In this document: one piece after another, positions 1-46,701 of the stretch
Layout: each line of letters starts with the position of its first letter
How positions within the stretch are numbered: position 1 is the first letter of the stretch
Sequence record: CP025712.1
DNA from: Escherichia phage YDC107_1
Length of the DNA stretch: 46,701 bases
Reading direction: 5' to 3' (one strand)
The notes under the pieces: model-generated
The model's database searches: none
What the model saw: the letters and a program-made list of their open reading frames with translations, nothing else
What the model was told of the DNA's origin: nothing
Position numbers and translations under genes: made by a program

Positions 1-1804
1 CCCGTTATCCACGATGGCTCTTTCTCCGGCACATGCTGCACGGCAGTGATGGCATACGTGCCGTCGTCGTTCTCACGGATACTCACGCAGCGGAACAGGC
101 GCTGGCGCAGCGTCGGCAGCTTAAGCCCCCACACGCTGTATTCAGCAACACCGTCAGGAACCCGGCTCACTTTTACCTTCACGCCGTCGGTGACGGACTG
201 AACCTCCACGCTGACCGGACTCCCCTGCCCGTCAACCAGGCTTATCAGCGTGGTGCCGGAGGCTGGCAGCGTGATTTCACGGTCGAGCGTCAGTGTCCGC
301 GTCTGGCTGTTCACCGCCAGCACGCGCCCGCCGGTGCTGATGCCCGCATAGTCATCATCGCAGATTTCAATGACATCGCCCGGTACATGGCGAAGCCTTC
401 TGCGCCCACGCTGAAGTCCACGGTCTGCGTTTCCAGCAGTTCCGTTTTAATCAGCCACAGCCCGGCTCGGTGTGCCTGCCCCCGACTGGTACAACCAAAG
501 GCATCCATCTTCGTGACGTTACGACCGTAACGGGCAATGGCCTGCGTGTCCTCCACAAGCTCTGTCGCCGTCTCCCAGCCGTTATCCGGGTCAATCCAGT
601 TCACCTCAACGGCATTATGGCGGTCCTTCAGGGCGCTGAAGCTGTAGCGGAACGGCGCGCCATCATCCGGCATCACCACATTACTGCGGTTATAGGTCCA
701 CACCTTATCCGACGGTCGGTCCTGCACGAACGTCAGCGTCTGCCCGTTCCATACCGGCATACAGCGCATCGCCGAGCAGAAATCACTGAGCACATCCCAC
801 GCCTTGCGCTGTGTGGTCAGGTACGCATTACAGGTGATGCGCGGCTCCGTGCCGCCAAAGCCGTCCGGCACTGACTGGTCGCAGTACTGGCCGATGACAT
901 ACAGCGCCCATTTATCCACATCCGCCGCACCAAGACGTTTCCCCATGCCGTAGCGCGGATGGGTCAGCATATCCCACAGACACCAGGCCATGTTGTTGCT
1001 GTATGCCGGTTTAAACGTTCCGTCCCAGATACCGCTGTATTGCCGCGTCTGCGGGTTATAGTTCGACGGCACCTGCAGAATGCGCCCGCGCAGATGATAA
1101 TTACGGCTCACCTGCTGGCTGCCGAACTGCTCCGAATCCACCTGCACGCCGACCAGTGCCGTGTTCGGGTAGCCCTGTTTCACATCGATGATTTCGGTGT
1201 ATGACGACCAGAGCGTTTTGTTCTGCAGCTGGTCTGTGGTGCTGTCCGGCGTCATCCTGCGCATCCGGATATTGAACGGGCGCGGCGGCAGGTTACCCAC
1301 CACCACCGAGGCCAGATACTGCGAGGTGGTTTTGCCCTTAATGGTGATGTCTTTTTCCGTCACCCAGCCACCGTTACGTTGTATCTGAACCAGCAGGCGG
1401 ACTTCCGACGGATTCCGGTCACCCTTTGAGGTGGTTTCCACCAGTGCCTGCACACCGAAGGTAAAGCGCAGTCGGTCAATGTTTGCCGACGTGATGGTCC
1501 GGGTGATCGGCGTGTCGTATTTCACTTCCGTACCCAGCACCGTCTCGGAGCCGGAGGATTCAAATCCCTCCGGCGGTGACTGCTCCTGCTCACCGGCCCG
1601 GAACACCACCGTGACGCCGGATATATTGGTATTCCCCTCACTGTCCAGCACCGGCGTACTGTTCAGCAGCACGCTTTTTAATCCATCCACCGGACCTTCA
1701 ACCGGCCCTTCGCTGATGGCATCGATCACACTCAGCAGCTGCGTGGACTTCAGGTTATCTTTCGCTTCGCGCGGGGTATGCCCCTTACTGCCGCCTTTAC
1801 CCAT
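1..1804 (-). CDS. J: Tail tip host-specificity protein J, N-terminal part; gene runs off the window start; apparent frameshift near 397
   Basis: ORF 311..1804 starts MGKGGSKGHTPREAKDNLKSTQLL and follows lambda J as I recall it. Near 397 the frame breaks (CC where lambda has CCC); the remaining J sequence (…VAEYSVWGLKLPTLRQRLFRCVSIRENDDGTYAITAVQHVPEKEAIVDNG) continues in another frame to position 1. Confidence 0.85.
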
Positions 1805-1864
1805 TCGTCATGCTCCATAAACGATAAAACCGCCCGGAGGCGGTTTCACATAAAACATTTTGCA

Positions 1865-2536
1865 TCAGCGACCAATCACCACAACCTGACCACCGTCCCC
1901 TTCGTCTGCCGTGCTGATCTCCTGAGAAACCACGCGTGACCCCACGCGCATTTCACCGTACAGAACCGGCAGAACATTGCCCTGGGCAACCATGTTATCC
2001 AGTGAGGAGAAATAGGTGTTCTGTTTGCCGTTATCCGTTGTCTGTGTACGGGGAGTTCTGGCTTTCGGTGCCAGCATCTGCGCCACACCACCGAGCACCA
2101 TACTGGCACCGAGAGAAAACAGGATGCCGGTCATACCACCGGCCCCAATGGCTGCCCCCCATGCTGCAAGGGTGGCTCCGGCGGTAAAGAATGATCCGGC
2201 AATGGCGGCAGCCCCCAGGACAATCTGGAATACGCCACCTGACTTGGCCCCGGCGACTCTGGGAACAATATGAATCACAGCGCCATCAGGCAGAGTCTCA
2301 TGTAACTGCGCCGTTAACCCGGACGTGCTGACGTCCCGCCCGGCAATCCGTACCTGATACCAGCCGTCGCTCAGTTTCTGACGAAACACCGGGAGCTGTG
2401 TGGCCAGTGCGCGGATGGCTTCAGCCCCCGTTTTCACACGAAGGTCGATGCGGCGGCCAAATCGTTGCAAATCCCCGTAAAGGCAGATGCGCGCCATGCC
2501 CGGTGACGCCAGAGGGAGTGTGTGCGTCGCTGCCAT
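1865..2536 (-). CDS. I: Tail assembly protein I
   Basis: 223 aa, same length as lambda I; 60-bp gap to J and 103-bp overlap with K as in lambda. Confidence 0.9.
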   Translation of the reverse strand: MAATHTLPLASPGMARICLYGDLQRFGRRIDLRVKTGAEAIRALATQLPVFRQKLSDGWYQVRIAGRDVSTSGLTAQLHETLPDGAVIHIVPRVAGAKSGGVFQIVLGAAAIAGSFFTAGATLAAWGAAIGAGGMTGILFSLGASMVLGGVAQMLAPKARTPRTQTTDNGKQNTYFSSLDNMVAQGNVLPVLYGEMRVGSRVVSQEISTADEGDGGQVVVIGR

Positions 2537-3177
2537 TTGTCGGTATACCTCTCTCGTTTGCTCAGTTGTTCAGGAATATGGTGCAGCAGCTCGCCATCAC
2601 CACAGTAAATGGCGGCATGATTCGGCACCGATGAACCAAAACAGCACAGCAGCACATCGCCCGGTTGTGCTGATGACAACGGCACCTGATACAGCCCTGT
2701 GGCCTCCAGATTATCCAGATAGAGATTCTGACCGTGACGCCACCAGTCATCCTCGCGATGAAAATCCGGCATATCAATCCCCGCCAGATGGTAAGCATCC
2801 CGGAACAGCGTGTAACAGTCCGTCACTCCGTGCTCAAAGCGCCGCCCGGTGAGATACGGCACACAGCGGAATTTATGAATCTCCCCACGGCAGACCAGCC
2901 ACCACGGCAAATCACTCTGCACCTGCAGCCGCCGGTCGGCCTCACTCAGCCAGGGCAGACCACCGGGGTGGCTGTGGACCAGTGCCACAATCTCACCCTG
3001 CATTTCTGCCTGCAGCCAGTCCTCCGGCGACATACGGAAATACGCCTCCGGCTCACCGGAGATATTCACGCAGGGGAAATATCTTTCCCCCTCCGGCGTG
3101 CTTACCACGAAGCCGCACGACTCCGCTGGCGCACATCGCCGGGCGTGCGCCAGAATCGCTGATTCTGTCTGTGTCAT
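2434..3177 (-). CDS. K: Tail assembly protein K (JAB/MPN plus NlpC/P60 domains)
   Basis: HSHPGGLPWLSEAD metal-binding motif and a C-terminal cysteine peptidase-like region. The longest ORF starts at 3177; the lambda-annotated 199-aa form would start at the internal Met near 3033. Confidence 0.85.
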   Translation of the reverse strand: MTQTESAILAHARRCAPAESCGFVVSTPEGERYFPCVNISGEPEAYFRMSPEDWLQAEMQGEIVALVHSHPGGLPWLSEADRRLQVQSDLPWWLVCRGEIHKFRCVPYLTGRRFEHGVTDCYTLFRDAYHLAGIDMPDFHREDDWWRHGQNLYLDNLEATGLYQVPLSSAQPGDVLLCCFGSSVPNHAAIYCGDGELLHHIPEQLSKRERYTDKWQRRTHSLWRHRAWRASAFTGICNDLAAASTFV

Positions 3178-3182
3178 GGGAT

Positions 3183-3881
3183 TTACTGCGAAAGTTTGTT
3201 AATGGAAAGGAAGCCGCCAAAGTTGCCGACGTTATTGCGGAACTTACAACCGCTCAGGCATTTGCTGCATTTATCCTTCGTGATATCGGACGTTGGCTGG
3301 TCATATTCATCCGCGACTGCCGGACCGTGATAACCGCACTCATCACCGCGATAGGTCCAGGTGCAGGTGTTGGCCAGCATGATACGTCCCGGAAAAACGG
3401 CACCGTCCGTTTCCGTCGGCGTGGACAGTACAAAAGAGGCACTCACCGCGCTCAGTTCGCTGCACTGCTCAATGCGCCAGCGGCTGATCACCTCCTGCTC
3501 CGGATCGGCGCCACTGTTTCCGTTGACGAAGTTCACCGCATCCAGAAAACGGGCGTAAACCTTACGCCGGACCACCGTTCCACCGACCAGACTCTGCAGA
3601 TCTTCCGCCATCCCGGTGACCATACCGTACAGGTTAGAAACCGTCAGTGTGGGGCGCGTACTGGTGCCTTTGCCATTCAGTTCAAAACCACTCCCCTGAA
3701 TGGGATACGGCTGATACTGTCGCCCCTGCCAGGTGACCGGCTCACCTTTTTCGTTCTGCTCATTACAGAAAAAATAACGTTCTCCACCGACCTCTGTCAG
3801 GTCGATTTCCCAGAGCACCACGCTGGCCGACTGCTCCGCACGGGTGCATTCATTCAGTGTTTCCTGCCGGATATCCTGCAT
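3183..3881 (-). CDS. L: Tail tip protein L
   Basis: 232 aa, collinear with lambda L; stop overlaps M. Confidence 0.9.
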   Translation of the reverse strand: MQDIRQETLNECTRAEQSASVVLWEIDLTEVGGERYFFCNEQNEKGEPVTWQGRQYQPYPIQGSGFELNGKGTSTRPTLTVSNLYGMVTGMAEDLQSLVGGTVVRRKVYARFLDAVNFVNGNSGADPEQEVISRWRIEQCSELSAVSASFVLSTPTETDGAVFPGRIMLANTCTWTYRGDECGYHGPAVADEYDQPTSDITKDKCSKCLSGCKFRNNVGNFGGFLSINKLSQ

Positions 3882-4210
3882 CAGTTCACCACCTGTTCAA
3901 ACTCTGCGCTGAACTCAACACGCAGCATACTGACCCGCGACGACCATTTTGCGCAGGTCACCTTTATCTGCCGCCACTCATAAGGCGGCGTCCACAGAAA
4001 GGCTTTCCAGCCCCCGTGCTCAGCCAGAAACGACTCCAGCGCCGTGGCCTCCCAACGGGGAACAGAAAGCGTCACGCTGTACGTTTTCAGGTCGGCATTC
4101 AGCCCGGCAGGCGCTCGCTGGGAATAGCCATCACCAAAGCGCACCTTTCTTACAGAAGGGGCCGAAGCCACATCCATACCGGGTTTCACTTTCCAGCGGA
4201 AGGTTTTCAT
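3881..4210 (-). CDS. M: Tail tip assembly protein M
   Basis: 109 aa, MKTFRWKVKPGMDV…, lambda M position between H and L. Confidence 0.9.
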   Translation of the reverse strand: MKTFRWKVKPGMDVASAPSVRKVRFGDGYSQRAPAGLNADLKTYSVTLSVPRWEATALESFLAEHGGWKAFLWTPPYEWRQIKVTCAKWSSRVSMLRVEFSAEFEQVVN

Positions 4211-6786
4211 CGTCCACCTCCGGAGAACAGGCCACCATCACGCATCTGTGTCTGAATTTCATCACGGGCACCCTTGCGGGCCATGTCATACACTGCCTTC
4301 ATCATCTGTGGACCTGGCAGACCATTCGTACCGTCGTTCTGAATCACCACGTTGTTGTTCTGCTCAAACCTGATACCCTCTGAACGCCGCATTTGCGCCG
4401 GACTTCCGGTGCCACCGACATAACCGCCGGTGGCATAGCCGCGCATCAGCCGGTAGAGATTTCCCACGCCAATCCGGCTGGTTGCCTCCTTCGTGAAGAC
4501 AAATTCACCACGGTGAACAATCCCCGCTGGCTCATATTTGCCGCCGGTTCCCGTAAATCCTCCGGTTGCAAAATGGAATTTCGCCGCAGCGGCCTGAATG
4601 GCTGTACCGCCTGACGCGGATGCGCCGCCACCAACAGCCCCGCCAATGGCGCTGCCGATACTCCCGACAATCCCCACCATTGCCTGCTTAAGCAGAATTT
4701 CTGTCATCATGGACAGCACGGAGCGGGTGAAGCTGCGCCAGTTCTGCTCACTGCCGGTCAGCATCGCCGCCATATTCTGTGCAATACCATCAAAGGTCTG
4801 CGTGGCTGCACTTTTTACCTGCGACATACTGTCCGTGGCGCTCTCTTCCCACTCACTCCAGCCGGACTTCAGGCCTGCCATCCAGCTCCCGCGAAGCTGG
4901 TCTTCAGCCGCCCAGGTCTTTTTCTGCTCTGACATGACGTTATTCAGCGCCAGCGGATTATCGCCATACTGTTCCTTCAGGCGCTGTTCCGTGGCTTCCC
5001 GTTCTGCCTGCCGGTCAGTCAGCCCCCGGCTTTTCGCATCAATGGCGGCCCGTTTTGCCCGTTGCTGCTGTGCGAATTTATCCGCCTGCTGCGCCAGCGC
5101 GTTCAGGCGCTCCTGATACGTAACCTTGTCGCCAAGTGCAGCCAGCTGGCGTTTGTACTCCATCGTCTCATCTTTATGCGCCAGCAGGGATTTCTCCTGT
5201 GCGGACAGCTGGCGACGTTGTGCCGCCTCCTCCAGTACCGCGAACTGACTTTCTGCCTTCCACAAATCCCGGCGCTGCTGGCTGATTTTCTCATTTGCTC
5301 CGGCATGCTTCTCCAGCGTCCGGAGTTCAGCCTGAAGCGTCAGCAGGGCAGCATGAGCACTGTCTTCCTGACGATCGCCCGCAGACACCTTCACGCCGGA
5401 CTGTTTCGGCTTTTTCAGCGTCGCTTCATAATCCTTTTTCGCCGCCGCCATCAGCGTGTTGTAATCCGCCTGCAGGATTTTCCCGTCTTTCAGTGCCTTA
5501 TTCAGTTCTTCCTGACGGGCGGTATATTTCTCCAGCGGCGTCTGCAGGCGTTCGTAAGCCTTCTGCGCCTCTTCGGTATATTTCAGCCGTGATGCCTCAG
5601 ACTCGACCCAGTCCTTTGCTGCCATCTCTCTGGCCTTTTCAAGATCGGCCTGCAACGTGGCGGCTGAAAGCCCAAGTTGCGCATTCGCTCTGTCCTCCCA
5701 TGCTCCCCGGAGATTGGCAAGAAATGCTGAGGTTTTACCGCGCCGGTGGCTCCGGCTCTGATACCACTGCCATTTTTTGTCCGCCTCATCAAAAGCCTTT
5801 TCTGCTTTCTCCAGCATTCCCTGGGCAGTGTCCGGGCGACCAATATCCAGCACCGAATCCCACATGGATTTGAATGCCCGTGCTGTCCTGTCTGCCCAGG
5901 TCTCCAGCGTGCCCATGTTCTCTTTCAGGCGGCGGGTCTGGTCATCAAACCCTTTCGTTGCGGCCTCGTTCGCCGCCTGCAATGCCCCGGCTTCATCTCC
6001 GGAACGCTGCAACTGAGCAACATACGCAATCTGCTCCGCCGTCACGTTATGGAACTGACGTGCCATCGCTGTCAGTCCCGACGTCGGGTCTGTGGTCAGC
6101 TTCCCGAAGGCTTCAGCGACCTTGTCCACCTCCACGCCGGATGCAGAGGAGAAACGCGCCACACTCTGGCTGATCGCCTCAAACTGCTCACCACCACGCA
6201 CACCTGCATTCACCAGCGCCGTCAGTGACTCGCTGGTCTGGTTAAACGTCAGCCCTGCCGCCTGCCCGGCTCTGGACAGGACCAGCATACGATCTGCCGT
6301 CAGTCCCGCCTGATTGCCGGAAAGGACCAGCGTTTTGTTGAAATCGGACAGGGTTGAGTCCCCCTGATACCAGGCATACGCCAGCGCACCGGTCGCCACC
6401 GCCAGCGAGGTGGCCCCGACCATCGGCAGGGTGATCGCACCGGCAAGCCCCCTGAACATGGGGATCATCCCGCCGAAGGAGTCCTTAACCTGACCACCCT
6501 GTTGCAGCAGGATCAGCCACGGACTTTGCCCGCCTGCAAGCTGCGTGGCCACGTCGGTGAACTGTGCAGGCAGCATACGCATGGCAGCTTTATACTGCCC
6601 GACGGAAATCCCCGCTTTCTGTGCAGCCAGTGCCTGTCGGCTCAGCGACTGTTCAACGACTGCCGCTGTTTTTTTCGCATCACTTTCCGTACCGGAAAAA
6701 TGACGCCTGACTCTGGCCATCTGCTCGTCAAATCTGGCCGCATCCAGACTCAAATCAACGACCAGATCGCCTACCGGTTCAGCCAT
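4207..6786 (-). CDS. H: Tail tape measure protein H
   Basis: 859 aa, lambda H-like along its length, Ala/Gln-rich coiled-coil middle, Gly-rich C-terminus. Confidence 0.92.
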   Translation of the reverse strand: MAEPVGDLVVDLSLDAARFDEQMARVRRHFSGTESDAKKTAAVVEQSLSRQALAAQKAGISVGQYKAAMRMLPAQFTDVATQLAGGQSPWLILLQQGGQVKDSFGGMIPMFRGLAGAITLPMVGATSLAVATGALAYAWYQGDSTLSDFNKTLVLSGNQAGLTADRMLVLSRAGQAAGLTFNQTSESLTALVNAGVRGGEQFEAISQSVARFSSASGVEVDKVAEAFGKLTTDPTSGLTAMARQFHNVTAEQIAYVAQLQRSGDEAGALQAANEAATKGFDDQTRRLKENMGTLETWADRTARAFKSMWDSVLDIGRPDTAQGMLEKAEKAFDEADKKWQWYQSRSHRRGKTSAFLANLRGAWEDRANAQLGLSAATLQADLEKAREMAAKDWVESEASRLKYTEEAQKAYERLQTPLEKYTARQEELNKALKDGKILQADYNTLMAAAKKDYEATLKKPKQSGVKVSAGDRQEDSAHAALLTLQAELRTLEKHAGANEKISQQRRDLWKAESQFAVLEEAAQRRQLSAQEKSLLAHKDETMEYKRQLAALGDKVTYQERLNALAQQADKFAQQQRAKRAAIDAKSRGLTDRQAEREATEQRLKEQYGDNPLALNNVMSEQKKTWAAEDQLRGSWMAGLKSGWSEWEESATDSMSQVKSAATQTFDGIAQNMAAMLTGSEQNWRSFTRSVLSMMTEILLKQAMVGIVGSIGSAIGGAVGGGASASGGTAIQAAAAKFHFATGGFTGTGGKYEPAGIVHRGEFVFTKEATSRIGVGNLYRLMRGYATGGYVGGTGSPAQMRRSEGIRFEQNNNVVIQNDGTNGLPGPQMMKAVYDMARKGARDEIQTQMRDGGLFSGGGR

Positions 6787-7608
6787 ACCGGACTCCTCCT
6801 GCGATCCCTTCTGATACTGTCATCAGCATTACGTCATCCTCCGTCATGTCCGCCACATCCGGGGAAGCGGGGATAACTTCATTCCCGTCCGGGCCAAAAC
6901 GAACGCCTCCGGCAAGCCCTGCCGCTTTCTGCATCAGCACATCATCTTCAGGCTCTTCGTCAGCCTCGCGCCGGTTCAGCAGACTGAAATCCAGCGGATG
7001 CATCTCCGGATCGCTGAAAAACAGGCTGAGCACGGTGTACGTCAGCCCGGAAAAGTGCATATCCAGCAGAACATCATGAAAATAATGGGTACTGTAAAAG
7101 CGGTGCCAGTCGGCATACTCCGTGGATGACATCCCGGCAAGCATGGCGCGCCAGTCGGGTCGCCCCATCTCACGCGCCAGTTTCAGGGCAAAACTCAGCT
7201 CACCGTCGAACACTTTCCCGCAGAAACAGGCTCTGCAGGCCCGGCGTCCTCTGCCTGTTCAGGAGCATTATTCACCACAAACTCATACATACCGGACAGC
7301 CGGTACACCACGTTTTCAGCATGAGAAATTGCCTCTGTGGGCCAGGTGGTAAGCACTTCCTGCTCAATCTGTTTAACGGCTTCATTCATGGAAGGCAGCT
7401 TTGTCTTCTTCGGATGGTTATGCCACAGGGACATCGCCACCAGAAACGCGCCGGTTCTGATGGCGTCTTCCACAGTAAACTTCCGGTTGCTGTCGGATTC
7501 TGCCTGCTGTTTCATCAGAGCGAGATGCTCAATACGCTGCAGGGCTGACAGTTCAGAAAGCGTGACGGTCACGCCGTTATATTCAAATGATTCGGTTTTC
7601 AGGAACAT
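6779..7608 (-). CDS. GT: Tail assembly chaperone GT, made by programmed -1 frameshift from G into the T frame
   Basis: T-frame ORF 6779..7213 overlaps the G 3' end; slippery heptamer GGGAAAG on the minus strand at 7213-7219. Confidence 0.8.
7195..7608 (-). CDS. G: Tail assembly chaperone G
   Basis: 137 aa lambda G-like; ends just past the slippery site. Confidence 0.9.
   Translation of the reverse strand: MFLKTESFEYNGVTVTLSELSALQRIEHLALMKQQAESDSNRKFTVEDAIRTGAFLVAMSLWHNHPKKTKLPSMNEAVKQIEQEVLTTWPTEAISHAENVVYRLSGMYEFVVNNAPEQAEDAGPAEPVSAGKCSTVS
7213..7219 (-). promoter_or_regulatory. Slippery heptanucleotide G GGA AAG for the G/GT -1 ribosomal frameshift
   Basis: Plus-strand CTTTCCC at 7213-7219 is GGGAAAG on the coding strand, inside the last G codons. 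Confidence 0.7.
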
Positions 7609-7623
7609 CGCTGACTCTCCGGA

Positions 7624-8364
7624 TTAACTGGCGGTGACGGTGATTTCTGCAACCGCAGCAAACTCACCATTACCGGATACGACCGGAATGTTGACCTTGC
7701 CTGCAGCAACGCCGTTCACGGTGATGGTCATACCACTGACCGACACGGTGGCTTTTGTTTTATCCGAAGACACCGCACGGAAGCTCTTGTCGGTTACGCC
7801 TTCCGGCTGGAAGGCCACGGTCAGCGTGGTGCTCTGTCCTTTCACTACGGACGCACTGGCTGGCGTTACCGTCATGCCGGTTGCCGCCGTCACCGTACTG
7901 CGATCTTCAGCCATCGACGGGCGTCCCACATTGGTGACCTTCACCGTGCGGGTGATCACTTCCTTCGCCGTCACCGCTTTACCGATACTGCTGACCCAGC
8001 CACGGAACACATCGACCGTGCCGTTAGGAAAGCGGATTTTATAGGCACGGGTATCACCTTCATTAAACCACGCCAGCAGCGCCTGCTGCCCCTGCTCTCC
8101 GGGCATCCACGCCAGCGTGAAGCTGGTATCTCCGGCAGATTTCTGCCCCTGCCCGGTCGCAGTCCAGTCCGCATCTTCATCATCGAGATAGCTGTCGTCA
8201 TAGGACTCAGCGGTCAGTTCGCCGGGCGTCAGGTCTTTAACTTTTGCCAGACGCGACCAGTCAACGTCTGAAAGCGGGTTCGCATAAGGGTCACCGTTCC
8301 CCTTATAAACCCACAGTGTGGTCCCGGCACCTTTCACCGGCATTGTTGGATTTGGTACAGGCAT
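7624..8364 (-). CDS. V: Major tail tube protein V
   Basis: Lambda V-like from [16 protein letters not shown] (246 aa); the ORF-track start at 8394 is an upstream in-frame Met; C-terminal Ig-like domain. Confidence 0.9.
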
Positions 8365-8371
8365 AGCGTCC

Positions 8372-8767
8372 TCACATTTCATAGGTAATGACATAAGTCA
8401 GATCGGCTGAACTCCACAGGCCCGCATCATCGTCGCGCCGGTAGTCATAGCCACTGGCCACCATACTGGTGATCAAATCTGACAGTGCCGGGATATCGCT
8501 CATCACCGGATAAATCCGGGACTCCATCCACGAATCCAGCTCTGAATCCGGCACCTGAGCAGGCAGGAAAACTTCAATATGCAGCTCCGCCTGCCAGGTA
8601 TCGCTGTCCAGCTCTTCGCCCGTGTATTCAGCGCCGGTGAGATAAACGGCAATTGCCGGAAAATCTTCCTCATCAAAAACAGCGGGGCGACCATCAAAAA
8701 GCGTCGCCCCGGTGTCATGCTTCTCCAGTGCATCCAGTACGGCTGCACGGAGTTCAGTATGTTTCAT
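8372..8767 (-). CDS. U: Tail terminator protein U
   Basis: 131 aa, lambda U-like, 7-bp gap to V. Confidence 0.9.
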
Positions 8768-9342
8768 CGCTTTATTACCATTCTCAGTTGATGCTGCAGC
8801 GCATAGCCCAGCTCTTTCGGAAGACGCTCACGCCGTATCCGCTCAATATTCTGTTTAAACGCCGTGGTCAGCGGCACCGCCATCGGGATTTTCACCACAT
8901 CAATGGGGTAACGGTTTTTCCCGGCCACACGCTGCATGACATGCCACCGGCCATTTTTCAGTTGCTGAATAAACGCGCCGGGAATACGACGGTTACCCAC
9001 CACAAGCACGCTGCCGCCACCTTTCAGGGATGAACGCTGCCCTTTTTTACGACGCCTGCGGCGGGACAGGACAACCCGCGCATTACCCAGCTTGATTACG
9101 GGCAAATCCCCCCGGTTAACTTTGATTCTGGCCTGCGGATTTTTGACCGTGGCCCTTTTCAGCCTGGCCCTTTCCTTTACCAGTTTCCGGCGTACCTTTG
9201 TCTCACGGGCAACCTGTGACGCCGACTGCGATATCGCGGATGAAGCAACGCGGTTAATGGCCATTGCGGCGGCACCAGGCACCGCCGTTTTGCTGATACG
9301 GCTGAGGTTTTCAACGGCCTGCTCAAGACCTTTTATGGCCAT
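8764..9342 (-). CDS. Z: Tail completion protein Z
   Basis: 192 aa lambda Z-like; 4-bp overlap with U. Confidence 0.9.
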   Translation of the reverse strand: MAIKGLEQAVENLSRISKTAVPGAAAMAINRVASSAISQSASQVARETKVRRKLVKERARLKRATVKNPQARIKVNRGDLPVIKLGNARVVLSRRRRRKKGQRSSLKGGGSVLVVGNRRIPGAFIQQLKNGRWHVMQRVAGKNRYPIDVVKIPMAVPLTTAFKQNIERIRRERLPKELGYALQHQLRMVIKR

Positions 9343-9353
9343 ACATCCCCCTT

Positions 9354-9707
9354 TCAGCGACGACGGTTAACGGCAGGCGGCACACCACGCCCAAGCCAGA
9401 GATGACAACTTCCGCCATCATCCGGCGAAATCCGGTCTATCCAGAAGTTTTCCTCACCGATGGTCAGCGTGTCGCCGCGCCGCAGCTGCCGCACATCATC
9501 AGTCCGGACAAACAGGGACGGGCTGGAGCCTTCAACGCGCACGCCCTGTCCGGCATAGCTGATATTTTCAGGGTCATCAAAAACACCACGTATCACCGCA
9601 CCGGACTGCTCACCGGATGTCATGGTGGCTGACGTTCCCATGTACCCGCGTATTGTTTCATCGGCGCGGGCAATGGCAGCATCGAACAGGTTATCGAAAT
9701 CAGCCAC
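9354..9707 (-). CDS. FII: Head-tail joining protein FII
   Basis: 117 aa lambda FII-like. Confidence 0.9.
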   Translation of the reverse strand: MADFDNLFDAAIARADETIRGYMGTSATMTSGEQSGAVIRGVFDDPENISYAGQGVRVEGSSPSLFVRTDDVRQLRRGDTLTIGEENFWIDRISPDDGGSCHLWLGRGVPPAVNRRR

Positions 9708-9718
9708 AGCGCCTCCCG

Positions 9719-10117
9719 TTATTGCATTCTGGCCAGGCCACGTTCTGTCATTTCGGCTGCCACACCGGCAGAGACACGGAACGCCGTTCCCGGCAGCACA
9801 AATGCCACAGGTTCATCCCGCGTGGCGTGAAGTGCATCGGTATGCAGCGTCACCAGTGCCACTACCGTGACCAGTTCAGCCGTATCATGAATCACGGTAT
9901 CCGGCTGCGCTGATACCACCTCATTTTCATGCCCGGTCAGCACATTTTCCGGGCTGAGAGATGTGTCCTGACCGGCAGCGTCATCCGTGTCATCAAGCTC
10001 CTCTTCCAGCTCTGCCACACGGAGTGCCAGTTCTTCTTTCGTCCCCGTCAGGCTGACATCACGGTTCAGTTGCTCACCCAGCACCTGAAGACGGGCAATC
10101 AGTTCATCTTTCGTCAT
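9719..10117 (-). CDS. FI: DNA packaging protein FI
   Basis: Lambda FI-like from MTKDELIARLQ (132 aa); ORF-track start at 10156 is an upstream in-frame codon. Confidence 0.85.
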   Translation of the reverse strand: MTKDELIARLQVLGEQLNRDVSLTGTKEELALRVAELEEELDDTDDAAGQDTSLSPENVLTGHENEVVSAQPDTVIHDTAELVTVVALVTLHTDALHATRDEPVAFVLPGTAFRVSAGVAAEMTERGLARMQ

Positions 10118-10158
10118 GGACTCCTCCACAGAGAGAAAATGGCCCCGAAGGGCCATGA

Positions 10159-11184
10159 TTACGCCAGTTGTACAGACACGAATTCATCAGGGTCAGCCAG
10201 CAGCATCAGCGGTGCTGACTGAATCATAGTGAACTCACGCGCCGGATCGCCGGTGGTCACCCAGTTTTTCGGGTAACGGGCAGAGGCGTTAATGCCTTCG
10301 CGCTGTGCGTCCGCATCCTGAATGCAGCCATAGGTGCGCAGACCGCGTGCCTGAGTGTTCCCCAGCACCATCGTGTTGTCCGGCAGGAAGTTCTTTTTGA
10401 TGCCGTTTTCCACGTACTGTCCGGAATACACGACGATGGCCACATCGCCATACATTCCCTTATAGGACACCGCTTTGCCCAGGTCTTTCACCGCTGTCTC
10501 CAGCTCGGAATGAGAGCCGCGACGGGTATCCAGCTTATCCTTGACGGCCTTGAAGGAACGGAACAGCGCCCAGCCTTTCGGATCAAACACGATGATATTC
10601 ACCACACCGCTGGCGTTCAGCGCGTAGGCTTCGATATCGTCGGTCGGGTCATACGTGGACTTGTCACGCTGGCTCCACTGCGTGCCGCCGGACTGCGTGA
10701 TGTTATTCGCCGCACTGCGGCCCATATCCACTTCAACCGGATCGAAGGCTTCACCGGTCATGGTGTATTTGCCCTTAAGCACGGCAGAAACGGCCTGCAT
10801 CTCTTCGACCTGGGCAATGGCCAGCTCTTCATCACGCATGTTCTGCATGATGATGCGACGGCGGCGGTAAGCCGGGTCCGCCAGATTCTGCGGATCTTCA
10901 TCCGGCAGGCGACGCAGGGTCATCTGCGGATTCACCTCATGCTTGGGTTTGACATATCCCGGCGTAAATTCAGAGGTGGAGCCGCCACGGGAACGGATAA
11001 CCTCACCGGAAACAATCGGCGAAACGTACAGCGCCATGTTTACCAGTCCCGGAATTTGTGAGAGATAGACTTTCTCCGTGGTGAAGGGATAGCTCTCACG
11101 GAAAAAGAGACGCAGAAACAGCGGATCAAACTTAAATTTCTGCTCATTTGCCGCCAGCAGCTGGGCGGTTGTGTACATCGACAT
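10159..11184 (-). CDS. E: Major capsid protein E
   Basis: Lambda E-like from MSMYTTAQLLAANEQKF (341 aa). Confidence 0.92.
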   Translation of the reverse strand: MSMYTTAQLLAANEQKFKFDPLFLRLFFRESYPFTTEKVYLSQIPGLVNMALYVSPIVSGEVIRSRGGSTSEFTPGYVKPKHEVNPQMTLRRLPDEDPQNLADPAYRRRRIIMQNMRDEELAIAQVEEMQAVSAVLKGKYTMTGEAFDPVEVDMGRSAANNITQSGGTQWSQRDKSTYDPTDDIEAYALNASGVVNIIVFDPKGWALFRSFKAVKDKLDTRRGSHSELETAVKDLGKAVSYKGMYGDVAIVVYSGQYVENGIKKNFLPDNTMVLGNTQARGLRTYGCIQDADAQREGINASARYPKNWVTTGDPAREFTMIQSAPLMLLADPDEFVSVQLA

Positions 11185-11239
11185 AAAAAAATCCCGTAAA
11201 AAAAGCCGCACAGGCGGCCTTTAGTGATGAAGGGTCAGG

Positions 11240-11572
11240 TTAAACGATGCTGATTGCCGTTCCGGCAAACGCGGTCCGTTTTTTCGTCTCATCGCTGGCA
11301 GCCTCCGGCCAGAGCACATCCTCATAACGGAACGTGCCGGACTTGTAGAACGTCAGCGTGGTGCTGGTCTGGTCAGCAGCAACCGCAAGAATGCCAACGG
11401 CAGCACCGTCGGTGGTGCCATCCCACGCAACCAGCTTACGGGTGGAGGTGTCCAGCATCAGCGGGGTCATTGCAGGCGCTTTCGCACTCAATCCGCCGGG
11501 CGCGGTTGCGGTATGAGCCGGGTCACTGTTGCCCAGCGGCTGGTAATGGGTAAAGGTTTCTTTGCTCGTCAT
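11240..11572 (-). CDS. D: Head decoration protein D
   Basis: Lambda D-like from [12 protein letters not shown] (110 aa). Confidence 0.9.
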
Positions 11573-11581
11573 AAACATCCC

Positions 11582-12187
11582 TTACACTGGTGTATTCAGC
11601 AAATCGTTAACGGCATCAGATGCCGGGTTACCTGCAGCCAGCGGTGCCGGTGCACCCTGCATCAGACGATCCAGCGCAGTATCACTGCGCGCCTGTGCAC
11701 TCTGTGGTGCTGCGGCCAGAATGCGGCGGGCCGTTTCCACGGTCATTCCGGGGGTTTCTGCCAGAACGCGCGCCTGTTCTTCGCGTCCGTGAGCCTCATC
11801 ACAGTTGAGGATCCCCATAATGCGGCTGTTTTCTGCCGCAACCGCTGCGGTGATCTGCGCGTTCACGTCCGGCTGCGCCGCGCTGGCGTTTTCGCCCTCC
11901 GTCGCTTGCACCACGTCAGTAACGTCAGCCTGCGAAGCGGTGGCTGAAACAGTTGTTGATTGAGTCTCTTTGGTCATTCGCCCTCCTGAGAGACGGGATT
12001 TACGTGCATCCAGTGCATCACGCATGACGGTGATCGCATCGGTGCTGTTAACAAGTTCATCAGCCAGTCCGGCATCAATGGCCTCCTGACCGCTGTACAC
12101 TGCAGCCTCGGTATCCAGCACAGTCTGCACGGACAGGCCGGTATATGCCGACACCTTCTGCGCAAACATCTGGCGGGTTGCATCCAT
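11582..12187 (-). CDS. nu3: Scaffolding protein Nu3 (in-frame internal start within C)
   Basis: Internal Met MDATRQMFAQ gives the 201-aa C-terminal product, as for lambda Nu3. Confidence 0.7.
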   Translation of the reverse strand: MDATRQMFAQKVSAYTGLSVQTVLDTEAAVYSGQEAIDAGLADELVNSTDAITVMRDALDARKSRLSGGRMTKETQSTTVSATASQADVTDVVQATEGENASAAQPDVNAQITAAVAAENSRIMGILNCDEAHGREEQARVLAETPGMTVETARRILAAAPQSAQARSDTALDRLMQGAPAPLAAGNPASDAVNDLLNTPV

Positions 12188-12881
12188 CCGGGACTGCAGT
12201 GTCTCCCGGACGTCATCCGGAAGATGGCTGTAGGGGTTGCCATCCACCTTATGGCTGCCGCTGTAAATCAGCGTGATTTCCACGCCCTGTTTCTCCAGCG
12301 CAGCACCGTAATTACTGTGAGCCATCATGACGCCGATGGAGCCTGTCCGGGCGGTCTGCGTGACCAGACGCCGGGAGGCGGCGCTGGCAAGCAGCTGACC
12401 TGCACTGCAGTTCATGTCGTTGGCCAGCGCCCATACAGGTTTTATGTCACGCACGCGGGCGATGATGTCAGCGCAGTCAAATGCCCCCGCCACCATCCCG
12501 CCGGGCGTGTCCATATCGAGCAGAATGCCGTCCACCATCGGGTCGCTGGCAGCCTGTTGCAGACGGGCGATAATGCCGTTGTAACCGGTCATCCCCGAAT
12601 ACGGCTGCAGCGCCCGCGTCCGGCTGACCAGCGTGCCGGAAACCGGCAGCACGGCGATGCCGTTCATGACCTGATAACTGCGGGCCTGTCGTGGTCCGTC
12701 ATCATCACCGGATAACGCCAGCGTCGCGGGTGCCTCCGGGGCAGTCAGGCTGTCACCGGACACCGCATCTGTCAGGCGGCTGATCCCAAGCTGGCCTGCA
12801 AGCGCACAAAAGAAAACCCGCGCATAGGCGGGTTCAAGCATCAGCGGCTCATTAAAGGCCATGCTGGCAATATGCGGGAGA

Positions 12882-12901
<20 letters not shown>
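11582..12901 (-). CDS. C: Capsid assembly protease C
   Basis: Lambda C-like from a GTG start (V)TAELRNLPHIASMAF, 439 aa; ClpP/S49-like fold. Confidence 0.88.
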
Positions 12902-16582
<3,681 letters not shown>

Positions 16583-16608
<26 letters not shown>

Positions 16609-17128
16609 TCAGCAACCCCGGTATCAGTTCATCCAGCGCGGCTGCTTTGTTCATGGCTTTGATGATATCCCGTTTCAGGAAATCAATGTGCCGGTTATCC
16701 AGCTCAGGAAAACGTCGCTGCACCGACAGAGGAATACCGTCGAGAATACTGGATATTTCCCTTGCTATACGCGACAGCACGAAAGTACAGAATGCGGTTT
16801 CCACCACTTCAGCCGATTCTTTGGCATTTTTCAGTTCCTGCGCCGTCGCCTGAGCACGAGTCAGGCGATGGCGCTCAAATTCAAGTGTTCCGGGGTGAAG
16901 ATCTGCCTCGCTGGCCAGCCGTAATTCTTCAACCTCCCGGCGCAGCTTTTCGTTCTCAATTTCAGCATCCCTTTCGGCATACCATTTTATGACGGCGGCA
17001 GAGTCATAAAGCACCTCATTACCCTTGCCACCGCCTCGCAGAACGGGCATTCCCTGCTCCTGCCAGTTCTGAATGGTACGGATACTCGCACCGAAAATGT
17101 CAGCCAGCTGCTTTTTGTTGACTTCCAT
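16583..17128 (-). CDS. nu1: Terminase small subunit Nu1
   Basis: 181 aa lambda Nu1-like with N-terminal HTH (MEVNKKQLADIFGASIRTIQNWQEQGMPV); 26-bp overlap with A. Confidence 0.9.
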
Positions 17129-17312
17129 TGTTCATTCCACGGACAAAAACAGAGAAAGGAAACGACAGAGGCCAAAAGGCCTGTTTTCAGCACCTGTCGT
17201 TTCCTTTCTTTTCAGGGGGTGTTTTAAATAAAAACATTAAGTTACGGAGAAGAAGAACGGAAACGCCTTAAACCGGAAAATTTTCATAAATAGCGAAAAC
17301 CCGCGCGCCTTC
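17129..17312 (-). other. cos site (cosB upstream of Nu1 plus cosN)
   Basis: Reverse complement of 17129-17290 matches the lambda left-end cosB sequence as I recall it. Cohesive-end equivalent at 17296-17307 reads GGGCGGAAGGCG on the minus strand versus lambda GGGCGGCGACCT. Confidence 0.75.
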
Positions 17313-17390
17313 CGCCCCGTAGCCTGCCGGATCGCCGGAAAGGACCCGCAAAGGTGAGAATAATTATCACTTGCATTAATATCCAGCTTC

Positions 17391-17559
17391 TTCCACCATC
17401 GCACCGGACGGGCGACTATGAGGGACAAAACCGCGCACCATAAACGCGGTAAAAACCCGGTGTGCATCGTTTTTGATTATTTCCGCACACTCGCGCAGAA
17501 GGAATTCCCCGTCGGGCTACGGTCATGGTTAATGCGGAAATACGGCGACGATGCAGCGC
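17391..17559. repeat. Direct repeat copy A (about 169 bp), partner at 18341..18509
   Basis: Shared …CATGAGGGACAAA…CGGTAAAAACCCGGTGTGCATCGTTTTTGATTATTTCCGCACACTCGCGCAGA…TTCCCCGTCGGGCTACGGTCATGGTTAATGCGGAAATACGGCGACGATGCAGCGC with a few mismatches. Confidence 0.85.
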
Positions 17560-17679
17560 ATGATGTGTCAGGCTTGAATACCTTTATCCGTTAAAAGGGA
17601 TATCAGTTAAGTTATCCCGTGCAGGGTATAAGCCATTATCAAAGCCACTCAGTAGCGAATGGCTTTTGTAATGGACTAT

Positions 17680-18276
17680 TTAATTAGTGATGCTGCGTGG
17701 CTTCATACAAATTTCAGAAATATGATTCTTTTCGTCCAAATGATGCTGGACATCATTTTTATCATCACTCAACAACTCTGCTGTTAATACAATCCCTGCT
17801 GTCTCAGATTTCCAGGAAATGCTGATATCCTGATCATCTGCATCAACATCATATTTTATCGAGTAAGGACTAAAGCTACGTCCAACGAACGCATCATTTA
17901 CCAGTACACGCCCACCCTGTCTGACCTGAAAGTCAACGCGCCCTGAAAGCTGATTTGCTGTTACAAGCAATGCCTTTTTTCTTTTTGTTTTATTGCTCAT
18001 TGCCACCAACTGTTCAGCCATCTCTCTTGTCACACTACCAGAAACTCTTTCTTGAATTTTCACAGAAAATTTTCTGGATGTAGTAGCATCGACATTAAAA
18101 AATCTGGATGTCATCAGGCAGTTATTAACAATTGGCATCAGCTCACTTACGATTGTAAAAAATTCCCGGTAAAGCTCATTTTGCTTTTCAACACACAGCT
18201 TTCCACAATCGTCCAGCTTACGCTCAAGAGCACTTAATCTTTCCATTATTGAATTAATTTTTTGCAACTCTTTCAT
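17680..18276 (-). CDS. Hypothetical protein (AT-rich moron between lysis genes and cos)
   Basis: 198 aa from MKELQKINSIMERLSALERK with a strong SD (GGAGG) upstream. The ORF-track start at 18537 (MRPWSH…) is a GTG inside a palindrome and probably not used. No family recognised. Confidence 0.6.
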   Translation of the reverse strand: MKELQKINSIMERLSALERKLDDCGKLCVEKQNELYREFFTIVSELMPIVNNCLMTSRFFNVDATTSRKFSVKIQERVSGSVTREMAEQLVAMSNKTKRKKALLVTANQLSGRVDFQVRQGGRVLVNDAFVGRSFSPYSIKYDVDADDQDISISWKSETAGIVLTAELLSDDKNDVQHHLDEKNHISEICMKPRSITN

Positions 18277-18299
18277 CAAAACCTCCTGACAAAGATACC

Positions 18300-18317
18300 G
18301 TGCGACCACGGTCGCAC
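18300..18317. repeat. 18-bp palindrome GTGCGACCACGGTCGCAC (candidate SopB-type centromere or protein-binding site), copy 1
   Basis: Perfect palindrome just upstream of the moron gene start. Confidence 0.6.
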
Positions 18318-18340
18318 GCTCCTGAATACATGCCCTGTTT

Positions 18341-18509
18341 CTTCCACCCTCGCACAGGACTGGCGAGCATGAGGGACAAACCCGCGAATCATTAGCGCGG
18401 TAAAAACCCGGTGTGCATCGTTTTTGATTATTTCCGCACACTCGCGCAGAGGAGTTCCCCGTCGGGCTACGGTCATGGTTAATGCGGAAATACGGCGACG
18501 ATGCAGCGC
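18341..18509. repeat. Direct repeat copy B (partner of 17391..17559)
   Basis: See copy A; together they bracket the 17680..18276 gene. Confidence 0.85.
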
Positions 18510-18519
18510 GGTATTTAAT

Positions 18520-18537
18520 GTGCGACCACGGTCGCAC
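18520..18537. repeat. 18-bp palindrome GTGCGACCACGGTCGCAC, copy 2
   Basis: Intergenic, between the DUF4406-like gene and direct repeat B. Confidence 0.6.
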
Positions 18538-18556
18538 ACGAGAAACAAAGAGATTT

Positions 18557-18868
18557 TTATGCTACAGAGGAACAAGCTGGCGGGTAATTCAGCGTAGTGA
18601 ATACCGGCATCTCCATCTTGTATGCGTAATGATACTCAGCAGTTGCTCCAGCAGACGCTTTCCAGCCAGGAAGCATCAAAATAGCATCAGCACAACGAAG
18701 CATTGCAAAGCAAATATCCATGTATTCACGTTGTGTCAGACCATTAGGCAAAGTGGCTGGATTCAAGACAGAGTGACCATGTCGTGACAAACGATCTGCC
18801 TCTTTATTAAAGGCGTCACGATTAAAGTTCTCATATCCAGTCATTGGCCCGGCAATATAAATTTTCAT
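18557..18868 (-). CDS. DUF4406-like small protein (nucleoside deoxyribosyltransferase-like fold)
   Basis: 103 aa, MKIYIAGPMTGYENFNRDAF… N-terminus typical of that family as I recall; function unknown. Confidence 0.5.
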   Translation of the reverse strand: MKIYIAGPMTGYENFNRDAFNKEADRLSRHGHSVLNPATLPNGLTQREYMDICFAMLRCADAILMLPGWKASAGATAEYHYAYKMEMPVFTTLNYPPACSSVA

Positions 18869-18909
18869 TCACTATCCAACAAATTGAGTTCGTTTTTGAT
18901 ACAGAGGGA

Positions 18910-19377
18910 TTAATTCGGGCATTGCGTCTTGATGTATTCCTGAAGCGTTCTCAGTGCTGTCTGGTCTCTGATGATTCCGTCCCGGATACCGAGAACGTTT
19001 CGTCCAGCAACTGGAGAGAGTTCGACGGTGGCATCATTGCCCATGCCGGAGGCGCTGGAGGTTTCGGCTGAGGATGGCACAGAGCATTTTCCTTTGACGA
19101 GCACCCGACCACCATTATCAAGCTTGCGCCGAAGAGCATCATTTTCAGCTTTCGCATCAGCCAACTCCTTCGTGTATTTTGCATCGAGCGCAGCAACATC
19201 ACGCTGACGCTGCTGCATGTCAGCGATGGTGGCGGTCGCCTGCTTCAGCTCACTGACTTTTTTATCACGCTGTTCTTTGTAGGCGATGGCGTTATCACGG
19301 TAATGATTAACAGCCCACGACAGGCAGACGATGATGCAGATAACCAGTGCGGAGATAATTGCGGTTACTCTGCTCAT
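18910..19377 (-). CDS. Rz: Spanin inner-membrane subunit Rz
   Basis: Lambda Rz-like N-terminus [30 protein letters not shown], coiled-coil periplasmic domain. Confidence 0.85.
18951..19157 (-). CDS. Rz1: Spanin outer-membrane lipoprotein Rz1 (embedded in Rz, +1 frame)
   Basis: [21 protein letters not shown] lipobox followed by a Pro-rich segment. Confidence 0.7.
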
Positions 19378-19874
19378 TGCTGCCCCCACAAACAGACTTC
19401 ACGCTCAATCTCACGGCGAGTCATCAGCCCTTTCCATTGCTTACCGCCAGCATATGTCCAGCGACGTAGTTGATCACATGCACCTTTGATATCGCCCTGG
19501 TTGATTTTGCGAAGAAGTGTCGATGTTCTGAAATTGCCTGCACCCACGTTGTAAACGAACGAGTAAAGAGCACCACGCGTTGTTTCCGGTATATCGACTT
19601 TGATGTACGGGTTAATTTGTCTGGCGACAGTAGCAAGGTCTTTATTCAGGAGAGCTTTGCATTCTGCTTCGGTATACGTTTTACCGAGCATAATGTCTTT
19701 TCCTGTATGCCCGTAACATACAGTCCATACACCAACGATGTCTTTGTAGGGGTTATGTCTCACACCTTCCAGACCATCGTTGCCGCTCGGACCAGAGATG
19801 AGCACAGATGCTATGGCAATAGCCCCGCCACCAATAGCAGTTGCGACAGCTTTGCGTAATGATGACTGCATCAT
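19374..19874 (-). CDS. R: SAR endolysin (T4-type lysozyme, phage 21 R-like)
   Basis: 166 aa; N-terminal SAR segment [16 protein letters not shown] then lysozyme domain; close to P21 R as I recall. Confidence 0.88.
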
Positions 19875-20143
19875 ATTTCCTTCGGTGCTCTCTTTCCCAA
19901 TTCACCAATAACCATCGCCGTGGCGGAAATATTATTGGCATCAGTTTTATCCAATATGTCCTGCAATATCTTCGTGCGCTTCATCTGCTCGCGTTTATTG
20001 AGCCGGTATGTAAGTACACCGAGGATAATGCTGAACGCGACACCGATAATGAAGCCCCAATCCTGCAATGACAGGCTGGCAAAGAACGCAGTAAGACCAG
20101 CACTACCATAAGATGCGCTGCTGTATCGTTCATCCATCTTCAT
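19871..20143 (-). CDS. S: Holin, probably pinholin-type
   Basis: 90 aa; MKM dual-start motif; weakly hydrophobic TMD1 and TMD2 [18 protein letters not shown]; immediately upstream of a SAR endolysin. Confidence 0.65.
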
Positions 20144-20238
20144 ATCTCTTACCTCGCAATAGTTGCTGAGGTTTCGGCTTGGAAACTATACGGCGAGAAA
20201 TAACCCCATCAAAAACGGCAGGGGAATATATTCTTCAG

Positions 20239-21315
20239 TTACTCAAATAACTTTTTCACTTCATCAACTGTCTGAAGATAACGTTCACCCTCAATCTCAA
20301 TACCGATTGCCTGACGACCTAACTTCAGCGCGGCTTTAATAGTAGAGCCTGATCCCATAAAGAAATCGGCAACGATATCTCCGGGGCGGGAACTACTTTT
20401 TATAATATGTTCCATCATCGCTGCAGGTTTTTCACATGGGTGCTTGCCAGGATAATATTGCACAGGAGGAAACTCCCATACATCGGTATAAGGTACATCA
20501 GCAGTAACATGAAATGGGCGGCGCAAATTTTCATACTGAGCCTTCAAATCATCATACTGCTTCTTTACTTCCTCATAACGCAATTTCAGATCGCTATAAC
20601 GCTTTTCATGTTCTGAATAATCAACATTAAAAGGATATGGACACGGGACACCGAGTGAATCTGCCTTCCTGCGAAATAATTCGCATAGTTTATTAAAATC
20701 ACTTAATGATGGAAGCCGCCACTGCGAATAAGAAAACCAGTGCGAACACATCTGCTTTCCTGTTGCTGAATTAATGTCTGCGGCTGATATATCTAACTGA
20801 CGGCGAGCCAGCGAAAAAGCATCAATTAGTGGAGAAAAAATATTTTTTCTTAAATCTGCACATTTTGAAGCATAACCTGACTGACCTTTAGCATAACCTG
20901 ACGCGCCGTAATGCTCTGCAAATAATATTCTTTCAGTGGCAGGAAAATAAGCCCTTAAACTTTCTTTATGACAACCGCGCCACATACCACTGGGTTTAGC
21001 CCAAATGATATGGTTCAGAACATTGAAACGGTCGCGAGTTAATAATTCAATTTTTGACGCAAGGCGAGAGCCGGTAAACATATACAGGCTGCCATTAGGG
21101 GCCAATATCCGCCAAAATTCTGCCAAAAATTCATCAATCCACCCCAAAAAGTCAGCATCGCTATCCCACTGGTTATCCCATGCGTTAGCCTTTACGCCGA
21201 AGTATGGTGGGTCTGTTGCAATCAAATTGACCGAGTTATCAGGGATGGTTTTGATAAATTGCAGAGAATCTGCGCAAACGAGTTGCGCGCCATGAATATT
21301 AGTGGTTTTGAACAT
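20239..21315 (-). CDS. DNA methyltransferase (DPPY-type, N6-adenine or N4-cytosine)
   Basis: Motif IV LIATDPPYF near the N-terminus and motif I FFMGSGST near the C-terminus; likely start MFKTTNIHGAQ at 21315 (ORF-track start 21360). Confidence 0.8.
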   Translation of the reverse strand: MFKTTNIHGAQLVCADSLQFIKTIPDNSVNLIATDPPYFGVKANAWDNQWDSDADFLGWIDEFLAEFWRILAPNGSLYMFTGSRLASKIELLTRDRFNVLNHIIWAKPSGMWRGCHKESLRAYFPATERILFAEHYGASGYAKGQSGYASKCADLRKNIFSPLIDAFSLARRQLDISAADINSATGKQMCSHWFSYSQWRLPSLSDFNKLCELFRRKADSLGVPCPYPFNVDYSEHEKRYSDLKLRYEEVKKQYDDLKAQYENLRRPFHVTADVPYTDVWEFPPVQYYPGKHPCEKPAAMMEHIIKSSSRPGDIVADFFMGSGSTIKAALKLGRQAIGIEIEGERYLQTVDEVKKLFE

Positions 21316-21450
21316 AGCTATTATTTTTTTGCCTGGGTAAGCTAACCCGGCGATGCGCATCGCGGGTGGGCTTTAGGTTCAGCCTATAGCTCTGGCATGG
21401 GTTGACCGCAGGACAAGCTGCAACTTGTCCTGCGCCCACTTTTCAGGCAC

Positions 21451-21472
21451 AAAAAAACCGCCATAAAGGCGG
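21451..21472 (-). terminator. Rho-independent terminator on the late (minus) strand upstream of the methylase/lysis block, tR'-like position
   Basis: Minus-strand CCGCC-TTTAT-GGCGG followed by seven T. Confidence 0.5.
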
Positions 21473-21559
21473 CTTGTTGGCTGTTGGGTACAAAAAACCC
21501 AACTTAACAAAACAATAACTAAAAACCGTAATTTTGCCAAGCTTTTTCGTTTTTGTGCT

Positions 21560-21577
21560 GTGCGACCGTGGTCGCAC
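21560..21577. repeat. 18-bp palindrome GTGCGACCGTGGTCGCAC, copy 3 (opposite orientation of the central dinucleotide)
   Basis: Intergenic, in the late regulatory region. Confidence 0.6.
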
Positions 21578-21582
21578 AGTTT

Positions 21583-21810
21583 TTAGAAAGTTGCCTGCTT
21601 ATATTCATCGGTCAAAGAATATCGACCAGACCCGCTACGCTTTGCAACCCCAAAACAGATCATCTGTTCGATGATAAATTCAACGGCAGCTTGACTCAAA
21701 AAACAGGCTTCGCTTAACTCTTTCAGGGAAATGCGTGGGTATCCACGCATAACACATTCCACACTCAGGGCCGCTTCAGTCATATTTCCACGAATTTCAT
21801 TAATATTCAT
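21583..21810 (-). CDS. Hypothetical small protein
   Basis: 75-aa ORF just upstream of the terminator region; no family recognised. Confidence 0.45.
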   Translation of the reverse strand: MNINEIRGNMTEAALSVECVMRGYPRISLKELSEACFLSQAAVEFIIEQMICFGVAKRSGSGRYSLTDEYKQATF

Positions 21811-21823
21811 AACGCCTCTCTAA

Positions 21824-22063
21824 TCAATCTTGAAACTGGAAATCAACATCAGCCATAAAGCGGTTCAACTCAGCCAGTTTTGGCCCCATAGTCCCAACTA
21901 AGCGACCAGCCAGTCGGTCTGCCAGGTTGGTACTGTTGAAACCATATTCCTTTTCGAAACGTTCAACCTTCTGCCACAACTCATACAGTTCGTTAGCTAT
22001 CTCCGCAACGTCGTCGCGCATTTTTTCGTTACCTTGATAATTCATAATATCCTCCAAATTCAT
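21824..22063 (-). CDS. Hypothetical small protein
   Basis: 79-aa ORF; no family recognised. Confidence 0.45.
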   Translation of the reverse strand: MNLEDIMNYQGNEKMRDDVAEIANELYELWQKVERFEKEYGFNSTNLADRLAGRLVGTMGPKLAELNRFMADVDFQFQD

Positions 22064-22210
22064 ATAGTTAGTGGGTTATTGCCCCTCAATGACACGAACT
22101 GTAACTCTGCCAAACGAACACATCCAGTGTTATTTTTCACTTTTTAGTGAAATTTTTAATTTGCGCTTTTTTCTTGTTTTGGTGTATTTTATGGCTATGG
22201 AGGCTATAAT

Positions 22211-22522
22211 ATGTTTAACGTGATAACCCACCCTGCAGCACTGGATGAACTGCTTGAACTACCAGATGATTTGCGAGGTCGCATGACCAGATTAATTGAG
22301 CGACTGGAGAAGGAAGGCAACAAACTGAAGATGCCCCATAGCCGTGTAATAGGTGGAGGGCTTTTTGAACTACGAGTAGGGGATAAAAACATCGCAAGAA
22401 CGCTGTACGCCTACGCGACTGGTAACGAAATTTATCTATTGCATGCATTTGTAAAAAAGACACAGAAAACACCGGTGAAGGCTATCGAAATCGCCAGAAC
22501 TCGCCTGAAGGAGATGAACTGA
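22211..22522 (+). CDS. Type II toxin, HigB / Gp49-like (RelE/ParE superfamily)
   Basis: 103 aa with …GGGLFELRVGDKNIARTLYAYATGNEIYLLHAFVKKTQKTP… typical of Gp49/HigB; SD GGAGG; upstream palindrome TTTCACTTTTTAGTGAAA at 22135-22152 is a candidate operator. Confidence 0.8.
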   Translation: MFNVITHPAALDELLELPDDLRGRMTRLIERLEKEGNKLKMPHSRVIGGGLFELRVGDKNIARTLYAYATGNEIYLLHAFVKKTQKTPVKAIEIARTRLKEMN

Positions 22523-22809
22523 TGAAAGCGAAAGGCATCCCGTTTAACGAAGTAAAAGAAAAACTTCTCAACACTCCAGAAGCCATCAAAGGATATGAAG
22601 AGGCCGATAAAGAGCTGGAGATGGTCGAAATGTTATACGAAATGAGGGAAAGAGCAGGTTTAACGAAATCAGCTCTGGCTGAACGAATGGGGTTGCGACC
22701 GTCAGCCATCAGCCGCCTGGAAAGCAATCCTTTAGGGGCAAGTATGAAAACTTTGGCTAAATATGCTCATGCCTGCGGCGCAACCATCGATATTCGCGCT
22801 GTTTATTAA
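22522..22809 (+). CDS. HigA-like HTH (XRE family) antitoxin
   Basis: 95 aa, HTH LTKSALAERMGLRPSAISRLE; start overlaps toxin stop (ATGA). Confidence 0.8.
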   Translation: MKAKGIPFNEVKEKLLNTPEAIKGYEEADKELEMVEMLYEMRERAGLTKSALAERMGLRPSAISRLESNPLGASMKTLAKYAHACGATIDIRAVY

Positions 22810-22851
22810 TTAGACTCTTTTACTACCCCGTCCAGAAGGGCGGGGTGTGCA

Positions 22852-23055
22852 TCAATGATGTGAACGCTCAACAGCGATAGTTTTCTGACAATGCTGGGCA
22901 ATCTCTCGCGACATGTTGATGAGTCGTGAAACCTCACCAATATGTAGGCTGGCTTCTGGAGAAGCCAGGGTGACGCTAACCAGATCCAGAACGGCGTCAA
23001 TATCTCTCAAATTTGAATCGAGTTGTTCAAGAGTTGATACGGCTGCTTCAGACAT
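22852..23055 (-). CDS. Hypothetical small protein
   Basis: 67-aa ORF, weak RBS. Confidence 0.3.
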   Translation of the reverse strand: MSEAAVSTLEQLDSNLRDIDAVLDLVSVTLASPEASLHIGEVSRLINMSREIAQHCQKTIAVERSHH

Positions 23056-23137
23056 TAAATCTCATACCATTTAACTAAAAAAGGTTTTTTATACTGTATA
23101 AAATTACAGGATAAAACTCAAACTTTACGGTCAATTT

Positions 23138-23380
23138 TCAATGAATTAACTGCGTAAACTGCTGTGTGACCCGATACTTATGCTCTCTCCCTATGCCACG
23201 ATCAACTTTCTCAAGAAGTCCAGTACGGACAGCAGAATCAAGCATCCTTTTAACAATTCTGCTATTTAACCCAACATCAAAAGCAAGCATCGAAGCGAAA
23301 ACAAACCCATCACCACCATCAGAAAAGCTCTTTTCGCTCCGTTTTCGTATCATTTCAAAAAGCAATGCCTTTTTATCCAT
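23138..23380 (-). CDS. Hypothetical small protein
   Basis: 80-aa ORF; no family recognised. Confidence 0.45.
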   Translation of the reverse strand: MDKKALLFEMIRKRSEKSFSDGGDGFVFASMLAFDVGLNSRIVKRMLDSAVRTGLLEKVDRGIGREHKYRVTQQFTQLIH

Positions 23381-23398
23381 TTATCCCTCCGTGACCAG

Positions 23399-23725
23399 TC
23401 ACACTTTGAGCGCAAGTTTCAGCCTCGTGGTTGTAAGGTGGCATGACCCTTCGCCATCAAAAATGCATTCTGAAACAGGCATTTTTTGACCACATCGCGG
23501 GCAAGTAGTAGATAGCTGCTTCTGCAGCTCCTTATAGTTTTTCCTGATCAGCAAACCAATGACTTCGTTCTCCGAATATGGAACTCGCCCTGGTCTACGC
23601 AATACACAAATTTCCCCCAACATACGTAACTCGTCAGGTTCTAGAATCCAGTCCCGTCTTGATGTGCCTTCCTTCTTCAACCGTTCCCTGCGTCTCCTTT
23701 GCCGTTCTGCCGGTGTCAGCGCCAT
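23399..23725 (-). CDS. Hypothetical protein with C-terminal zinc-ribbon-like cysteines
   Basis: 108 aa; basic N-terminus; CPRCG…C…C. Confidence 0.45.
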   Translation of the reverse strand: MALTPAERQRRRRERLKKEGTSRRDWILEPDELRMLGEICVLRRPGRVPYSENEVIGLLIRKNYKELQKQLSTTCPRCGQKMPVSECIFDGEGSCHLTTTRLKLALKV

Positions 23726-23740
23726 AAATCCTCCTGAAAA

Positions 23741-24400
23741 TTACTTAACCCAACTAACTACACCGCCAGCGGCCACAACCGCCCTTTCACAATCACGCTC
23801 ATATCTCAAAGGTTGAAATACACCATCAATAAAATATTTATCTCCACCAAACGCTGCAGGAAGTGAAACAGAAAACTGAACATGACCATCCGGAGTTACC
23901 GGAGAGTTGCCAGCCTCATACGCGACCCTTATCCAGTGCATAAACATTTCAGTACTTACACATCCACAATCAACATCAATTTTGTCATGCTGCTGTTCCA
24001 GCCATTGCTCAAAAGTTAACTTGTAAGTTTGGCTTACAGGTTTGGCTTCCAGTTCTGCTACGCGCTGTTTTGCAGCATCCAGTTCAATCGACAATTTTTC
24101 CAACTGCTCTTTATGCTTCTTGTATTCCTGATATGCGTGCCAGGACTGACCTTTGCGCACACTATCAGTAATATCAGTAATCTGTTCTGGTGTTAGCGTG
24201 GTCAGTGGCTGTGCTGGGAAAATCAGCACTTTCCCGGAATCCCAATCAAAACCAGCGTGAATTGACTGAACCTCAACTGAGGGTGTTGAACCAATGCTGC
24301 CAGGCGAATGAATAACGATTGTTACATCCATATCGCGACGATGGCTGTGGTTGTTGGACAAAATACGATTCACCAACTCAGAAAATTTGGAAAATTTCAT
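23741..24400 (-). CDS. Hypothetical protein
   Basis: 219-aa ORF, translationally coupled to the next gene; no family recognised. Confidence 0.5.
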   Translation of the reverse strand: MKFSKFSELVNRILSNNHSHRRDMDVTIVIHSPGSIGSTPSVEVQSIHAGFDWDSGKVLIFPAQPLTTLTPEQITDITDSVRKGQSWHAYQEYKKHKEQLEKLSIELDAAKQRVAELEAKPVSQTYKLTFEQWLEQQHDKIDVDCGCVSTEMFMHWIRVAYEAGNSPVTPDGHVQFSVSLPAAFGGDKYFIDGVFQPLRYERDCERAVVAAGGVVSWVK

Positions 24401-24687
24401 GCTGATTCCCCTTTATCTGCTCTCTCCTGTCGGAACATCACTATCATCAGGTCGCCTTTTGTCGCTATCTTGGCTGTTGTGCCTGGCTCAATGCGGCTAA
24501 GTTCAAATGCGTCATAGAACGCCTCTAACACTTTCTGGCGTCTTTCCTGTTTGCGGTGCTTTCCCCACTGCTTTAGAAAAACAGAGGCCGCCCACTTCCC
24601 CGCACTGAACATGATGTAAAACCAACCGAGAAGTGCCAGACCGATATTTAGGGCCGTATCGATCGTTATCGTGGTGTCGATATTCAC
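24397..24687 (-). CDS. Hypothetical membrane protein
   Basis: 96 aa with one predicted TM segment LNIGLALLGWFYIMF. Confidence 0.45.
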   Translation of the reverse strand: MNIDTTITIDTALNIGLALLGWFYIMFSAGKWAASVFLKQWGKHRKQERRQKVLEAFYDAFELSRIEPGTTAKIATKGDLMIVMFRQERADKGESA

Positions 24688-25106
24688 TACGCCACCTCCT
24701 GTAAATTTCCCTGATAAAAAGCCAGCACACGCTGCATAACTTCACTTTTCCGGCAATCGTGACAAATCATGTTCAAGCGCCTGTCGTAACGACGTATTTC
24801 TCCGTCAGGTAATGACCAGATAAGGTCTGGATCAACCACTACCGATGTCTTCGGCTTTACTCTTGATAGTTTTTTACGGGCGTTTTGCCAGTCCTTGCGT
24901 GCTTGTGCAGACAGAAATATCCCGGAGCCAGAGATATACAAATCACCACTGGCAGCAAGCTCTCTTGATAAACGACTAACAGCACACCGGCTAATACCAG
25001 TTTCATCCGCAAGTTGCCTAACCGTTCCTCGTCCATTCAGGCGCACGAGTTCCACAATTTGTTTATTCAGTTCTTCCCTCTGTTCTGGTGTAAAAGCCTT
25101 TGCCAT
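24687..25106 (-). CDS. Putative HTH DNA-binding protein
   Basis: 139 aa; HTH-like RQLADETGISRCAVSRLSREL. Confidence 0.5.
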   Translation of the reverse strand: MAKAFTPEQREELNKQIVELVRLNGRGTVRQLADETGISRCAVSRLSRELAASGDLYISGSGIFLSAQARKDWQNARKKLSRVKPKTSVVVDPDLIWSLPDGEIRRYDRRLNMICHDCRKSEVMQRVLAFYQGNLQEVA

Positions 25107-25705
25107 TACGATTCTCCTTGCCCTTTTACAAGACGGGAGAAAATTGCGGATACATACTTAGCCTGATGAATAGCATCAGCCAGGGCATTGTGTCGTTCAC
25201 CATCAAATGGCATATCTTTTTTAGGATTGAAACCAATAAACTGACCAAGATTAACGATTGTTCGAACATCCTGATCATTAAAATATTCCCACGGACAGGC
25301 TAAGCCAACGCGCTCATAAGCACCGCGTAAAATTACATTGTCGAATGTTGCTCCATTTCCCCATACTTTCAATTTTTTTAAATTACATGCATGGCAAGTA
25401 ATAAAGTGTGATAATTCAAAAAGTGCATCCTTAATATTAAGGGCATCATTAGTACAAATTGCGGCTCTGGCTTCCTTGCTCTGTTTCAACCACCATAAAA
25501 TGGTATCACCATCGGCGACACCACCATTCAACATCGAGCTTCTGAGATTCACTGGCACATAAAAAGTAGGACCTAATTCCTCACCTTCTGGAGAAAAAAA
25601 CACTGCCCCGATAGAAACAATTGGAGCACATGTGTTAGTACCCATTGTTTCAAGGTCAATCATTACATCAGACCGTTTCCTGTCGTAAATAATCTGATTA
25701 GTCAC
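25106..25705 (-). CDS. DEDDh-type 3'-5' exonuclease (DnaQ-like)
   Basis: Exo I motif MIDLETMG and Exo III H-x4-D (HNALADA). Confidence 0.75.
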   Translation of the reverse strand: MTNQIIYDRKRSDVMIDLETMGTNTCAPIVSIGAVFFSPEGEELGPTFYVPVNLRSSMLNGGVADGDTILWWLKQSKEARAAICTNDALNIKDALFELSHFITCHACNLKKLKVWGNGATFDNVILRGAYERVGLACPWEYFNDQDVRTIVNLGQFIGFNPKKDMPFDGERHNALADAIHQAKYVSAIFSRLVKGQGES

Positions 25706-25728
25706 GAATAATTCTCCTCAACGTTTAT

Positions 25729-25932
25729 CTATACCCAAATTTTCTGTTGATATGTTCTGGATGGTTTTGGTGTTCTTTCTGATTCAGGTAAATGAACATA
25801 AACGCAATATCCATCACCTAAAAAATCAGAACGAACAACCAGAACTTTCTTACCACGCCGCCGATAAGTATCTGAAAGACGCTCTGCTTCATCATGCGTC
25901 ATCGGCCCCTGTTTAAATGGCGTTATTTTCAT
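25729..25932 (-). CDS. Hypothetical small protein
   Basis: Starts at MKITPFKQGPM; the ORF-track start at 25956 is a GTG inside the palindrome. Confidence 0.35.
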   Translation of the reverse strand: MKITPFKQGPMTHDEAERLSDTYRRRGKKVLVVRSDFLGDGYCVYVHLPESERTPKPSRTYQQKIWV

Positions 25933-26233
25933 TTTCTTGTGCGACCACGGTCGCACCCTCTCTGATTTCCAAGTAACGCTTAATCCAAAGATTTTCTATA
26001 TGCTTATTACCTGGCTGATTTGATAAATACCAATCGGCAATTACAGACTGCTTATTACTATCTGGTCGTGTCCTGTAACCACAAGTTGGACACCAAATAA
26101 CATATTCATTTCTTACCCCCGAATACCTTAATTCTGGCTTCGACGGTTTCCTGAACATAACTTGTTTACAAAGGCAGAATGGCACTTCCTGCCCGATGGC
26201 GTTTGATGATTTCACTGCGCTTCTCCGCCGCAT
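25913..26233 (-). CDS. Hypothetical protein with CxxC zinc-ribbon motif
   Basis: 106-aa ORF with CPTCG; start uncertain. Confidence 0.4.
   Translation of the reverse strand: MRRRSAVKSSNAIGQEVPFCLCKQVMFRKPSKPELRYSGVRNEYVIWCPTCGYRTRPDSNKQSVIADWYLSNQPGNKHIENLWIKRYLEIREGATVVAQENENNAI
25939..25956. repeat. 18-bp palindrome GTGCGACCACGGTCGCAC, copy 4
   Basis: At the junction of two small early genes. Confidence 0.6.
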
Positions 26234-26876
26234 TTAATAATGCGGTTCGATTTAAGCTCAGACATCGCGACTTAATTAAAAGCCAGCGTTCTTTATAATC
26301 TTGTCTCCAGCTATCAATAGATATATTCAGTAGAAAACTCAGATGCCTGTCCTGTTCTCTCTCATCAACTGCCTCAGCACACGTAAGTTCTGATTTAACC
26401 TGTTGTGCCGCGTAATAAATCAATTTCCGCATGGCTTTTTTCGTGGAGGCCTTCATTTTTTTAAAGCCGCCCCCCGAATGAGCAACCAGAAAATCAAGCC
26501 ATAACCACTGACAAACAATCACATCATTGTTGTAATCAGGCTTGCATCCGTAGCAATAATAAAGCCAGGCTGATTCCTCGTTATTCAACTGACCAATAGC
26601 CCTGCGCCAGCTGGCGCTCTGAAAATCAATATCAGTGAGCAACATTGATGATTGTTTAAATGTTTTCCCCTGATGGAATCTAACCGGCTCAGCAGGAACG
26701 GACACTTCGTATGAGTTATCATCCCCCACACTGATTGACCGGACTGGTTTATTGTTAAACCGTCCTGATCTACCGAGACGCATCTGCTCAAGCTGGACCT
26801 CCAGAATGCCACGCTGGCGATAATGAACATCAGCCAATGCCGTAGAGACGCAGCTGCGTATATACTCAAGCTCCAC
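26166..26876 (-). CDS. Hypothetical early protein directly downstream of cro (regulator or Q-like candidate)
   Basis: 236 aa from a GTG start with SD AAGGAG; contains CYGC…C cysteines; family not recognised. Confidence 0.5.
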   Translation of the reverse strand: MELEYIRSCVSTALADVHYRQRGILEVQLEQMRLGRSGRFNNKPVRSISVGDDNSYEVSVPAEPVRFHQGKTFKQSSMLLTDIDFQSASWRRAIGQLNNEESAWLYYCYGCKPDYNNDVIVCQWLWLDFLVAHSGGGFKKMKASTKKAMRKLIYYAAQQVKSELTCAEAVDEREQDRHLSFLLNISIDSWRQDYKERWLLIKSRCLSLNRTALLNAAEKRSEIIKRHRAGSAILPL

Positions 26877-27087
26877 GCTTACGACTCTCCTTAATCGACT
26901 GCTTTACCCGCCGAGTTGTAAAGTCACTCTTCAGCTTATAAGCAGTACGAACTTCAATATCGCTTTGCCGCAATGAAGGAATCTCTCCAGCGGTTAACCA
27001 TTGGTAAACAGCTCCGGGTGTTACACCTACCCCTGCCGCTGCTTTTTCTACACTGCCAAAATGGCGAATAAGTTCTTCTGGTTTCAT
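26866..27087 (-). CDS. cro: Cro-like HTH repressor
   Basis: 73 aa from MKPEELIRHFGSVEKAAAGVGVTPGAVYQWL; divergent from the repressor gene. Confidence 0.7.
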   Translation of the reverse strand: MKPEELIRHFGSVEKAAAGVGVTPGAVYQWLTAGEIPSLRQSDIEVRTAYKLKSDFTTRRVKQSIKESRKRGA

Positions 27088-27118
27088 GTTGTTATTATAA
27101 ACAATAAACAACAATTAA

Positions 27119-27156
27119 AGCCAGCTATAATAAATAAATTTTATAGCCAGCTATAA
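27119..27156. promoter_or_regulatory. Operator region between cro and cB: two AGCCAGCTATAA repeats
   Basis: Repeats at 27119-27130 and 27145-27156; the second lies in the near-palindrome TTATAGCCAGCTATAA; AT-rich promoter context. Confidence 0.5.
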
Positions 27157-27178
27157 GAAGATCATTTATGATTACAGT

Positions 27179-27775
27179 ATGAAAACACGAGGCGAACGAC
27201 TGAAAGCACGCCGTTTAGAGATGAAGCTGACGTTGCGAGAAGTTGCTGAGGCTGTCGATATCTCTATAGCAGGCGTCCAAAACTTAGAACGTGGCGACGT
27301 AATGCCGTCACTGGAGATAGGTATTGCCCTGGCTAAGTGCTTACGCAAGCCAGTGCATTGGGTGCTATATGGGACAGAATATGACCCTGATCGCATTCCT
27401 GTTATTGGCACAACTGAAAGTGGGCCGGATGAAGAGTGGAAGCCGGGACAGGTTCCAAATACTGAGCGATTCCTGCCATTCATCAGCCAGCGCAATACTG
27501 TGTATGCGTTAACTATCAGCAATCTTACGCAGGGAAACTATCAGCCAGGCGATTTTCTCCTGGTCGATTCTGCGCTGGAACTGGTCCCCGGCGAGGATGT
27601 TCTGGTTCGTGATACTGCAGGAAATATCACTATCCAGCGCCTGGCCCGTTTTGATGATGAAAATTACTATCTGGATGGAACAAACTCACAACGCGCCATC
27701 TTCAGGAAAAGCGATCTTGAATTTGTTCACCAAATAGTCGGAACGATCAAATCATTCATGGTTGAGGGTAGATGA
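27179..27775 (+). CDS. cB: Prophage repressor (N15 CB / lambda CI analogue): HTH plus degenerate LexA-like C-terminal domain
   Basis: 198 aa; N-terminal HTH LTLREVAEAVDISIAGVQNLERG. Confidence 0.8.
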   Translation: MKTRGERLKARRLEMKLTLREVAEAVDISIAGVQNLERGDVMPSLEIGIALAKCLRKPVHWVLYGTEYDPDRIPVIGTTESGPDEEWKPGQVPNTERFLPFISQRNTVYALTISNLTQGNYQPGDFLLVDSALELVPGEDVLVRDTAGNITIQRLARFDDENYYLDGTNSQRAIFRKSDLEFVHQIVGTIKSFMVEGR

Positions 27776-27869
27776 CTTAATACGGGGTTTATTGTTTGCT
27801 GTAAATCTGGTTTAATGCAGGGCATATGTTCTGTGGGTTGACTCAGGTTACAGCAGCAGAAAAAAGACG

Positions 27870-27905
27870 AAAAAAAACCCGAGTCGGCAAACTCGGGTCC
27901 TTTTC
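27870..27905. terminator. Bidirectional rho-independent terminator after the repressor gene
   Basis: A-run, CCCGAGT-CGGCAAA-ACTCGGG, then T-run. Confidence 0.5.
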
Positions 27906-28020
27906 AGGAAGCAGCCACAACAACGCGACAGATTCCGTCAATTCAAGATGCGTTTATTGTGGCTGCTCCTGCGGATTTTTTCAACCCGAAAAAACATAAT
28001 TCGCATGGAATGGCTAAAAA

Positions 28021-31000
28021 ATGACATTAAACGATTTCTATGCGGATCGCTTTGGCAGCGATCCGTTCTCGCTAATTGAAGCAGCACGGGATGAACTAAC
28101 CGAGCTGGCACAGATGGCTGGTATCAACTGGCCTGCCTGTTCCGACAACATCCAACTCAACCCTCGCGGGGGGGTTGAGCGTTACTCTTCATACAATAAA
28201 ACATCTCCAGAAGCTCTCGAAAAGAGCCTGAAAGGACGCGTAGAAATTTACTCCAGGCTGGAACACAGCAAAGGGATTGATTACCCGTTCATTAACTTCG
28301 TCCATAAAGGCAGCGATGCTGGCTCATGGAGCGGTTTCTCCTTCCTGTTTTCTGAATATCGCCGTGAGCAACAACGGAATAATGCGACCGTGGTCGCACA
28401 ACCGGAAGAAGAACGGGAAAGAATAGAACGTCAGGCCGAAGCACGTCGTCGCCGTGAAGAACAAAAACGAATTAATGACCTGAAAAACAACCAAATGGAC
28501 CATGAACGTTTGCTGGGATGGCTGGCATTCCACAGCGCGTGGGAACATGCTCAGGCTGAAGACGGCTCATGGCCATATGCGATTAAAAAAGGTATTCGTG
28601 ACGTTTTTAGTTCATGTGATGTGCGTCGCGTGACCAGTCACGACAGTGCGAAATGGAGCCGGGGGCCAACCACATATATGGCTATCCCTCTGGCTCACCT
28701 GGACGGTCGTTATGATGGTCGTATTGTGGGTTGGCAGCGAATCGACAAACAAGGTGGGAAATACCAGACCAGCGCAGTAACCAGCGGCGATTTCGTCGGT
28801 GCCTGCTTTGTTATCGGTGAGCTGAAAGGGGCGCAAAACATCGCTGTTACAGAAGGTTTTGCTACTGGTGCATCCATCTGGCTTGCCACGAAAAAAGATA
28901 AACGCTTTGACGCGGTGGTTGTCGCTGTATCCGCTAACAACATGGTTCATGTTGTGGAACAACTGGTAAACATGTACCCGGCGGCAAAAATCACCTGCGC
29001 ACTGGATAATGACCGGAAATCTGCCACAGAAGGAAAAGGGAATACCGGCCTGCGGACTGGCTATGAAATCTTATCGAAATTCAACGATGTCCGCTGCGTC
29101 TACCCAACTTTTGAAGACGATCCGCAAATGGAGTGCAGTGACTTCAACGACCTGCACAAACTACGTGGACTTCGTGAAACAGCACGTCAACTATTTGCAA
29201 CAGCAAACCGCCTGAAAACCGGCACTGATTTGCTATCTCTGACGCTCAACCGCCTGAAGACAATTAAGCGGGATAACCGTCGTACTTTTGCCAAAGAGCT
29301 GCTGAGAGCGGTGGATATTGGCATGCTAACCTGTCCGGTTCCTAACAGTCCGTCAGATTTGTTTAACATGTTCTGTATCGTTCTGCGTGAAATGGGGCTG
29401 GAAAATATCTATCGCGCTACGGTAAAAGACCACATTGCCCGTCGCCTGAATAAAAAATGCCGTATTGCCCAGGCTCCGCGCTCTTTCAGCGAACGCATAA
29501 CTGATCCCAATAAACGCCCTCAACATATCACCTATAAGCGTTTTGAAACTTCGGTAATGACCTATGACGTCCTGAAGTACGTGCAATCACTACAGGGGAT
29601 CGTCATCGTTCGTGCTGGTATGGGTTCCGGCAAATCTACTGGATTGTTACGACCGTTAATGCATAGCTCAGAACGCGGTATCTCTGTAGCTCACCGTGTT
29701 TCCCTTATTGGTGGCCTGTGGGAAATGATGACTGAAGGAAAAGGTGTAAAAGCCGATATCCTGCACTATCAGGACCCTGGCTATCAGGAAATGGCTCCAT
29801 ACGCCAGTAAACTGACCATCTGCATAAACTCGATTGTTAAAAACTGCTGGCAACCGTTGATGCGCCAGCACGACTATTTTGGCTTTGACGAGGCCACACA
29901 AGGGCTACGTGCCGTTCTTTCCGGTCGGGCTATGGAAAACCCAGTGGCTGTATTCAATACGCTAATTGACGCGCTGGCCAGAACGGAACAACACCCAATA
30001 ATGGTGGATGCTGATGCGAACGATCTGCTGGTTGACCTGGCTGAACTGGCTATGAAACGCCGTGAAGAACTAGGTTTACCGGCATGGCTGCAGATCCACG
30101 TAATTGAATTACCTGTTGATGTTCGCAACCGCGAAACAGGTGAGCCAATCCGGGTTTTTTATACAGAAAAAGATCGCATCATGACCGAGGTGGTGAAAGC
30201 TGTATCGGATGGCGAAAAAATCATGTTGGCCACCGACAGCTCCACCTTTGCAGAAGATGTGACCGCCACCCTGAGAATGCATTTTCCTGGTAAGAAATTT
30301 CTGTGCGTAAACCAGAAAAGCAAACAGGATGAAGAAGTCGATGCTTTTACCAACCAGCCAAAAGTAATGGTGATGAAATACGATGGACTGATCTACAGCC
30401 CGTCGATTTCCTCCGGGGTGTCATTTGAGAAAAAACATTTTGACCGTCATTTCGGCATGTTCTGCGGTGAAGTTGTGCCCAGCGACGCAGTGCAAATGCT
30501 ACGCCGCGACCGTACAGCAAAAGAATTTATTATCGGCTTTGATAAAGCTCGTGCAAAACGCGAGACTGATCCGCAAAAAATAGAACGTGCATTCGCCCAG
30601 GCATTACTTGCTACCGCAGGCATGAACGGTGAACTGACGGATGTCGTTTTCGATGGCGACCGTATATCAATGGGGGTGGCCAATACCGACTTTACCAGGA
30701 TGAAAATTAAAGCTGCCGCTATTGAAGCGTCTGCGCGTAACGACTACGCCAGCAACATGATCTGCATCATGCACAGCGACGGTTATAAGGTATCGCCATT
30801 AGCTACTGATTATGCCGCAAATGATTTTGGTAAAGAGCTGCGCAAAGAAGCGCGGGATATTGTGTGGGAACAGACGCTGGATCTGCACCTCAATACAGAG
30901 ACACCAGAAGAATCAGAGCGTGAAGAACTACTAAAAAAACGTGCGCTAACGCTTGAAGAACAGGCAAAACTTGTCCGCTGGGATATTGAGAACGAACTGA

Positions 31001-32004
31001 AACTACCGGTTGAAGAAGGCACGCTGAAATTCTATTTCGATGGTGCTCGAGACAAAATTCGCCGTTATGAAACGATGCTGCTTGATGAAGTCACAGCCCG
31101 TCGTTATGACCGTGAAGAAGCGGCTATCAATTTTACATACGCATACCGCCAGACCGGACAGTGGCAATATTTTGTGGTGACCGCGATGACACGCGAGCAG
31201 GCTGATGATGTATTCAAAGCGAAATTTCCGGGAATAATCGACTACAAGGTAAAAGCCACCCCAGCTGTTGAGGTCGGCATGCGCGGATTCTATGCGCTTA
31301 AATCAGCAACTCTCCGGCAGTATTTTATCGACTGCGGTATCGACCCTGAAACTATGACTGGCGAAGCGACGCAGGAACGCCTTAAGTTCGCTCGAGATAA
31401 TCTCATGACAGCAGAACGCCGTGACCTGTTGAATAACGTTCTGCGCATTGGTGGTTTTATGACACCAAAAGGGAAGCCTAAAGTGCCGGAAGCACTGTTT
31501 AAAAACATCTGCGACTCTCTCGGCCTAAAAACAGGAAAACGTCGCGGCAGAGATGGCGATAAGCGCCCGACATTGCGTTTTGTTGAGCCTGAGTCTGTAG
31601 CATTTATGCTTGATATTCTTACGCAACGTCAGGAGGACGGTATGACGTTGAAAGCTCGCAAGGCAGAAAAATCAACGACCGAAGTGGATCGCGATTTGTC
31701 ATTAAATATATATATGAATGGTGAAACGCGATCCACAAACACGGAGGAACAGGATCCCCCTCGTTCAGCTATATCACAGGCTTTGGCTGTATTGCCGGTG
31801 GCTGTTCCTGAGTCCTGGGCGATGAGTGCTCTGCCATCAGCCGAACTGGAATCTATCAGGGGGTGGTCAGTTGACAGCATCGCATACACGTTTGCAGCCC
31901 TTTATATGACTGAGTTTATGGATTTGCTGTCCGGTCATGAGATTAAGTTGCTGAAGGCTTTTATAGGCCCACGACATGCCAGCGATGAGTTTTGTGTAGT
32001 TTAG
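28021..32004 (+). CDS. repA: Replication protein: Toprim primase fused to a helicase/NTPase (N15 RepA / P4 alpha-like)
   Basis: 1327 aa; Toprim motifs (VTEGFATGASIW, ALDNDRKSATEGKG); Walker A GMGSGKST; Walker B-like FDEATQ. Confidence 0.9.
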   Translation: MTLNDFYADRFGSDPFSLIEAARDELTELAQMAGINWPACSDNIQLNPRGGVERYSSYNKTSPEALEKSLKGRVEIYSRLEHSKGIDYPFINFVHKGSDAGSWSGFSFLFSEYRREQQRNNATVVAQPEEERERIERQAEARRRREEQKRINDLKNNQMDHERLLGWLAFHSAWEHAQAEDGSWPYAIKKGIRDVFSSCDVRRVTSHDSAKWSRGPTTYMAIPLAHLDGRYDGRIVGWQRIDKQGGKYQTSAVTSGDFVGACFVIGELKGAQNIAVTEGFATGASIWLATKKDKRFDAVVVAVSANNMVHVVEQLVNMYPAAKITCALDNDRKSATEGKGNTGLRTGYEILSKFNDVRCVYPTFEDDPQMECSDFNDLHKLRGLRETARQLFATANRLKTGTDLLSLTLNRLKTIKRDNRRTFAKELLRAVDIGMLTCPVPNSPSDLFNMFCIVLREMGLENIYRATVKDHIARRLNKKCRIAQAPRSFSERITDPNKRPQHITYKRFETSVMTYDVLKYVQSLQGIVIVRAGMGSGKSTGLLRPLMHSSERGISVAHRVSLIGGLWEMMTEGKGVKADILHYQDPGYQEMAPYASKLTICINSIVKNCWQPLMRQHDYFGFDEATQGLRAVLSGRAMENPVAVFNTLIDALARTEQHPIMVDADANDLLVDLAELAMKRREELGLPAWLQIHVIELPVDVRNRETGEPIRVFYTEKDRIMTEVVKAVSDGEKIMLATDSSTFAEDVTATLRMHFPGKKFLCVNQKSKQDEEVDAFTNQPKVMVMKYDGLIYSPSISSGVSFEKKHFDRHFGMFCGEVVPSDAVQMLRRDRTAKEFIIGFDKARAKRETDPQKIERAFAQALLATAGMNGELTDVVFDGDRISMGVANTDFTRMKIKAAAIEASARNDYASNMICIMHSDGYKVSPLATDYAANDFGKELRKEARDIVWEQTLDLHLNTETPEESEREELLKKRALTLEEQAKLVRWDIENELKLPVEEGTLKFYFDGARDKIRRYETMLLDEVTARRYDREEAAINFTYAYRQTGQWQYFVVTAMTREQADDVFKAKFPGIIDYKVKATPAVEVGMRGFYALKSATLRQYFIDCGIDPETMTGEATQERLKFARDNLMTAERRDLLNNVLRIGGFMTPKGKPKVPEALFKNICDSLGLKTGKRRGRDGDKRPTLRFVEPESVAFMLDILTQRQEDGMTLKARKAEKSTTEVDRDLSLNIYMNGETRSTNTEEQDPPRSAISQALAVLPVAVPESWAMSALPSAELESIRGWSVDSIAYTFAALYMTEFMDLLSGHEIKLLKAFIGPRHASDEFCVV
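28383..28398. repeat. 16-bp core TGCGACCGTGGTCGCA, copy 5, inside repA
   Basis: Outer bases not complementary (16 of 18); mirrored copy at 45080-45097. Confidence 0.5.
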
Positions 32005-32021
32005 AGGGTAGAAGCGTGGGA

Positions 32022-32288
32022 ATGATGCAAGAGTGCCTCGTTTTGATTGAAGGGTATGATCCGTATGTTGTTAACGTCAGCAGAATGGATACTGGCTATA
32101 GCGACTACAAAACTGGTCGTGAACTGCCGTTCACCATCATCAGGATGAATAGCTTTGGCGATGATGATGCTGTTTATTGCTGTATAGCCAGCGATAAAAA
32201 CATGGAAGACCGGACAGATGAAGCCCGTATGCTATTGAGGAAATATAAGGTAAAGCCGTTATCAGAGAATAACGCTGAGAGGGGTTAA
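32022..32288 (+). CDS. Hypothetical protein
   Basis: From ATG MMQECLVLIEGYDP (ORF-track start 31992 is TTG). Confidence 0.45.
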   Translation: MMQECLVLIEGYDPYVVNVSRMDTGYSDYKTGRELPFTIIRMNSFGDDDAVYCCIASDKNMEDRTDEARMLLRKYKVKPLSENNAERG

Positions 32289-32290
32289 AA

Positions 32291-32686
32291 ATGGCAGTTC
32301 AATCATACAAATACGAATCCCCTTTGGATAAGGGATACATTCGTATCAAGTTAAGTCGTTCTCAGCATAAGGCTATTTTTAAGGTAAGGAAAATTCGCAT
32401 ATTGGATGCGTATGCGTATTACTACAACGGTGAAAATGTTGTTGTTGAACACTTTCTTGCACGATGGTTTGTAGCTCTGATTTTTGTCCCTCTCCTGTTA
32501 ATTGGTACTTTTGTGGATGGTTTTCCTAGTACATGGCGGGAGATAAAGAAAGGCCTATTCCCGCGTAAGTACGGCAGATTTTCGCAAGATAGCTGGCGAG
32601 TTATACCTGGTAAACATTCTGTGGATGAGCAGCCGATTGTTGATTACTGGTTGAAGCATATGGCTGATGCTAAAAAAGTTGATTGA
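32291..32686 (+). CDS. Hypothetical membrane protein
   Basis: 131 aa with SD GAGAGGGG; TM segment WFVALIFVPLLLIGTFV. Confidence 0.5.
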   Translation: MAVQSYKYESPLDKGYIRIKLSRSQHKAIFKVRKIRILDAYAYYYNGENVVVEHFLARWFVALIFVPLLLIGTFVDGFPSTWREIKKGLFPRKYGRFSQDSWRVIPGKHSVDEQPIVDYWLKHMADAKKVD

Positions 32687-32704
32687 GTTGTGGAAGGAGT
32701 ATTT

Positions 32705-32929
32705 ATGAACTGTAACAAAAATGAAGAAACTCGCCTGGTTTGGACGGTAGTAATCGGAGATAAAGAGGGCGGTGAAGAGCCTCATTTTGATTATTCTGTG
32801 GCTTTGCAGGCTCTCATCCTTGAAGCGCAGAGATACCAACAAGAGATGCAGAAGAACCCTCAACTGGAACCTCGACCAATTGGCCTATTCTGCGAGCGAG
32901 TATCAGCGGCGGAACTCCCTGATATCTGA
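32705..32929 (+). CDS. Hypothetical small acidic protein
   Basis: MNCNKNEETRLVWTVVIG…; SD GGAAGGA. Confidence 0.45.
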   Translation: MNCNKNEETRLVWTVVIGDKEGGEEPHFDYSVALQALILEAQRYQQEMQKNPQLEPRPIGLFCERVSAAELPDI

Positions 32930-33120
32930 TGCCCTCCAACAGCTGATCAGGTTCTGATCAGTTAGTAAAGCAAACTATAAAAACACCTGTCCCCGTGACT
33001 GGTCACGGGGTAAAATGTCTTTGCAAATTATTGACGTGTGCGTCGTTTTGACGGTAAAGTTACTTCGCTGCGGTAAATCCCGTAGCCGGGACTCTCAACC
33101 CCGAAATCCGAACGACGCAC

Positions 33121-33143
33121 AACACGCGCCAGCGTGTTTTTTT
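33121..33143 (+). terminator. Rho-independent terminator ending a short untranslated transcript upstream of the anti-repressor operon
   Basis: AACACGC-GCCA-GCGTGTT followed by a T-run. Confidence 0.45.
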
Positions 33144-33309
33144 GTGTGTATGAGCCTGCGCATATCCGAATTATGGTGGCTCAGGTGGGGCAGCCGAAAG
33201 GCTGGCCGGTGTCGTTTGGGCCGGTGTTGAGAACCCCGCTTGGGCTACCACCCCATAGAGATTCTCAACTCTGGTGGTAGCACTGTTTTACCAAACAAGA
33301 GTGCATACC

Positions 33310-33474
33310 ATGTTCAAATTCAAATTTGCGGCAGTCGTTCGCACAGACAAAAAGTCACACATCCATCATCTTTCCACCATCGCGTCATCTGAACGGGAAG
33401 CTCGTCGCCAGTTCGCCAGCCGGTTTGTCCTGGTATTGTCTGCCCGTATTCCGGTGCGCGAGGTGGCTGCATGA
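33310..33474 (+). CDS. Small protein, first gene of the anti-repressor operon (Icd-like position)
   Basis: 54 aa from MFKFKFAAVVRTDKK. Confidence 0.35.
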   Translation: MFKFKFAAVVRTDKKSHIHHLSTIASSEREARRQFASRFVLVLSARIPVREVAA

Positions 33475-33704
33475 ATCAGGTAAAAATGAACACTGTTGGC
33501 CTGCTGGAATCGTTGGATGAACGTCTGGCTCAGGTCTATGCGCTTGTGTCATCAGCCCATCGTACAGTCTCCAGTTGTGAGGCGTCGATTTATCTCTCAG
33601 AAGCCGGGAAGCTCCTTCAAATCGCGTGTGAGTTGACACACAAAGCACAGGGGTATTCAGCATCTCTCTCGTCGCAATTGCAGCACAATAAGGAGGCCAA
33701 ATGA
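33471..33704 (+). CDS. Hypothetical protein (anti-repressor operon)
   Basis: 77 aa, SD GAGGTGG, ATGA-coupled to neighbours. Confidence 0.45.
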   Translation: MNQVKMNTVGLLESLDERLAQVYALVSSAHRTVSSCEASIYLSEAGKLLQIACELTHKAQGYSASLSSQLQHNKEAK

Positions 33705-34477
33705 GCGCGTTAGCTGTATTTTCGTTTCAGGAAGAGCATCAGGTTCGTGTAGTGATGATTGATAGCGATCCGTGGTTTGTTGCATCTGATGTGTGTATGG
33801 CGGCGGGTATTGATTCTACGGCCATTAGAAAGTTGGATGAGGACGAAAAGGGTCTGCATTTAATGCAGACCCCTGGCGGATACCAGAATGTTTCAATCAT
33901 CAAGGAGTCAGGTCTATACACCCTAATCCTCCGCTGCCGTGACGCGGTGAAGCAAGGCACAACAGCTTGGCGGTTTCGCAAATGGGTAACGAACGAAGTC
34001 TTGCCCTCTATTCGCAAAAATGGAGAGTACGTTTACGTTGAGCCAGAGCCAATGCGAGCAGCAGAGCCGTTGAACTGGAGGCAGAAAGAGTATCTGCGAG
34101 GGCTGATTAACGATATTGCACAAAGTTTTCAATACCGAAATGCCTGGATTAGCGGTGTATGGTTGGCTTTGCGTCGGGCGTGTCGTAATCCATCCCCGAA
34201 CCCCATAACTGTTGATGATTTGCCAGCAATAACGGCAGAACTGCGACGGATTTTGACGGCTGCTGAGTCGGCATTGGGGAACATGCGCACGTATGAACGA
34301 GAGTTGTTGCGTGATGTTGTTCGTGGTGGTAGGCGGAGTATGTCGTGTGGTGATTTGCCCATCACCGATATCAACTCTGATCTGGAAAAGGCGTTACCCG
34401 CGCATTTTGAACTGGCAGTTCAAAAACTTGAGCAGTTGTCCGCGCAGCTAAAGCCAGCAGAAATCACCAATAAATAG
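33701..34477 (+). CDS. ant: Anti-repressor with Bro-N domain
   Basis: 258 aa; N-terminus FSFQEEHQVRVVMIDSDPWFVASDVCMAAGI… typical of Bro-N/Ant; SD AGGAGG. Confidence 0.75.
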   Translation: MSALAVFSFQEEHQVRVVMIDSDPWFVASDVCMAAGIDSTAIRKLDEDEKGLHLMQTPGGYQNVSIIKESGLYTLILRCRDAVKQGTTAWRFRKWVTNEVLPSIRKNGEYVYVEPEPMRAAEPLNWRQKEYLRGLINDIAQSFQYRNAWISGVWLALRRACRNPSPNPITVDDLPAITAELRRILTAAESALGNMRTYERELLRDVVRGGRRSMSCGDLPITDINSDLEKALPAHFELAVQKLEQLSAQLKPAEITNK

Positions 34478-34649
34478 GGTTGGCCAGCCCGAATTGATGC
34501 CCTTCTTAGTGAGGGGAAGCCTCGCAGTCTGGGCGGTGATGTCTGTGGTTGCAGCCGCGTTTCCTCCGTTACTTCTGCCCTTTGCAGGGGGCAGGCGAGG
34601 CAGGCCACATAACAAGGCACCGATTAATTCGGTGCCTTTAACGTATGCT

Positions 34650-36551
34650 TTAGCCGAAATATGTCAGCCATGCTAACTGCATTGCTGACATGGGGCTGTT
34701 TGCACTGCCTGACCACGCATAATTCTGGCCATTATAATGAAACTCAACAACGTATGAGCCATCACCAATATTTCTCACAGGCTTAAATACCGGCTTAGAT
34801 ACAGGTGAAGAAGGCGCGGGCGGTTGCTGTTCTTCTACGCTCTCTTCCTCTTCCTCTTCCTCTTCCTCTATCTCAATTTCGTCGTCATCCAGATCGTCAT
34901 CCTCTGATAATTCATCCGTCTGTTCAGGTATTGCTTCCAGCTCTTCTTCGTCAGGCATAACGATTTCTGGAGAATCTATTTTCAGCTGCCATTGTCCATT
35001 TTCGCCAACAAATTGCCCCAGAGCATCAGCAGCAAATTCCAGGTATCGACTAATCATTGTAGGGCTAAATTTGAATGCTCTTAGAGTGCTGTTCGTGATT
35101 TTTATAGAGGGGTCATGCTCTACCAGCTGCTTAACTGTGTTATGCAGACGAACCCCGGCATCTCCTCTGGCGAATCCTGGCATTTCGTCATCAAGCTGCT
35201 GCAATGCTTCCAGCCTGGTATTTTCGTTTCCAGTATTTGGCCTCCATGTCTTTGAGAAGTTGGCCAGCTTGAATTGCTTATAGTGTAATTGAGTGTTTTC
35301 ATCGTCATGGCCTAAAATTTCCATAAAGAAAACATCCTCATCTACGTTTTTCCAACGAGGATCTACGCGGAAAAACATTTCATACGCAATACGGGCATAA
35401 ATAGCACGACTATCTTTATAAACACGGCGGTCATCTTTGAAAAATGATTTAACCCACGGGTTAAAAGCCTTTGCTAATATGGCATTAATCCGTCCGTTTT
35501 CAGAGCGTGTGTCGTTATCTCCATAACCTTTAACGACATCATCAAAATCAGATGCTGCCGGGCATGAGCGAAGTACATTTATTAAATAAACAAATGTTTT
35601 TGCTTCGCATAATGTATATATTTTTCTGGTTATATCATCAGAAGTTCTTTTTTTTGCTTGGCCTAAAAAATCAACGGTATACTTACCAGAAACAGTAAAT
35701 GTACCTTGATACATAATCTCAATCATTCGTCTTCCTGACAATGCAGCAAGTGCAAATGCCAAAGGAGCCATACCTGAACGAGTGTTTAGATTATTTAATG
35801 TAGCAGGGCTATTTATAATATCGTAAATAGCTTGCATATATTTAGGGTAATCAATGACCACCACGTTACGTTTCTTATTGTGCAGAACGTCTGCCCATCG
35901 TTGCTGGATAGATGCGCGTTCGGCAGGGCTTAGTTGAAGATGATAGAGAATCTCATGGTTAACTTTTAGCTGATTCAACTCCTCAAGCAAGGCAGATCCT
36001 TGCTGTAGTAATTTATATAAATAATCGCGCTTATCTTTCCAGTTATCGCTAGTTAAATCAGAAATGGCGAATTGCCACTCTTTATATTTATTTGATAATT
36101 TTAATAACTTATTATGACTTTTGTTATCACCAATTCTGATATTAGATAAATCTTCTGATAAAGGGAGAATTAATTTTAATTTTGCCTGTAAAGCTGACAT
36201 TCTCTGGCGAATATCGGCAGCAGGTAGAGAAAGCCATGACAATAGCTCCTCATTATATAAAGGATACTTTTCAGATAGGCGATGTATATTTTTTTCAAAG
36301 CTATGATGAAGTTTATCATCAAACCGTTTTCTGGCCCTGCTCATATAGGTATTGAATGTGTTGGCTGTAATTCTTTTTTCTAATCCTTTCCCCCTAAACT
36401 TTCGCTTGTCATTAAATAATGCATTTTTAAACTTTAATGCAACAGCCTTTATTTTTTTTGTTTTCTCCCCTTGAGGACGGTCAGAGTTATCTATTGACTC
36501 AACATCGCTAACAAGTGAGTTTATTAATTCACCGATTTTTACTTTGCTCAT
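34650..36551 (-). CDS. telN: Protelomerase (TelN-like telomere resolvase)
   Basis: 633 aa; N-terminus MSKVKIGELINSLVSDVESIDNSDRPQGEKTKKIK… and length resemble N15 TelN as I recall; acidic C-terminal stretch; start 190 bp from the telRL-like palindrome. Confidence 0.88.
   Translation of the reverse strand: MSKVKIGELINSLVSDVESIDNSDRPQGEKTKKIKAVALKFKNALFNDKRKFRGKGLEKRITANTFNTYMSRARKRFDDKLHHSFEKNIHRLSEKYPLYNEELLSWLSLPAADIRQRMSALQAKLKLILPLSEDLSNIRIGDNKSHNKLLKLSNKYKEWQFAISDLTSDNWKDKRDYLYKLLQQGSALLEELNQLKVNHEILYHLQLSPAERASIQQRWADVLHNKKRNVVVIDYPKYMQAIYDIINSPATLNNLNTRSGMAPLAFALAALSGRRMIEIMYQGTFTVSGKYTVDFLGQAKKRTSDDITRKIYTLCEAKTFVYLINVLRSCPAASDFDDVVKGYGDNDTRSENGRINAILAKAFNPWVKSFFKDDRRVYKDSRAIYARIAYEMFFRVDPRWKNVDEDVFFMEILGHDDENTQLHYKQFKLANFSKTWRPNTGNENTRLEALQQLDDEMPGFARGDAGVRLHNTVKQLVEHDPSIKITNSTLRAFKFSPTMISRYLEFAADALGQFVGENGQWQLKIDSPEIVMPDEEELEAIPEQTDELSEDDDLDDDEIEIEEEEEEEEESVEEQQPPAPSSPVSKPVFKPVRNIGDGSYVVEFHYNGQNYAWSGSANSPMSAMQLAWLTYFG
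34842..34868. repeat. (CTCTTC)n hexanucleotide repeat inside telN, encoding a poly-Glu tract
   Basis: Four and a half tandem CTCTTC units; mirrored at about 38616-38642. Confidence 0.6.
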
Positions 36552-36714
36552 CTTTCCTCTCCTGATTATCCGCTCGGATTATCGTAACACAATTTGAGAA
36601 TAAGATAACTAATAACGCGTTAACTTAGGCACAAACTAACAGAACACAATAACGGATAATAAATAAAAACACAATATCGGAACGTTAAAATTTGTTCCTT
36701 GACTTTGTTCTGAA

Positions 36715-36770
36715 AATCAGCACATAATTTCCCATTATACGCGCGTATAATGGGAAATTATGTGCTGATT
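36715..36770. other. telRL-like telomere resolution site; centre of dyad symmetry between 36742 and 36743
   Basis: AATCAGCACATAATTT-CCCATTATACGCGCGTATAATGGG-AAATTATGTGCTGATT, same architecture as N15 telRL as I recall. Confidence 0.8.
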
Positions 36771-36933
36771 TTCAGAACAAAGTCAAGGAACAAATTTTAA
36801 CGTTCCGATATTGTGTTTTTATTTATTATCCGTTATTGTGTTCTGTTAGTTTGTGCCTAAGTTAACGCGTTATTAGTTATCTTATTCTCAAATTGTGTTA
36901 CGATAATCCGAGCGGATAATCAGGAGAGGAAAG

Positions 36934-38833
36934 ATGAGCAAAGTAAAAATCGGTGAATTAATAAACTCACTTGTTAGCGATGTTGAGTCAATAGATAACT
37001 CTGACCGTCCTCAAGGGGAGAAAACAAAAAAAATAAAGGCTGTTGCATTAAAGTTTAAAAATGCATTATTTAATGACAAGCGAAAGTTTAGGGGGAAAGG
37101 ATTAGAAAAAGAATTACAGCCAACACATTCAATACCTATATGAGCAGGGCCAGAAAACGGTTTGATGATAAACTTCATCATAGCTTTGAAAAAAATATAC
37201 ATCGCCTATCTGAAAAGTATCCTTTATATAATGAGGAGCTATTGTCATGGCTTTCTCTACCTGCTGCCGATATTCGCCAGAGAATGTCAGCTTTACAGGC
37301 AAAATTAAAATTAATTCTCCCTTTATCAGAAGATTTATCTAATATCAGAATTGGTGATAACAAAAGTCATAATAAGTTATTAAAATTATCAATAAATATA
37401 AAGAGTGGCAATTCGCCATTTCTGATTTAACTAGCGATAACTGGAAAGATAAGCGCGATTATTTATATAAATTACTACAGCAAGGATCTGCCTTGCTTGA
37501 GGAGTTGAATCAGCTAAAAGTTAACCATGAGATTCTCTATCATCTTCAACTAAGCCCTGCCGAACGCGCATCTATCCAGCAACGATGGGCAGACGTTCTG
37601 CACAATAAGAAACGTAACGTGGTGGTCATTGATTACCCTAAATATATGCAAGCTATTTACGATATTATAAATAGCCCTGCTACATTAAATAATCTAAACA
37701 CTCGTTCAGGTATGGCTCCTTTGGCATTTGCACTTGCTGCATTGTCAGGAAGACGAATGATTGAGATTATGTATCAAGGTACATTTACTGTTTCTGGTAA
37801 GTATACCGTTGATTTTTTAGGCCAAGCAAAAAAAAGAACTTCTGATGATATAACCAGAAAAATATATACATTATGCGAAGCAAAAACATTTGTTTATTTA
37901 ATAAATGTACTTCGCTCATGCCCGGCAGCATCTGATTTTGATGATGTCGTTAAAGGTTATGGAGATAACGACACACGCTCTGAAAACGGACGGATTAATG
38001 CCATATTAGCAAAGGCTTTTAACCCGTGGGTTAAATCATTTTTCAAAGATGACCGCCGTGTTTATAAAGATAGTCGTGCTATTTATGCCCGTATTGCGTA
38101 TGAAATGTTTTTCCGCGTAGATCCTCGTTGGAAAAACGTAGATGAGGATGTTTTCTTTATGGAAATTTTAGGCCATGACGATGAAAACACTCAATTACAC
38201 TATAAGCAATTCAAGCTGGCCAACTTCTCAAAGACATGGAGGCCAAATACTGGAAACGAAAATACCAGGCTGGAAGCATTGCAGCAGCTTGATGACGAAA
38301 TGCCAGGATTCGCCAGAGGAGATGCCGGGGTTCGTCTGCATAACACAGTTAAGCAGCTGGTAGAGCATGACCCCTCTATAAAAATCACGAACAGCACTCT
38401 AAGAGCATTCAAATTTAGCCCTACAATGATTAGTCGATACCTGGAATTTGCTGCTGATGCTCTGGGGCAATTTGTTGGCGAAAATGGACAATGGCAGCTG
38501 AAAATAGATTCTCCAGAAATCGTTATGCCTGACGAAGAAGAGCTGGAAGCAATACCTGAACAGACGGATGAATTATCAGAGGATGACGATCTGGATGACG
38601 ACGAAATTGAGATAGAGGAAGAGGAAGAGGAAGAGGAAGAGAGCGTAGAAGAACAGCAACCGCCCGCGCCTTCTTCACCTGTATCTAAGCCGGTATTTAA
38701 GCCTGTGAGAAATATTGGTGATGGCTCATACGTTGTTGAGTTTCATTATAATGGCCAGAATTATGCGTGGTCAGGCAGTGCAAACAGCCCCATGTCAGCA
38801 ATGCAGTTAGCATGGCTGACATATTTCGGCTAA
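36934..38833 (+). pseudogene. Mirror copy of telN, broken by two 1-bp homopolymer contractions
   Basis: ORF fragments 36934..37143, 37140..37430 and 37493..38833; first break is A6 to A5 at about 37107. Confidence 0.7.
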
Positions 38834-39005
38834 AGCATACGTTAAAGGCACCGAATTAATCGGTGCCTTGTTATGTGGCCTGCCTCGCCTGCCCCCTGCA
38901 AAGGGCAGAAGTAACGGAGGAAACGCGGCTGCAACCACAGACATCACCGCCCAGACTGCGAGGCTTCCCCTCACTAAGAAGGGCATCAATTCGGGCTGGC
39001 CAACC

Positions 39006-39782
39006 CTATTTATTGGTGATTTCTGCTGGCTTTAGCTGCGCGGACAACTGCTCAAGTTTTTGAACTGCCAGTTCAAAATGCGCGGGTAACGCCTTTTCCA
39101 GATCAGAGTTGATATCGGTGATGGGCAAATCACCACACGACATACTCCGCCTACCACCACGAACAACATCACGCAACAACTCTCGTTCATACGTGCGCAT
39201 GTTCCCCAATGCCGACTCAGCAGCCGTCAAAATCCGTCGCAGTTCTGCCGTTATTGCTGGCAAATCATCAACAGTTATGGGGTTCGGGGATGGATTACGA
39301 CACGCCCGACGCAAAGCCAACCATACACCGCTAATCCAGGCATTTCGGTATTGAAAACTTTGTGCAATATCGTTAATCAGCCCTCGCAGATACTCTTTCT
39401 GCCTCCAGTTCAACGGCTCTGCTGCTCGCATTGGCTCTGGCTCAACGTAAACGTACTCTCCATTTTTGCGAATAGAGGGCAAGACTTCGTTCGTTACCCA
39501 TTTGCGAAACCGCCAAGCTGTTGTGCCTTGCTTCACCGCGTCACGGCAGCGGAGGATTAGGGTGTATAGACCTGACTCCTTGATGATTGAAACATTCTGG
39601 TATCCGCCAGGGGTCTGCATTAAATGCAGACCCTTTTCGTCCTCATCCAACTTTCTAATGGCCGTAGAATCAATACCCGCCGCCATACACACATCAGATG
39701 CAACAAACCACGGATCGCTATCAATCATCACTACACGAACCTGATGCTCTTCCTGAAACGAAAATACAGCTAACGCGCTCAT
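39006..39782 (-). CDS. Mirror copy of the Bro-N anti-repressor gene (intact)
   Basis: Identical 258-aa translation to 33701..34477. Confidence 0.5.
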   Translation of the reverse strand: MSALAVFSFQEEHQVRVVMIDSDPWFVASDVCMAAGIDSTAIRKLDEDEKGLHLMQTPGGYQNVSIIKESGLYTLILRCRDAVKQGTTAWRFRKWVTNEVLPSIRKNGEYVYVEPEPMRAAEPLNWRQKEYLRGLINDIAQSFQYRNAWISGVWLALRRACRNPSPNPITVDDLPAITAELRRILTAAESALGNMRTYERELLRDVVRGGRRSMSCGDLPITDINSDLEKALPAHFELAVQKLEQLSAQLKPAEITNK

Positions 39783-40012
39783 TTGGCCTCCTTATTGTGC
39801 TGCAATTGCGACGAGAGAGATGCTGAATACCCCTGTGCTTTGTGTGTCAACTCACACGCGATTTGAAGGAGCTTCCCGGCTTCTGAGAGATAAATCGACG
39901 CCTCACAACTGGAGACTGTACGATGGGCTGATGACACAAGCGCATAGACCTGAGCCAGACGTTCATCCAACGATTCCAGCAGGCCAACAGTGTTCATTTT
40001 TACCTGATTCAT
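39779..40012 (-). CDS. Mirror copy of the 77-aa anti-repressor-operon gene
   Basis: Identical translation to 33471..33704. Confidence 0.4.
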   Translation of the reverse strand: MNQVKMNTVGLLESLDERLAQVYALVSSAHRTVSSCEASIYLSEAGKLLQIACELTHKAQGYSASLSSQLQHNKEAK

Positions 40013-40173
40013 GCAGCCACCTCGCGCACCGGAATACGGGCAGACAATACCAGGACAAACCGGCTGGCGAACTGGCGACGAGCTTCCCGTTCAGATGACG
40101 CGATGGTGGAAAGATGATGGATGTGTGACTTTTTGTCTGTGCGAACGACTGCCGCAAATTTGAATTTGAACAT
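40009..40173 (-). CDS. Mirror copy of the Icd-position small gene
   Basis: Identical translation to 33310..33474. Confidence 0.3.
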   Translation of the reverse strand: MFKFKFAAVVRTDKKSHIHHLSTIASSEREARRQFASRFVLVLSARIPVREVAA

Positions 40174-40553
40174 GGTATGCACTCTTGTTTGGTAAAACAG
40201 TGCTACCACCAGAGTTGAGAATCTCTATGGGGTGGTAGCCCAAGCGGGGTTCTCAACACCGGCCCAAACGACACCGGCCAGCCTTTCGGCTGCCCCACCT
40301 GAGCCACCATAATTCGGATATGCGCAGGCTCATACACACAAAAAAACACGCTGGCGCGTGTTGTGCGTCGTTCGGATTTCGGGGTTGAGAGTCCCGGCTA
40401 CGGGATTTACCGCAGCGAAGTAACTTTACCGTCAAAACGACGCACACGTCAATAATTTGCAAAGACATTTTACCCCGTGACCAGTCACGGGGACAGGTGT
40501 TTTTATAGTTTGCTTTACTAACTGATCAGAACCTGATCAGCTGTTGGAGGGCA

Positions 40554-40778
40554 TCAGATATCAGGGAGTTCCGCCGCTGATACTCGCTCGCAGAATAGGC
40601 CAATTGGTCGAGGTTCCAGTTGAGGGTTCTTCTGCATCTCTTGTTGGTATCTCTGCGCTTCAAGGATGAGAGCCTGCAAAGCCACAGAATAATCAAAATG
40701 AGGCTCTTCACCGCCCTCTTTATCTCCGATTACTACCGTCCAAACCAGGCGAGTTTCTTCATTTTTGTTACAGTTCAT
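40554..40778 (-). CDS. Mirror copy of the small acidic protein gene
   Basis: Identical translation to 32705..32929. Confidence 0.35.
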   Translation of the reverse strand: MNCNKNEETRLVWTVVIGDKEGGEEPHFDYSVALQALILEAQRYQQEMQKNPQLEPRPIGLFCERVSAAELPDI

Positions 40779-40796
40779 AAATACTCCTTCCACAAC

Positions 40797-41191
40797 TCAA
40801 TCAACTTTTTTAGCATCAGCCATATGCTTCAACCAGTAATCAACAATCGGCTGCTCATCCACAGAATGTTTACCAGGTATAACTCGCCAGCTATCTTGCG
40901 AAAATCTGCCGTACTTACGCGGGAATAGGCCTTTCTTTATCTCCCGCCATGTACTAGGAAAACCATCCACAAAAGTACCAATTAACAGGAGAGGGACAAA
41001 ATCAGAGCTACAAACCATCGTGCAAGAAAGTGTTCAACAACAACATTTTCACCGTTGTAGTAATACGCATACGCATCCAATATGCGAATTTTCCTTACCT
41101 TAAAAATAGCCTTATGCTGAGAACGACTTAACTTGATACGAATGTATCCCTTATCCAAAGGGGATTCGTATTTGTATGATTGAACTGCCAT
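40797..41191 (-). pseudogene. Mirror copy of the membrane-protein gene, frameshifted
   Basis: T5 to T4 contraction splits it into ORFs 40797..41018 and 40982..41191. Confidence 0.6.
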
Positions 41192-41193
41192 TT

Positions 41194-41460
41194 TTAACCC
41201 CTCTCAGCGTTATTCTCTGATAACGGCTTTACCTTATATTTCCTCAATAGCATACGGGCTTCATCTGTCCGGTCTTCCATGTTTTTATCGCTGGCTATAC
41301 AGCAATAAACAGCATCATCATCGCCAAAGCTATTCATCCTGATGATGGTGAACGGCAGTTCACGACCAGTTTTGTAGTCGCTATAGCCAGTATCCATTCT
41401 GCTGACGTTAACAACATACGGATCATACCCTTCAATCAAAACGAGGCACTCTTGCATCAT
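41194..41460 (-). CDS. Mirror copy of the hypothetical gene 32022..32288
   Basis: Identical translation. Confidence 0.35.
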   Translation of the reverse strand: MMQECLVLIEGYDPYVVNVSRMDTGYSDYKTGRELPFTIIRMNSFGDDDAVYCCIASDKNMEDRTDEARMLLRKYKVKPLSENNAERG

Positions 41461-41477
41461 TCCCACGCTTCTACCCT

Positions 41478-44400
41478 CTAAACTACACAAAACTCATCGC
41501 TGGCATGTCGTGGGCCTATAAAAGCCTTCAGCAACTTAATCTCATGACCGGACAGCAAATCCATAAACTCAGTCATATAAAGGGCTGCAAACGTGTATGC
41601 GATGCTGTCAACTGACCACCCCCTGATAGATTCCAGTTCGGCTGATGGCAGAGCACTCATCGCCCAGGACTCAGGAACAGCCACCGGCAATACAGCCAAA
41701 GCCTGTGATATAGCTGAACGAGGGGGATCCTGTTCCTCCGTGTTTGTGGATCGCGTTTCACCATTCATATATATATTTAATGACAAATCGCGATCCACTT
41801 CGGTCGTTGATTTTTCTGCCTTGCGAGCTTTCAACGTCATACCGTCCTCCTGACGTTGCGTAAGAATATCAAGCATAATGCTACAGACTCAGGCTCAACA
41901 AAACGCAATGTCGGGCGCTTATCGCCATCTCTGCCGCGACGTTTTCCTGTTTTTAGGCCGAGAGAGTCGCAGATGTTTTTAAACAGTGCTTCCGGCACTT
42001 TAGGCTTCCCTTTTGGTGTCATAAAACCACCAATGCGCAGAACGTTATTCAACAGGTCACGGCGTTCTGCTGTCATGAGATTATCTCGAGCGAACTTAAG
42101 GCGTTCCTGCGTCGCTTCGCCAGTCATAGTTTCAGGGTCGATACCGCAGTCGATAAAATACTGCCGGAGAGTTGCTGATTTAAGCGCATAGAATCCGCGC
42201 ATGCCGACCTCAACAGCTGGGGTGGCTTTTACCTTGTAGTCGATTATTCCCGGAAATTTCGCTTTGAATACATCATCAGCCTGCTCGCGTGTCATCGCGG
42301 TCACCACAAAATATTGCCACTGTCCGGTCTGGCGGTATGCGTATGTAAAATTGATAGCCGCTTCTTCACGGTCATAACGACGGGCTGTGACTTCATCAAG
42401 CAGCATCGTTTCATAACGGCGAATTTTGTCTCGAGCACCATCGAAATAGAATTTCAGCGTGCCTTCTTCAACCGGTAGTTTCAGTTCGTTCTCAATATCC
42501 CAGCGGACAAGTTTTGCCTGTTCTTCAAGCGTTAGCGCACGTTTTTTTAGTAGTTCTTCACGCTCTGATTCTTCTGGTGTCTCTGTATTGAGGTGCAGAT
42601 CCAGCGTCTGTTCCCACACAATATCCCGCGCTTCTTTGCGCAGCTCTTTACCAAAATCATTTGCGGCATAATCAGTAGCTAATGGCGATACCTTATAACC
42701 GTCGCTGTGCATGATGCAGATCATGTTGCTGGCGTAGTCGTTACGCGCAGACGCTTCAATAGCGGCAGCTTTAATTTTCATCCTGGTAAAGTCGGTATTG
42801 GCCACCCCCATTGATATACGGTCGCCATCGAAAACGACATCCGTCAGTTCACCGTTCATGCCTGCGGTAGCAAGTAATGCCTGGGCGAATGCACGTTCTA
42901 TTTTTTGCGGATCAGTCTCGCGTTTTGCACGAGCTTTATCAAAGCCGATAATAAATTCTTTTGCTGTACGGTCGCGGCGTAGCATTTGCACTGCGTCGCT
43001 GGGCACAACTTCACCGCAGAACATGCCGAAATGACGGTCAAAATGTTTTTTCTCAAATGACACCCCGGAGGAAATCGACGGGCTGTAGATCAGTCCATCG
43101 TATTTCATCACCATTACTTTTGGCTGGTTGGTAAAAGCATCGACTTCTTCATCCTGTTTGCTTTTCTGGTTTACGCACAGAAATTTCTTACCAGGAAAAT
43201 GCATTCTCAGGGTGGCGGTCACATCTTCTGCAAAGGTGGAGCTGTCGGTGGCCAACATGATTTTTTCGCCATCCGATACAGCTTTCACCACCTCGGTCAT
43301 GATGCGATCTTTTTCTGTATAAAAAACCCGGATTGGCTCACCTGTTTCGCGGTTGCGAACATCAACAGGTAATTCAATTACGTGGATCTGCAGCCATGCC
43401 GGTAAACCTAGTTCTTCACGGCGTTTCATAGCCAGTTCAGCCAGGTCAACCAGCAGATCGTTCGCATCAGCATCCACCATTATTGGGTGTTGTTCCGTTC
43501 TGGCCAGCGCGTCAATTAGCGTATTGAATACAGCCACTGGGTTTTCCATAGCCCGACCGGAAAGAACGGCACGTAGCCCTTGTGTGGCCTCGTCAAAGCC
43601 AAAATAGTCGTGCTGGCGCATCAACGGTTGCCAGCAGTTTTTAACAATCGAGTTTATGCAGATGGTCAGTTTACTGGCGTATGGAGCCATTTCCTGATAG
43701 CCAGGGTCCTGATAGTGCAGGATATCGGCTTTTACACCTTTTCCTTCAGTCATCATTTCCCACAGGCCACCAATAAGGGAAACACGGTGAGCTACAGAGA
43801 TACCGCGTTCTGAGCTATGCATTAACGGTCGTAACAATCCAGTAGATTTGCCGGAACCCATACCAGCACGAACGATGACGATCCCCTGTAGTGATTGCAC
43901 GTACTTCAGGACGTCATAGGTCATTACCGAAGTTTCAAAACGCTTATAGGTGATATGTTGAGGGCGTTTATTGGGATCAGTTATGCGTTCGCTGAAAGAG
44001 CGCGGAGCCTGGGCAATACGGCATTTTTTATTCAGGCGACGGGCAATGTGGTCTTTTACCGTAGCGCGATAGATATTTTCCAGCCCCATTTCACGCAGAA
44101 CGATACAGAACATGTTAAACAAATCTGACGGACTGTTAGGAACCGGACAGGTTAGCATGCCAATATCCACCGCTCTCAGCAGCTCTTTGGCAAAAGTACG
44201 ACGGTTATCCCGCTTAATTGTCTTCAGGCGGTTGAGCGTCAGAGATAGCAAATCAGTGCCGGTTTTCAGGCGGTTTGCTGTTGCAAATAGTTGACGTGCT
44301 GTTTCACGAAGTCCACGTAGTTTGTGCAGGTCGTTGAAGTCACTGCACTCCATTTGCGGATCGTCTTCAAAAGTTGGGTAGACGCAGCGGACATCGTTGA

Positions 44401-45458
44401 ATTTCGATAAGATTTCATAGCCAGTCCGCAGGCCGGTATTCCCTTTTCCTTCTGTGGCAGATTTCCGGTCATTATCCAGTGCGCAGGTGATTTTTGCCGC
44501 CGGGTACATGTTTACCAGTTGTTCCACAACATGAACCATGTTGTTAGCGGATACAGCGACAACCACCGCGTCAAAGCGTTTATCTTTTTTCGTGGCAAGC
44601 CAGATGGATGCACCAGTAGCAAAACCTTCTGTAACAGCGATGTTTTGCGCCCCTTTCAGCTCACCGATAACAAAGCAGGCACCGACGAAATCGCCGCTGG
44701 TTACTGCGCTGGTCTGGTATTTCCCACCTTGTTGTCGATTCGCTGCCAACCCACAATACGACCATCATAACGACCGTCCAGGTGAGCCAGAGGATAGCCA
44801 TATATGTGGTTGGCCCCCGGCTCCATTTCGCACTGTCGTGACTGGTCACGCGACGCACATCACATGAACTAAAAACGTCACGAATACCTTTTTTAATCGC
44901 ATATGGCCATGAGCCGTCTTCAGCCTGAGCATGTTCCCACGCGCTGTGGAATGCCAGCCATCCCAGCAAACGTTCATGGTCCATTTGGTTGTTTTTCAGG
45001 TCATTAATTCGTTTTTGTTCTTCACGGCGACGACGTGCTTCGGCCTGACGTTCTATTCTTTCCCGTTCTTCTTCCGGTTGTGCGACCACGGTCGCATTAT
45101 TCCGTTGTTGCTCACGGCGATATTCAGAAAACAGGAAGGAGAAACCGCTCCATGAGCCAGCATCGCTGCCTTTATGGACGAAGTTAATGAACGGGTAATC
45201 AATCCCTTTGCTGTGTTCCAGCCTGGAGTAAATTTCTACGCGTCCTTTCAGGCTCTTTTCGAGAGCTTCTGGAGATGTTTTATTGTATGAAGAGTAACGC
45301 TCAACCCCCCCGCGAGGGTTGAGTTGGATGTTGTCGGAACAGGCAGGCCAGTTGATACCAGCCATCTGTGCCAGCTCGGTTAGTTCATCCCGTGCTGCTT
45401 CAATTAGCGAGAACGGATCGCTGCCAAAGCGATCCGCATAGAAATCGTTTAATGTCAT
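41478..45458 (-). pseudogene. Mirror copy of repA, broken by at least three 1-bp contractions
   Basis: Fragments 41478..41876, 41837..44749 and 44661..45458; contractions TTT to TT, AAA to AA and CCC to CC checked by eye. Confidence 0.7.
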
Positions 45459-45703
45459 TTTTTAGCCATTCCATGCGAATTATGTTTTTTCGGGTTGAAA
45501 AAATCCGCAGGAGCAGCCACAATAAACGCATCTTGAATTGACGGAATCTGTCGCGTTGTTGTGGCTGCTTCCTGAAAAGGACCCGAGTTTGCCGACTCGG
45601 GTTTTTTTTCGTCTTTTTTCTGCTGCTGTAACCTGAGTCAACCCACAGAACATATGCCCTGCATTAAACCAGATTTACAGCAAACAATAAACCCCGTATT
45701 AAG

Positions 45704-46299
45704 TCATCTACCCTCAACCATGAATGATTTGATCGTTCCGACTATTTGGTGAACAAATTCAAGATCGCTTTTCCTGAAGATGGCGCGTTGTGAGTTTGTT
45801 CCATCCAGATAGTAATTTTCATCATCAAAACGGGCCAGGCGCTGGATAGTGATATTTCCTGCAGTATCACGAACCAGAACATCCTCGCCGGGGACCAGTT
45901 CCAGCGCAGAATCGACCAGGAGAAAATCGCCTGGCTGATAGTTTCCCTGCGTAAGATTGCTGATAGTTAACGCATACACAGTATTGCGCTGGCTGATGAA
46001 TGGCAGGAATCGCTCAGTATTTGGAACCTGTCCCGGCTTCCACTCTTCATCCGGCCCACTTTCAGTTGTGCCAATAACAGGAATGCGATCAGGGTCATAT
46101 TCTGTCCATATAGCACCCAATGCACTGGCTTGCGTAAGCACTTAGCCAGGGCAATACCTATCTCCAGTGACGGCATTACGTCGCCACGTTCTAAGTTTTG
46201 GACGCCTGCTATAGAGATATCGACAGCCTCAGCAACTTCTCGCAACGTCAGCTTCATCTCTAAACGGCGTGCTTTCAGTCGTTCGCCTCGTGTTTTCAT
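45704..46299 (-). pseudogene. Mirror copy of the cB repressor gene, frameshifted
   Basis: GGG to GG contraction; fragments 45704..46141 and 45967..46299. Confidence 0.65.
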
Positions 46300-46389
46300 A
46301 CTGTAATCATAAATGATCTTCTTATAGCTGGCTATAAAATTTATTTATTATAGCTGGCTTTAATTGTTGTTTATTGTTTATAATAACAA

Positions 46390-46611
46390 CATGAACCAGA
46401 AGAACTTATTCGCCATTTTGGCAGTGTAGAAAAAGCAGCGGCAGGGGTAGGTGTAACACCCGGAGCTGTTTACCAATGGTTAACCGCTGGAGAGATTCCT
46501 TCATTGCGGCAAAGCGATATTGAAGTTCGTACTGCTTATAAGCTGAAGAGTGACTTTACAACTCGGCGGGTAAAGCAGTCGATTAAGGAGAGTCGTAAGC
46601 GTGGAGCTTGA
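46390..46611 (+). pseudogene. Mirror copy of cro, frameshifted in the fourth codon
   Basis: ATGAAACCAG becomes ATGAACCAG, giving a stop after 12 codons. Confidence 0.6.
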
Positions 46612-46701
46612 GTATATACGCAGCTGCGTCTCTACGGCATTGGCTGATGTTCATTATCGCCAGCGTGGCATTCTGGAGGTCCAGCTTGAGCAGATGCGTC
46701 T
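46601..46701 (+). CDS. Mirror copy of the 236-aa early gene, partial (runs off the window end)
   Basis: GTG-started VELEYIRSCVSTALADVHYRQRGILEVQLEQMR matches the N-terminus of 26166..26876. Confidence 0.35.
   Translation, partial: MELEYIRSCVSTALADVHYRQRGILEVQLEQMR

Follow-up and report, generated by a model that had tools for sequence, protein, structure and literature searches.

Three kinds of described system bear on the locus analyzed here. The tip attachment protein of phage lambda, gpJ (also the central tail fibre J), is encoded downstream of H-M-L-K-I in the tail module and carries the Pfam domains FNIII-A_GpJ and Phage-tail_3. A real frameshift in J would abolish infective virions in phages with lambda-type tails. 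The telomere phages (linear plasmid-prophages) N15 (NC_001901) and PhiR46_1 (PV340565.1) are organized in the order telL, TelN, RepA, cB, Q, lysis genes, cos, head and tail genes. Lastly, long-read assemblies of linear replicons can contain hairpin read-through duplications, palindromes centered on the telomere resolution site; long-read assemblers are documented to continue a contig beyond a hairpin along the other strand, as an artefact (PMC12460055).

All positions and strands given below refer to the window, by which we mean the full stretch of 46,701 nt. Its left 17 kb hold a lambda-type virion module on the minus strand, running from Nu1 to J, in which each gene between 1865 and 17128 is full length and in one frame. 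The right part contains a protelomerase gene beside its palindromic target site, the telO core, as well as genes for a RepA-type primase/helicase, a cB-type repressor and a Q antiterminator. The initial annotation had treated the element as lambda. This identification was ruled out, as the right half matches N15-like plasmids with protelomerase, and the element is an N15-type telomere phage-plasmid, that is, a linear plasmid-prophage, bearing a lambda-type virion module. The features are as follows.

1..17, minus strand: end of J within the window, in a third frame; J runs past the window edge, with about 560 codons missing
18, single C on the plus strand: second contraction in J (CC in relatives)
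19..398, minus strand: next part of J, read in a second frame and spanning about residues 472-596 (translation and tblastn in frame -2, 96.8-97.7% identity)
396..397, CC on the plus strand (coding GG): first contraction in J (a run of three in all relatives)
311..1804, minus strand: 5' ORF of J, 497 aa, comprising 471 aa of J and then 26 aa out of frame, with the stop at 311-313
1865..17128, minus strand: intact lambda-type virion module with I, K, L, M, H, T, G, V, U, Z, FII, FI, E, D, C, B, W, A and Nu1
26776..36742: left arm of the palindrome, 9,967 nt, with intact cB, RepA and TelN
27179-27775: cB-type repressor, 99.5% identical to that of PhiR46_1, with HTH_3 and Peptidase_S24 matches
28021-32004, plus strand: RepA primase-helicase, 1,327 aa, 94.8% identical to the PhiR46_1 primase
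34650-36551, minus strand: TelN protelomerase, with the Pfam domains TelK_N, muzzle, catalytic and stirrup (all four TelK/ResT domains)
36731..36754: telO core, CCCATTATACGCGCGTATAATGGG, palindrome centre at 36742/36743, matching the N15 telRL core at 23 of 24 positions
36743..46701: right arm of the palindrome, which repeats the left arm as reverse complement over 9,959 nt

The gene order of the element is that of PhiR46_1 and N15. With PhiR46_1 it shares 95.7% DNA identity over 81% of window 26000-37500, whereas the identity to N15 is only about 76% over 33% of the same query. The virion module of the window is lambda-like. In contrast to both, the window is without the 3' half of J, lom, stf, parAB and the telR end, and has a 10-kb reverse-complement duplicate of the telL-side arm instead. 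The ParA/ParB (SopAB) genes of PhiR46_1 are located beyond J, i.e., outside the left end of the window. Two further observations concern the layout of these elements. Just past Nu1, in a cos-proximal location, the window has a direct repeat of 172 nt with 93% identity (17388-17559 and 18339-18509). Two close relatives with identical RepA (L129 and L130) carry an IS605-family TnpB gene (402 aa, at 15932-17140 in their own coordinates) between small genes and telN, which is absent from both the window and PhiR46_1.

The J gene itself is clearly of lambda type. The 497-aa ORF matches FNIII-A_GpJ (E=2.4e-41) and Phage-tail_3 (E=1.2e-35), the same Pfam domains as in lambda gpJ, and the gene order H-M-L-K-I-J is kept. 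The N-terminal 596 residues are collinear with lambda gpJ, with a DNA identity of 96.1%. At the amino acid level, residues 1-471 are 99.8% identical to J of Escherichia coli YDC107, the closest relative, and 97.9% identical to PhiR46_1 J, and residues 473-596 are 96.8% identical to the latter. In the frame of window:1-398:-, J continues after the first contraction with RLRHVPGDVIEICDDDYAGISTGGRVLAVNSQ. The differences from lambda are that J in the window is split by two one-base contractions, that its C-terminal part of about 560 codons lies outside the window, and that it sits in an N15-type plasmid-prophage. In the homologues compared, J is one ORF of 1131-1165 aa with GGG at the first site. 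The window as written does not contain a single uninterrupted J ORF of about 1130-1165 aa, because the frame is broken at 396-397 and at 18 and the gene is cut by the window start.

On the coding (minus) strand, the first site reads GAAGGCTTCGCC in the window and GAAGGGCTTCGCC in lambda and in every relative that was compared; against YDC107, GAAGGGCTTC has become GAAGGCTTC, with one base of the run absent. Measured against the lambda reference, the change is a pure one-base contraction without any added substitution. At the second site, GAGGCC has become GAGCC on the coding strand, which puts the final 17 nt of the window into yet another frame. The extra base is present at both sites in lambda, YDC107 and PhiR46_1, as well as in five more loci that could be aligned there. 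Given the uncontracted form in all compared relatives, the alignments indicate that neither contraction is a chance feature. The initial annotation had described J as interrupted by a single-base contraction near position 397, with the frame terminating at 311, and the CC at 396-397 and the ORF at 311..1804 bear this out. The lambda string that it gave, GAAGGGCTGCGCC, is one base off the reference. Its statement that J continues in another frame to the window start is correct as far as position 19 and fails beyond it, where the contraction at 18 shifts the frame once more; the alignment contains two contractions in J where only one had been described.

The other end of the window provides an internal control for this class of change. 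Positions 26776-46701 form a giant palindrome of 19.9 kb that is self-complementary about telO. Comparison of the arms shows 0 substitutions and 8 one-base differences, all of them homopolymer contractions in the right arm (at 37106, 37391, 40998, 41877, 44732, 44792, 46106 and 46394, in runs of 3-6 bases), which break the second copies of TelN, RepA, cB and one small gene. As the arms represent the same DNA, the differences between them must be errors. A draft assembly from the same plasmid lineage (GCA_031952465.1, here L133) provides an independent comparison. It differs from the left arm by 3 mismatches and 0 gaps over 9,967 nt, and from the right arm by the same 3 mismatches and 8 gaps. 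The 8 contractions are thus shown to be wrong by both the left arm and L133, and errors of exactly the class seen in J do occur in this contig, 0.80 of them per kb of right arm. The initial annotation had already placed the J contraction in the same class as the right-arm differences, and had judged a sequencing error to be at least as likely as a pseudogene; the first of these points is confirmed, and the second is strengthened by the 8 errors exposed by the left arm and L133.

A palindrome of this kind is what results when a long-read assembler follows the DNA through a covalently closed hairpin telomere. It differs in nothing material from the hairpin read-through duplications of other long-read assemblies, except that the duplicated arm here also measures the indel error rate. 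Reads that map to several places are passed over by the polishers Quiver, Arrow and Medaka, so that an arm present twice may escape correction. We also considered whether the window might be circularly permuted, in which case the missing part of J would be found at the opposite end. This was rejected, as that end is the reverse complement of 26776-36742 and not J. Among public records, four N15-like "plasmids" have 1.3-2x unit length: NZ_CP019258.1 (75 kb), CP088430.1 (91.5 kb), CP088738.1 (77 kb) and NZ_LT906558.1 (61.5 kb). Those of the oversized N15-like records (61-92 kb) that were checked list two protelomerase genes, and the same hairpin read-through duplication is probably present in all four.

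At 0.80 contractions per kb, 1.45 would be expected in the 1,804 nt of J, where two were observed; the probability of at least one is 0.77 and that of at least two is 0.43. The location of the two is less easily attributed to an even spread. Both lie less than 400 nt from the window start, and for two events distributed uniformly over the 36.7-kb non-duplicated part, the probability that both fall into the first 400 nt is 1.2e-4. Of the ten contractions, two fall within the first 400 nt and eight within the read-through arm. Matches to PhiR46_1 proteins revealed no frame breaks in the 36-kb interior: each of the proteins concerned has its match in one frame between 1805 and 36742, at full length in all but three cases, and frame breaks relative to PhiR46_1 proteins occur only in J and in the right arm.

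A similar picture emerges from the comparison with YDC107. Window 1-9500, from the 5' half of J to FII, aligns with 25.4-34.9 kb of NZ_CP025707.1, an integrated prophage at the Qin locus of the YDC107 chromosome. There are 0 substitutions over this stretch, and the sole differences are one-base indels. Where YDC107 is without a base, the ORFs of the window are intact and the YDC107 genes are annotated as frameshifted. In the region of the YDC107 RefSeq chromosome that corresponds to window 8276-11198 (L002, 9.0-12.6 kb), single bases are absent at 13 or more sites at which the window is intact; V, FII and E are annotated as frameshifted there, and FI is annotated as two CDSs. These base losses are of the same error class, in a genome that is labeled "complete". 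The 0 substitutions imply that a telomere phage and a chromosomal prophage swapped a lambda-type tail module very recently. If the host contains such an identical repeat, this could also be the cause of the contig ending inside J.

The contracted form of the first site is absent from polished genomes. Not one of 5,426 complete E. coli genomes contained a 30-mer with the contraction, compared with 2,012 places, in 1,466 of these genomes, for the uncontracted 31-mer, which rules out that the contraction is a common natural variant. A contracted 22-mer was likewise absent from the GTDB representative genomes. An exact look-up of the 497-aa J fragment gave no hit, and neither PLSDB, the phage collection nor the complete E. 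coli genomes yielded a near-identical match over the full length of the window. Three other public sequences carry the contraction, namely two IMG/VR contigs (L056 and L123, the latter from IMG taxon 2917865565) and one ENA metagenome contig (L124, from OQEB01), and all three have further frameshifts. L124, likewise an N15-like plasmid, has about 10 frameshifts in 14 kb, and in L123 the stf gene is split as well. L056 (IMGVR_UViG_3300003862_000001) is lambda itself, with 0 mismatches over J and 15 indel events in 10.7 kb. Lambda J is known to be intact, so that L056 is a telling case of the same miscall in a genome with an intact gene. The local haplotypes at the J site differ among the window, L056 (lambda-type), L123 and L124, and descent of the contraction from a common ancestor of the four carriers was therefore ruled out. 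Runs of at least 3 bases occur at about 37 per kb, which suggests that any given run would be hit in roughly 2-3% of assemblies with about 1 error per kb. At such a frequency, a small number of coincidences is to be expected across very large collections.

L056 deserves a brief description of its own. Over lambda coordinates 13828-21343, it has 4-nt deletions at 19235-19238 and 19783-19786, two 2-nt insertions at 14912/14913 and an additional G at 14266, besides the J contraction at 16914. The contig probably represents lambda DNA from a laboratory or control sample that was subjected to error-prone sequencing. L056 and L124 also share a second contraction, in gene L (lambda 13828; GATCAGCCGC to GATCAGCGC), within sequence that matches lambda perfectly in both contigs; this may be due to chance, to a systematic miscall or to common ancestry.

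From the assembled sequence and its relatives, we infer, with a probability of about 0.92, that the J frameshift is a long-read consensus error, in which a short homopolymer was called one base too short, rather than a mutation that the element carries. Such an error should appear as the loss of one base from a run, with no substitutions, and should recur in the same assembly at places for which the correct sequence is available; both are seen here. Some observations speak against this reading. The runs have only 3 bases at the main site and 2 at the second, fewer than most runs in which homopolymer errors are typically seen, and the occurrence of the same contraction on four local haplotypes could point to a real slippage hot spot. 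According to the latter idea, the GGG run in GAAGGGCTTC would be prone to recurrent -1 slippage, as a phase-variable or mutation-prone site that switches J off in lambdoid and N15-like prophages. The run does lie within an imperfect inverted repeat, GAAG..CTTC, as can be read directly from the sequence. However, three G in a row are a poor substrate for slippage, the site is contracted in none of its 2,012 occurrences in complete E. coli genomes, and the three other carriers all have additional frameshifts, one of them being lambda with its intact J. With coincidences expected at the frequency estimated above, we regard a hot spot as highly improbable.

Somewhat less improbable, but still very unlikely, is a real pseudogene, in which one base would have been lost at each of the two sites, leaving the element without a functional tail tip and persisting solely as a plasmid. 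Phage-plasmids can persist without virion production, the frameshifts are present in the sequence as given, and the contraction recurs in three other public contigs. However, signs of decay or relaxed selection are absent, both in terms of substitutions (0 relative to YDC107 in 9.5 kb) and of defects elsewhere in the module, the other matched genes being intact. Two independent real frameshifts within 380 nt, with none elsewhere in 36 kb, would be an improbable combination, whereas changes of this class are demonstrably artefactual in this very contig, at 0.8 per kb, and the contracted form is missing among the 2,012 copies of the site in complete genomes. The least credible of the alternatives is a functional change of frame, by programmed ribosomal frameshifting or in a naturally split J. 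There is a precedent, since lambda-type tails use a programmed -1 frameshift at G-T. However, many homologues have an uninterrupted J of 1131-1165 aa with GGG at the site, no slippery heptamer is present at the first site, and a second frameshift follows 380 nt further on; the intact homologues effectively refute this reading already.

The preferred explanation, a consensus error, can be put together as follows. The window is all or part of a contig from an N15-like linear plasmid-prophage, in which the assembler passed around the closed hairpin telomere, so that the last 10 kb repeat the preceding 10 kb as reverse complement. At the poorly supported ends, i.e., in the 10-kb read-through arm and the first 400 nt, bases would have been dropped in homopolymer runs, and two such dropped bases would have split J into three frames. 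The two J contractions would then share their cause with the errors of the right arm, and low read support at the ends of the sequence would be the reason for the clustering, on the assumption that the window start is a contig end.

Taken at face value, the contig would be annotated as a defective phage-plasmid in which the host-specificity gene is broken, as are the second copies of telN and repA. What the evidence shows is an intact telomere phage of the N15-like type, misrepresented through hairpin read-through and homopolymer errors that were left unpolished. The loss of infective virions that the initial annotation foresaw for a real frameshift probably does not apply to this element. The split of J is very probably not a real feature; in itself it matters little, and the practical value of the case lies in the caution that it suggests for annotation. 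Whenever an assembly continues around a hairpin telomere, comparison of its two arms yields a built-in estimate of the per-base error rate, which can be used to judge apparent pseudogenes elsewhere in the same contig.

Follow-up and report, generated by a model that had tools for sequence, protein, structure and literature searches.

It was found that a stretch of DNA from Escherichia phage YDC107_1 (CP025712.1; 46,701 nucleotides in full, referred to below as the window) carries a lambda-like cos site whose cohesive-end sequence departs from that of lambda at five positions. The site is very probably the single functional cos (cosQ-cosN-cosB) of a lambda-type packaging module residing on an N15-like telomere phage-plasmid, and its cosN allele would then be a tolerated natural variant. 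The variant allele is real, recurrent, and ordinary. It adds one more natural allele to a part of the cohesive-end site that is well described and functionally tolerant, and it brings no new specificity or mechanism. Its less ordinary aspects are limited to the divergence of 5/12 positions in the company of an essentially lambda terminase and to the apparent clean exchange of a cassette between two near-isogenic genomes.

The minus strand of the window runs ...GGCTACG, then GGGCGGAAGGCG, then CGCGGGTTTTCGC. In lambda orientation the cos region reads CCGGCAGGCTACG GGGCGGAAGGCG CGCGGGTTTTCGCTATTTATG, and the longer reading around the overhang is ...GGGTCCTTTCCGGCGATCCGGCAGGCTACG GGGCGGAAGGCG CGCGGGTTTTCGCTATTTATGAAAATTTTCCGG... 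At the same position, lambda (NC_001416) and phi80 have GGGCGGCGACCT and N15 has GGGCGGCGTCCG. From this homology, the nicks are predicted at 17318/17317 on the minus strand and at 17306/17305 on the plus strand. The mismatches with lambda lie at bp 7, 8, 9, 10, and 12 of the overhang, where the window has AAGG.G and lambda has CGAC.T, while bp 1-6 and bp 11 are unchanged. The preliminary description had stated that the central 12 nt differ from lambda, that the cosB region and the cosN flanks are close to lambda, and that the change is restricted to one half of the overhang. All of this was borne out by alignment to NC_001416, phi80, and N15, the comparison with other cos sites that it had proposed: the five mismatches with lambda (bp 7-10 and 12) all lie in the right half, bp 7-12, and R3, R2, R1, cosQ, and the CG flanks are identical. 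The lambda cohesive end given there was also correct, as NC_001416 begins GGGCGGCGACCT. On the other hand, the range given there (17129-17312) was too short, since its end splits the 12-mer at 17306-17317 and leaves cosQ (17341-17347) outside. The features of the site and the terminase genes are listed in Table 1.

Table 1. Predicted cos elements and terminase genes in the window.
Feature	Coordinates	Strand	Basis or comparison
Large terminase subunit gpA, 641 aa, endonuclease nicking cosN	14683..16608	-	PHROG terminase large subunit
Small terminase subunit Nu1, 181 aa	16583..17128	-	PHROG terminase small subunit, E = 1e-73
cosB R1 CTGTCGTTTCCTTTCT	17153..17168	-	Repeat search; same as lambda
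cosB R2 CTGTCGTTTCCTTTCT, inverted relative to R3 and R1	17194..17209	+	Inverted-repeat pairs; same as lambda
Core of the I1 (putative IHF) site region TAACTTAATGTTT, between R3 and R2	17232..17244	-	Core same as lambda
cosB R3 AGGCGTTTCCGTTCTT, bp 50-65 from the left end	17253..17268	-	Identical to lambda bp 50-65
cosN, 16 bp, CG-GGGCGGAAGGCG-CG with the conserved 2-bp nick flanks counted in	17304..17319	-	CG flanks and bp 1-6 same as lambda
Predicted 12-nt 5' cohesive end GGGCGGAAGGCG	17306..17317	-	Alignment to the sticky ends annotated in lambda, phi80, N15, and DE3
Overhang bp 7-12, the variable right half, AAGGCG (lambda CGACCT)	17306..17311	-	Alignment
cosQ GGGTCCT, packaging-termination element, 24-30 bp upstream of the top-strand nick	17341..17347	-	Same as lambda, invariant in the alignment

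A single match to the cos pattern was found in the window and none in 100 shuffles, and a scan allowing 3 mismatches found no second cos in the window. By direct count, the twofold symmetry of cosN is 8/16 bp in the window and 10/16 in lambda, a trait for which no threshold is defined. The flank pairs and the pair bp 2/11 are kept relative to lambda; the pairs 3/10 and 6/7 are lost, and the pair 4/9 is gained, which leaves a symmetry that is lower than in lambda but not gone. Between the overhang (from bp 13) and the Nu1 start codon, a stretch of 178 nt, 7 substitutions and one 1-nt deletion separate the window from lambda. With a background divergence of about 4%, five mismatches in one 6-nt stretch are expected only about 1e-4 times over the region by my own arithmetic, and thus the change in the overhang is not a matter of uniform drift.

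Around the overhang, everything resembles lambda, including cosQ, the CG flanks, R3/R2/R1, and the I1 core, with the spacing kept within one base. The R sequences form the expected direct and inverted repeat pairs. I take the window cosQ to correspond to lambda bp 48473-48479, and TAACTTAATGTTT is presumed to be the I1 (IHF) core according to the layout of lambda cosB. The traits that mark a lambda-like cos (PMC4669245) were found together: 7/12 overhang positions including all of bp 1-6, both CG flanks, a 7-bp cosQ at the lambda spacing (-30 to -24), a complex cosB with R3 at bp 50-65, an inverted R2, R1, and the I1 core sequence, and adjacent genes for a terS of the Nu1 type and a terL of the gpA type. 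The position of R3 in lambda cosB follows PMC9026076. The simple cosB of the N15 type, with R3 only and a remote rR2 inside terS, is absent from the window, which has the lambda-type R3/I1/R2/R1 arrangement, and the left end of N15 can be aligned to the window only over the first ~40 bp.

Judged from its gene content and its telomere sequence, the element is a telomere phage-plasmid of the N15-like kind that has lambda virion genes and has been read through its hairpin telomere, and it is not an integrated lambda-like prophage. Thus, it differs from lambda, an integrating phage, in that the host element of the cos is a linear plasmid prophage. The traits of an N15-like telomere phage were found in the window, namely a protelomerase gene beside a telRL palindrome and a RepA-type replication protein. 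The protelomerase (633 aa) is 77% identical to N15 TelN and has four Pfam TelK domain matches, and the RepA-like ORF is 1327 aa in length. The 22-bp palindrome CCATTATACGCGCGTATAATGG at 36732-36753 is the core of N15 telRL and is the same as telL/telR annotated at the ends of PhiR46_1. A cI-like repressor gene lies in the lysogeny module (28021-36551), while the virion module spans 311-17128. The region 26776-46701 is a 99.92% inverted repeat of itself with 16 gap openings, centred on the 36732-36753 palindrome. This mirror 20 kb is evidently sequence running through the hairpin telomere and back, and it may stem either from a read-through in long-read assembly or from a replicative dimer joined head to head. 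In the mirror half, telN (37493-38833) and repA (41837-44749 and 44661-45458) are broken ORFs, which suggests indel errors.

The same organisation (protelomerase, RepA, Q, lysis, and lambda virion genes) was found in PhiR46_1 and in ~46-kb E. coli 'plasmids'. PhiR46_1 (PV340565.1), a close relative of the element, has the same cosN allele and is 99.7% identical over a 601-bp cos-spanning query, and pEC21Z151-46K (NZ_CP101200.1, locus L194) has an exact match to a 40-bp cosN query. Elsewhere, these two differ from the window by ~2-5%, and the window adds a ~10-kb mirror copy beyond the telomere palindrome. Along with pEC21Z151-46K, other ~46-kb RefSeq circular plasmids carry the protelomerase, CyRepA1, Q, lysis, and terminase genes and the same cosN allele. 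These circular 'plasmid' records are probably linear telomere prophages recorded as circular. No paper describing PhiR46 or PhiR46_1 was found in the searchable open literature.

A few further traits of the window were seen near the cos and at its start. A direct repeat of ~188 bp (17372-17559 and 18323-18509; 87-98% identical) lies just upstream of cosQ, with the copies 950 bp apart, and brackets a minus-strand gene at 17680-18537 (phrog_2571). The repeat resembles the trace left by a moron insertion or by a duplication. The idea that the copy 950 bp away holds a relic cos was rejected, as that copy ends before cosQ and cosN. Related phages match the cos-spanning query in two pieces over ~892 bp, which points to an insertion or deletion relative to the window. 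An ORF of 58 aa (17418-17594, plus strand), opposite to Nu1 and just upstream of cosQ, lies largely inside the 188-bp repeat; it has no PHROG match and is hypothetical in the PhiR46_1 annotation. The J-like tail-tip ORF at 311-1804 (minus strand) is only 497 aa, and J of PhiR46_1 spans 35350-38829 (~1160 codons). The short J may reflect either a frameshift/indel error or a J whose remainder lies in a different frame or outside the window, past its start.

How common is the variant allele? A 40-mer centred on the variant was found in 155 of 5426 complete E. coli genomes (~3%), at 166 places, and the lambda version of the 40-mer in 4128 of the same 5426 genomes, at 7469 places. Thus, the variant accounts for ~2% of the E. 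coli lambda-type cos sites. It is on plasmid records at 16 of its 166 places, as against 19 of 7469 for the lambda type, a ~40-fold enrichment. In an IMG/VR scan with the 12 overhang positions left free, the lambda 12-mer was present in 117 of 120 among the matches listed. An IMG/VR scan for the GGGCG-NNN-GGCG family yielded 67 contigs, consisting of 51 with GGGCGGAAGGCG, 15 with a sister allele GGGCGTCAGGCG, and a single one (L159) with an intermediate allele GGGCGGCAGGCG. The sister allele, whose contigs include L116, L128, and L131, is also changed at bp 6, in the supposedly constrained left half, and had no match among the deposited phage genomes. Among these 50,697 genomes, the GGGCGGAAGGCG allele was found only in PhiR46_1, whose record names ECOR13 as the host. 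Among the GTDB species representatives, the allele family was found only in one Escherichia sp. genome, and the scan gave no evidence for spread outside Escherichia. In the searchable open papers, the exact 12-mer GGGCGGAAGGCG had no match in a phage context (one unrelated plant paper contains it); a dedicated cos survey, reportedly published by Vahanian et al. in 2017 (Virology 509:140), lies outside that search. These independent occurrences across genomes indicate that the variant 12-mer is real and is not an artefact of this record.

The allele is not tied to its flanks. On the cosB side it is combined with at least three different haplotypes and on the cosQ side with many, and several haplotypes of 60 nt on the left and 100 nt on the right are common to the lambda 12-mer and the variant 12-mer. 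This is seen most clearly in L008 and L181, two near-identical contigs from one metagenome, which have 21 differences in the 7 kb centred on cos. Five of the 21 fall at bp 7, 8, 9, 10, and 12 of the overhang; the closest of the rest lie at -182 and +734. The 12-mer of L008 is that of lambda, and this contig matches the window without a difference for 100 nt left of the overhang and for 178 nt right of it. Since L008 and L181 differ in the overhang's right half while their near flanks are identical, the right half behaves as a small exchangeable cassette, and the pair looks like a cassette swap.

The preliminary description had proposed that the change would alter the specificity of end annealing relative to lambda. 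Only the six shared bp pair in a computed duplex of a variant end with a lambda end, at -9.6 kcal/mol, and so this is a fair reading; according to the calculation, the variant end would not anneal to lambda ends. By contrast, with its own complement the variant overhang reaches -18.6 kcal/mol, against -19.0 for lambda (DNA nearest-neighbour parameters), and the G+C content is 10/12 in both. Both ends of a chromosome are produced from one duplex site and always match each other, and thus the change matters only for heterologous joining or for hybrid chromosomes.

The terminase of the window is almost identical to that of lambda. In Nu1, 170 of 182 positions are identical, and since all 12 differences lie at residues 71-148, residues 1-70 (the DNA-binding region) are identical to lambda. 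In gpA, 637 of 641 residues are identical (99.4%), the differences being N9D, S21A, I459V, and T466I. W, the portal gene, and the remaining lambda head and tail genes follow downstream of gpA. The complete gpA sequences of 63 loci, 38 with a lambda-class and 25 with a variant-class cos site upstream, were compared column by column. No gpA residue is fixed between the two cosN classes, and the polymorphic columns are either shared or private. Each distinct variant-class gpA sequence is 1-5 residues away from some lambda-class gpA, and the four differences of the window gpA from lambda are polymorphisms that occur in both classes. As no residue is fixed by class, the same enzyme evidently serves both cosN types, and a co-adapted endonuclease was rejected on the basis of these 63 loci.

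According to Feiss and colleagues, lambda-like phages commonly differ at bp 7-12 (PMC4669245). N15 and phiD326 differ from lambda at bp 9 and 12, and Gifsy-1 differs at bp 8, 9, and 11 (PMC4669245); mEp213/LLS has the overhang variant GGGCGGCGCGCT (PMC12315714). The window resembles all of these in that the variation is within bp 7-12 while the left half and the nick flanks are conserved. Mutations in cosN's right half have a minimal effect on cleavage, whereas those in the left half are severe; G2C cuts the yield ~tenfold, and the symmetric C11G is without effect (PMC4669245). This asymmetry has been attributed to the anchoring of TerL by the contact of TerS with R3 (PMC4669245). Since variation in the right half is documented as common and tolerated, the site in the window is less unusual than the wording of the preliminary description implied. 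The window differs from N15 and the others in having five changes, more than the 2-3 in the published natural variants examined, and therefore tolerance of all five by a lambda-type terminase is an extrapolation. It also differs in having a complex, lambda-type cosB, that of N15 being simple. The N15 TerL is 64.9% identical to the lambda TerL (PMC4669245), unlike the nearly identical enzyme of the window. The lambda and N15 terminases showed no cosN specificity in tests (PMC4669245).

A mechanism can be proposed along these lines. Nu1, with the N-terminal 70 residues of lambda, would bind R3, R2, and R1 and anchor gpA, which would nick the two strands 12 bp apart at the conserved CG...CG flanks and leave the 5' overhang GGGCGGAAGGCG predicted by homology. 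The bp 7-12 half, which is proximal to cosB, would not be closely read by the terminase, the positioning being achieved via the contact between TerS and R3. The altered bases may be tolerated because the nicking of the bottom strand would be placed by cosB and not read from the sequence. The allele is maintained as a discrete one, with unchanged GC content and duplex stability, and circulates among the lambdoid prophages and phage-plasmids of E. coli independently of its flanks. One likely reason is that one parent would supply the left end of a packaged single-crossover recombinant and the other parent the right end. The cos would thereby become a recombination junction, and the mismatched 12-bp heteroduplex would segregate both alleles after replication, which would explain how the 12-mer moves between backgrounds. 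It is known that chromosomes with mismatched ends cyclise, at a ~fourfold cost in yield for a 2-nt mismatch, and give progeny of both alleles (PMC4669245). Under such a model, a swap between identical flanks, as in L008/L181, would need two successive exchanges or a short conversion patch.

Could the five bases have been copied from a nearby sequence? The variant bases can pair with CCTTTCCG beside cosQ, but a templated origin from this quasi-palindrome was rejected. With the same flanks, the single-strand folds of the variant, lambda, and sister sequences are no different from shuffles (z = -0.31, 0.30, and 0.20, respectively), and such an origin also misfits the sister allele GGGCGTCAGGCG.

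Other readings of the site have to be weighed against a tolerated natural allele. There is practically no chance that the five changes arose as errors in the sequencing or assembly of this record. The record does have indels in the style of long reads between its mirror halves (the 16 gap openings) and a read-through of the hairpin, but the changes in the overhang are substitutions and not homopolymer indels, the 155 complete E. coli genomes have the identical 40-mer, and the 12-mer recurs in the 51 IMG/VR contigs, in the one GTDB Escherichia genome, and in PhiR46_1. It is extremely unlikely that the variant cosN is matched by a terminase of altered endonuclease specificity, with the allele marking a distinct packaging specificity. 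In favour of it, the five clustered substitutions lower the symmetry of cosN from 10/16 to 8/16 bp, and the allele is kept unchanged in many genomes. Nevertheless, the four residues that separate gpA from that of lambda are all polymorphic in both classes, no residue is fixed in the comparison of 38 with 25 loci, Nu1 residues 1-70 are those of lambda, and published tests found no cosN specificity for the lambda and N15 terminases (PMC4669245). It is very unlikely, too, that the site is not the cut point, being either a relic in an element with another packaging route or a site with shifted nicks that give a different overhang. The ends in the window are placed by homology, and the lifestyle module (protelomerase and RepA) is not that of lambda. 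Against this, the window has kept cosQ, both nick flanks, the spacing of R3, and Nu1 and A genes that are intact, and it has no second cos. Moreover, N15 has the same lifestyle and makes use of such a cos, its 12-nt ends being annotated, and the record of PhiR46_1, a carrier of the same cos, presents it as a phage and names its host.

The remaining readings concern selection on the overhang. The allele may have been positively selected as a cohesive-end incompatibility group, penalising recombinants or end-joining with co-hosted lambda-type phages, but this is improbable and no observation calls for it. It would fit with the cross-duplex with lambda ends keeping only 6 bp, with the ~fourfold cost in yield of a mismatch of just 2 nt (PMC4669245), with the discreteness of the alleles, which have few intermediates, and with the enrichment on phage-plasmid records (16/166 against 19/7469 places). 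However, the allele is found on many flank backgrounds, the same ones also carrying lambda-type alleles, and thus exchange is not prevented. According to the published view, bp 7-12 are simply not under selection (PMC4669245), and the discreteness is explained equally well by ancient haplotypes and mosaic recombination. A broader and still rather unlikely idea is that the right-half cosN alleles define cohesive-end compatibility groups among co-resident lambdoid phages, with the overhang as a hybrid-incompatibility locus in the form of a 6-bp cassette, whose swapping is suggested by L008/L181. If this is true, the 5/12 mismatch could leave most lambda-type x variant-type recombinants unable to cyclise.

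As a tolerated natural allele, the variant has a practical value that is modest. It gives correct predicted termini for the PhiR46_1-like phage-plasmids and for ~3% of the complete E. coli genomes, in which the site is currently unannotated. Probes for cos ends, cos ligation assays, cos mapping, and other tools that rely on the lambda overhang will fail on these phages. For the biology of the lambdoid phages, the allele is a more divergent natural test case (5/12) for the published view that the terminase ignores bp 7-12, and the near-isogenic L008 and L181 may be a natural example of the cohesive-end allele segregation that was shown experimentally for lambda/N15 hybrids.

What the first reader, a model, noticed from the sequence alone, without database searches (positions are those of the whole stretch)
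17391..18509. AT-rich moron inserted between the lysis genes and cos, bracketed by 169-bp direct repeats
Two roughly 90%-identical repeats flank a 198-aa gene with a strong SD and noticeably lower GC than its surroundings. The repeat pattern suggests insertion by duplication or recombination at the usual moron hot-spot next to cos. The protein has no family I can recognise; lysogenic-conversion or defence functions are typical for this position. Palindrome copy 1 sits in its promoter region.
Basis: partly seen in the sequence, partly recalled or inferred. Interest (0 to 1): 0.6.

Follow-up and report, generated by a model that had tools for sequence, protein, structure and literature searches.

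The report
Broken cargo gene between recombination repeats
The "moron" is real, but here it is the deletion-damaged remnant of a two-gene accessory cassette in an N15-like phage-plasmid; it is bracketed by two copies of a common lambdoid intergenic element at which recombination occurs, and the nearby palindrome is a plasmid-partition (SopB) binding site, not a promoter feature.

Summary
Two direct repeats (17372-17559 and 18323-18509; 169 of 188 positions identical) flank an AT-rich (38% GC) 198-codon ORF with a strong Shine-Dalgarno sequence, between the lysis genes and cos.

The interpretation needs revising in four ways.
1. The window is an N15-like linear plasmid-prophage.
2. The 198-aa ORF is truncated. 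An 833-bp deletion between 7-bp repeats removed the C-terminal third of a 286-aa protein (A) and nearly all of a 149-aa two-TM membrane protein (B). Phage PhiR46_1 and about 20 E. coli records keep both genes.
3. The repeats are not an insertion scar. They are two alleles of an element that is single-copy in about 490 phage records, including lambda (46868-46974, upstream of bor). Relatives exist with the cassette but no upstream repeat. Others have an "empty" site whose single element is a copy1/copy2 chimera, so the repeats act as homologous-recombination joints.
4. The 18-nt palindrome is identical to N15 centromere site IR4. It occurs at five syntenic places, and two copies flank repeat copy 2.

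A is an Escherichia-only orphan family. B is widespread in phages. Neither has a known function. This is ordinary lambdoid mosaicism with some instructive details; interest is modest.

The parts
17306..17317 (-). cosN cohesive-end equivalent (GGGCGGAAGGCG). cosQ-like GGGTCCT lies at ~17341-17347.
   Evidence: Aligned by eye and by regex to the ends of N15, lambda and 434. The 434 record annotates cosQ at the matching place.
17372..17559 (+). Repeat copy 1 of the conserved lambdoid element 'E'. The most conserved core is 17452-17560. It is the native, cos-proximal copy.
   Evidence: Its homology to Ayreon and mEp460 continues through 17674.
17418..17594 (+). 58-codon ORF inside copy 1, annotated by PGAP in relatives as a hypothetical protein. 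Probably not a conserved gene.
   Evidence: About half (48) of 88 unique homologues keep an ORF of at least 50 codons from the aligned ATG, and copy 2 has a stop at codon 9. pN/pS is 0.68 with no third-position excess. No family hit.
17560..17674 (.). Tail of the native element, with a degenerate bidirectional terminator-type hairpin at ~17643-17672. It marks the downstream boundary of the cassette.
   Evidence: Homologous to Ayreon, where a terminator is annotated there. The window copy has one stem mismatch and was not called by the scan.
17680..17698 (-). Last ~16-23 nt of gene B (149-aa membrane protein). These now supply the out-of-frame codons ITN-stop of the fused ORF. The 7-bp deletion junction GCTGCGT is at 17692-17698.
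   Evidence: PhiR46_1 carries 833 extra bp between GCTGCGT at L001 2993-2999 and 3826-3832.
17680..18276 (-). 198-codon ORF. It comprises residues 1-195 of protein A (286 aa in full) plus 3 foreign codons, and lacks the C-terminal alpha/beta domain.
   Evidence: (PHROG 2571 matched end to end by the 286-aa form).
18282..18287 (-). Shine-Dalgarno AGGAGG of gene A.
   Evidence: Sequence.
18300..18317 (.). N15 IR4-type SopB centromere palindrome, 23 nt upstream of the A start codon. It also scores as a terminator-like hairpin on the late strand.
18323..18509 (+). Repeat copy 2 of element E (the extra copy). Its small ORF is broken.
   Evidence: It is absent from L005, which carries the same cassette.
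18520..18537 (.). Second IR4-type SopB palindrome, 220 bp from the first.
18557..18868 (-). DUF4406 gene (nucleoside 2-deoxyribosyltransferase-like), same Pfam family and relative position as N15 gene 57. It forms the upstream border of the cargo slot.
21560..21577 (.). SopB palindrome syntenic with N15 IR3, upstream of the late-promoter/methylase region.
25939..25956 (.). SopB palindrome syntenic with N15 IR2, downstream of Q.
28382..28399 (.). SopB palindrome (1 mismatch) syntenic with N15 IR1, inside repA. Its mirror image at 45080-45097 belongs to the fold-back duplication.

Best explanation
The window is an N15-like linear plasmid-prophage. Its late region runs on the - strand in this order: S-R-Rz, a DUF4406 gene, SopB site, element E (copy 2), SopB site, gene A', element E (copy 1), cos, Nu1.

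The DNA between DUF4406/IR4 and cos is the cargo slot of this phage group. N15 itself carries a Dcm methylase and gp59 there. In this lineage the cargo was a two-gene cassette: A (286 aa, cytoplasmic) and B (149 aa, two TM helices), followed by a hairpin terminator.

In the window, an 833-bp deletion between two 7-bp repeats (GCTGCGT) removed the last 91 residues of A and all but the last ~20 nt of B. The 198-aa ORF is therefore a remnant (shown).

The flanking 'direct repeats' are two different alleles of a ~190-nt intergenic element that nearly all Escherichia lambdoid phages carry once, between the lysis genes and cos (shown). They came to bracket the cassette through homologous exchange between phages at conserved joints, namely E and the IR palindrome (inferred). 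They now act as substrates for recombination that removes, or could reinstall, the cassette. This is inferred from empty sites whose single E is a copy1/copy2 chimera with two different switch points.

The palindrome is a SopB partition site of the IR4 type, duplicated so that it flanks copy 2. Sequence identity and synteny are shown; SopB binding is inferred.

Gene A has no detectable promoter of its own and lies 23 nt behind a terminator-like, SopB-bound hairpin. I infer that the cassette is read from the Q-antiterminated late transcript and acts in the lytic cycle. My best guess is a membrane-directed exclusion or competition function through B. In this window that function is most likely lost.
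For: N15-like identity:
- PGAP annotation of a near-identical ~46.7-kb record shows protelomerase, SopA/ParB and CyRepA1 RepA.
- The window is 72-77% identical to N15 along its length.
- SopB of a near-identical relative plasmid (L136) is 73% identical to N15 SopB.

Truncation:
- PhiR46_1 is ~99% identical on both sides but has 833 extra bp at a 7-bp microhomology.
- The 286-aa form matches PHROG 2571 over 1-291/291, and B matches PHROG 3054.
- All full-length homologues are 276-286 aa.

The repeats are a resident element:
- One copy in 425-490 phage records.
- Present in lambda at 46868-46974 and in DLP12 between borD and ybcV.
- Found in 4899 of 5426 E. coli genomes.

The bracket is not needed for the cassette:
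- L005 has A+B with one palindrome and no copy 2.

Recombination at the repeats:
- A synthetic 'popped-out' junction is matched end to end at 98.6-99.8% by an N15-like plasmid (L147) and a chromosomal prophage (L146).
- In L147, E is copy-1-like at the 17 left differences and copy-2-like at the 2 right ones. In L146, E is copy-1-like at all 19, yet joined to copy 2's right flank.

Palindrome:
- It is identical to N15 IR4. N15 has exactly four such sites, at 33479, 35930, 41124 and 45561.
- These match the IR1-IR4 oligonucleotides in PMC7205306 Table 4.
- Window sites 28382, 25939 and 21560 map to IR1-3 through the BLAST offsets.
- Chance expectation is 0.

Expression:
- No promoter-like site on the - strand; the IR scores as a terminator-like hairpin. 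N15 annotates IR4 as a putative terminator.

B in other settings:
- 488 homologous protein clusters across Enterobacteriaceae.
- Downstream of gene N, beside sieB in some, in P22-like prophages.
- Translationally coupled to a KilA-N gene between lysis genes and terminase in Klebsiella.
- Present in phages of Vibrio, Ralstonia and the ~146-kb Justusliebigvirus group, most of which I take (own knowledge) to be lytic.
Against: - Direction of the events is not proven. The empty sites could be ancestral, and the bracketed form could have been built from them by two crossovers. The chimeric pattern fits both, though pop-out is simpler.
- The truncated allele is by far the commonest single sequence of the family (495 contigs, 725 index blocks). 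It sits in several phage backgrounds. That could mean the 198-aa form is functional or even favoured. However, all eight copies examined are nucleotide-identical (0/597 differences), as are their flanks, so this shows recent spread rather than selection.
- No expression data exist. A weak or non-sigma-70 promoter cannot be excluded.
- SopB binding to the two sites was not tested, and sopAB is outside this window.
- The function proposed for A-B is a guess. A has no homologues outside Escherichia, its AF2 model is poor (pLDDT 47), and B's model is mediocre (pLDDT 64) with no fold matches.
Confidence: 0.8

Rival explanations
1. An intact single-gene moron was inserted next to cos by an event that duplicated ~170-190 bp of target, and the gene is a working lysogenic-conversion or defence gene with a promoter at the palindrome.
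For: Direct repeats flank AT-rich DNA with a strong SD. The slot is a known variable region. The 198-aa allele is very common.
Against: The two copies differ at 19 positions, and copy 2 groups with the alleles of other phages, including its palindrome flank. That is not expected for an in-situ duplication. The cassette exists without the bracket (L005). The ORF is a deletion product of a two-gene unit. The palindrome is a SopB site. No promoter-like site was found.
Confidence: 0.05
2. The truncated 198-aa protein (coiled-coil N-terminus plus beta-rich middle domain) is itself functional and selected, for example as a disarmed or dominant-negative form of a toxic A-B system. This would explain why it is the most widespread allele.
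For: The exact sequence occurs on 495 contigs or 725 index blocks, in N15-like plasmids and in chromosomal lambdoid prophages with different holins, Q genes or Nu1. The deletion cuts just at the start of the putative P-loop-like C-terminal domain, at '...MKPRS|GMT', leaving the first two predicted domains whole.
Against: There are zero nucleotide differences in the ORF and its flanks among eight backgrounds, so no selection signal can be read. The end of the ORF is an accidental out-of-frame fusion. There are no expression or phenotype data.
Confidence: 0.15
3. The repeated element is a functional unit in its own right, and its second copy between two SopB sites is selected. Candidates are a structured RNA or DNA hairpin (long imperfect stem 17461-17559), a small-protein gene, or a regulatory region next to bor.
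For: The ~108-nt core is nearly invariant in 88 unique homologues. It is kept at ~80% identity in lambda and DLP12 while the flanks are unrelated. Predicted folding is better than shuffles (z = -2.2 on the + strand, -3.4 on the - strand). A 23-pair helix is 96.9% paired across 10 diverged sequences, with 2 compensatory pairs. Orientation relative to late transcription is the same in every case examined.
Against: Covariation is weak: the 2-pair count is reached by 103 of 500 shuffles. There is no Rfam match. The element seems confined to Escherichia/Shigella phages, so conservation may reflect recent exchange. The small ORF shows no coding signature. Indels of 1 and 9 nt occur in the core. N15 itself lacks the element.
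Confidence: 0.25

Closest known systems
Lambdoid 'morons' (Juhala et al. 2000, cited in PMC4104026), e.g. lambda bor and lom
   Same: Extra, compositionally deviant DNA in a late-operon gap. It is present in some relatives and absent from others at exactly the same site, and is followed by a hairpin terminator. The slot between Rz and cos also holds bor, ybcV and ylcI in other phages.
   Different: No promoter was detected. The unit is two genes oriented with the late operon, whereas bor, ybcV and ylcI are antisense to it. This copy is internally deleted.
N15 centromere sites IR1-IR4, bound by SopB (Ravin & Lane 1999, cited in PMC7205306; sequences in its Table 4)
   Same: The 18-nt sequence is identical to IR4. 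The sites are dispersed, and their positions match N15: inside repA, after Q, before the late promoter, and after the DUF4406/cargo region.
   Different: Five sites rather than four. The IR4 position holds two copies 220 bp apart, enclosing a lambdoid element that N15 lacks. The same sites are also found in integrated chromosomal prophages that received this module (L146, L191).
N15 genes 58-59 (Dcm methylase and gp59), in the same DUF4406-to-cos slot
   Same: Same position and same flanking landmarks: DUF4406 gene, IR4, cos.
   Different: The cargo is unrelated (A vs gp59: no similarity).
Lambda RexA/RexB exclusion system
   Same: A ~280-aa soluble protein is followed by a ~145-aa membrane protein in a temperate phage. 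B homologues sit beside rexAB, sieB or N in other prophages.
   Different: No sequence relationship (hhalign probability 2.3% and 0.2%). B has two predicted TM helices, whereas RexB has four (my own knowledge). The genomic position and likely timing of expression also differ.
Conserved boundary or 'linker' sequences at module joints of lambdoid mosaics (proposed in the HK620/HK97 literature; recalled from my own knowledge, not checked here)
   Same: A short conserved non-coding block flanks variable cargo and coincides with the crossover points seen in relatives.
   Different: Here the block is present twice in direct orientation in one genome. That makes the cargo excisable by ordinary homologous recombination.

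Membership tests
Moron (accessory transcription unit in a lambdoid late operon) | Present or absent between otherwise collinear relatives at the same site | tested here: met
   Empty sites L146 and L147 match a synthetic cassette-less junction end to end at 98.6-99.8%.
Moron (accessory transcription unit in a lambdoid late operon) | Base composition different from the neighbours | tested here: met
   GC 0.384 against 0.52-0.55.
Moron (accessory transcription unit in a lambdoid late operon) | Own promoter | tested here: inconclusive
   The consensus scan finds no sigma-70-like site on the - strand in 17100-19000. Only 23 nt separate the IR from the ATG. There are no expression data.
Moron (accessory transcription unit in a lambdoid late operon) | Own terminator | tested here: inconclusive
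   The hairpin at ~17643-17672 is homologous to a terminator annotated in Ayreon. It has a stem mismatch here and was not called by the scan.
N15-type SopB centromere site (IR) | Inverted repeat with the N15 IR sequence GTGCGACCnnGGTCGCAC | tested here: met
   Identical to N15 IR4. Six matches in the window against 0 expected.
N15-type SopB centromere site (IR) | Several dispersed copies at N15-syntenic positions on a replicon encoding SopA/SopB | tested here: met
   Sites 28382, 25939, 21560 and 18300/18520 correspond to N15 33479, 35930, 41124 and 45561. sopA/parB are annotated in the near-identical plasmid L136, and its SopB is 73% identical to N15's. sopAB itself lies outside this window.
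N15-type SopB centromere site (IR) | Bound by SopB and required for plasmid stability | not testable with these tools
   Needs ChIP or EMSA and stability assays.
Transposon-type insertion with target-site duplication | Repeats created by the insertion (identical at birth, absent from uninserted sites) and a transposase or element ends | tested here: not met
   The repeats are 188 nt and differ at 19 positions. The sequence pre-exists as a single copy in hundreds of phages. No transposase is present.
RexAB-like exclusion system | Homology to RexA (PF15969) and RexB (PF15968) | tested here: not met
   No Pfam hits. hhalign probability 2.3% and 0.2%.
Known anti-phage defence systems (PADLOC-DB 2.0) | Significant match to a defence protein model | tested here: not met
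   Only chance-level hits, E 0.01-0.05.
Rfam RNA families (for the repeated element) | Match to a curated covariance model | tested here: not met
   Only sub-threshold miRNA noise at the cos hairpin; nothing in the repeats.
P-loop NTPase (C-terminal domain of full-length A, deleted in the window) | Walker A GxxxxGK[ST] and Walker B hhhhD[DE], with an NTPase fold | tested here: inconclusive
   Foldseek's best hits are thymidine kinases and PilT-type ATPases, but at E ~0.01, from a model with mean pLDDT 47 (about 50-83 per 10-residue block over the C-terminal ~100 residues). By eye, 'VVIIDDVE' fits Walker B, but the Walker A lysine is Met ('SGMT').

The most novel reading that the evidence does not exclude
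The full A-B pair would be a previously undescribed two-gene phage module for exclusion or inter-phage competition. A is an Escherichia-only orphan with coiled coil, beta domain and a degenerate P-loop-like domain. B is a widely conserved two-TM phage membrane protein. The module would ride in the IR4-cos cargo slot of N15-like phage-plasmids. The very common 833-bp-deleted allele in this window would then be a disarmed version that spread because losing the membrane effector is advantageous to the host-plasmid pair.
Probability: 0.2. Interest if true: 0.55.

Novelty: new member of a known kind. Interest (0 to 1): 0.3.

Why it matters
Mostly as a clean worked example. It shows how cargo in a temperate phage or phage-plasmid is gained, shuffled and lost by ordinary homologous recombination at short conserved joints. 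All stages are still visible in public genomes: the full cassette, the cassette without the bracket, an internal deletion, and a precise pop-out.

Three side results could be followed up.
1. An unannotated ~108-nt block is conserved upstream of bor in lambda itself and in about 90% of E. coli genomes.
2. N15-type SopB centromere sites are duplicated, and have been exported into integrated prophages.
3. A 149-aa membrane protein family of unknown role is shared by temperate phages and by phages I take to be lytic.

Tried and rejected
- Protein family searches for A, B, the 198-aa form and the 58-aa ORF (Pfam, NCBIfam, PADLOC, PDB sequences) returned nothing usable. PHROGs gave only unknown-function families.
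- An exhaustive HMMER search of 1.8 billion representatives with A found only its own family, fragments, and two weak partial relatives of the middle domain.
- AF2 on A gave pLDDT 47, and Foldseek against PDB gave no hit at E<=0.001. AF2 on B gave pLDDT 64, and BFVD gave nothing.
- The RexAB idea was rejected by profile comparison. A is unrelated to N15 gp59.
- I considered the repeat as a known sRNA. Rfam was negative. The prophage anti-sRNAs of Tree et al. 2014 lie 3' of PR', not here, and the text search of the Pas sRNA preprint found none of the locus terms (terminase, lysis, cos, spanin, nohA).
- I considered the 58-aa ORF as the reason the repeat is conserved. This was rejected on ORF breakage and pN/pS.
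- I tried to widen the element's phylogenetic range for a covariation test with a degenerate pattern over one genome per species. Only Escherichia species gave real hits; the rest look like lambda control-DNA contamination.
- A literature search for the PhiR46_1 source paper and for lambda ribosome-profiling notes on this interval found nothing useful.
- My first estimate of the deletion (827 bp) was wrong. Offsets and repeat spacing give 833 bp.
Full report
**What is in the sequence.** The region reads, on the - strand (the direction of late transcription), in this order:
- holin, endolysin and Rz (20143 to 18910);
- a DUF4406 gene (18868-18557);
- an 18-nt palindrome (18537-18520);
- repeat copy 2 (18509-18323);
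- the same palindrome again (18317-18300);
- AGGAGG, then a 198-codon ORF (18276-17680);
- a ~115-nt tail with a degenerate hairpin;
- repeat copy 1 (17559-17372);
- cosQ and cosN (cosN at 17317-17306);
- Nu1 and terminase A.

The two repeats align over 188/187 nt with 169 identical columns and one 1-nt indel. Seventeen of the 19 differences lie in the left 80 nt. The ORF has 38.4% GC against 52-55% around it.

**Which phage this is.** The stretch is 99.9-100% identical to four E. coli records; two are ~46-kb plasmid records and two are larger (68-75 kb). A near-identical ~46.7-kb record is annotated with protelomerase, SopA/ParB, a CyRepA1 replication protein, a Q antiterminator and lambda-like head and tail genes. 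The window is collinear with phage N15 at 72-77% identity. It is thus an N15-like linear plasmid-prophage.

In N15 the same place reads Rz-like gene, gp56, gp57 (DUF4406), gp58 (Dcm methylase), a stem-loop, gp59, then cos. The interval between DUF4406 and cos is therefore a cargo slot with different contents in different members. Other lambdoid phages hold bor, ybcV and ylcI/ynfO between Rz and cos.

**The 198-aa gene is a deletion product.** The nearest phage, PhiR46_1, is ~99% identical on both sides. It carries 833 additional bp exactly at window 17692-17698, between two copies of GCTGCGT. The core-to-core spacing of the repeats is 1784 bp there and 951 bp here.

In PhiR46_1 the ORF is 286 aa (protein A). 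It is followed by a 149-aa protein with two predicted transmembrane helices (protein B). The 286-aa form matches PHROG 2571 over its whole length (1-291/291), and B matches PHROG 3054. All full-length relatives of A are 276-286 aa.

The window keeps residues 1-195 of A, fused out of frame to the last codons of B, giving ...MKPRS-ITN-stop. About 20 complete E. coli records carry the full pair and four carry the deleted form.

In the large protein collection, however, the exact 198-aa sequence is the commonest allele: 495 contigs and 725 index blocks. It occurs in N15-like plasmids and in chromosomal lambdoid prophages with different holins, Q genes or Nu1 genes. The eight copies I compared show 0/597 nucleotide differences and identical flanks. 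This indicates recent horizontal spread of the module and says nothing about selection on the protein.

**What the repeats are.** The repeat is not a scar of the insertion.
- Megablast and blastn find the same ~190-nt element once per genome in 425-490 phage records: Stx phages, mEp460, Ayreon, 434, P27 and lambda.
- It occurs in 4899 of 5426 complete E. coli genomes.

An alignment of 88 unique homologues shows a nearly invariant ~108-nt core (17452-17560), a second conserved patch (17382-17432), and a variable hairpin between them. Lambda has the core at 46868-46974, in the unannotated gap between lambdap78 and bor. DLP12 has it between ybcV and borD. In 434 and P27 it lies 115-180 bp upstream of bor. 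In every case examined, its orientation is antisense to late transcription.

Copy 1 in the window continues into the same downstream tail and terminator hairpin as in Ayreon and mEp460, so it is the resident copy. Copy 2, together with the palindrome on its cos-ward side and the 16-nt spacer, matches at 92-94% the cos-proximal unit of another group of phages (L015, L016, L074, L116). There the order is cos, palindrome, element.

**Is the element a gene or an RNA?** A 58-codon ORF on the + strand (17418-17594) is annotated in several records. Three results argue against it being a conserved gene:
- about half (48) of the 88 unique homologues keep an ORF of at least 50 codons from the aligned ATG, and copy 2 stops at codon 9;
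- among the 14 unique sequences of the 21 homologues with an intact 58-codon ORF, pN/pS is 0.68, and variable sites fall 11/5/7 over codon positions 1/2/3;
- indels of 1 and 9 nt occur in the core.

The core can fold into a long imperfect hairpin. Folding z-scores are -2.2 on the + strand and -3.4 on the - strand. Across ten sequences down to ~75% identity, 96.9% of cells in the 33 predicted pairs are standard pairs. Only two pairs show compensatory changes, a count that 103 of 500 shuffles also reach.

Rfam has nothing here. A pattern scan of one genome per species found real copies only in Escherichia species. I therefore treat the element as conserved and probably non-coding, of unknown function. 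Recent exchange may explain much of its conservation.

**How the bracket arose and what it does now.** Three kinds of relatives fix the logic.
1. L005, a chromosomal prophage, carries A+B at 98.7% identity with one palindrome directly followed by DUF4406, and no copy 2. The cassette therefore does not depend on the bracket.
2. I built the junction expected if the two repeats recombined (window 16900-17559 joined to 18510-18900). It is matched end to end, in one piece, at 99.8% in a chromosomal lambdoid prophage (L146) and at 98.6% in a 45.9-kb N15-like plasmid (L147).
3. At the 19 positions that distinguish the copies, L147 is copy-1-like for the left 17 and copy-2-like for the right two. L146 is copy-1-like throughout, but continues into copy 2's right flank.

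Two different switch points inside the repeat are what homologous recombination between the copies would leave. The opposite direction, building the bracketed form from such sites and a cos-palindrome-element phage by two crossovers, is not excluded. In either direction, the element and the palindrome are the crossover joints.

**The palindrome.** GTGCGACCACGGTCGCAC occurs at 18300, 18520 and 25939. It occurs with a GT centre at 21560, and with one mismatch at 28382 and 45080. None is expected by chance. The 45080 site is the mirror image of 28382, because the window folds back on itself (see below).

N15 has exactly four such sites, at 33479, 35930, 41124 and 45561. These correspond to the IR1-IR4 oligonucleotides listed for the N15 centromere in PMC7205306. 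IR4 is identical to the window's palindrome, including the flanking C and G.

Through the BLAST offsets, window sites 28382, 25939 and 21560 correspond to IR1 (in repA), IR2 (after Q) and IR3 (before the late promoter). The pair at 18300/18520 corresponds to IR4. The SopB of a near-identical relative plasmid (L136) is 73% identical to N15 SopB.

The 'palindrome in the promoter region' is therefore a partition site, here duplicated around repeat copy 2. On the late strand it also scores as a terminator-like hairpin, as N15's annotation says of IR4. No sigma-70-like promoter was found on the gene's strand.

**What the cassette might do.** A is an orphan family. It has fifteen clusters, all Escherichia or Shigella, and one phage record among 50,697. 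Nothing beyond fragments and two weak partial relatives turned up in 1.8 billion representatives.

Its model is poor overall (pLDDT 47). It suggests an N-terminal helical hairpin, a beta-rich middle and a small alpha/beta C-terminal domain. The best structural neighbours are thymidine kinases and PilT-type ATPases, but only at E ~0.01. By eye, 'VVIIDDVE' resembles a Walker B motif, while the Walker A lysine is Met. The deletion removes exactly this domain.

B has 488 homologous protein clusters across Enterobacteriaceae. It sits in other accessory hot spots:
- downstream of gene N (immediately in some, after a few small ORFs in others), beside sieB in some and with rexAB upstream of N in one, in P22-like and lambdoid prophages;
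- translationally coupled to a KilA-N gene between lysis genes and terminase in a Klebsiella prophage.

B also occurs in phages of Vibrio, Ralstonia and the ~146-kb Justusliebigvirus group, most of which I take (own knowledge) to be lytic. This argues for a lytic-cycle role rather than a lysogen-only role.

A RexAB-like reading was tested and failed at the sequence level. PADLOC has no match. My working guess is a late-expressed, membrane-directed exclusion or competition module. This is inference only, and in this window the effector is gone.

**Verdict.** It is a decayed copy of a two-gene cargo in the IR4-cos slot of an N15-like phage-plasmid. It is bracketed by two alleles of a ubiquitous lambdoid joint element, with duplicated SopB centromere sites. 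This is a new member of known kinds (morons, N15 IR sites, mosaic joints), and interest is modest.

Noticed in passing
window 26776-36716 and 36769-46701, centre ~36742: The last ~10 kb of the window is a 99.9% inverted copy of the preceding ~10 kb. The two halves meet at the palindrome CCCATTATACGCGCGTATAATGGG, which aligns with N15's annotated tel inverted-repeat region (24775-24830, cut at 24802/3). The sequence reads through a hairpin telomere and back, either as an assembly fold-back or a head-to-head replication intermediate. As a result, the tail-fibre and sopAB end of the plasmid is missing from the window.
   Followed up: partly
lambda NC_001416 46868-46974 (L137 969-1075); window 17452-17560: The ~108-nt core of the repeat is conserved at ~80% in phage lambda, in the unannotated gap between lambdap78 and bor. 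It is present in about 90% of complete E. coli genomes (median 2 copies). It can form a long imperfect hairpin. No Rfam family or annotation covers it.
   Followed up: partly
L148-L183 (genome-contig scan): The element pattern hit contigs of ~3.5 kb or ~48.4 kb in assemblies labelled Cohnella, Flavobacterium, Pedobacter, Pseudomonas, Kitasatospora, MAGs and others. These look like lambda control-DNA contamination of public assemblies, not real homologues.
   Followed up: no
L146 (NZ_CP178656.1 chromosome), L191, L005: N15-type SopB centromere palindromes occur in integrated chromosomal lambdoid prophages that have Q/NinH-type late regions. The plasmid-phage module has therefore been passed to non-plasmid phages.
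   Followed up: partly
L127-L135, L131: Homologues of the 149-aa membrane protein B sit downstream of gene N (in some directly beside sieB; in one locus rexAB lies upstream of N) in Salmonella and E. coli prophages. In a Klebsiella prophage the gene overlaps the stop of a KilA-N gene. B appears to be a free-standing accessory membrane protein that pairs with varying partners.
   Followed up: partly
window 17680-18276 (allele frequency): The exact 198-aa truncated protein is recorded on 495 contigs (725 index blocks). That is far more than any single full-length allele (at most 29 contigs). Eight different phage backgrounds show no nucleotide differences.
   Followed up: yes
window 17153-17209: A 25-nt inverted repeat (84% complementary) lies between cos and the Nu1 start. 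It accounts for the only sub-threshold Rfam hits (miRNA families). It corresponds to the hairpin region upstream of Nu1 in lambda (lambda sequence recalled from my own knowledge).
   Followed up: no
window 18557-18868: The DUF4406 (nucleoside 2-deoxyribosyltransferase-like) gene belongs to the same Pfam family and occupies the same relative position as N15 gene 57. It marks the fixed upstream edge of the variable slot.
   Followed up: partly

Follow-up and report, generated by a model that had tools for sequence, protein, structure and literature searches.

The closest described counterparts of the sites reported here are the centromeres of the linear phage-plasmid N15. Its SopB-binding inverted repeats, IR1–IR4, are credited to Ravin & Lane 1999 (PMC7205306), and the oligonucleotides published for all four contain GTGCGACC-NN-GGTCGCAC (PMC7205306, Table 4). 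Our scan of the N15 genome located the same sites at 33480, 35931, 41125 and 45562, and in the phiKO2 record (NC_005857) four 18-bp features at the same places bear the label ‘putative plasmid partitioning sites’. The sopC centromere of the F plasmid consists of 10–12 tandem 43-bp repeats directly beside sopB; an oligonucleotide for sopC2 carries TGGGACC-NN-GGTCCCA (PMC3597684). Experiments with F/N15 hybrid SopB proteins map site recognition to the SopB helix-turn-helix (PMC2910045; PMC7205306), and the residues flanking Arg190 have been singled out as likely readers of the base that differs between F and N15 sites (PMC2910045). Chromosomal parS/ParB (Spo0J) systems likewise employ 16-bp palindromes as scattered single sites that nucleate ParB complexes. 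However, their consensus is TGTTNCACGTGNAACA, the sites cluster around oriC and their ParA/ParB proteins are of the chromosomal type, whereas Sop is a type Ia plasmid system with a long SopA N-terminus.

The window analysed here, a 46,701-nucleotide stretch of Escherichia phage YDC107_1 (CP025712.1), holds five independent sites of the 18-mer GTGCGACC-NN-GGTCGCAC in its unique part (Table 1). Scanning returned perfect 18-mers at 18300, 18520, 21560 and 25939, and 17/18 matches at 28382 (reading ATGCGACC...) and at 45080; the 16-bp core TGCGACC-NN-GGTCGCA is exact at all six places (18301, 18521, 21561, 25940, 28383 and 45081). These six matches compare with about 0.01 expected from shuffled sequence. 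The 16-bp core was matched in none of the shuffled sequences, and a search of the window at up to two mismatches yielded no additional copies. With spacings of 220 bp, 3.0 kb, 4.4 kb and 2.4 kb, the five are dispersed single sites.

The 45080 copy was considered as a sixth site and rejected, as it sits in a perfect mirror duplication around 36742/36743. Positions 26776–36742 recur in mirrored form at 36743–46701 with zero spacer, and a series of single-base offsets is all that distinguishes one arm from the other. Such offsets are typical of an assembly that reads through a hairpin, and the 45080 copy is thus not independent. Position 1 of Escherichia phage PhiR46_1, annotated as telL, maps to the duplication axis. 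A sequence-only reading of the window had listed the five motif copies and a mirrored one at 45080; all of these positions were recovered, with 45080 mirroring 28382. The same reading had placed four sites between genes and one in repA. This agrees with the PhiR46_1 annotation and the ORF map, with the caveat that an unannotated minus-strand ORF of 66 codons (18476->18276) would cross the 18300 site. Pfam searches gave no match for this ORF or for the 198-aa protein beside the cos-proximal sites, and Rfam searches gave no RNA family at any palindrome site or in the 190-bp element that the cos-proximal pair brackets.

Table 1. Centromere-type sites and associated features in the window (positions in nucleotides)
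Feature	Position	Strand	Remark
Centromere-type site, cos-proximal copy b (IR4-like), GTGCGACCACGGTCGCAC	18300..18317	.	perfect 18-mer
190-bp element between the two cos-proximal sites	18323..18509	-	second copy elsewhere
Centromere-type site, cos-proximal copy a (IR4-like)	18520..18537	.	perfect 18-mer
Late promoter-like site TTGGCA-17-TATTGT, homologue of annotated N15 p52	21512..21540	-	N15 alignment
Centromere-type site, IR3 equivalent	21560..21577	.	perfect 18-mer; N15 alignment
Centromere-type site, IR2 equivalent	25939..25956	.	perfect 18-mer; N15 alignment
Q-type antiterminator gene	26166..26876	-	PF06323, E 4e-84
Perfect inverted duplication, axis 36742/36743	26776..46701	.	hairpin telomere (telL) read through in assembly
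repA, N15 gene 37-type primase/replicase, holding the IR1 equivalent	28021..32004	+	
Centromere-type site, IR1 equivalent, inside repA	28382..28399	.	17/18, 16-bp core perfect
Protelomerase gene, telN type	34650..36551	-	four TelK/ResT Pfam domains
Mirror image of the 28382 site	45080..45097	.	inverted duplication, telomere-proximal 10 kb

The window is an N15-like linear plasmid-prophage that encodes a protelomerase, an N15-type RepA, CB/Cro and Q. Its replication and immunity region is about 75% identical to that of N15, and its lysis, cos and head/tail modules are lambda-like (93–98% identical). PhiR46_1 is collinear with the window and 96–99% identical to it; the closest records (98.6–99.5% identical) include PhiR46_1, OY754439 and p13TMH22-2. 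Among 5426 complete E. coli genomes, the replicon occurs in 18, at 22 places, all on plasmids. The protelomerase gene, the hairpin axis and this plasmid-only distribution characterise the host as an extrachromosomal, hairpin-ended and presumably low-copy element.

Comparing the window with N15 reveals a base-for-base identical palindrome, deployed in both as single dispersed sites in four matching contexts, and both the identity to the published IR1–IR4 (PMC7205306) and the four dispersed sites found in the N15 genome uphold the sequence-only proposal that the motif follows the scattered N15 arrangement. The contexts common to the window, N15 and phiKO2 are repA at codon ~121, a position downstream of Q, a position ~20 bp upstream of a late promoter –35 element, and the late region from the lysis genes to cos. 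The 28382 site spans repA codons 121–126 (N-A-T-V-V-A), the Q antiterminator gene is followed at 210 bp by the 25939 site, and the 21560 site precedes the conserved late promoter's –35 hexamer by 19 bp. In the N15 IR3/p52 alignment, the promoter and both downstream terminators are conserved. The IR1–IR3 equivalents are syntenic with N15, with flanks that align at 86–88% identity, whereas IR4 is equivalent in position but has non-homologous flanks. Within the late region, the 18300 site precedes the ATG (18276) of the minus-strand 198-aa gene by 23 bp, and the 18520 site lies directly downstream of a minus-strand DUF4406 gene (18868->18557). In the equivalent region of the other two phages, the gap from the preceding gene to the site is 20 bp for N15 IR4 and 16 bp for the fourth phiKO2 site.

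There are also differences. N15 has four sites and the window five, its cos-proximal site being doubled around the 190-bp element. The imperfect arm position of IR1 is the outermost one (G>A) in the window but a core-edge position in the N15 GenBank record. phiKO2 shares the core TGCGACCACGGTCGCA and the four positions, and its SopB is 75% identical to that of PhiR46_1, but it has one site per position, another type of structural genes and a Klebsiella host.

Conservation was assessed in 24 relatives retrieved by RepA protein similarity, independently of the motif. The IR2 equivalent is present and perfect in all 24 loci, and the IR1 equivalent is found in each of the 23 loci that reach its position. 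Across these loci the palindrome arms are invariant, and the central dinucleotide varies (AC, GC, GT, AT). Synonymous third positions in the IR1 arms are invariant across 19 distinct sequences; within repA, the third base is invariant in only 14 of 82 four-fold codons with an invariant amino acid, and 3 of these 14 lie in the palindrome arms. The preceding codon encodes a variable amino acid (N/G/H/R/C), and its last base, which is core position 1, is always T.

No sopA or sopB gene lies within the window. In PhiR46_1, the ParA/ParB genes adjoin telR, outside the part covered by the window, with the palindrome sites at 7.9–18.0 kb and sopAB at 43.7–45.8 kb. Its SopA and SopB are 93% and 74% identical to the N15 proteins, and the SopB carries a SopB_HTH Pfam domain. 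The E. coli plasmid p13TMH22-2, which matches the window at 98.6% identity in the main aligned block, encodes sopA/sopB together with the same five sites, and sopAB and the replicon co-occur on the same E. coli plasmid records. In PhiR46_1 and related E. coli plasmids the sop genes occupy the other telomere, and the SopB that they encode has a recognition helix of N15 type. These relatives, 96–99% identical to the window, support a location of the cognate sopA/sopB at the other telomere, and in them the earlier expectation that the partition genes lie elsewhere on the element holds; in N15, too, the sop operon is distant from the sites, on the other arm.

The window motif matches F sopC at 14 of 16 positions, both being 16-bp inverted repeats of homologous SopB proteins (F and N15 SopB are 49% identical). 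Half-site position 4 is G in F sopC and C in the window (TGGGACC versus TGCGACC). The F core TGGGACCACGGTCCCA given in the sequence-only reading proved correct (PMC3597684), as did the difference of one base per half-site, which separates the F and N15 sites (PMC2910045). An F sopC-type centromere was rejected for the window, which has no tandem array and carries C rather than G at position 4. The SopB recognition helix reads D-R-N in PhiR46_1, N15 and phiKO2 but S-R-K in F.

Thus, we consider it very probable that the five palindromes serve an N15-type Sop partition system as its centromere (parS-like) sites. This assignment, first put forward as candidate SopB-type sites from the window alone, is supported by identity to the validated sites IR1–IR4, synteny with N15 and phiKO2, conservation, and the cognate SopA/SopB in near-identical complete elements. 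In the proposed mechanism, each 16–18-bp inverted repeat would be occupied by a single dimer of SopB, the element's ParB-family protein, via the SopB helix-turn-helix, and the bound dimers would nucleate larger SopB–DNA partition complexes. The Walker-type ATPase SopA would then move these complexes apart over the nucleoid, so that the low-copy linear plasmid is passed on to both daughter cells. From the opposite telomere, the sop operon would act on sites spread over ~10 kb of the telN-proximal arm rather than on an F-style tandem array. On the model of N15, the 25939 and 21560 sites probably also help late transcription in lytic growth.

The cos-proximal pair deserves separate consideration. 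The 190-bp element that it brackets has a second copy at 17372–17559 (87–98% identical), which adjoins cos and is without a palindrome. Of 5426 E. coli genomes, 3675 carry the element, with a chromosomal location in almost every case. Integrase-type chromosomal lambdoid prophages without sop genes carry one exact copy of the palindrome next to cos, at the end of the 190-bp element, as exemplified by the E. coli RM14723 chromosome; one flank type of the exact site accounts for about 40 chromosomal places among the 5426 genomes. Single cos-adjacent palindromes in chromosomal lambdoid prophages are often decayed. The palindrome is absent from phages Ayreon and PhiR70_1, which have the lysis region in common with the window, and lambda has neither the 190-bp element nor the palindrome. 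A background scan of genome contigs gave at least 120 single-site matches in unrelated, mostly high-GC taxa outside Enterobacterales, with a median GC of 67% among the matches listed; these matches fit a chance background and have no direct bearing on E. coli.

It is therefore conceivable, though unlikely, that only the 28382, 25939 and 21560 sites are working centromeres and that the 18300/18520 pair is a passenger of the lambdoid lysis–cos module, doubled around the 190-bp element, with little or no role in partition. In line with this, the pair's flanks do not align with those of N15 IR4, the bracketed element is duplicated next to cos and mostly chromosomal in E. coli, integrase-type prophages carry an exact copy at the same element end, and E. 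coli N15-like contigs hold anywhere from 1 to 3 copies in this region. The pair could indeed have come by recombination with a lambdoid module and be redundant. However, N15 and phiKO2 each keep one site in the cos-proximal region, and single N15 sites can reportedly stabilise a plasmid (Ravin & Lane, 1999), which counts against a passenger role. Moreover, in the sampled contigs every copy directly upstream of the 198-aa gene, the position of the 18300 site, is perfect, whereas at the pre-cos position typical of lambdoid prophages many have decayed or been lost: 18 copies read GTGTGACTGTGGTCGCAA and 4–5 are deleted. This contrast points to selection where SopB is present, and SopB will bind an exact copy of its site no matter where that copy came from.

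Far less plausible is that the palindromes form RNA or DNA hairpins, serving as terminators or transcript-stabilising stem-loops of the late operon rather than as protein-binding centromeres. In favour of this, IR4 is marked as a ‘putative rho-independent terminator’ in the GenBank entry for N15, a simple terminator scan accepts the 18300 copy as a weak minus-strand hairpin of terminator type, and the cos-proximal palindrome of phage 2B8 has a symmetric double change (GTGCAACC..GGTTGCAC) that keeps pairing. Yet a T tail, itself weak, follows only one of the five copies, the 2-nt loop is unfavourable, and one copy lies within the repA coding sequence and another upstream of a promoter. Across genomes ~75% identical the arms are invariant rather than co-varying, and N15 sites of identical sequence act as SopB-specific centromeres in experiments (PMC7205306). 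Operators for another phage regulator (CB repressor, Cro, an antirepressor-system protein or protelomerase) are least credible of all: the sites are close to regulatory sequence, with one downstream of Q, one upstream of the late promoter and one near the repA start, but the N15 CB operators and telRL are annotated elsewhere and coincide with no IR position, and the hybrid SopB experiments assign recognition to the SopB helix-turn-helix (PMC2910045; PMC7205306). On this evidence, both the terminator and the operator readings were rejected.

Centromere sites of this kind are already known from N15 and are ordinary for the N15-type family. The main value of the finding is one of annotation; the deposited PhiR46_1 record leaves the sites unmarked. 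Recognising them identifies the partition cis-elements of the E. coli group of telomere phage-plasmids. The SopB proteins of N15, phiKO2 and the window lineage would all recognise TGCGACC, and in their recognition helices the two residues next to the conserved arginine are consistently the sole difference from F (D-R-N versus S-R-K), so that the candidates for the reader of half-site position 4 are narrowed. Single N15-type sites in chromosomal lambdoid prophages show that telomere phages and integrating lambdoid phages have exchanged modules. We regard it as improbable that such a chromosomal site, rather than being a neutral relic, is functional and lets SopB from a co-resident N15-like plasmid-prophage dock. 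In that case it could destabilise incoming telomere phages, as a determinant of centromere-based incompatibility or titration, or else give SopB a handle for silencing or boosting the late genes of the resident prophage. The doubled site around the 190-bp element in the window would then point to a hotspot of exchange between these two types of phage.

Scanning the window for GTGCGACC-NN-GGTCGCAC with up to two mismatches returned six matches, compared with 0.01 expected from dinucleotide-preserving shuffles. The copies at 18300, 18520, 21560 and 25939 are perfect, those at 28382 and 45080 agree at 17 of 18 positions, and the 16-bp core TGCGACC-NN-GGTCGCA, expected nowhere, is exact in all six. 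Window 26776–36742 is the reverse complement of 36743–46701 (axis 36742/36743, spacer 0), and the two arms differ solely by a ladder of about eight single-base offsets. As 26776–46701 is an inverted duplication, the 45080 copy is the mirror of that at 28382, which leaves five independent sites. Pattern scan and mirror mapping therefore bear out the five sites plus mirrored copy, and their coordinates, described in the sequence-only reading; the observation is confirmed. The duplication looks like the work of a long-read assembler reading round a hairpin telomere. The repA ORF is broken in the mirrored arm (970 aa vs 1327 aa), and in the related E. coli plasmid p13TMH22-2 (NZ_CP019258), a 75-kb 'circular' record, both ends are mirrored in this way.

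The element is an N15-like telomere phage-plasmid, as follows from its gene content and from the confinement of its replicon to plasmid records among complete E. coli genomes: 18 of 5426 such genomes contain the replication/immunity segment, and each of its 22 occurrences is on a plasmid record. A CB/Cro pair is encoded alongside the genes listed in the table, and the RepA and CB/Cro region is ~75% identical at the DNA level to N15 and phiKO2. The region is 99.2% identical in Escherichia phage PhiR46_1, whose 46.3 kb genome is linear with telL and telR annotated. All unique sequence of the window aligns collinearly with PhiR46_1 from 37155 down to 1 (identity 96–99%), and because this collinearity reaches position 1, the mirror axis corresponds to telL.

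Coordinates of the palindromes, their N15 counterparts and associated features (window positions unless PhiR46_1 is named)
Feature	Position	Strand	Remarks
Palindrome, = IR1	28382		within repA in both, codon ~121/122; flanks 88% identical
Palindrome, = IR2	25939		~200 bp downstream of Q in both
Palindrome, = IR3	21560		19 bp upstream of TTGGCA-17-TATTGT; aligns with annotated N15 p52 -35/-10
Palindromes, = IR4	18520, 18300		between DUF4406 gene and last gene before cos; flanks not homologous
Protelomerase	34650-36551	minus	four TelK/ResT Pfam domains
Q antiterminator	26166-26876		Pfam search
RepA, N15-type	28021-32004		
RelE/ParE-family toxin gene	22211-22522	+	as annotated in p13TMH22-2; cf. 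N15 genes 48/49
HTH antitoxin-like gene	22522-22809	+	as annotated in p13TMH22-2; cf. N15 genes 48/49
C4 antisense RNA	33169-33255	+	Rfam, 71.8 bits, above gathering score
isrK	33067-33142	+	Rfam, 54.9 bits, above gathering score
PhiR46_1 ParA	44653-45822		adjoins telR, outside part covered by window
PhiR46_1 ParB	43667-44656		adjoins telR, outside part covered by window

The toxin/antitoxin pair (22211–22809, +) is a second plasmid-stability module, placed between the IR3 and IR2 equivalents. The C4 and isrK matches (33067–33255) fall within the segment equivalent to the N15/P1-type anti-immunity locus (icd/ant).

Scanning the N15 genome for TGNGACC-NN-GGTCNCA yielded exactly four sites (33480, 35931, 41125 and 45562), all with C/G at the variable positions, and these are the published centromere sites IR1–IR4. 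The oligonucleotides that rebuild IR1–IR4 read GTGCGACC-AC/TC/AT/AC-GGTCGCAC, with flanks as in the N15 genome (PMC7205306 Table 4). The window motif is thus, at the level of sequence, base for base the N15 centromere site, which settles the comparison with N15 that the sequence-only reading had called for. That reading had also given the core of sopC, the F plasmid centromere, accurately (F consensus TGGGACCACGGTCCCA; PMC3597684), and the single difference per half-site that it saw from F lies at position 4, the one nucleotide at which each N15 half-site departs from that of F (PMC7205306, PMC2910045). IR1–4 work with N15 SopB and not with F SopB, and site specificity resides in the SopB helix-turn-helix (PMC7205306, PMC2910045). 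The four sites recur in phiKO2, each as TGCGACCACGGTCGCA, and the phiKO2 GenBank record labels them 'putative plasmid partitioning site'. At N15 33478–33497 (locus L002), IR1 in GenBank reads GAGCGACCACGGTCGCAC, one base apart from the published oligonucleotide GTGCGACCACGGTCGCAC (PMC7205306 Table 4); this reflects either an idealised oligonucleotide or a strain/sequence difference.

By alignment, each window site has an N15 counterpart (table), and these positions are conserved in relatives. Retrieval with the first 400 residues of RepA, independent of the motif, gave 24 loci with RepA 81–100% identical. IR2 is perfect in 24/24 and IR1 is present in all 23 that reach far enough. Throughout these loci the palindrome arms are invariant, and the central dinucleotide is AC, GC, GT or AT. 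F SopB does not read the central pair of its site, so fixed arms around a variable centre are the pattern expected of a SopB site. Among 19 distinct repA sequences, the third base is invariant in just 14 of the 82 four-fold codons with an invariant amino acid, and three of those 14 (GCG, ACC and GTC) sit in the palindrome arms. The amino acid of the codon preceding the core varies (N, G, H, R, C), with a last base that is always T, core position 1. Conservation of the palindrome in repA is thus due to selection acting on the DNA rather than on the encoded protein.

Neither sopA nor sopB lies within the window, as had been noted from the sequence; the ParA and ParB genes of PhiR46_1 sit by telR, beyond the window's reach. 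PhiR46_1 ParA is 93% identical to N15 SopA. ParB shares 74% identity with N15 SopB and 75% with phiKO2 SopB; it matches the Pfam family SopB_HTH and, among structures, those of F SopB (3MKY, E 6e-39). The recognition helix reads DRNIISRCIN in PhiR46_1, DRNIVNRCMN in N15 and DRNIITRCIS in phiKO2, compared with SRKIITRCIN in F. Accordingly, the conserved arginine is flanked by D and N in all three SopBs from genomes with TGCGACC sites, whereas F has S and K; the residues flanking it are the likely readers of position 4 (PMC2910045). Conservation extends to F Arg219 (within ...ELSAR...) and to the GxxRxxA box, GSRRRKA. The PhiR46_1 sop operon was found in 15 complete E. coli genomes, mostly on plasmid records that also hold the replicon. 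In p13TMH22-2, sopA and sopB are present together with the same five sites, none of which is in the sop arm.

The motif is far from equally frequent in unrelated E. coli DNA: the window holds five sites in 36.7 kb, whereas E. coli chromosomes hold at most one, in ~1% of genomes and only in phage-derived context. Among the matches listed in a one-genome-per-species scan, sites are single and scattered in unrelated, mostly high-GC taxa. Viral contigs that hold several sites have N15-type RepA, Q, CB and methylase genes as neighbours, and homologues of window or N15 genes occur in 95 of 120 viral-contig stretches. Verrucomicrobia MAGs (loci L233–L236, L261) contain the same 18-mer extended to GGTGCGACC-NN-GGTCGCACC, often preceded by GTAG. 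In one MAG it recurs on four contigs, adjoining similar GGTGCGAGC..GCTCGCACC palindromes, and the pattern resembles a REP-like repeat family with no relation to Sop.

Unlike in N15, the cos-proximal site is doubled in the window, the copies lying 220 bp apart and bracketing a 190-bp element (18323–18509) with no Rfam family match. A second copy of this element (17372–17559; 87–98% identical), without a palindrome, adjoins a lambda-like cosQ/cosN at ~17300. Between the two element copies sits a 198-aa gene (18276→17680, minus strand) with no Pfam match. A 66-codon unannotated ORF (18276–18476, minus), likewise without a Pfam match, starts in the 190-bp element and crosses the 18300 palindrome; its end and the beginning of the 198-aa gene overlap in the sequence TGATG. 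Cos-proximal regions of E. coli N15-like contigs have one, two or three palindrome copies; the 18300/18520 pair may be partly redundant.

E. coli lambdoid prophages commonly carry the 190-bp element, which occurs in 3675 of 5426 complete genomes and nearly always on the chromosome (5385/5426 places); phage lambda has neither element nor palindrome. In a subset of integrase-type lambdoid prophages, without sop, a single exact N15-type palindrome separates the element from cosQ, as on the RM14723 chromosome (L159, 20001–20301), where the prophage has integrase, P, ren, nin and Q. L104, L008 and L020 are further loci compared at this cosQ-side position, and one flank type accounts for 41 chromosomal places. 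At the pre-cos position typical of integrase-type prophages, many sampled contigs have a decayed palindrome or none: it reads GTGTGACTGTGGTCGCAA in 18, is deleted in 4–5, and shows single asymmetric changes in others. Phage 2B8 (L126, 48653–48672) has a symmetric variant, GTGCAACC..GGTTGCAC, i.e. GTGCAACCGTGGTTGCAC, with the dyad kept. In the flank class directly upstream of the 198-aa gene, equivalent to window 18300, all sampled copies are perfect. Telomere phages and integrating lambdoid phages share lysis-cos-head DNA at 93–98% identity. We read this distribution as suggesting module exchange between the two groups; where there is SopB, the cos-proximal site would stay intact, and elsewhere it would drift.

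Taken together, the sequence comparisons support the earlier interpretation of the five palindromes as putative N15-type centromere sites. In the model with the best support, one SopB dimer would bind each palindrome, bound dimers would seed partition complexes, and SopA would separate these so that the linear prophage is inherited; we infer that the window sites would bind SopB and stabilise the plasmid. The window also keeps the order Q gene, IR2, ~4 kb, IR3, late promoter and terminators, two conserved terminators following the promoter TTGGCA-17-TATTGT near the IR3 equivalent. Ravin, Rech and Lane reportedly found in 2008 that IR2 or IR3 mutations delay lysis in N15, and that N15 p52 expression is raised by SopAB together with IR2. 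Because the Q-IR2-IR3-late promoter arrangement is common to the window and N15, it is reasonable to suppose that the sites may have a second role in late transcription. The window sites are a fresh instance of a known, experimentally characterised system and not a new kind of element; only the doubling of the cos-proximal site, the relic copies on chromosomes and the narrowed SopB specificity residues are mildly new.

Follow-up and report, generated by a model that had tools for sequence, protein, structure and literature searches.

Organization of the lysis cassette

The window, by which we mean the whole stretch of 46,701 nucleotides analysed here, carries a compact lysis cassette at positions 18910–20143, and both ends match boundaries in the ORF list exactly. 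All lysis genes are encoded on the minus strand. The earlier note had described a phage 21-type lysis cassette at this site with the strand unstated; its observation is real with respect to both the ORFs and the family matches, which at the sequence level are far above chance for all four lysis proteins. The genes and associated features are:

20143..19871, minus strand: holin gene, 90 aa, product begins M-K-M; PHROG 1350 'holin'
19874..19374, minus strand: endolysin gene (SAR endolysin, GH24 lysozyme), 166 aa; PF00959
19794..19850, minus strand: putative SAR segment of the endolysin, residues ~9–27, from alignment to R21 and hydropathy
19377..18910, minus strand: Rz (i-spanin), 155 aa; PF03245
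19157..18951, minus strand: Rz1 (o-spanin), 68 aa, wholly inside Rz in the +1 frame; PF06085
20151..20172, minus strand: small RNA hairpin at the holin Shine-Dalgarno (SD) sequence, from MFE folds
20239..21360, minus strand: DNA adenine methyltransferase, PF01555 at 1.3e-46; first gene of the late operon
21475..21455, minus strand: intrinsic terminator ahead of the methylase, from synteny with N15
21540..21512, minus strand: late-promoter-like site TTGGCA-17-TATTGT, from synteny with N15

Reading the junctions from the sequence, the holin stop and endolysin start overlap as ATGA, as do the endolysin stop and Rz start. All four lysis ORFs are full length, and their starts, overlaps, ribosome sites, SAR segment and lipobox are intact. 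The cassette is an ordinary further representative of a known kind of lysis-gene set, combining a two-helix holin, a phage-21-type membrane-tethered lysozyme and nested Rz/Rz1. Phage 21 (S21-R21-Rz21-Rz1_21, OL657228.1), the pinholin/SAR endolysin paradigm, has the same gene order and the same stop/start overlaps, and its Rz1, which also carries a lipobox, likewise sits inside Rz in the +1 frame. At the DNA level, homology to phage 21 covers 19864..19130 only, and the label 'phage 21-type' suits just two parts, the endolysin and the 5′ half of Rz; it does not extend to the holin, which is 34% identical to S21 and falls short of the Pfam cut-offs for both the P21-S and the HP1 family.

A phage 21 R-like endolysin and nested spanins

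The endolysin matches PF00959 (5e-48, 162.9 bits) and is 93% identical over 165 residues to phage 21 R, and also to the solved R21 structures, PDB entries 3HDE and 4ZPU. Translation from the second ATG (19871), the start chosen in the PhiR46_1 record and in the R21 alignment, would give 165 aa. Behind a basic N-terminus lies a Gly/Ala-rich segment that resembles the SAR of R21 in composition and hydropathy, with T12 in place of A and S27 in place of T as the only differences. Its hydrophobicity is weak, as in R21, with a best 15-mer Kyte-Doolittle value of 2.03 versus 2.20 and positive Hessa sums. An endolysin devoid of a SAR domain was explicitly looked for; instead, the alignment shows an N-terminal SAR domain, as the earlier note had described. 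Residues E36, D45 and T51 align with the corresponding residues of R21, and the Glu/Asp/Thr set, which we take from published R21 work to be the catalytic triad, is retained.

Rz matches PF03245 at 6.5e-31 (107.6 bits versus a threshold of 25.4). Its ORF opens upstream at a GTG (19389), whereas the homologous start is the ATG at 19377 (MSRVTAI...); the PHROG 13 alignment begins at residue 5 of the GTG form. Rz is 61% identical to phage 21 Rz, with a nearly identical N-terminal half, an N-terminal TMD at residues ~4–24 by hydropathy, and cysteines (Cys99 and Cys153) that align with those of phage 21 Rz. Rz1 starts 220 nt into Rz, in the +1 frame, and stops at 18951 within it; a ribosome site, AAGGAG, lies 7 nt ahead of the ATG. 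The protein, a lipoprotein precursor, matches PF06085 above threshold (8e-21, 73.9 bits versus 27.9) as well as PHROG 3198, and its lipobox V-V-G-C19, with Ser at +2 (S20), precedes a proline-rich mature part, which bears out the out-of-frame nesting and lipobox noted earlier. Rz1 is 48% identical to phage 21 Rz1, and in both spanin components the C-terminal halves have diverged from their phage 21 counterparts.

A two-TMD holin with a long basic tail

The holin is a class II protein with two TMDs. A weak TMD1 at residues ~7–26 is joined by a Q27–D28 loop to a strong TMD2 at residues 29–46, followed by a tail spanning residues 47–90. In a hydropathy scan of 15-residue windows, counting those with a mean Kyte-Doolittle value above 1.0, the only windows to pass lie in residues 10–49. 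The AlphaFold2 model places helices at 3–22, 26–66 and 72–85 and forms a helical hairpin, with pLDDT of 84–93 for residues 21–50 and ~55 for the tail. A third TMD, of the kind expected in a three-TMD class I holin, was looked for in this topology analysis and was not found; the candidate at 72–85 was rejected as an amphipathic, low-confidence helix of low hydropathy. The two-TMD assignment of the earlier note is therefore upheld, with segments at 7–26 and 29–46.

The comparison with S21 reveals both shared and divergent elements. TMD1 consists of 65% Gly/Ala/Ser/Thr versus 60% in S21 TMD1, insofar as composition alone can be compared, its summed Hessa energy is +3 to +4 kcal/mol and it is free of charges, all of which makes it SAR-like. 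The TMD2 motif G34xxxS38xxxG42 aligns with S21 G40xxxS44xxxG48, and in the homologue alignment G34 never varies, with conservation of at least 90% at S38 and G42. Besides having two TMDs each, both proteins combine a TMD1 rich in G/A/S/T with a TMD2 of the form GxxxSxxxG...LTY, and both open with a dual start that includes a basic residue. In contrast, identity is 34% over 53 residues, and S21 has 71 aa rather than 90, a loop of ~8 residues rather than 2, and a tail of 13 residues (net +3) rather than 44. The additional length noticed earlier resides in this charged tail, which carries 10 K/R and 6 D/E for a net charge of +4. Given the 2-residue loop, the short TMD2 (18 residues) and a tail three times longer, the oligomer formed by this holin could differ from that of S21. 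Tail positions N49, R51, E52, Q53, R56 and T57 are invariant in the close holin family, a [KR]RT tail motif is kept across the wider family, and the protein as a whole is under clear purifying selection across genera.

Family searches place the holin close to established groups. It matches PHROG 1350 'holin' at 2e-31 and reaches 22.1 bits against PF04971 (Phage_holin_2_1, S21 type; gathering cut-off 26) and 26.0 bits against PF16080 (Phage_holin_2_3, HP1 family; cut-off 28.8 in the Pfam copy used), the latter being its best Pfam match. An identical protein carries a precomputed PF16080.11 match in the protein database. The NCBIfam search returned no family for the holin, Rz1 or DUF4406. Alignment of the holin family by hhalign gave probabilities of 94–95% against S21 (E 7e-8 to 1.5e-7) and 95.1% against HP1 Hol (E 3e-8), each over the TMD region, and 97.1% for the family profile against N15 gp53 (E 7e-11), where residues 1–87 align with 1–99 across both TMDs and the tail. 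Among these three reference holins, only gp53 matches over its full length, in an alignment that takes in an M-R-M start, a short QD loop and a tail with a KRT motif. Pairwise BLASTP between the holin and gp53 was not significant; a gp53-like representative, P0157, was recovered by exhaustive HMM search. The profile alignments support homology to S21, of which the holin is a distant relative at 34% identity.

The holin of Haemophilus phage HP1 shares an SL(Q/H)(D/E)W loop motif and a similarly placed TMD2 (27–44 versus 29–46 here). Both proteins end in a long, hydrophilic, charged C-terminal domain and are paired with a SAR lysozyme, but HP1 Hol is 28% identical, has no dual start and has an unrelated tail sequence. 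It has been reported experimentally to be a pinholin that works with a SAR endolysin, and to do so without a dual start (PMC7312051). The same study reported an unusual C-out topology, so that topology may differ among members of the holin superfamily. A literature search found no experiment on the present holin family. In 78 of the 78 readable related loci, the gene following the holin encodes a lysozyme with a SAR-like N-terminus, overlapping or spaced by –3 to +4 nt, and never a soluble lysozyme.

A conserved dual start and a hairpin at the ribosome site

The holin sequence offers two candidate starts, Met1 (20143) and Met3 (20137), within M1-K2-M3. The dual start suggested in the earlier note appears to be a family trait: M-[K/R]-M-D occurs in 80/80 related viral loci and is kept by 90% or more of the diverse homologues, with a basic residue always at position 2. 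N15 gp53 begins M-R-M and S21 begins M-K-S-M. Spacing from the SD is 8 nt to ATG1 and 14 nt to ATG3.

The hairpin at 20151..20172 has 9 bp with one bulge and a folding energy of about –9.6 kcal/mol, and its 3′ arm is the GAGG(U) SD itself, 8 nt before ATG1. Hairpins of differing sequence occur at the same place in 28 distinct upstream regions of the family, in N15 and in phage 21; in N15, homology can be recognised across the ribosome-binding region and its hairpin. In a shuffle test, the SD paired probability averaged 0.77 for the family versus 0.60 in shuffles, a moderate difference; the individual result was good for only a subset of members, the window (1 of 100) among them. When the whole 149-nt 5′ region of the holin mRNA was folded, no excess stability was detected (z = +0.73), and RNAalifold returned no consensus structure for 21 upstream regions aligned with MAFFT; this alignment is not structural, because the hairpins differ in sequence and length. 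As the shuffle test is moderate, we put the role of the hairpin forward as a hypothesis: it may regulate which of the two starts is chosen.

Genomic context on an N15-like linear plasmid prophage

The element is an N15-like linear plasmid prophage rather than a classical lambda prophage, as indicated by its telomere palindrome and its synteny with N15. An inverted duplication of ~10 kb has the palindrome, CCCATTATACGCGCGTATAATGGG, at its axis, and telL/telR are annotated in the near-identical PhiR46_1 record. The Q gene (26876..26166, PF06323 at 4e-84) sits next to cro, and the late region follows the N15 gene order. The 'lambda-like late region' of the earlier note holds for the late operon, which depends on Q, and for the head and tail genes, but not for the replicon.

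The late operon starts with the DNA methylase, not the holin. The methyltransferase lies directly upstream of the holin across a 95-nt gap and is syntenic with the N15 gene 52 region at ~73% DNA identity. Ahead of it, in a region with DNA homology to N15, the promoter-like site and terminator are syntenic with the -35/-10/stem-loop annotated in N15 before gene 52, and the site at 21455..21540 is presumed to be the Q-antiterminated start of the operon carrying the lysis genes. A promoter and terminator scan of 17300–22500 was at chance level (10 versus 9.4 expected, and 6 versus 4.9), and only the pair syntenic with the annotated N15 sites was used from it; a promoter-like match upstream of the holin (20212..20185) was given no weight. 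In phage 21 the cassette directly follows Q-pR′-tRNAs, whereas here the methylase intervenes and Q is 5 kb upstream beside cro. A tRNA scan of the window detected none, so there is no phage-21-like tRNA pair between late promoter and holin.

N15 itself (genes 50–57) is the same type of replicon with the same synteny: late promoter, terminator, methylase, holin, lysozyme, spanin and DUF4406. It differs in encoding another lysozyme, of 178 aa, and a DUF2514-type spanin in place of an R21-type R and embedded Rz/Rz1. No DNA homology to N15 was detectable across the cassette (20249..18874), and a holin shared with N15 at the DNA level was rejected, except for ~45 nt around the ribosome site. The closest relatives are Escherichia phage PhiR46_1 (PV340565.1), a complete genome record with E. 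coli ECOR13 listed as host, and E. coli 'plasmid' records of ~46 kb, among them NZ_CP165740.1. The cassette is 99.8% identical in PhiR46_1, whose genome is colinear with the entire element, and identity over this set of records ranges from 99.8 to 100%. Records of this type already annotate the holin, lysozyme R/RrrD, and Rz or 'lysis protein'. In the PhiR46_1 record, Rz1 is unannotated and Rz is given the upstream GTG start (19389 here); the variable insert downstream of DUF4406 also differs from that of the window. No paper on this near-identical phage came up in a literature search on PhiR46 and ECOR13.

Proposed lysis pathway and alternative explanations

We consider it probable that the locus is a complete, functional holin/SAR-endolysin/two-component-spanin cassette, carried on the minus strand of an N15-like linear plasmid prophage within its Q-antiterminated late operon. 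In such a cassette, the endolysin would be exported by Sec and its Gly/Ala-rich SAR would keep it anchored in the inner membrane in an inactive state, as shown for R21, while the 90-aa holin would build up as a membrane hairpin of two helices with both termini on the cytoplasmic side. The longer Met1 product, with its extra Lys, may act as a weak antiholin that delays the weakly hydrophobic TMD1 in leaving the membrane. Its departure from the bilayer would come at a set time, and TMD2, bearing the GxxxSxxxG face, would oligomerise into small lethal holes. Collapse of the membrane potential through these holes would then release and activate the SAR endolysin, leading to murein degradation, after which the Rz/Rz1 complex would fuse or disrupt the outer membrane. 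Homology to S21 and the HP1 holin suggests pinhole rather than large-hole formation and an antiholin role of the Met1 form, and by the same analogy the SD hairpin and the 44-residue basic tail may contribute to start choice and timing, respectively.

An alternative that we regard as unlikely is that the protein is a holin but not a pinholin, forming large non-specific holes, given that any depolarising hole would free a SAR endolysin. SAR endolysins are also served by large-hole holins, P1 Lyz being one example, and the gene pairing consequently does not prove a pinhole. The scores under both Pfam gathering thresholds, the 2-residue loop and the much longer conserved cytoplasmic tail, both unlike S21, and the uncharacterised status of the full-length relative gp53 are all consistent with large holes, whereas S21 and HP1 Hol, two of the three references compared, are pinholins, the TMD2 face and the SAR-like TMD1 are conserved, and the partner is invariably a SAR lysozyme. 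It is also rather improbable that M-K-M is not a working dual start, with a single product and timing set otherwise, for example by the long basic tail. The SD spacing favours ATG1, HP1 Hol works with one start, and the hairpin statistics are weak; against this, the M-[K/R]-M-D start recurs throughout the related loci and homologues, gp53 and S21 have comparable starts, and a hairpin involving the SD recurs with different sequences.

Decay of the cassette into a prophage remnant that is no longer lytic has very little to recommend it. Cryptic lysozyme genes of the R21 type, DLP12 rrrD for instance, do occur on many E. coli chromosomes, and the R-Rz part was matched in 5098/5426 genomes. However, the four full-length ORFs retain every signal listed above, the element is colinear with the complete PhiR46_1 genome, and the holin is under purifying selection across genera. 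A further reading, improbable in our estimation, concerns the functional cassette itself: the conserved 44-residue tail would be a dedicated regulatory domain, common to this holin family and N15 gp53 and absent from S21. If so, the tail may set lysis timing via the membrane surface or via a phage or host partner, which would amount to a mode of pinholin control undescribed for S21 or HP1. As a related possibility, the proteins of this family may not be pinholins at all.

Implications

For the cassette on N15-like E. coli phage-plasmids, the functional reading favoured here matters little beyond annotation, to which it contributes the correct strand, the correct starts and the unannotated Rz1. 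With respect to evolution, the analysis shows the lysis cassette to be a swapped module, exchanged as a unit between N15-like elements and the lambdoid gene pool, and shows that the holin has been exchanged separately from R-Rz. The holins related to the one described here define a small, uncharacterised class II/pinholin branch with a long conserved tail, to which N15 gp53 is distantly related over its full length, and this branch could serve as a comparison set for studies of pinholin timing control.

Gene organization and similarity to phage 21

ORF reading of the window places four genes within 18910-20143, on the minus strand throughout:

20143..19871, minus, holin, 90 aa
19874..19374, minus, lysozyme (the SAR endolysin, R), 166 aa, or 165 aa from the second ATG
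19377..18910, minus, Rz, 155 aa; the ORF opens also at GTG 19389
19157..18951, minus, Rz1, 68 aa; stop inside Rz

The holin stop and lysozyme start overlap in ATGA, as do the lysozyme stop and Rz start. The phage 21 R/Rz junction shows the same ATGA overlap, and phage 21 S and R overlap by one nucleotide, an arrangement that the second lysozyme ATG (19871) also gives in the window. All Rz homologues align from MSRVTAI and not from the GTG 19389 extension. Rz1 starts 220 nt into Rz, and is therefore in the +1 frame, with the ribosome site AAGGAG-N7-ATG; its lipobox is V-V-G-C19 with Ser at +2, and the mature part is proline-rich, in agreement with the earlier note, which had described an Rz1 nested out of frame in Rz with a lipobox.

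Family scans were unambiguous for three of the four proteins, namely endolysin (Pfam PF00959, 5e-48; PHROG phrog_7 'endolysin', 3e-69), Rz (PF03245, 6.5e-31; phrog_13 'Rz-like spanin', 2e-74), and Rz1 (PF06085, 8e-21; phrog_3198 'Rz-like spanin', 2e-26). The holin matched phrog_1350 'holin' (2e-31), and its Pfam matches were sub-threshold only: PF16080 (HP1) at 26 bits against a threshold of 28.8, and PF04971 (P21 S) at 22.1 bits against 26.

Proteins were compared one by one with the curated phage 21 record OL657228.1. The endolysin is 93% identical to phage 21 R (154/165), matches the R21 structure 3HDE and DLP12 RrrD 4ZPU (E ~1e-104), and retains the residues aligned with the catalytic Glu/Asp/Thr of published work. 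Its SAR segment differs from that of R21 at two positions and is as weakly hydrophobic, which upholds the assignment to the phage 21 R type with a SAR segment. Identity is 61% for Rz, whose first ~85 residues are nearly identical while the C-terminal half has diverged, 48% for Rz1, and 34% over 53 residues for holin and S21 (pairwise E 1e-4).

DNA homology to phage 21 is limited to 19864-19130, corresponding to R and the 5′ half of Rz. The whole R-Rz/Rz1 block occurs at ~92% identity in many lambdoid and P22-like phages, in all of which the match ends inside R, within ~40 nt of its start (10-43 nt); one of these, JLK-2012, instead has a 68-aa S-like holin gene at the holin position. Given these endpoints and the different JLK-2012 holin, the holin is a separate mosaic unit. 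Among 5426 complete E. coli genomes, 5098 contain the R-Rz part and nine the whole cassette, all nine copies being on plasmid records of 46-75 kb.

Three phages with the same holin family have an extra ORF of 35-60 aa ('hypothetical protein') between lysozyme and Rz, which is absent from the window:

Salmonella phage UPF_BP1, 2558-2665 of its sequence L007
Providencia phage PSTCR3, 2522-2704 of its sequence L008
Proteus phage vB_BPM-V3, 2522-2680 of its sequence L009

Holin architecture and a probable pinholin assignment

Hydropathy reveals two hydrophobic segments in the holin and no third, as the two TMDs proposed earlier imply. Residues 7-26 (TMD1) are weakly hydrophobic, charge-free and 65% Gly/Ala/Ser/Thr, with a summed Hessa energy of +3 to +4 kcal/mol; only Q27-D28 separate them from the strongly hydrophobic residues 29-46 (TMD2). 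S21 has the same hydropathy pattern, its TMD1 being 60% Gly/Ala/Ser/Thr, and the TMD2 series G34xxxS38xxxG42 followed by LTY aligns with the G40xxxS44xxxG48-LTY face of S21. An AlphaFold2 model (41 homologues) places helices at 3-22, 26-66, and 72-85, with good confidence for residues ~20-50 only. The tail (residues 47-90) carries 10 Lys/Arg and 6 Asp/Glu, consistent with the charged C-terminal extension noted previously, and the MKM dual start of the 90-aa holin likewise holds at the sequence level, with 90 aa and M-[K/R]-M-D at 80/80 viral-contig loci. Across the 41 homologues W29, G30, F31, G34, T45, N49, R51, E52, Q53, R56, and T57 are invariant, and conservation reaches at least 90% at M1, M3, S38, and G42.

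The exact holin protein is common (at least 1000 contigs), and its family is small: when 1.84 billion cluster representatives were searched exhaustively by HMM, 53 scored at E <= 1e-3, most of them matching across both TMDs and the tail. Against the wider family profile, N15 gp53 matches at full length (97.1%, E 7e-11), whereas S21 (94.6%, E 7e-8) and the HP1 holin (95.1%, E 3e-8) match in the TMD region only. Gp53 starts with M-R-M and contains two TMDs and a short ..QD loop; the KRT motif recurs in its tail. Killing by the HP1 holin reportedly releases no beta-galactosidase, and the protein reportedly works together with a SAR endolysin, which makes it a pinholin (PMC7312051). In all 78 related loci whose next gene is readable, that gene lies -3 to +4 nt from the holin, overlapping or abutting it, and its product is a lysozyme whose N-terminus carries an xSLRxK-[Gly/Ala-rich ~20 aa] segment; the same pairing occurs in UPF_BP1, Providencia PSTCR3, Proteus V3, Pantoea PA-1, N15, HP1, and phage 21.

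That the cassette is a working holin/SAR-endolysin/spanin set is very likely. With distinctly less assurance, we consider a specific pinholin function probable. The chief alternative, still plausible on sequence, is a large-hole holin: such holins can likewise serve SAR endolysins, and the holin family differs from S21 in its shorter loop and much longer conserved tail; the hydropathy pattern and TMD2 face, on the other hand, are those of S21. The phage 21/HP1 scheme is the most likely mechanism. The SAR endolysin would be exported by Sec and held in a tethered, inactive form while the hairpin form of the holin accumulates, with the Met1 form acting as antiholin via its extra Lys. TMD1 would then leave the membrane, TMD2 oligomers would form small holes, the endolysin would be released and activated upon depolarisation, and Rz/Rz1 would disrupt the outer membrane.

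Holin translation start

The candidate starts are ATG1 (Met1, 20143) and ATG3 (Met3, 20137). Eight nucleotides before ATG1 lies the following feature:

20151-20172, RNA hairpin, 9 bp, about -9.6 kcal/mol

The GAGG(U) Shine-Dalgarno sequence forms its 3′ arm. The hairpin recalls stem-loops described for lambda S and S21, likewise at their dual starts. In the minimum-energy folds of 28/28 distinct family upstream regions, a hairpin of widely differing sequence occupies this position (e.g. AUCCCC/GGGGGU, CUCCCGC/GCGAGGAG, and CUUCCG/CGGAGG); N15 and phage 21 have one too. A stretch of ~45 nt around the ribosome site shows recognisable homology among the window, N15, and UPF_BP1. For the window, one of 100 shuffles paired the Shine-Dalgarno sequence equally well, and mean pairing over 32 sequences was only moderately raised (0.77 versus 0.60 in shuffles). 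RNAalifold found no structure in the sequence alignment of upstream regions. Because the statistics are moderate and RNAalifold returned nothing, we offer as a hypothesis that the hairpin may help choose between Met1 and Met3.

An exchanged module in an N15-like element

The window is 99.8% identical to Escherichia phage PhiR46_1 in the cassette and about 95-98% elsewhere. The PhiR46_1 record carries telL/telR annotations at its ends; its genes include those for ParA/ParB and for a primase-type replication protein of 1332 aa, and head and tail genes of lambda type. Gene order is that of phage N15:

cro and Q (Q 26876..26166; PF06323, 4e-84)
early genes
late promoter-like site, 21540..21512; terminator, 21475..21455
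DNA methylase
holin, lysozyme, spanin
DUF4406 protein
cos and terminase genes

N15 DNA homology reaches the methylase end (20250) and restarts at DUF4406 (18873); the intervening 1.37 kb, exactly the lysis cassette, has no DNA match to N15, which carries gp53, a 178-aa lysozyme, and a DUF2514 spanin there. The cassette has therefore been swapped as a unit, with junctions that coincide with gene boundaries, as is usual among lambdoid phages.

Directly after Rz, 18557-18868 (minus) encodes the DUF4406/nucleoside 2-deoxyribosyltransferase-like protein (PF14359, 3.7e-34), homologous to N15 gp57, where N15 homology restarts. On the strand opposite to the late genes, 22211-22809 (plus) encodes a Gp49/RelE-type toxin (PF05973, 2.5e-29) and then an HTH antitoxin (PF01381, 1.6e-12), syntenic with N15 genes 49 and 48.

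A perfect 18-bp palindrome, GTGCGACC-NN-GGTCGCAC, occurs six times in the window (0.01 expected), its copies flanking the late-operon segment that carries the cassette:

18300-18317
18520-18537
21560-21577
25939-25956
28382-28399
45080-45097 (mirror copy)

N15 has three copies in syntenic positions: one follows Q, one immediately precedes the late promoter, and one follows gene 58, this last being labelled a putative terminator in the N15 record. The palindrome is a candidate terminator, protein-binding site or recombination hotspot. Two ~190-bp direct repeats (17372-17559 and 18323-18509; 87-98% identical) lie either side of a variable insert, which in the window is 779 bp with a 198-aa ORF (18276..17680, minus; PHROG 2571, unknown function; no Pfam match) and in PhiR46_1 is 1.6 kb; phage 21 has the repeat element downstream of bor. 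The insert looks like a moron or cargo slot.

The final ~10 kb (36743-46701) is the ~100% reverse complement of 26776-36742, with its axis (36742/36743) in the palindrome CCCATTATACGCGCGTATAATGGG, where the near-identical phage record has a telL annotation. The contig appears to read round the telomere of a linear plasmid prophage, a covalently closed hairpin; alternatively, the inversion stems from a head-to-head replication intermediate or from an artefact of assembly. Relative to PhiR46_1, the window is without the right ~9 kb (3′ part of J, lom, stf, parAB, and telR). Adjacent Rfam matches to C4 antisense RNA (71.8 bits) and isrK (54.9 bits), both above gathering score, lie at 33067-33255 (plus), mirrored at 40228-40416 (minus), which presumably reflects an antirepressor operon under small-RNA control of the N15 immA type.

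Significance

The cassette type is textbook knowledge; GenBank already holds a 99.8% identical cassette, and RefSeq plasmid records contain 100% identical copies, the existing annotations being holin, lysozyme, and Rz or 'lysis protein'. Both the endolysin and the spanins closely copy proteins that have been studied, and the holin family with its KRT-motif tail is the only untested element of the cassette. The gains for annotation are small: an unannotated Rz1, a likely ATG start for Rz, and a relationship connecting the holin family to N15 gp53.

Follow-up and report, generated by a model that had tools for sequence, protein, structure and literature searches.

The methyltransferase gene directly ahead of the lysis genes in the 46,701-nucleotide sequence of Escherichia phage YDC107_1 (CP025712.1; the whole stretch is termed the window) is gene 52 of the N15 phage family. 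The reading we favour, with a probability of about 0.6, is that of an orphan β-class enzyme of the M.EcoGII family which is made late and methylates the progeny DNA non-specifically, as a guard against restriction. The gene is of an already-known kind and ordinary as a discovery; the first-pass annotation missed its counterpart in N15 (84% identity to gp52). One element, a conserved structured RNA leader preceding the gene, may be new and worth an experiment.

Gene model, catalytic motifs and family membership

The open reading frame on the minus strand spans positions 20239..21360 and encodes 373 amino acids, with an internal methionine (Met16) at 21315 from which a protein of 358 amino acids would result. 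The shorter model is the better one because the sequence CTATG at 21315 is invariant in an alignment of five telomere phages, the ATG at 21360 is not kept, being missing from phiKO2 and out of frame in PY54, and the family members are mostly 347–360 amino acids long. Consequently, the 373-residue model of the GenBank and RefSeq records was rejected and the coordinates of the first-pass annotation, 20239–21315, were borne out. The ATG at 21360 falls within hairpin P3 of the leader described below. By the same conserved-start reasoning N15 gp52 is under-called in RefSeq, where a truncated model of 285 amino acids stands for the 362 amino acids read from the conserved start. The features of the gene are the following:

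20239..21315, minus strand: methyltransferase gene, 358 amino acids, stop codon within the coordinates; N15 gp52 ortholog and M.EcoGII family member
21202..21213, minus strand: catalytic motif IV, DPPY, residues 35–38, invariant in 34 family members
20524..20979, minus strand: insert at the target-recognition-domain position, residues 113–264, comprising linker, HTH and long helix
20347..20361, minus strand: SAM-binding motif I, FMGSG, residues 319–323, with F319, G321, S322 and G323 invariant in the family

The window protein is a β-class DNA methyltransferase. DPPY stands ahead of the FxGxG motif, which is the β-class order and had been read correctly from the sequence in the first pass. The Rossmann-like methyltransferase core fold common to the solved β-class members is present, and Pfam PF01555 (N6_N4_Mtase) matches with an E-value of 1.3e-46 over profile positions 1–216 of 221. 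Likewise, PHROGs and PADLOC assign the protein to the DNA or Type II methyltransferases. The target is presumably the N6 position of adenine, as DPPY is typical of adenine enzymes and the close characterised relatives all make m6A.

Escherichia phage PhiR46_1 encodes the same protein (100% identity) under the name 'DNA adenine methylase', and the identity to the telomere-phage counterparts amounts to 83.7% for N15 gp52, 62% for phiKO2 gp52 and 59% for PY54 ORF60. The proteins named 'DNA methylase' in Stx2-converting phages, phiP27, SfV, 1720a-02, OS31 and phiARM81ld match over their full length with 54–58% identity, comprising 57% for Serratia phage OS31 p25, 56% for Aeromonas phiARM81ld p56 and 57% for Stx2_95 and 1720a-02 over residues 1–356. 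The 1720a-02 methylase (56.9% identity) is the enzyme named as very similar in the M.EcoGII paper (PMC5778455). In the comparison with the M.EcoGII gene itself 194 of 339 aligned codons were identical, corresponding to ~57% over the full length including the insert, a slight underestimate because the sequence used, a machine-read expression construct from the supplement of PMC11551740 compared by frameshift-tolerant alignment, contains reading errors. All family matches are collinear across the full length, the insert included. The family is star-like, with 52–62% identity among its members and less than 25% to the nearest outgroups.

Three of these relatives have been characterised. M.EcoGII methylates adenine in any sequence context (PMC5778455), OS31 p25 has an extremely relaxed specificity and guarded DNA against many m6A-sensitive enzymes in restriction-protection assays, and phiARM81ld p56, the enzyme of a linear plasmid prophage, is reported to act without sequence specificity (both PMC7556043). 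Since these three share 52–62% mutual identity and are thus as distant from one another as each is from the window protein, the simplest reading is that non-specificity is a trait of the family, which the window enzyme would share. This phylogenetic bracketing is informal, the family tree being unrooted, and 57% identity is no guarantee of the same specificity. The first-pass annotation had looked for a new discrete methylated motif as the signature of the gene; such a motif is at odds with relatives of 54–57% identity (M.EcoGII, OS31 p25 and phiARM81ld p56) that methylate nearly any context. With global adenine methylation as the likely activity, the annotation 'dam' is misleading for this gene.

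About 150 extra residues separate the two core halves of the methylase. They comprise a poorly predicted linker (residues 113–147), an XRE-like HTH domain (residues ~148–222) and a single helix (residues 233–263). Across the family the HTH part is well kept; it contains an invariant SHWF...SQW.LP stretch and is 54–59% identical to the characterised enzymes. The long helix varies in both sequence and length, with 16–35% identity to the characterised enzymes. The insert had been described as rich in coiled-coil, which holds for its last third, where the one long helix lies, and fails for the linker and the HTH domain. The accompanying proposal of a target-recognition region is in agreement with the position of the insert and its DNA-binding fold; in the M.EcoGII family, however, the insert appears not to be a source of sequence specificity.

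A probable late-operon setting in a linear phage-plasmid

The window is an N15-like linear phage-plasmid. It encodes a protelomerase, and the genome of the identical phage PhiR46_1, 46 kb in size, has telL/telR ends and codes for ParAB, a primase and a cI repressor. Among complete E. coli genomes the gene was found on plasmids only, in 16 of 5426 genomes, the plasmids measuring 36–75 kb and mostly ~46 kb. Positions 26776–46701 form an inverted self-copy (99.9%) with the telL hairpin at its centre; the methylase gene lies in the unique part. The elements surrounding the gene are:

18910..20143, minus strand: lysis cassette, directly downstream of the methylase, in agreement with the PhiR46_1 annotation
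18910..19389, minus strand: Rz, on the same strand as the methylase
19374..19874, minus strand: lysozyme (GH24; PF00959, E 5e-48)
19871..20143, minus strand: holin, 95 nt downstream of the methylase
21448..21475, minus strand: intrinsic terminator, stem GCCGCC/GGCGG and a seven-T run, found by scan and annotated in N15 and phiKO2
21512..21540, minus strand: promoter-like site TTGGCA-17-TATTGT, putative late promoter, found by scan and conserved in the telomere-phage alignment
21560..21577, no strand assigned: SopB (ParB) centromere site, 18-bp palindrome GTGCGACCACGGTCGCAC, equivalent of N15 IR3
26166..26876, minus strand: Q antiterminator gene (PF06323 Phage_antiter_Q, E 4e-84), presumed activator of read-through

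Holin, lysozyme and Rz follow directly on the minus strand, confirming the placement immediately upstream of the lysis cassette noted in the first pass. Pfam and PADLOC scans of the neighbours revealed no restriction endonuclease or other defence gene, and none is annotated in PhiR46_1; the PADLOC 'MTase_II' match (E 2e-118) concerns the methylase alone. The neighbours thus lack the adjacent cognate endonuclease of a Type II restriction-modification system, and the earlier assignment as an orphan without a restriction partner was upheld.

Along the minus strand, the homologs of N15 genes 50 and 51 are followed by the palindrome, the promoter-like site, the terminator, the leader and the start codon. 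The palindrome is present in 6 copies in the window compared to 0.06 expected. The N15 IR3 oligonucleotide (PMC7205306) matches the N15 sequence at the place homologous to 21560–21577, where the phiKO2 record gives a 'putative plasmid partitioning site'. The arrangement of palindrome, promoter and terminator is common to N15, MStein-2023a, phiKO2 and PY54. A study by Ravin et al. (2008, J Bacteriol 190:3538) reportedly concerns Sop and N15 late expression.

Positions homologous to the promoter-like site are annotated as −35/−10 in N15 and as 'putative late promoter' in phiKO2. The site itself is a 9/12 consensus match, in a region no richer in such sites than shuffled sequences. The terminator, kept with variable loops in N15, MStein-2023a, phiKO2 and PY54, lies ~35–65 nt from the promoter-like site. 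Together with the Q gene and the lysis and structural genes on the minus strand, the late promoter-like site and its close terminator make up a late-operon layout of the pR'-tR' type. In Stx2_95, Q is followed by a similar terminator, a second terminator-like hairpin, the methylase homolog and then tRNAs, stx2AB and the holin, and in OS31 the homolog lies between Q and the holin. Of 80 viral loci with related methylases, no fewer than 48 have recognisable lysis genes within ~1.2 kb downstream, and many of the 80 contain a Q homolog within 2.5 kb upstream. Based on the promoter-like site and terminator upstream and the presence of the Q gene, the methylase gene most likely heads a Q-dependent late operon and is silent in the lysogen, a reading drawn from this anatomy and from the annotation of the relatives.

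For the characterised relatives, M.EcoGI and M.EcoGII were unexpressed in the lysogen, and constitutive expression of M.EcoGII harmed the cell (PMC5778455). With these enzymes silent in the lysogen and the window gene placed behind a terminator in an apparently Q-dependent operon, the comparison of lysogen and cured-strain methylomes suggested in the first pass would be expected to be blank even for a fully active enzyme and would mislead if taken as a refutation. A meaningful assay of global methylation activity would use induced cells or virions, not lysogens.

These elements can be combined into a provisional mechanism. As long as the prophage persists as a plasmid, transcription from the late promoter would end at the terminator ~60 nt downstream and the enzyme would not be made; expression of its relatives harms cell growth. 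Upon induction, the Q antiterminator would allow read-through into the leader, methylase, holin, lysozyme, Rz and virion genes. The enzyme would then methylate adenines in the phage DNA during its replication, nearly or wholly irrespective of the sequence context, and the packaged genomes would enter the next host with simultaneous protection against many m6A-sensitive restriction systems. On top of this, the structured leader would exert control of its own, probably at the level of translation. Shielding phage DNA against restriction, as suggested in the first-pass annotation, is the role given in the literature to the characterised relatives; by analogy with them, the window enzyme probably acts on progeny DNA shortly before lysis, and the methylated DNA would thereby escape restriction. 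Neither lysis nor lysogeny was impaired by a transposon insertion in the P840 ortholog, in keeping with an accessory function.

A conserved structured leader ahead of the methylase

Conservation between the terminator and the ATG exceeds that of the adjoining coding sequence, and compensatory changes occur there. It comprises the following elements:

21313..21447, minus strand: structured 5' leader of ~135 nt ending at the start codon, delineated by covariance model R1
21434–21439 with 21366–21371, minus strand: helix P0, with compensatory changes
21408–21433, minus strand: hairpin P1, with compensatory changes
21350–21363, minus strand: hairpin P3, from the covariance-model fold

Covariance model R1, built from ten phiKO2-type leaders of other phages, matched the window leader with 48 bits (E 4e-12). 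Matches were obtained in about 58 of the 86 sources searched, including N15, Stx2_95 (51 bits) and OS31 (32 bits), and in each case end at the start codon. For 57 distinct leaders, 90% of the cells were paired, compared to 68% for shuffles and 29–45% with the partners slid, and changes on both sides were found in 28 of the 31 leader pairs; these values derive from an alignment of the 57 sequences fitted to the R1 model, which favours the structure. An independent MAFFT/RNAalifold run had already yielded P0 and P1 with compensatory changes, and the single-sequence fold of the leader has a z-score of −4.25. As the G-U pairs occur on the mRNA-sense strand and opposite-strand R1 matches are weak, we infer that the leader acts as RNA and not as a double-stranded DNA site.

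The leader folds into a three-way junction with the invariant junction nucleotides UGGGCG and GCCCA. Using a DNA pattern of these nucleotides we obtained 120 matches in viral contigs, 113 of which are followed 9–37 nt later by the start of a methylase homolog. The leader is therefore tied to the methylase gene, and a generic element of late operons was rejected on the same count. Leader and methylase are found together across telomere phages, Stx phages and other lambdoid phages. A search of positions 20100–22300 against Rfam 15 identified no family, the four weak and unrelated matches scoring 20–27 bits against gathering thresholds of 40–55; a tRNA was rejected, with none detected by ARAGORN. 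A full-text search for such a leader motif yielded no description of it.

In nearly all members the UGGGC strand has two possible partners, a CCCA/CCCG segment close by and the distal GCCCA, and the two pairings are mutually exclusive, which hints at alternative folds. Most members form a small helix overlapping the AAGG ribosome-binding sequence. In the N15-type leaders, that of the window included, this helix (P4) is unformed and no well-placed Shine-Dalgarno sequence precedes the ATG. Helix P2, as well as P4 in the N15-type sequences, was poorly supported and is left unclaimed for the window.

We tentatively propose, at somewhat less than even odds, that the leader is an undescribed cis-regulatory RNA gating the expression of a family of harmful, non-specific methylases. 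By analogy with Mu com-mom, translational control of a harmful enzyme is probably the most economical idea of its role. The leader could be a riboswitch-like sensor, for instance of SAM/SAH, or an operator for the methylase itself, a protein known to bind RNA. In phiARM81ld the R1 match (21 bits) stops where a gene for a Mu Com-like zinc-finger protein begins; this gene lies between leader and methylase and overlaps the methylase gene, whereas the window has no such open reading frame. Searches near the window gene by tblastn with ARM81ld p55 and Mu Com, and by a CxxC...CxxC scan, identified no Com homolog. A Com-like translational activator in the manner of phiARM81ld or Mu was rejected for the window, with neither a homolog nor a zinc-ribbon open reading frame near the gene.

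Related systems and alternative readings

The closest counterparts, N15 gp52, phiKO2 gp52 and PY54 ORF60, are encoded at the same place, with the gp50/gp51 homologs, SopB site, late promoter and terminator ahead of them and the lysis genes directly behind. Of their residues, 16–40% differ from those of the window protein, chiefly within the insert's long helix, and N15 contains a downstream cytosine methyltransferase (gene 58) which the window element lacks. M.EcoGII and M.EcoGI, from prophages of E. coli O104:H4, share the β-class architecture, the length, the prophage location and the orphan state, and their homologs have Q on one side and the lysis or stx genes on the other; in contrast to the linear plasmid prophage of the window, their host element is an integrated lambdoid prophage, and 43% of the residues differ. 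The genes of phiARM81ld p56 and OS31 p25 directly precede the holin, as does the window gene, and phiARM81ld is likewise a protelomerase phage-plasmid.

Mu Mom and the Hia5/Hin1523/Nma1821 enzymes follow the same logic of a broad, host-harmful adenine modification, restricted to late expression by several layers of control and guarding phage DNA against many restriction enzymes; for Hia5, the modification reached 61% on lambda DNA. They are not homologous to the window protein, Mom having an acyltransferase fold and the Hia5 family being related to Dam-type methyltransferases, and they are controlled via Com, in Mu also via Dam and OxyR. The solved β-class enzymes M.BceJIV, M.MboIIA, M.RsrI, CcrM and M.PvuII, several of which belong to restriction-modification systems, are sequence-specific and lack the insert of HTH and long helix. 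T4 Dam, P1 Dam and M.EcoVT2Dam are orphan phage adenine methyltransferases as well, but specific for GATC sites. T4 Dam and P1 Dam are not known to be β-class enzymes.

The existence of such site-specific orphan phage enzymes raises the question whether the window protein could be sequence-specific too, either Dam-like at GATC or recognising a new short motif through its HTH insert, and thereby guard against particular restriction systems or regulate phage functions. We regard this as unlikely. The labels 'DNA adenine methylase' or 'dam' in the PhiR46_1, phiNP, PY54 and phiKO2 records point in this direction, but are automatic or homology-based, and a survey of STEC genomes lists M.EcoVT2Dam separately from the M.EcoGI/GII homologs within the same genomes. 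The XRE-like HTH fold is usually a sequence reader and the insert's distal helix diverges strongly from clade to clade; however, the HTH part is conserved across the assayed enzymes and thus cannot by itself explain a difference in specificity, and three of three assayed family members are non-specific.

Two further readings concern the role of the enzyme. RNA as the main target, with phage or host transcripts or its own leader being modified during late development, or a regulatory instead of a protective role, would be in line with the activity of M.EcoGII on RNA:DNA hybrids, RNA strands and single-stranded RNA, and with the conserved structured RNA carrying an A-rich loop on the methylase's own mRNA. 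We consider it improbable, since fold and motifs belong to DNA methyltransferases, RNA modification in vivo has not been found for any family member, and a harmful enzyme that heads the late operon and stays silent in the lysogen fits the Mom/Hia5 paradigm of DNA protection. Still more improbable is a decaying or poorly expressed passenger, a remnant riding along with the late promoter module without present function. The lack of a good Shine-Dalgarno sequence and the loss of helix P4 in the N15-type leader, as well as the dispensability of the P840 ortholog, would be compatible with decay, whereas the open reading frame is intact, the catalytic motifs are all invariant, the leader is kept with compensatory changes, and the gene is conserved at 98–100% in 16 E. 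coli plasmid prophages and present in every telomere phage examined.

On the favoured reading of a late, non-specific enzyme protecting progeny DNA, phage-plasmids moving from one E. coli strain to another would bring with them a general means of countering restriction, with consequences for their host range and for how sensitive they are to m6A-dependent Type IV systems. Relatives from the M.EcoGII family already serve as reagents, as M.EcoGII does for chromatin footprinting. The conserved leader gives experimental access to the question of how phages would silence a harmful enzyme until the cell is doomed. In Stx2_95, the one Shiga-toxin phage included here, this leader also stands ahead of the methylase homolog upstream of stx2; the Stx2_95 protein is 90% identical to the M.EcoGII gene.

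RNA leader of the methylase gene

The methylase gene is preceded by a conserved RNA leader of ~135 nt showing strong covariation, whose 3′ end lies at the methylase start codon. The leader accompanies this methylase family in telomere phages as well as in Stx and other lambdoid phages; no Rfam family matched it.

Leader in the window and its counterparts in other loci
Window 21313-21447, minus strand: RNA leader
L002 (Stx2_95) 4863-5003: counterpart
L003 (N15) 4369-4503: counterpart
L004 (a further locus compared) 3374-3505: counterpart
L005 (phiARM81ld) 13871-14003: counterpart

The invariant UGGGC of the leader (window 21434-21439) has two conserved, mutually exclusive pairing partners, a proximal one at 21396-21400 and a distal one at 21366-21371. 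The duplex energies, averaged over 46 distinct leaders, were -8.4 kcal/mol for the proximal and -10.3 kcal/mol for the distal pairing. This dual pairing could constitute a switch.

A GC-rich hairpin just 5′ of the leader was observed in many loci. In the Stx2 phage Stx2_95, a second hairpin followed by a T-run (L002 4840-4862) lies immediately 5′ of the leader, separated by a small winged-helix-like ORF from the terminator after Q (L002 4500-4535), the latter being nearly identical to the telomere-phage terminator (..GGCGGGTTTTTTATGCCTGAAA).

Start codon and gene models

The public methylase gene models are at odds with the conserved start (window 21316-21360; N15, L003 4501-4735). For PhiR46_1 and the RefSeq plasmids a protein of 373 aa is called, starting from an ATG within the leader hairpin P3, and the N15 RefSeq model comprises only 285 aa, whereas the open frame from the conserved ATG encodes 362 aa.

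Directly 5′ of the methylase ATG, the lambdoid branch carries a GATC (Dam site), in the context ..TGATCTATG or ..TGATCCATG, as in Stx2_95 (L002 4997-5000) and many lambdoid loci, e.g. L055 and L041; it was not found at this position in the telomere-phage branch. In phiARM81ld, a Mu Com-like zinc-finger ORF (CxxC...CxxC; L005 14001-14216) is located between leader and methylase and overlaps the methylase start. No Com-like ORF was detected in the window or in any of the related viral loci searched (80/80).

Neighbouring genes and repeats

Just upstream of the methylase transcription unit, on the opposite strand, lies a toxin–antitoxin gene pair homologous to N15 genes 49 and 48.

Toxin and antitoxin genes
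Window 22211-22522, plus strand: HigB/Gp49-like toxin (PF05973, E 2.5e-29)
Window 22522-22809, plus strand: HTH_3 antitoxin

Two segments of ~172 bp, 17388-17559 and 18339-18509, match PhiR46_1 crosswise: each is 92-93% identical to the PhiR46_1 counterpart of its partner, which indicates a direct repeat flanking the ORF 17680..18537. This ORF yielded no Pfam or PADLOC matches; at its position, after the DUF4406 gene, N15 instead encodes a cytosine methyltransferase (gene 58).

Inverted duplication and SopB-site palindromes

Window 26776-46701 is an inverted self-duplication (99.9%) through the telL hairpin, centred at ~36738. Consequently, the genes for TelN, Bro-N, RepA and others are present in two mirror-image copies, and the window lacks the right arm including sopAB. 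The duplication could stem either from assembly read-through of the hairpin or from a head-to-head dimer form.

The 18-bp palindrome GTGCGACCACGGTCGCAC occurs in six copies in the window, versus 0.06 expected; its sequence is that of the SopB centromere sites dispersed in N15 (IR1-4).

Copies of GTGCGACCACGGTCGCAC in the window
18300-18317
18520-18537
21560-21577
25939-25956
28382-28399
45080-45097

One copy adjoins the putative late promoter, and the copies at 28382 and 45080 mirror each other.

Follow-up and report, generated by a model that had tools for sequence, protein, structure and literature searches.

In phage N15, the late promoter p52, which is said to have been confirmed, and the gene for the antiterminator Q are reportedly about 6 kb apart, and the Q analogue is said to have shown antiterminator activity. 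Terminators, in the plural, reportedly occur in the interval from p52 to the first ORF. SopB bound to the IR sites has been reported to facilitate the action of Q at the late promoter, and mutation of IR2 or IR3 is said to have delayed late expression. A distant Q gene that follows cro, together with partition sites placed beside both Q and the late promoter, is known from earlier descriptions of N15 and is annotated also in phage phiKO2 of Klebsiella oxytoca. The record of phiKO2 (AY374448) shows a partition site, a "putative late promoter" and a terminator in front of the methylase gene 52, and another partition site after Q.

Among the lambdoid phages, phage 82 possesses a Q of the family PF06323, which acts at a constitutive promoter that has a terminator close by and an element in promoter-proximal position. 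In the 82-type lambdoid phages, Q is located directly upstream of its promoter. Phage lambda employs the same class of mechanism with a Q of another protein family and has neither a partition palindrome nor a long structured leader. At lambda pR', a -10-like hexamer (AACGAT) followed by GGG is present at the transcript start, and the short terminated transcript is the 6S RNA. In the present study, we compared the late control region of an E. coli phage-plasmid with these systems.

Identity of the Element and Gene Order

The DNA analyzed, hereafter called the window, is a stretch of 46,701 nucleotides from Escherichia phage YDC107_1 (CP025712.1). In a similarity search, a 3-kb stretch around the late control region showed 99.9% identity to Escherichia phage PhiR46_1 (PV340565) and about 75% identity to Klebsiella phage phiKO2 and to an Enterobacter Ravinvirus. 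When the 311-bp control region was used as query in a search of higher sensitivity, N15 was recovered with 83.5% identity, as were phiKO2 (approximately 76-79% identity), PY54, and relatives of these phages. The control region was found in 210 plasmid records, 24 of which are E. coli plasmids with at least 99% identity. The PhiR46_1 record describes a linear molecule that has the telomere sites telL and telR and, at one of its ends (43667-45822), genes for ParA and ParB. Judged from these sequence matches and from the linearity, the telomere sites and the partition genes of PhiR46_1, the element is an N15-like (Ravinvirus-type) linear plasmid prophage, i.e., a telomere phage. The window contains a perfect fold-back with its center at 36742/36743, and a 633-aa ORF (34650-36551) occupies the position adjoining telL. 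The window begins within the tail genes, and the sopAB/parAB genes lie outside of it. A telomere-phage paper published in Sci Adv in 2025 contains no mention of RNA-seq, late transcription, promoters or methylase.

The late genes for methylase, holin, lysozyme, Rz, terminase, head and tail are all located on the minus strand. The first of them (20239-21315) is the counterpart of N15 gene 52 and encodes a DNA adenine methyltransferase according to its match to PHROG 67 (6e-91) and to NCBIfam methyltransferase models. The original prediction had placed its start at position 21360. An alignment of the relatives showed a conserved ATG column at 21315, which is the sole start conserved and the one used by RefSeq. 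The first late gene therefore most likely starts at 21315, which adds about 45 nt to the length assumed for the late leader. On the other side of the control region, two small ORFs on the minus strand (21583-22063) are the counterparts of N15 gp51 (75 aa) and gp50 (79 aa) and are syntenic in N15, phiKO2 and the plasmid relatives.

The immunity region has the immB-type order repressor, cro, Q, which agrees with N15 genes 38-40 and with the literature. A 198-aa repressor-like ORF of the cI/CB type (27179-27775, plus strand) faces cro (26866-27114, minus strand; PF14549 P22_Cro, 2.5e-22), the first gene of the cro-Q operon, and Q follows directly after cro. Overall, the element shares with N15 the gene order repressor, cro, Q, early genes, a toxin-antitoxin pair on the opposite strand, gp50, gp51, palindrome, promoter, terminator, methylase and lysis genes, but it differs in the early genes located between Q and the late promoter. 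Helix-turn-helix signals were observed in two early ORFs, which code for a 139-aa DUF977 protein and for a 108-aa protein assigned to phrog_536 ("transcriptional regulator").

The Gene After cro Codes for a Q Protein of the Phage 82 Family

According to the original prediction, the late control region lacked a recognisable Q antiterminator, and the 236-aa protein encoded after cro was named as a candidate for a different kind of late regulator. The candidate was the right protein, but it represents an 82-type Q itself and not an alternative to Q. In profile searches, the product of the ORF at 26166-26876 (minus strand) matched PF06323 (Phage_antiter_Q) with an E-value of 4e-84 and 282 bits (cut-off 25) over residues 2-229 of 236, and phrog_304 ("anti-termination protein Q-like") with 2e-72. 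A clear Q homologue was thus detected by profile search, which refutes the assumed absence of Q. The protein is 67% identical to N15 gp40, annotated as "late transcription activator" in AF064539 and as "Q: antiterminator" in U45242, and 66.5% identical to phiKO2 gp38, a "lambda Q-like transcription antiterminator." The comparison with the product of the phage 82 Q gene (X92588) gave 28% identity over 93% of the length with an E-value of 1e-20. Among sequences of solved structures, no match better than E = 0.83 was obtained. The gene starts with GTG and shows an 11-nt overlap that includes the cro stop codon.

From the end of Q at 26166 to the -35 region of the late promoter at 21540, the distance is 4.6 kb with about 12 ORFs in between, whereas it amounts to 5.4 kb in the N15 record (35747 to 41162). 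Q is therefore located upstream of its promoter but does not adjoin it, in contrast to the situation in the 82-type lambdoid phages. The two ORFs that do adjoin the control site showed no similarity to Q in Pfam and PHROG profile searches, as the original prediction had stated. The 75-aa ORF gave only weak Pfam matches, all of the winged-helix type, and the 79-aa ORF gave no Pfam match; both were assigned to PHROGs of unknown function.

Late Promoter, Presumed Transcriptional Start Site and Terminator

The assignment of 21361-22063 to a late control site of the pR'/tR' type was supported by alignment, since the segment 21361-21600 is homologous to the annotated late promoters and terminators of N15 and phiKO2. 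Along the minus strand, a partition palindrome comes first, followed by the -35 and -10 regions, the element TAAGTTGGG at the presumed start of transcription, a hairpin in the 5' part of the transcript and finally an intrinsic terminator. To analyze conservation, we aligned 23 elements from Escherichia, Enterobacter, Citrobacter, Klebsiella and Yersinia, part of which had been gathered by a pattern scan of viral contigs. The order palindrome, -35, -10, TA(A/T)GTTGG(G/C), 5' hairpin and terminator was kept throughout.

A promoter scan identified the predicted late promoter, the counterpart of N15 p52, at 21512-21540 on the minus strand between the palindrome and the terminator. It consists of the -35 region TTGGCA (21540-21535), a 17-bp spacer and the -10 region TATTGT (21517-21512) and resembles sigma-70 promoters, with a modest nine of 12 consensus positions matched. 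The region shows no enrichment of promoter-like sites as such (8 versus 6.6 expected). The late promoter lines up with the two hexamers marked as -35 and -10 in the records of N15 (AF064539) and phiKO2 (AY374448). The presumed start site is A21505 or A21504 and is located within TAAGTTGGG (21498-21506, minus strand), which is composed of a -10-like hexamer, TAAGTT (21506-21501), followed by GGG, as at the transcript start of lambda. The corresponding motif TA(A/T)GTTGG(G/C) was nearly invariant in 22 of the 23 relatives, including the distant PY54 type. By analogy with lambda pR', TAAGTTGGG may represent a sigma-70-dependent promoter-proximal pause element and, as such, the putative place of Q loading. 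A comparison of the promoter-proximal region with the sequences downstream of Q in PPompW, Gifsy-1, phiES15 and ST101-KPC2phi6.1 revealed no convincing shared motif; the Q proteins of the 82-type lambdoid phages are likewise only about 28% identical to the one described here.

The predicted 5' end of the late transcript forms a hairpin at 21483-21503 (minus strand) in which GTTGGGT pairs with ACCCAAC across a 7-nt loop. Its 15 distinct versions contain 73 Watson-Crick pairs and, in the orientation of the late transcript, 13 G·U pairs, as opposed to none in the opposite orientation. This bias indicates that the hairpin is constrained as RNA of the late strand and fits with transcription from the late promoter.

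The strong terminator that had been predicted on the late strand is present at its stated position. A terminator scan of the minus strand detected a tR'-like intrinsic terminator at 21451-21477, composed of AAGCCGCC, the sequence TTTAT, GGCGGTT and a T run, with the stem at 21475-21455, a loop of five nucleotides and seven T residues at 21457-21451. It coincides with the terminators annotated in N15, where a rho-independent terminator as well as the -35 and -10 regions upstream of gene 52 align with the window, and in phiKO2. The number of terminator-like sites in the 3-kb stretch (3) equals that in shuffled sequences (3.0), so that the count alone proves nothing; within the terminator, GGCGGTTTTTTT was invariant in the 23 relatives. 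An RNA that begins at the presumed start site and ends at this terminator is expected to have a length of 53-55 nt, which would be the counterpart of the short terminated RNA of lambda.

Partition Palindromes Beside Q and the Late Promoter

The four SopB-binding sites IR1-IR4 of N15 share the core GTGCGACCNNGGTCGCAC, as listed in Table 4 of PMC7205306. This pattern occurs six times in the window compared to an expected number of 0.01. The two phages have this core in common, with five unique palindrome copies in the window and four IR sites in N15. The copy that had been noticed as the third palindrome of the element, GTGCGACCGTGGTCGCAC, was indeed found at 21560-21577. It is a SopB/ParB-type partition palindrome, the counterpart of N15 IR3, and its distance to the -35 region is 19 bp. 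The counterpart of N15 IR2 is located at 25939-25956, 210 bp downstream of Q. phiKO2 shows the same placement, with a "putative plasmid partitioning site" annotated directly upstream of the late promoter and another one about 200 bp downstream of Q.

The position of the palindrome at the late promoter was conserved in 21 of the 23 relatives. In elements of the PY54 type, this place is taken by another palindrome, TTGGGACCNNGGTCCCAA, 8-9 bp from the -35 region, and some Klebsiella elements contain two palindrome copies beside the late promoter. These variants show that conservation concerns where the partition site is placed, namely next to the late promoter, rather than one particular sequence.

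A Structured Leader Domain With Different Wobble Pairing on the Two Strands

The nested inverted repeats of the original prediction were recovered, with GGACAAG (21411-21417) and CTTGTCC (21424-21430) enclosed by GTGGGC (21366-21371) and GCCCAC (21434-21439). They are part of a structured domain of about 130 nt (21316-21450), which extends from the T run of the terminator to the methylase start. A long-range helix P0 (21444-21449 paired with 21330-21335) closes the domain, and the helix P1, formed by the outer repeat (21434-21439 paired with 21366-21371), encloses hairpin A with the inner repeat (21407-21434) and hairpin B (21376-21407); hairpin C is located at 21346-21366. On both strands, the fold of 21316-21450 was better than that of all 200 dinucleotide-shuffled sequences, with z-scores of -4.7 for the plus strand and -4.9 for the late strand. 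An Rfam search of 20900-22300 on both strands with E-values up to 1 yielded nothing better than E = 0.027, with every match scoring far under the gathering threshold, and thus no known family.

Pairing in the domain is supported by strong covariation. In 19 distinct relatives, both sides had changed in 27 of 36 pairs, and the covariation score of 0.54 was reached by none of 500 shuffles, for which the score was 0.16. When the leader alignment was slid as a control, only 34-44% of the cells could pair. Compensatory replacements are seen also in P0, which reads GCCTG/CAGGC in N15-type elements and GCCTT/AAGGC in those of the phiKO2 type. The sequences of the leader hairpins differ between phiKO2 and the window, but pairing is kept by compensatory changes, and hairpin A, which is perfectly paired here, contains one C·A mismatch in N15. 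One of the relatives (L075) initially appeared to have the leader without the promoter, which might have linked the leader to the methylase gene; in fact, an IS3-family element is inserted between gp51 and the terminator.

For a comparison of the two strands, eight N15-type sequences served to build one covariance model per strand, and the divergent relatives were realigned to both models. In these strand-specific alignments, 93.9% of the cells were paired on the plus strand and 87.0% on the late strand. The corresponding values were 87.1% versus 73.4% in helix B and 98.9% versus 92.7% in helix A. The non-Watson-Crick cells comprised 76 G·U and 5 A·C on the plus strand, compared to 6 G·U and 63 A·C on the late strand. 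An alignment-free count with each distinct hairpin considered once gave the same picture, with no G·U pair on the late strand and 16 on the plus strand for hairpin A and with 3 and 37, respectively, for hairpin B. One U·G pair was kept in 18 of the 19 distinct sequences. Outside of its training set, the plus-strand model scored higher in 14 of 15 sequences. The raw folding energy also favored the plus strand, by about 10 kcal/mol in 22 of 23 sequences, but the z-scores from dinucleotide shuffling barely separated the strands (mean of -3.6 for the plus strand and -3.2 for the late strand), which indicates that the energy advantage is mostly a matter of composition (G+T content). We therefore based the choice of strand on the wobble counts and on the strand-specific covariance models.

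The wobble pairs of the leader domain fit the strand opposite to the late transcript, which hints at an undescribed antisense element. The strand asymmetry is possibly a new feature and the only further lead from this analysis. On the plus strand, an invariant TA(A/G)GCT was the one sequence to stand out, and only the types phiKO2 and PY54 extend it with TGn; a sigma-70 promoter consistent across the relatives and a good terminator for a plus-strand RNA of the leader domain were not found.

Proposed Mechanism and Alternative Explanations

The region is very probably a Q-dependent antitermination site for late control of an N15-like prophage, with Q supplied from the gene after cro. The sigma-70 promoter at 21540-21512 would fire on the minus strand toward the late genes, and without Q the transcripts would stop about 55 nt downstream at the terminator at 21477-21451. 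Inactivation of the repressor would allow transcription of the cro-Q operon and thus synthesis of Q. Q would then act on RNA polymerase that pauses at the start site near TAAGTTGGG, and once modified, the polymerase could pass the leader and later terminators and transcribe the genes for methylase, lysis, terminase, head and tail. SopB bound to the palindromes beside Q and beside the late promoter might help Q to act, as reported for N15. For this model we rely on homology, gene order and conserved sequence elements, from which we infer the start site, the pause, the loading of Q and the effect of SopB.

It is conceivable that late transcription proceeds without any Q and is controlled by another regulator, such as an activator or a sigma-like factor encoded by the small ORFs or the early genes. 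The absence of Q similarity in the two ORFs adjoining the late control site would agree with such a regulator, as would the helix-turn-helix signals in the DUF977 and phrog_536 proteins. However, a clear 82-family Q occupies the operon position of N15 Q, and a promoter immediately followed by a terminator is a target layout that resembles antitermination rather than activator-dependent control, which makes regulation without Q highly improbable. With respect to the palindrome by the -35 region, a different role could also be considered. ParB-type proteins can spread outward from the sequences they bind and silence promoters in the vicinity, and binding and spreading of the partition protein might mainly silence the late promoter in the prophage instead of helping Q. 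The closeness of the palindrome to the -35 region, which is even greater in the PY54 type, and its duplication in some Klebsiella elements would suit silencing, but mutation of IR3 reportedly delayed late expression rather than derepressing it. A mainly silencing function seems quite unlikely, and the partition protein may rather assist Q.

For the leader domain, an action on the late mRNA seems rather doubtful, be it as a processing or stability element, as a transcription block overridden by Q or as a limiter of methylase translation. Its location exactly between the T run and the methylase start, its closure by P0 with compensatory changes and the good folding of the late strand, on which 87% of the cells pair, would all agree with such an element, and the terminators reportedly located between N15 p52 and the first ORF would leave room for a block of this kind. 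Against it, hairpin B is badly broken on the late strand, where only 73% of it is paired and up to five of 13 pairs are C·A in one relative, no hairpin of the leader domain is followed by a T run on this strand, and the wobble asymmetry points away from it. There might instead be an extra layer, compatible with the Q mechanism, in which 21316-21450 is functional on the plus strand as a cis-antisense RNA or as a structure in single-stranded DNA. We regard this as a real possibility, although somewhat short of an even chance. The non-Watson-Crick pairs of hairpins A and B on the late strand are nearly all C·A, which correspond to G·U on the plus strand, while the 5' hairpin of the late transcript has the opposite bias, the plus strand showed the higher pairing, and its covariance model scored higher in nearly all held-out sequences. 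An antisense RNA from the plus strand may pair with leaked late transcripts and thereby silence the methylase and lysis genes, or it may interfere with the convergent late promoter. On the other hand, such an RNA has no convincing promoter and no good terminator, the shuffle z-scores hardly separate the strands, strand-biased mutation could add to the wobble asymmetry, and the domain has no match in Rfam. No transcript from the plus strand of the domain is known to us from the literature.

Tentatively, the domain could thus be an element of the opposite strand, i.e., a cis-antisense RNA or a single-stranded DNA signal, that is common to telomere phages of the N15, phiKO2 and PY54 types and does not serve regulation on the late mRNA. 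If so, it might guard the late operon against leakage through the terminator while the prophage persists as a plasmid, or it might modulate the expression of the methylase. The lambda OOP and PaQ RNAs and the P22 sar RNA are small RNAs opposite to a regulatory transcript of a temperate phage and are suitable for comparison with the antisense reading only, the RNA being putative in the present case. To our knowledge, there is no precedent for an antisense RNA that targets the leader of a late operon.

Relevance for Related Phage-Plasmids

The present analysis has a corrective value in that the late switch of a widespread E. coli phage-plasmid very probably is the N15 switch. The element provides a natural case of an antiterminator that has its target at a distance of kilobases, and a partition site lies next to each of the two partners. 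Should the strand asymmetry of the leader prove real, an extra antisense layer would act on a phage late operon, which would bear on the question of how low-copy plasmid prophages hold their lysis genes silent. In the current annotation of PhiR46_1, Q is labelled "hypothetical protein" and a 53-aa ORF is called across the late promoter and the terminator; both entries can now be corrected.

Transcription units upstream of the late operon

Two overlapping ORFs of 103 and 95 amino acids are located on the plus strand (22211-22809) between the early genes and gp50. For their phiKO2 counterparts, RefSeq gives a toxin of the RelE/ParE family and a transcriptional regulator, the antitoxin. Since this module interrupts the run of early-to-late genes, gp50 and gp51, the two small ORFs that follow it, need their own promoter.

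A related element, the IMG/VR contig 3300036846_000707 (L075), carries an IS3-family insertion sequence with two transposase ORFs (5162-6315) between gp51 and the terminator. Because this insertion separates the late promoter from the late operon, the contig probably represents a defective prophage.

Methylase start and terminator contexts

In the phiKO2- and PY54-type elements (L001, L008, L010-L013, and others), the first methylase codons (ATGAAAAACACTGTAAAAATAAACAGTG; first 30 nt) show hardly any nucleotide variation, even though these elements are approximately 25% divergent outside them. Within these codons lies the palindrome CACTGT...ACAGTG, which is missing from the window and the other N15-type elements. 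Downstream, the N15 annotation places a rho-independent terminator in the gap between methylase and holin, whereas the sole terminator-like feature in the counterpart in the window (20144-20238, minus strand) is a weak hairpin, CCCC...GGGG, with TTATTT after it.

In a group of viral contigs unrelated to these elements (L016, L018, L023, L038, L060, and others), the terminator and TGCCT motif are also present, followed by GCAAAGCGGGC..ACCCAAGGGGTGCA and then by a coding region. This group belongs to another family in which the surroundings of the terminator are similar.

Annotation of related genomes

A 53-aa ORF on the minus strand (window 21379-21540) is annotated as a CDS in the near-identical genome of PhiR46_1 (14790-14951), and RefSeq plasmid records list it as a 'hypothetical protein'. 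Its start falls within the -35 hexamer and its reading frame crosses the start site, the terminator, and the leader; the gene call is almost certainly spurious. The Q gene (window 26166-26876, minus strand) is labelled 'hypothetical protein' in the deposited PhiR46_1 genome (9454-10164), which is 98-99.9% identical, and the 199-aa Rv2179c-like 3'-5' exoribonuclease (25106-25705; PF16473, 7e-68) is labelled there as exodeoxyribonuclease VIII.

Further partition palindromes and the end of the window

Two copies of the partition palindrome, 220 bp apart, are present between the lysis genes and cos (18300-18317 and 18520-18537), and another with one mismatch lies within the 1327-aa replication gene (28382-28399). 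The window thus has five unique copies, whereas four IR sites have been described for N15.

The final 10 kb of the window consist of an inverted copy of 26776-36742, the whole repeat spanning 26776-46701. The exact centre of the fold-back (36742/36743) adjoins the 633-aa ORF (34650-36551), whose place in PhiR46_1 is beside telL, and the fold-back looks like assembler read-through of a covalently closed hairpin telomere. Eight single-base steps offset one arm from the other. In the second arm, the mirrored 633-aa ORF (446 aa) and the mirrored 1327-aa ORF (132, 970, and 265 aa) are broken, which suggests that this copy contains consensus errors.
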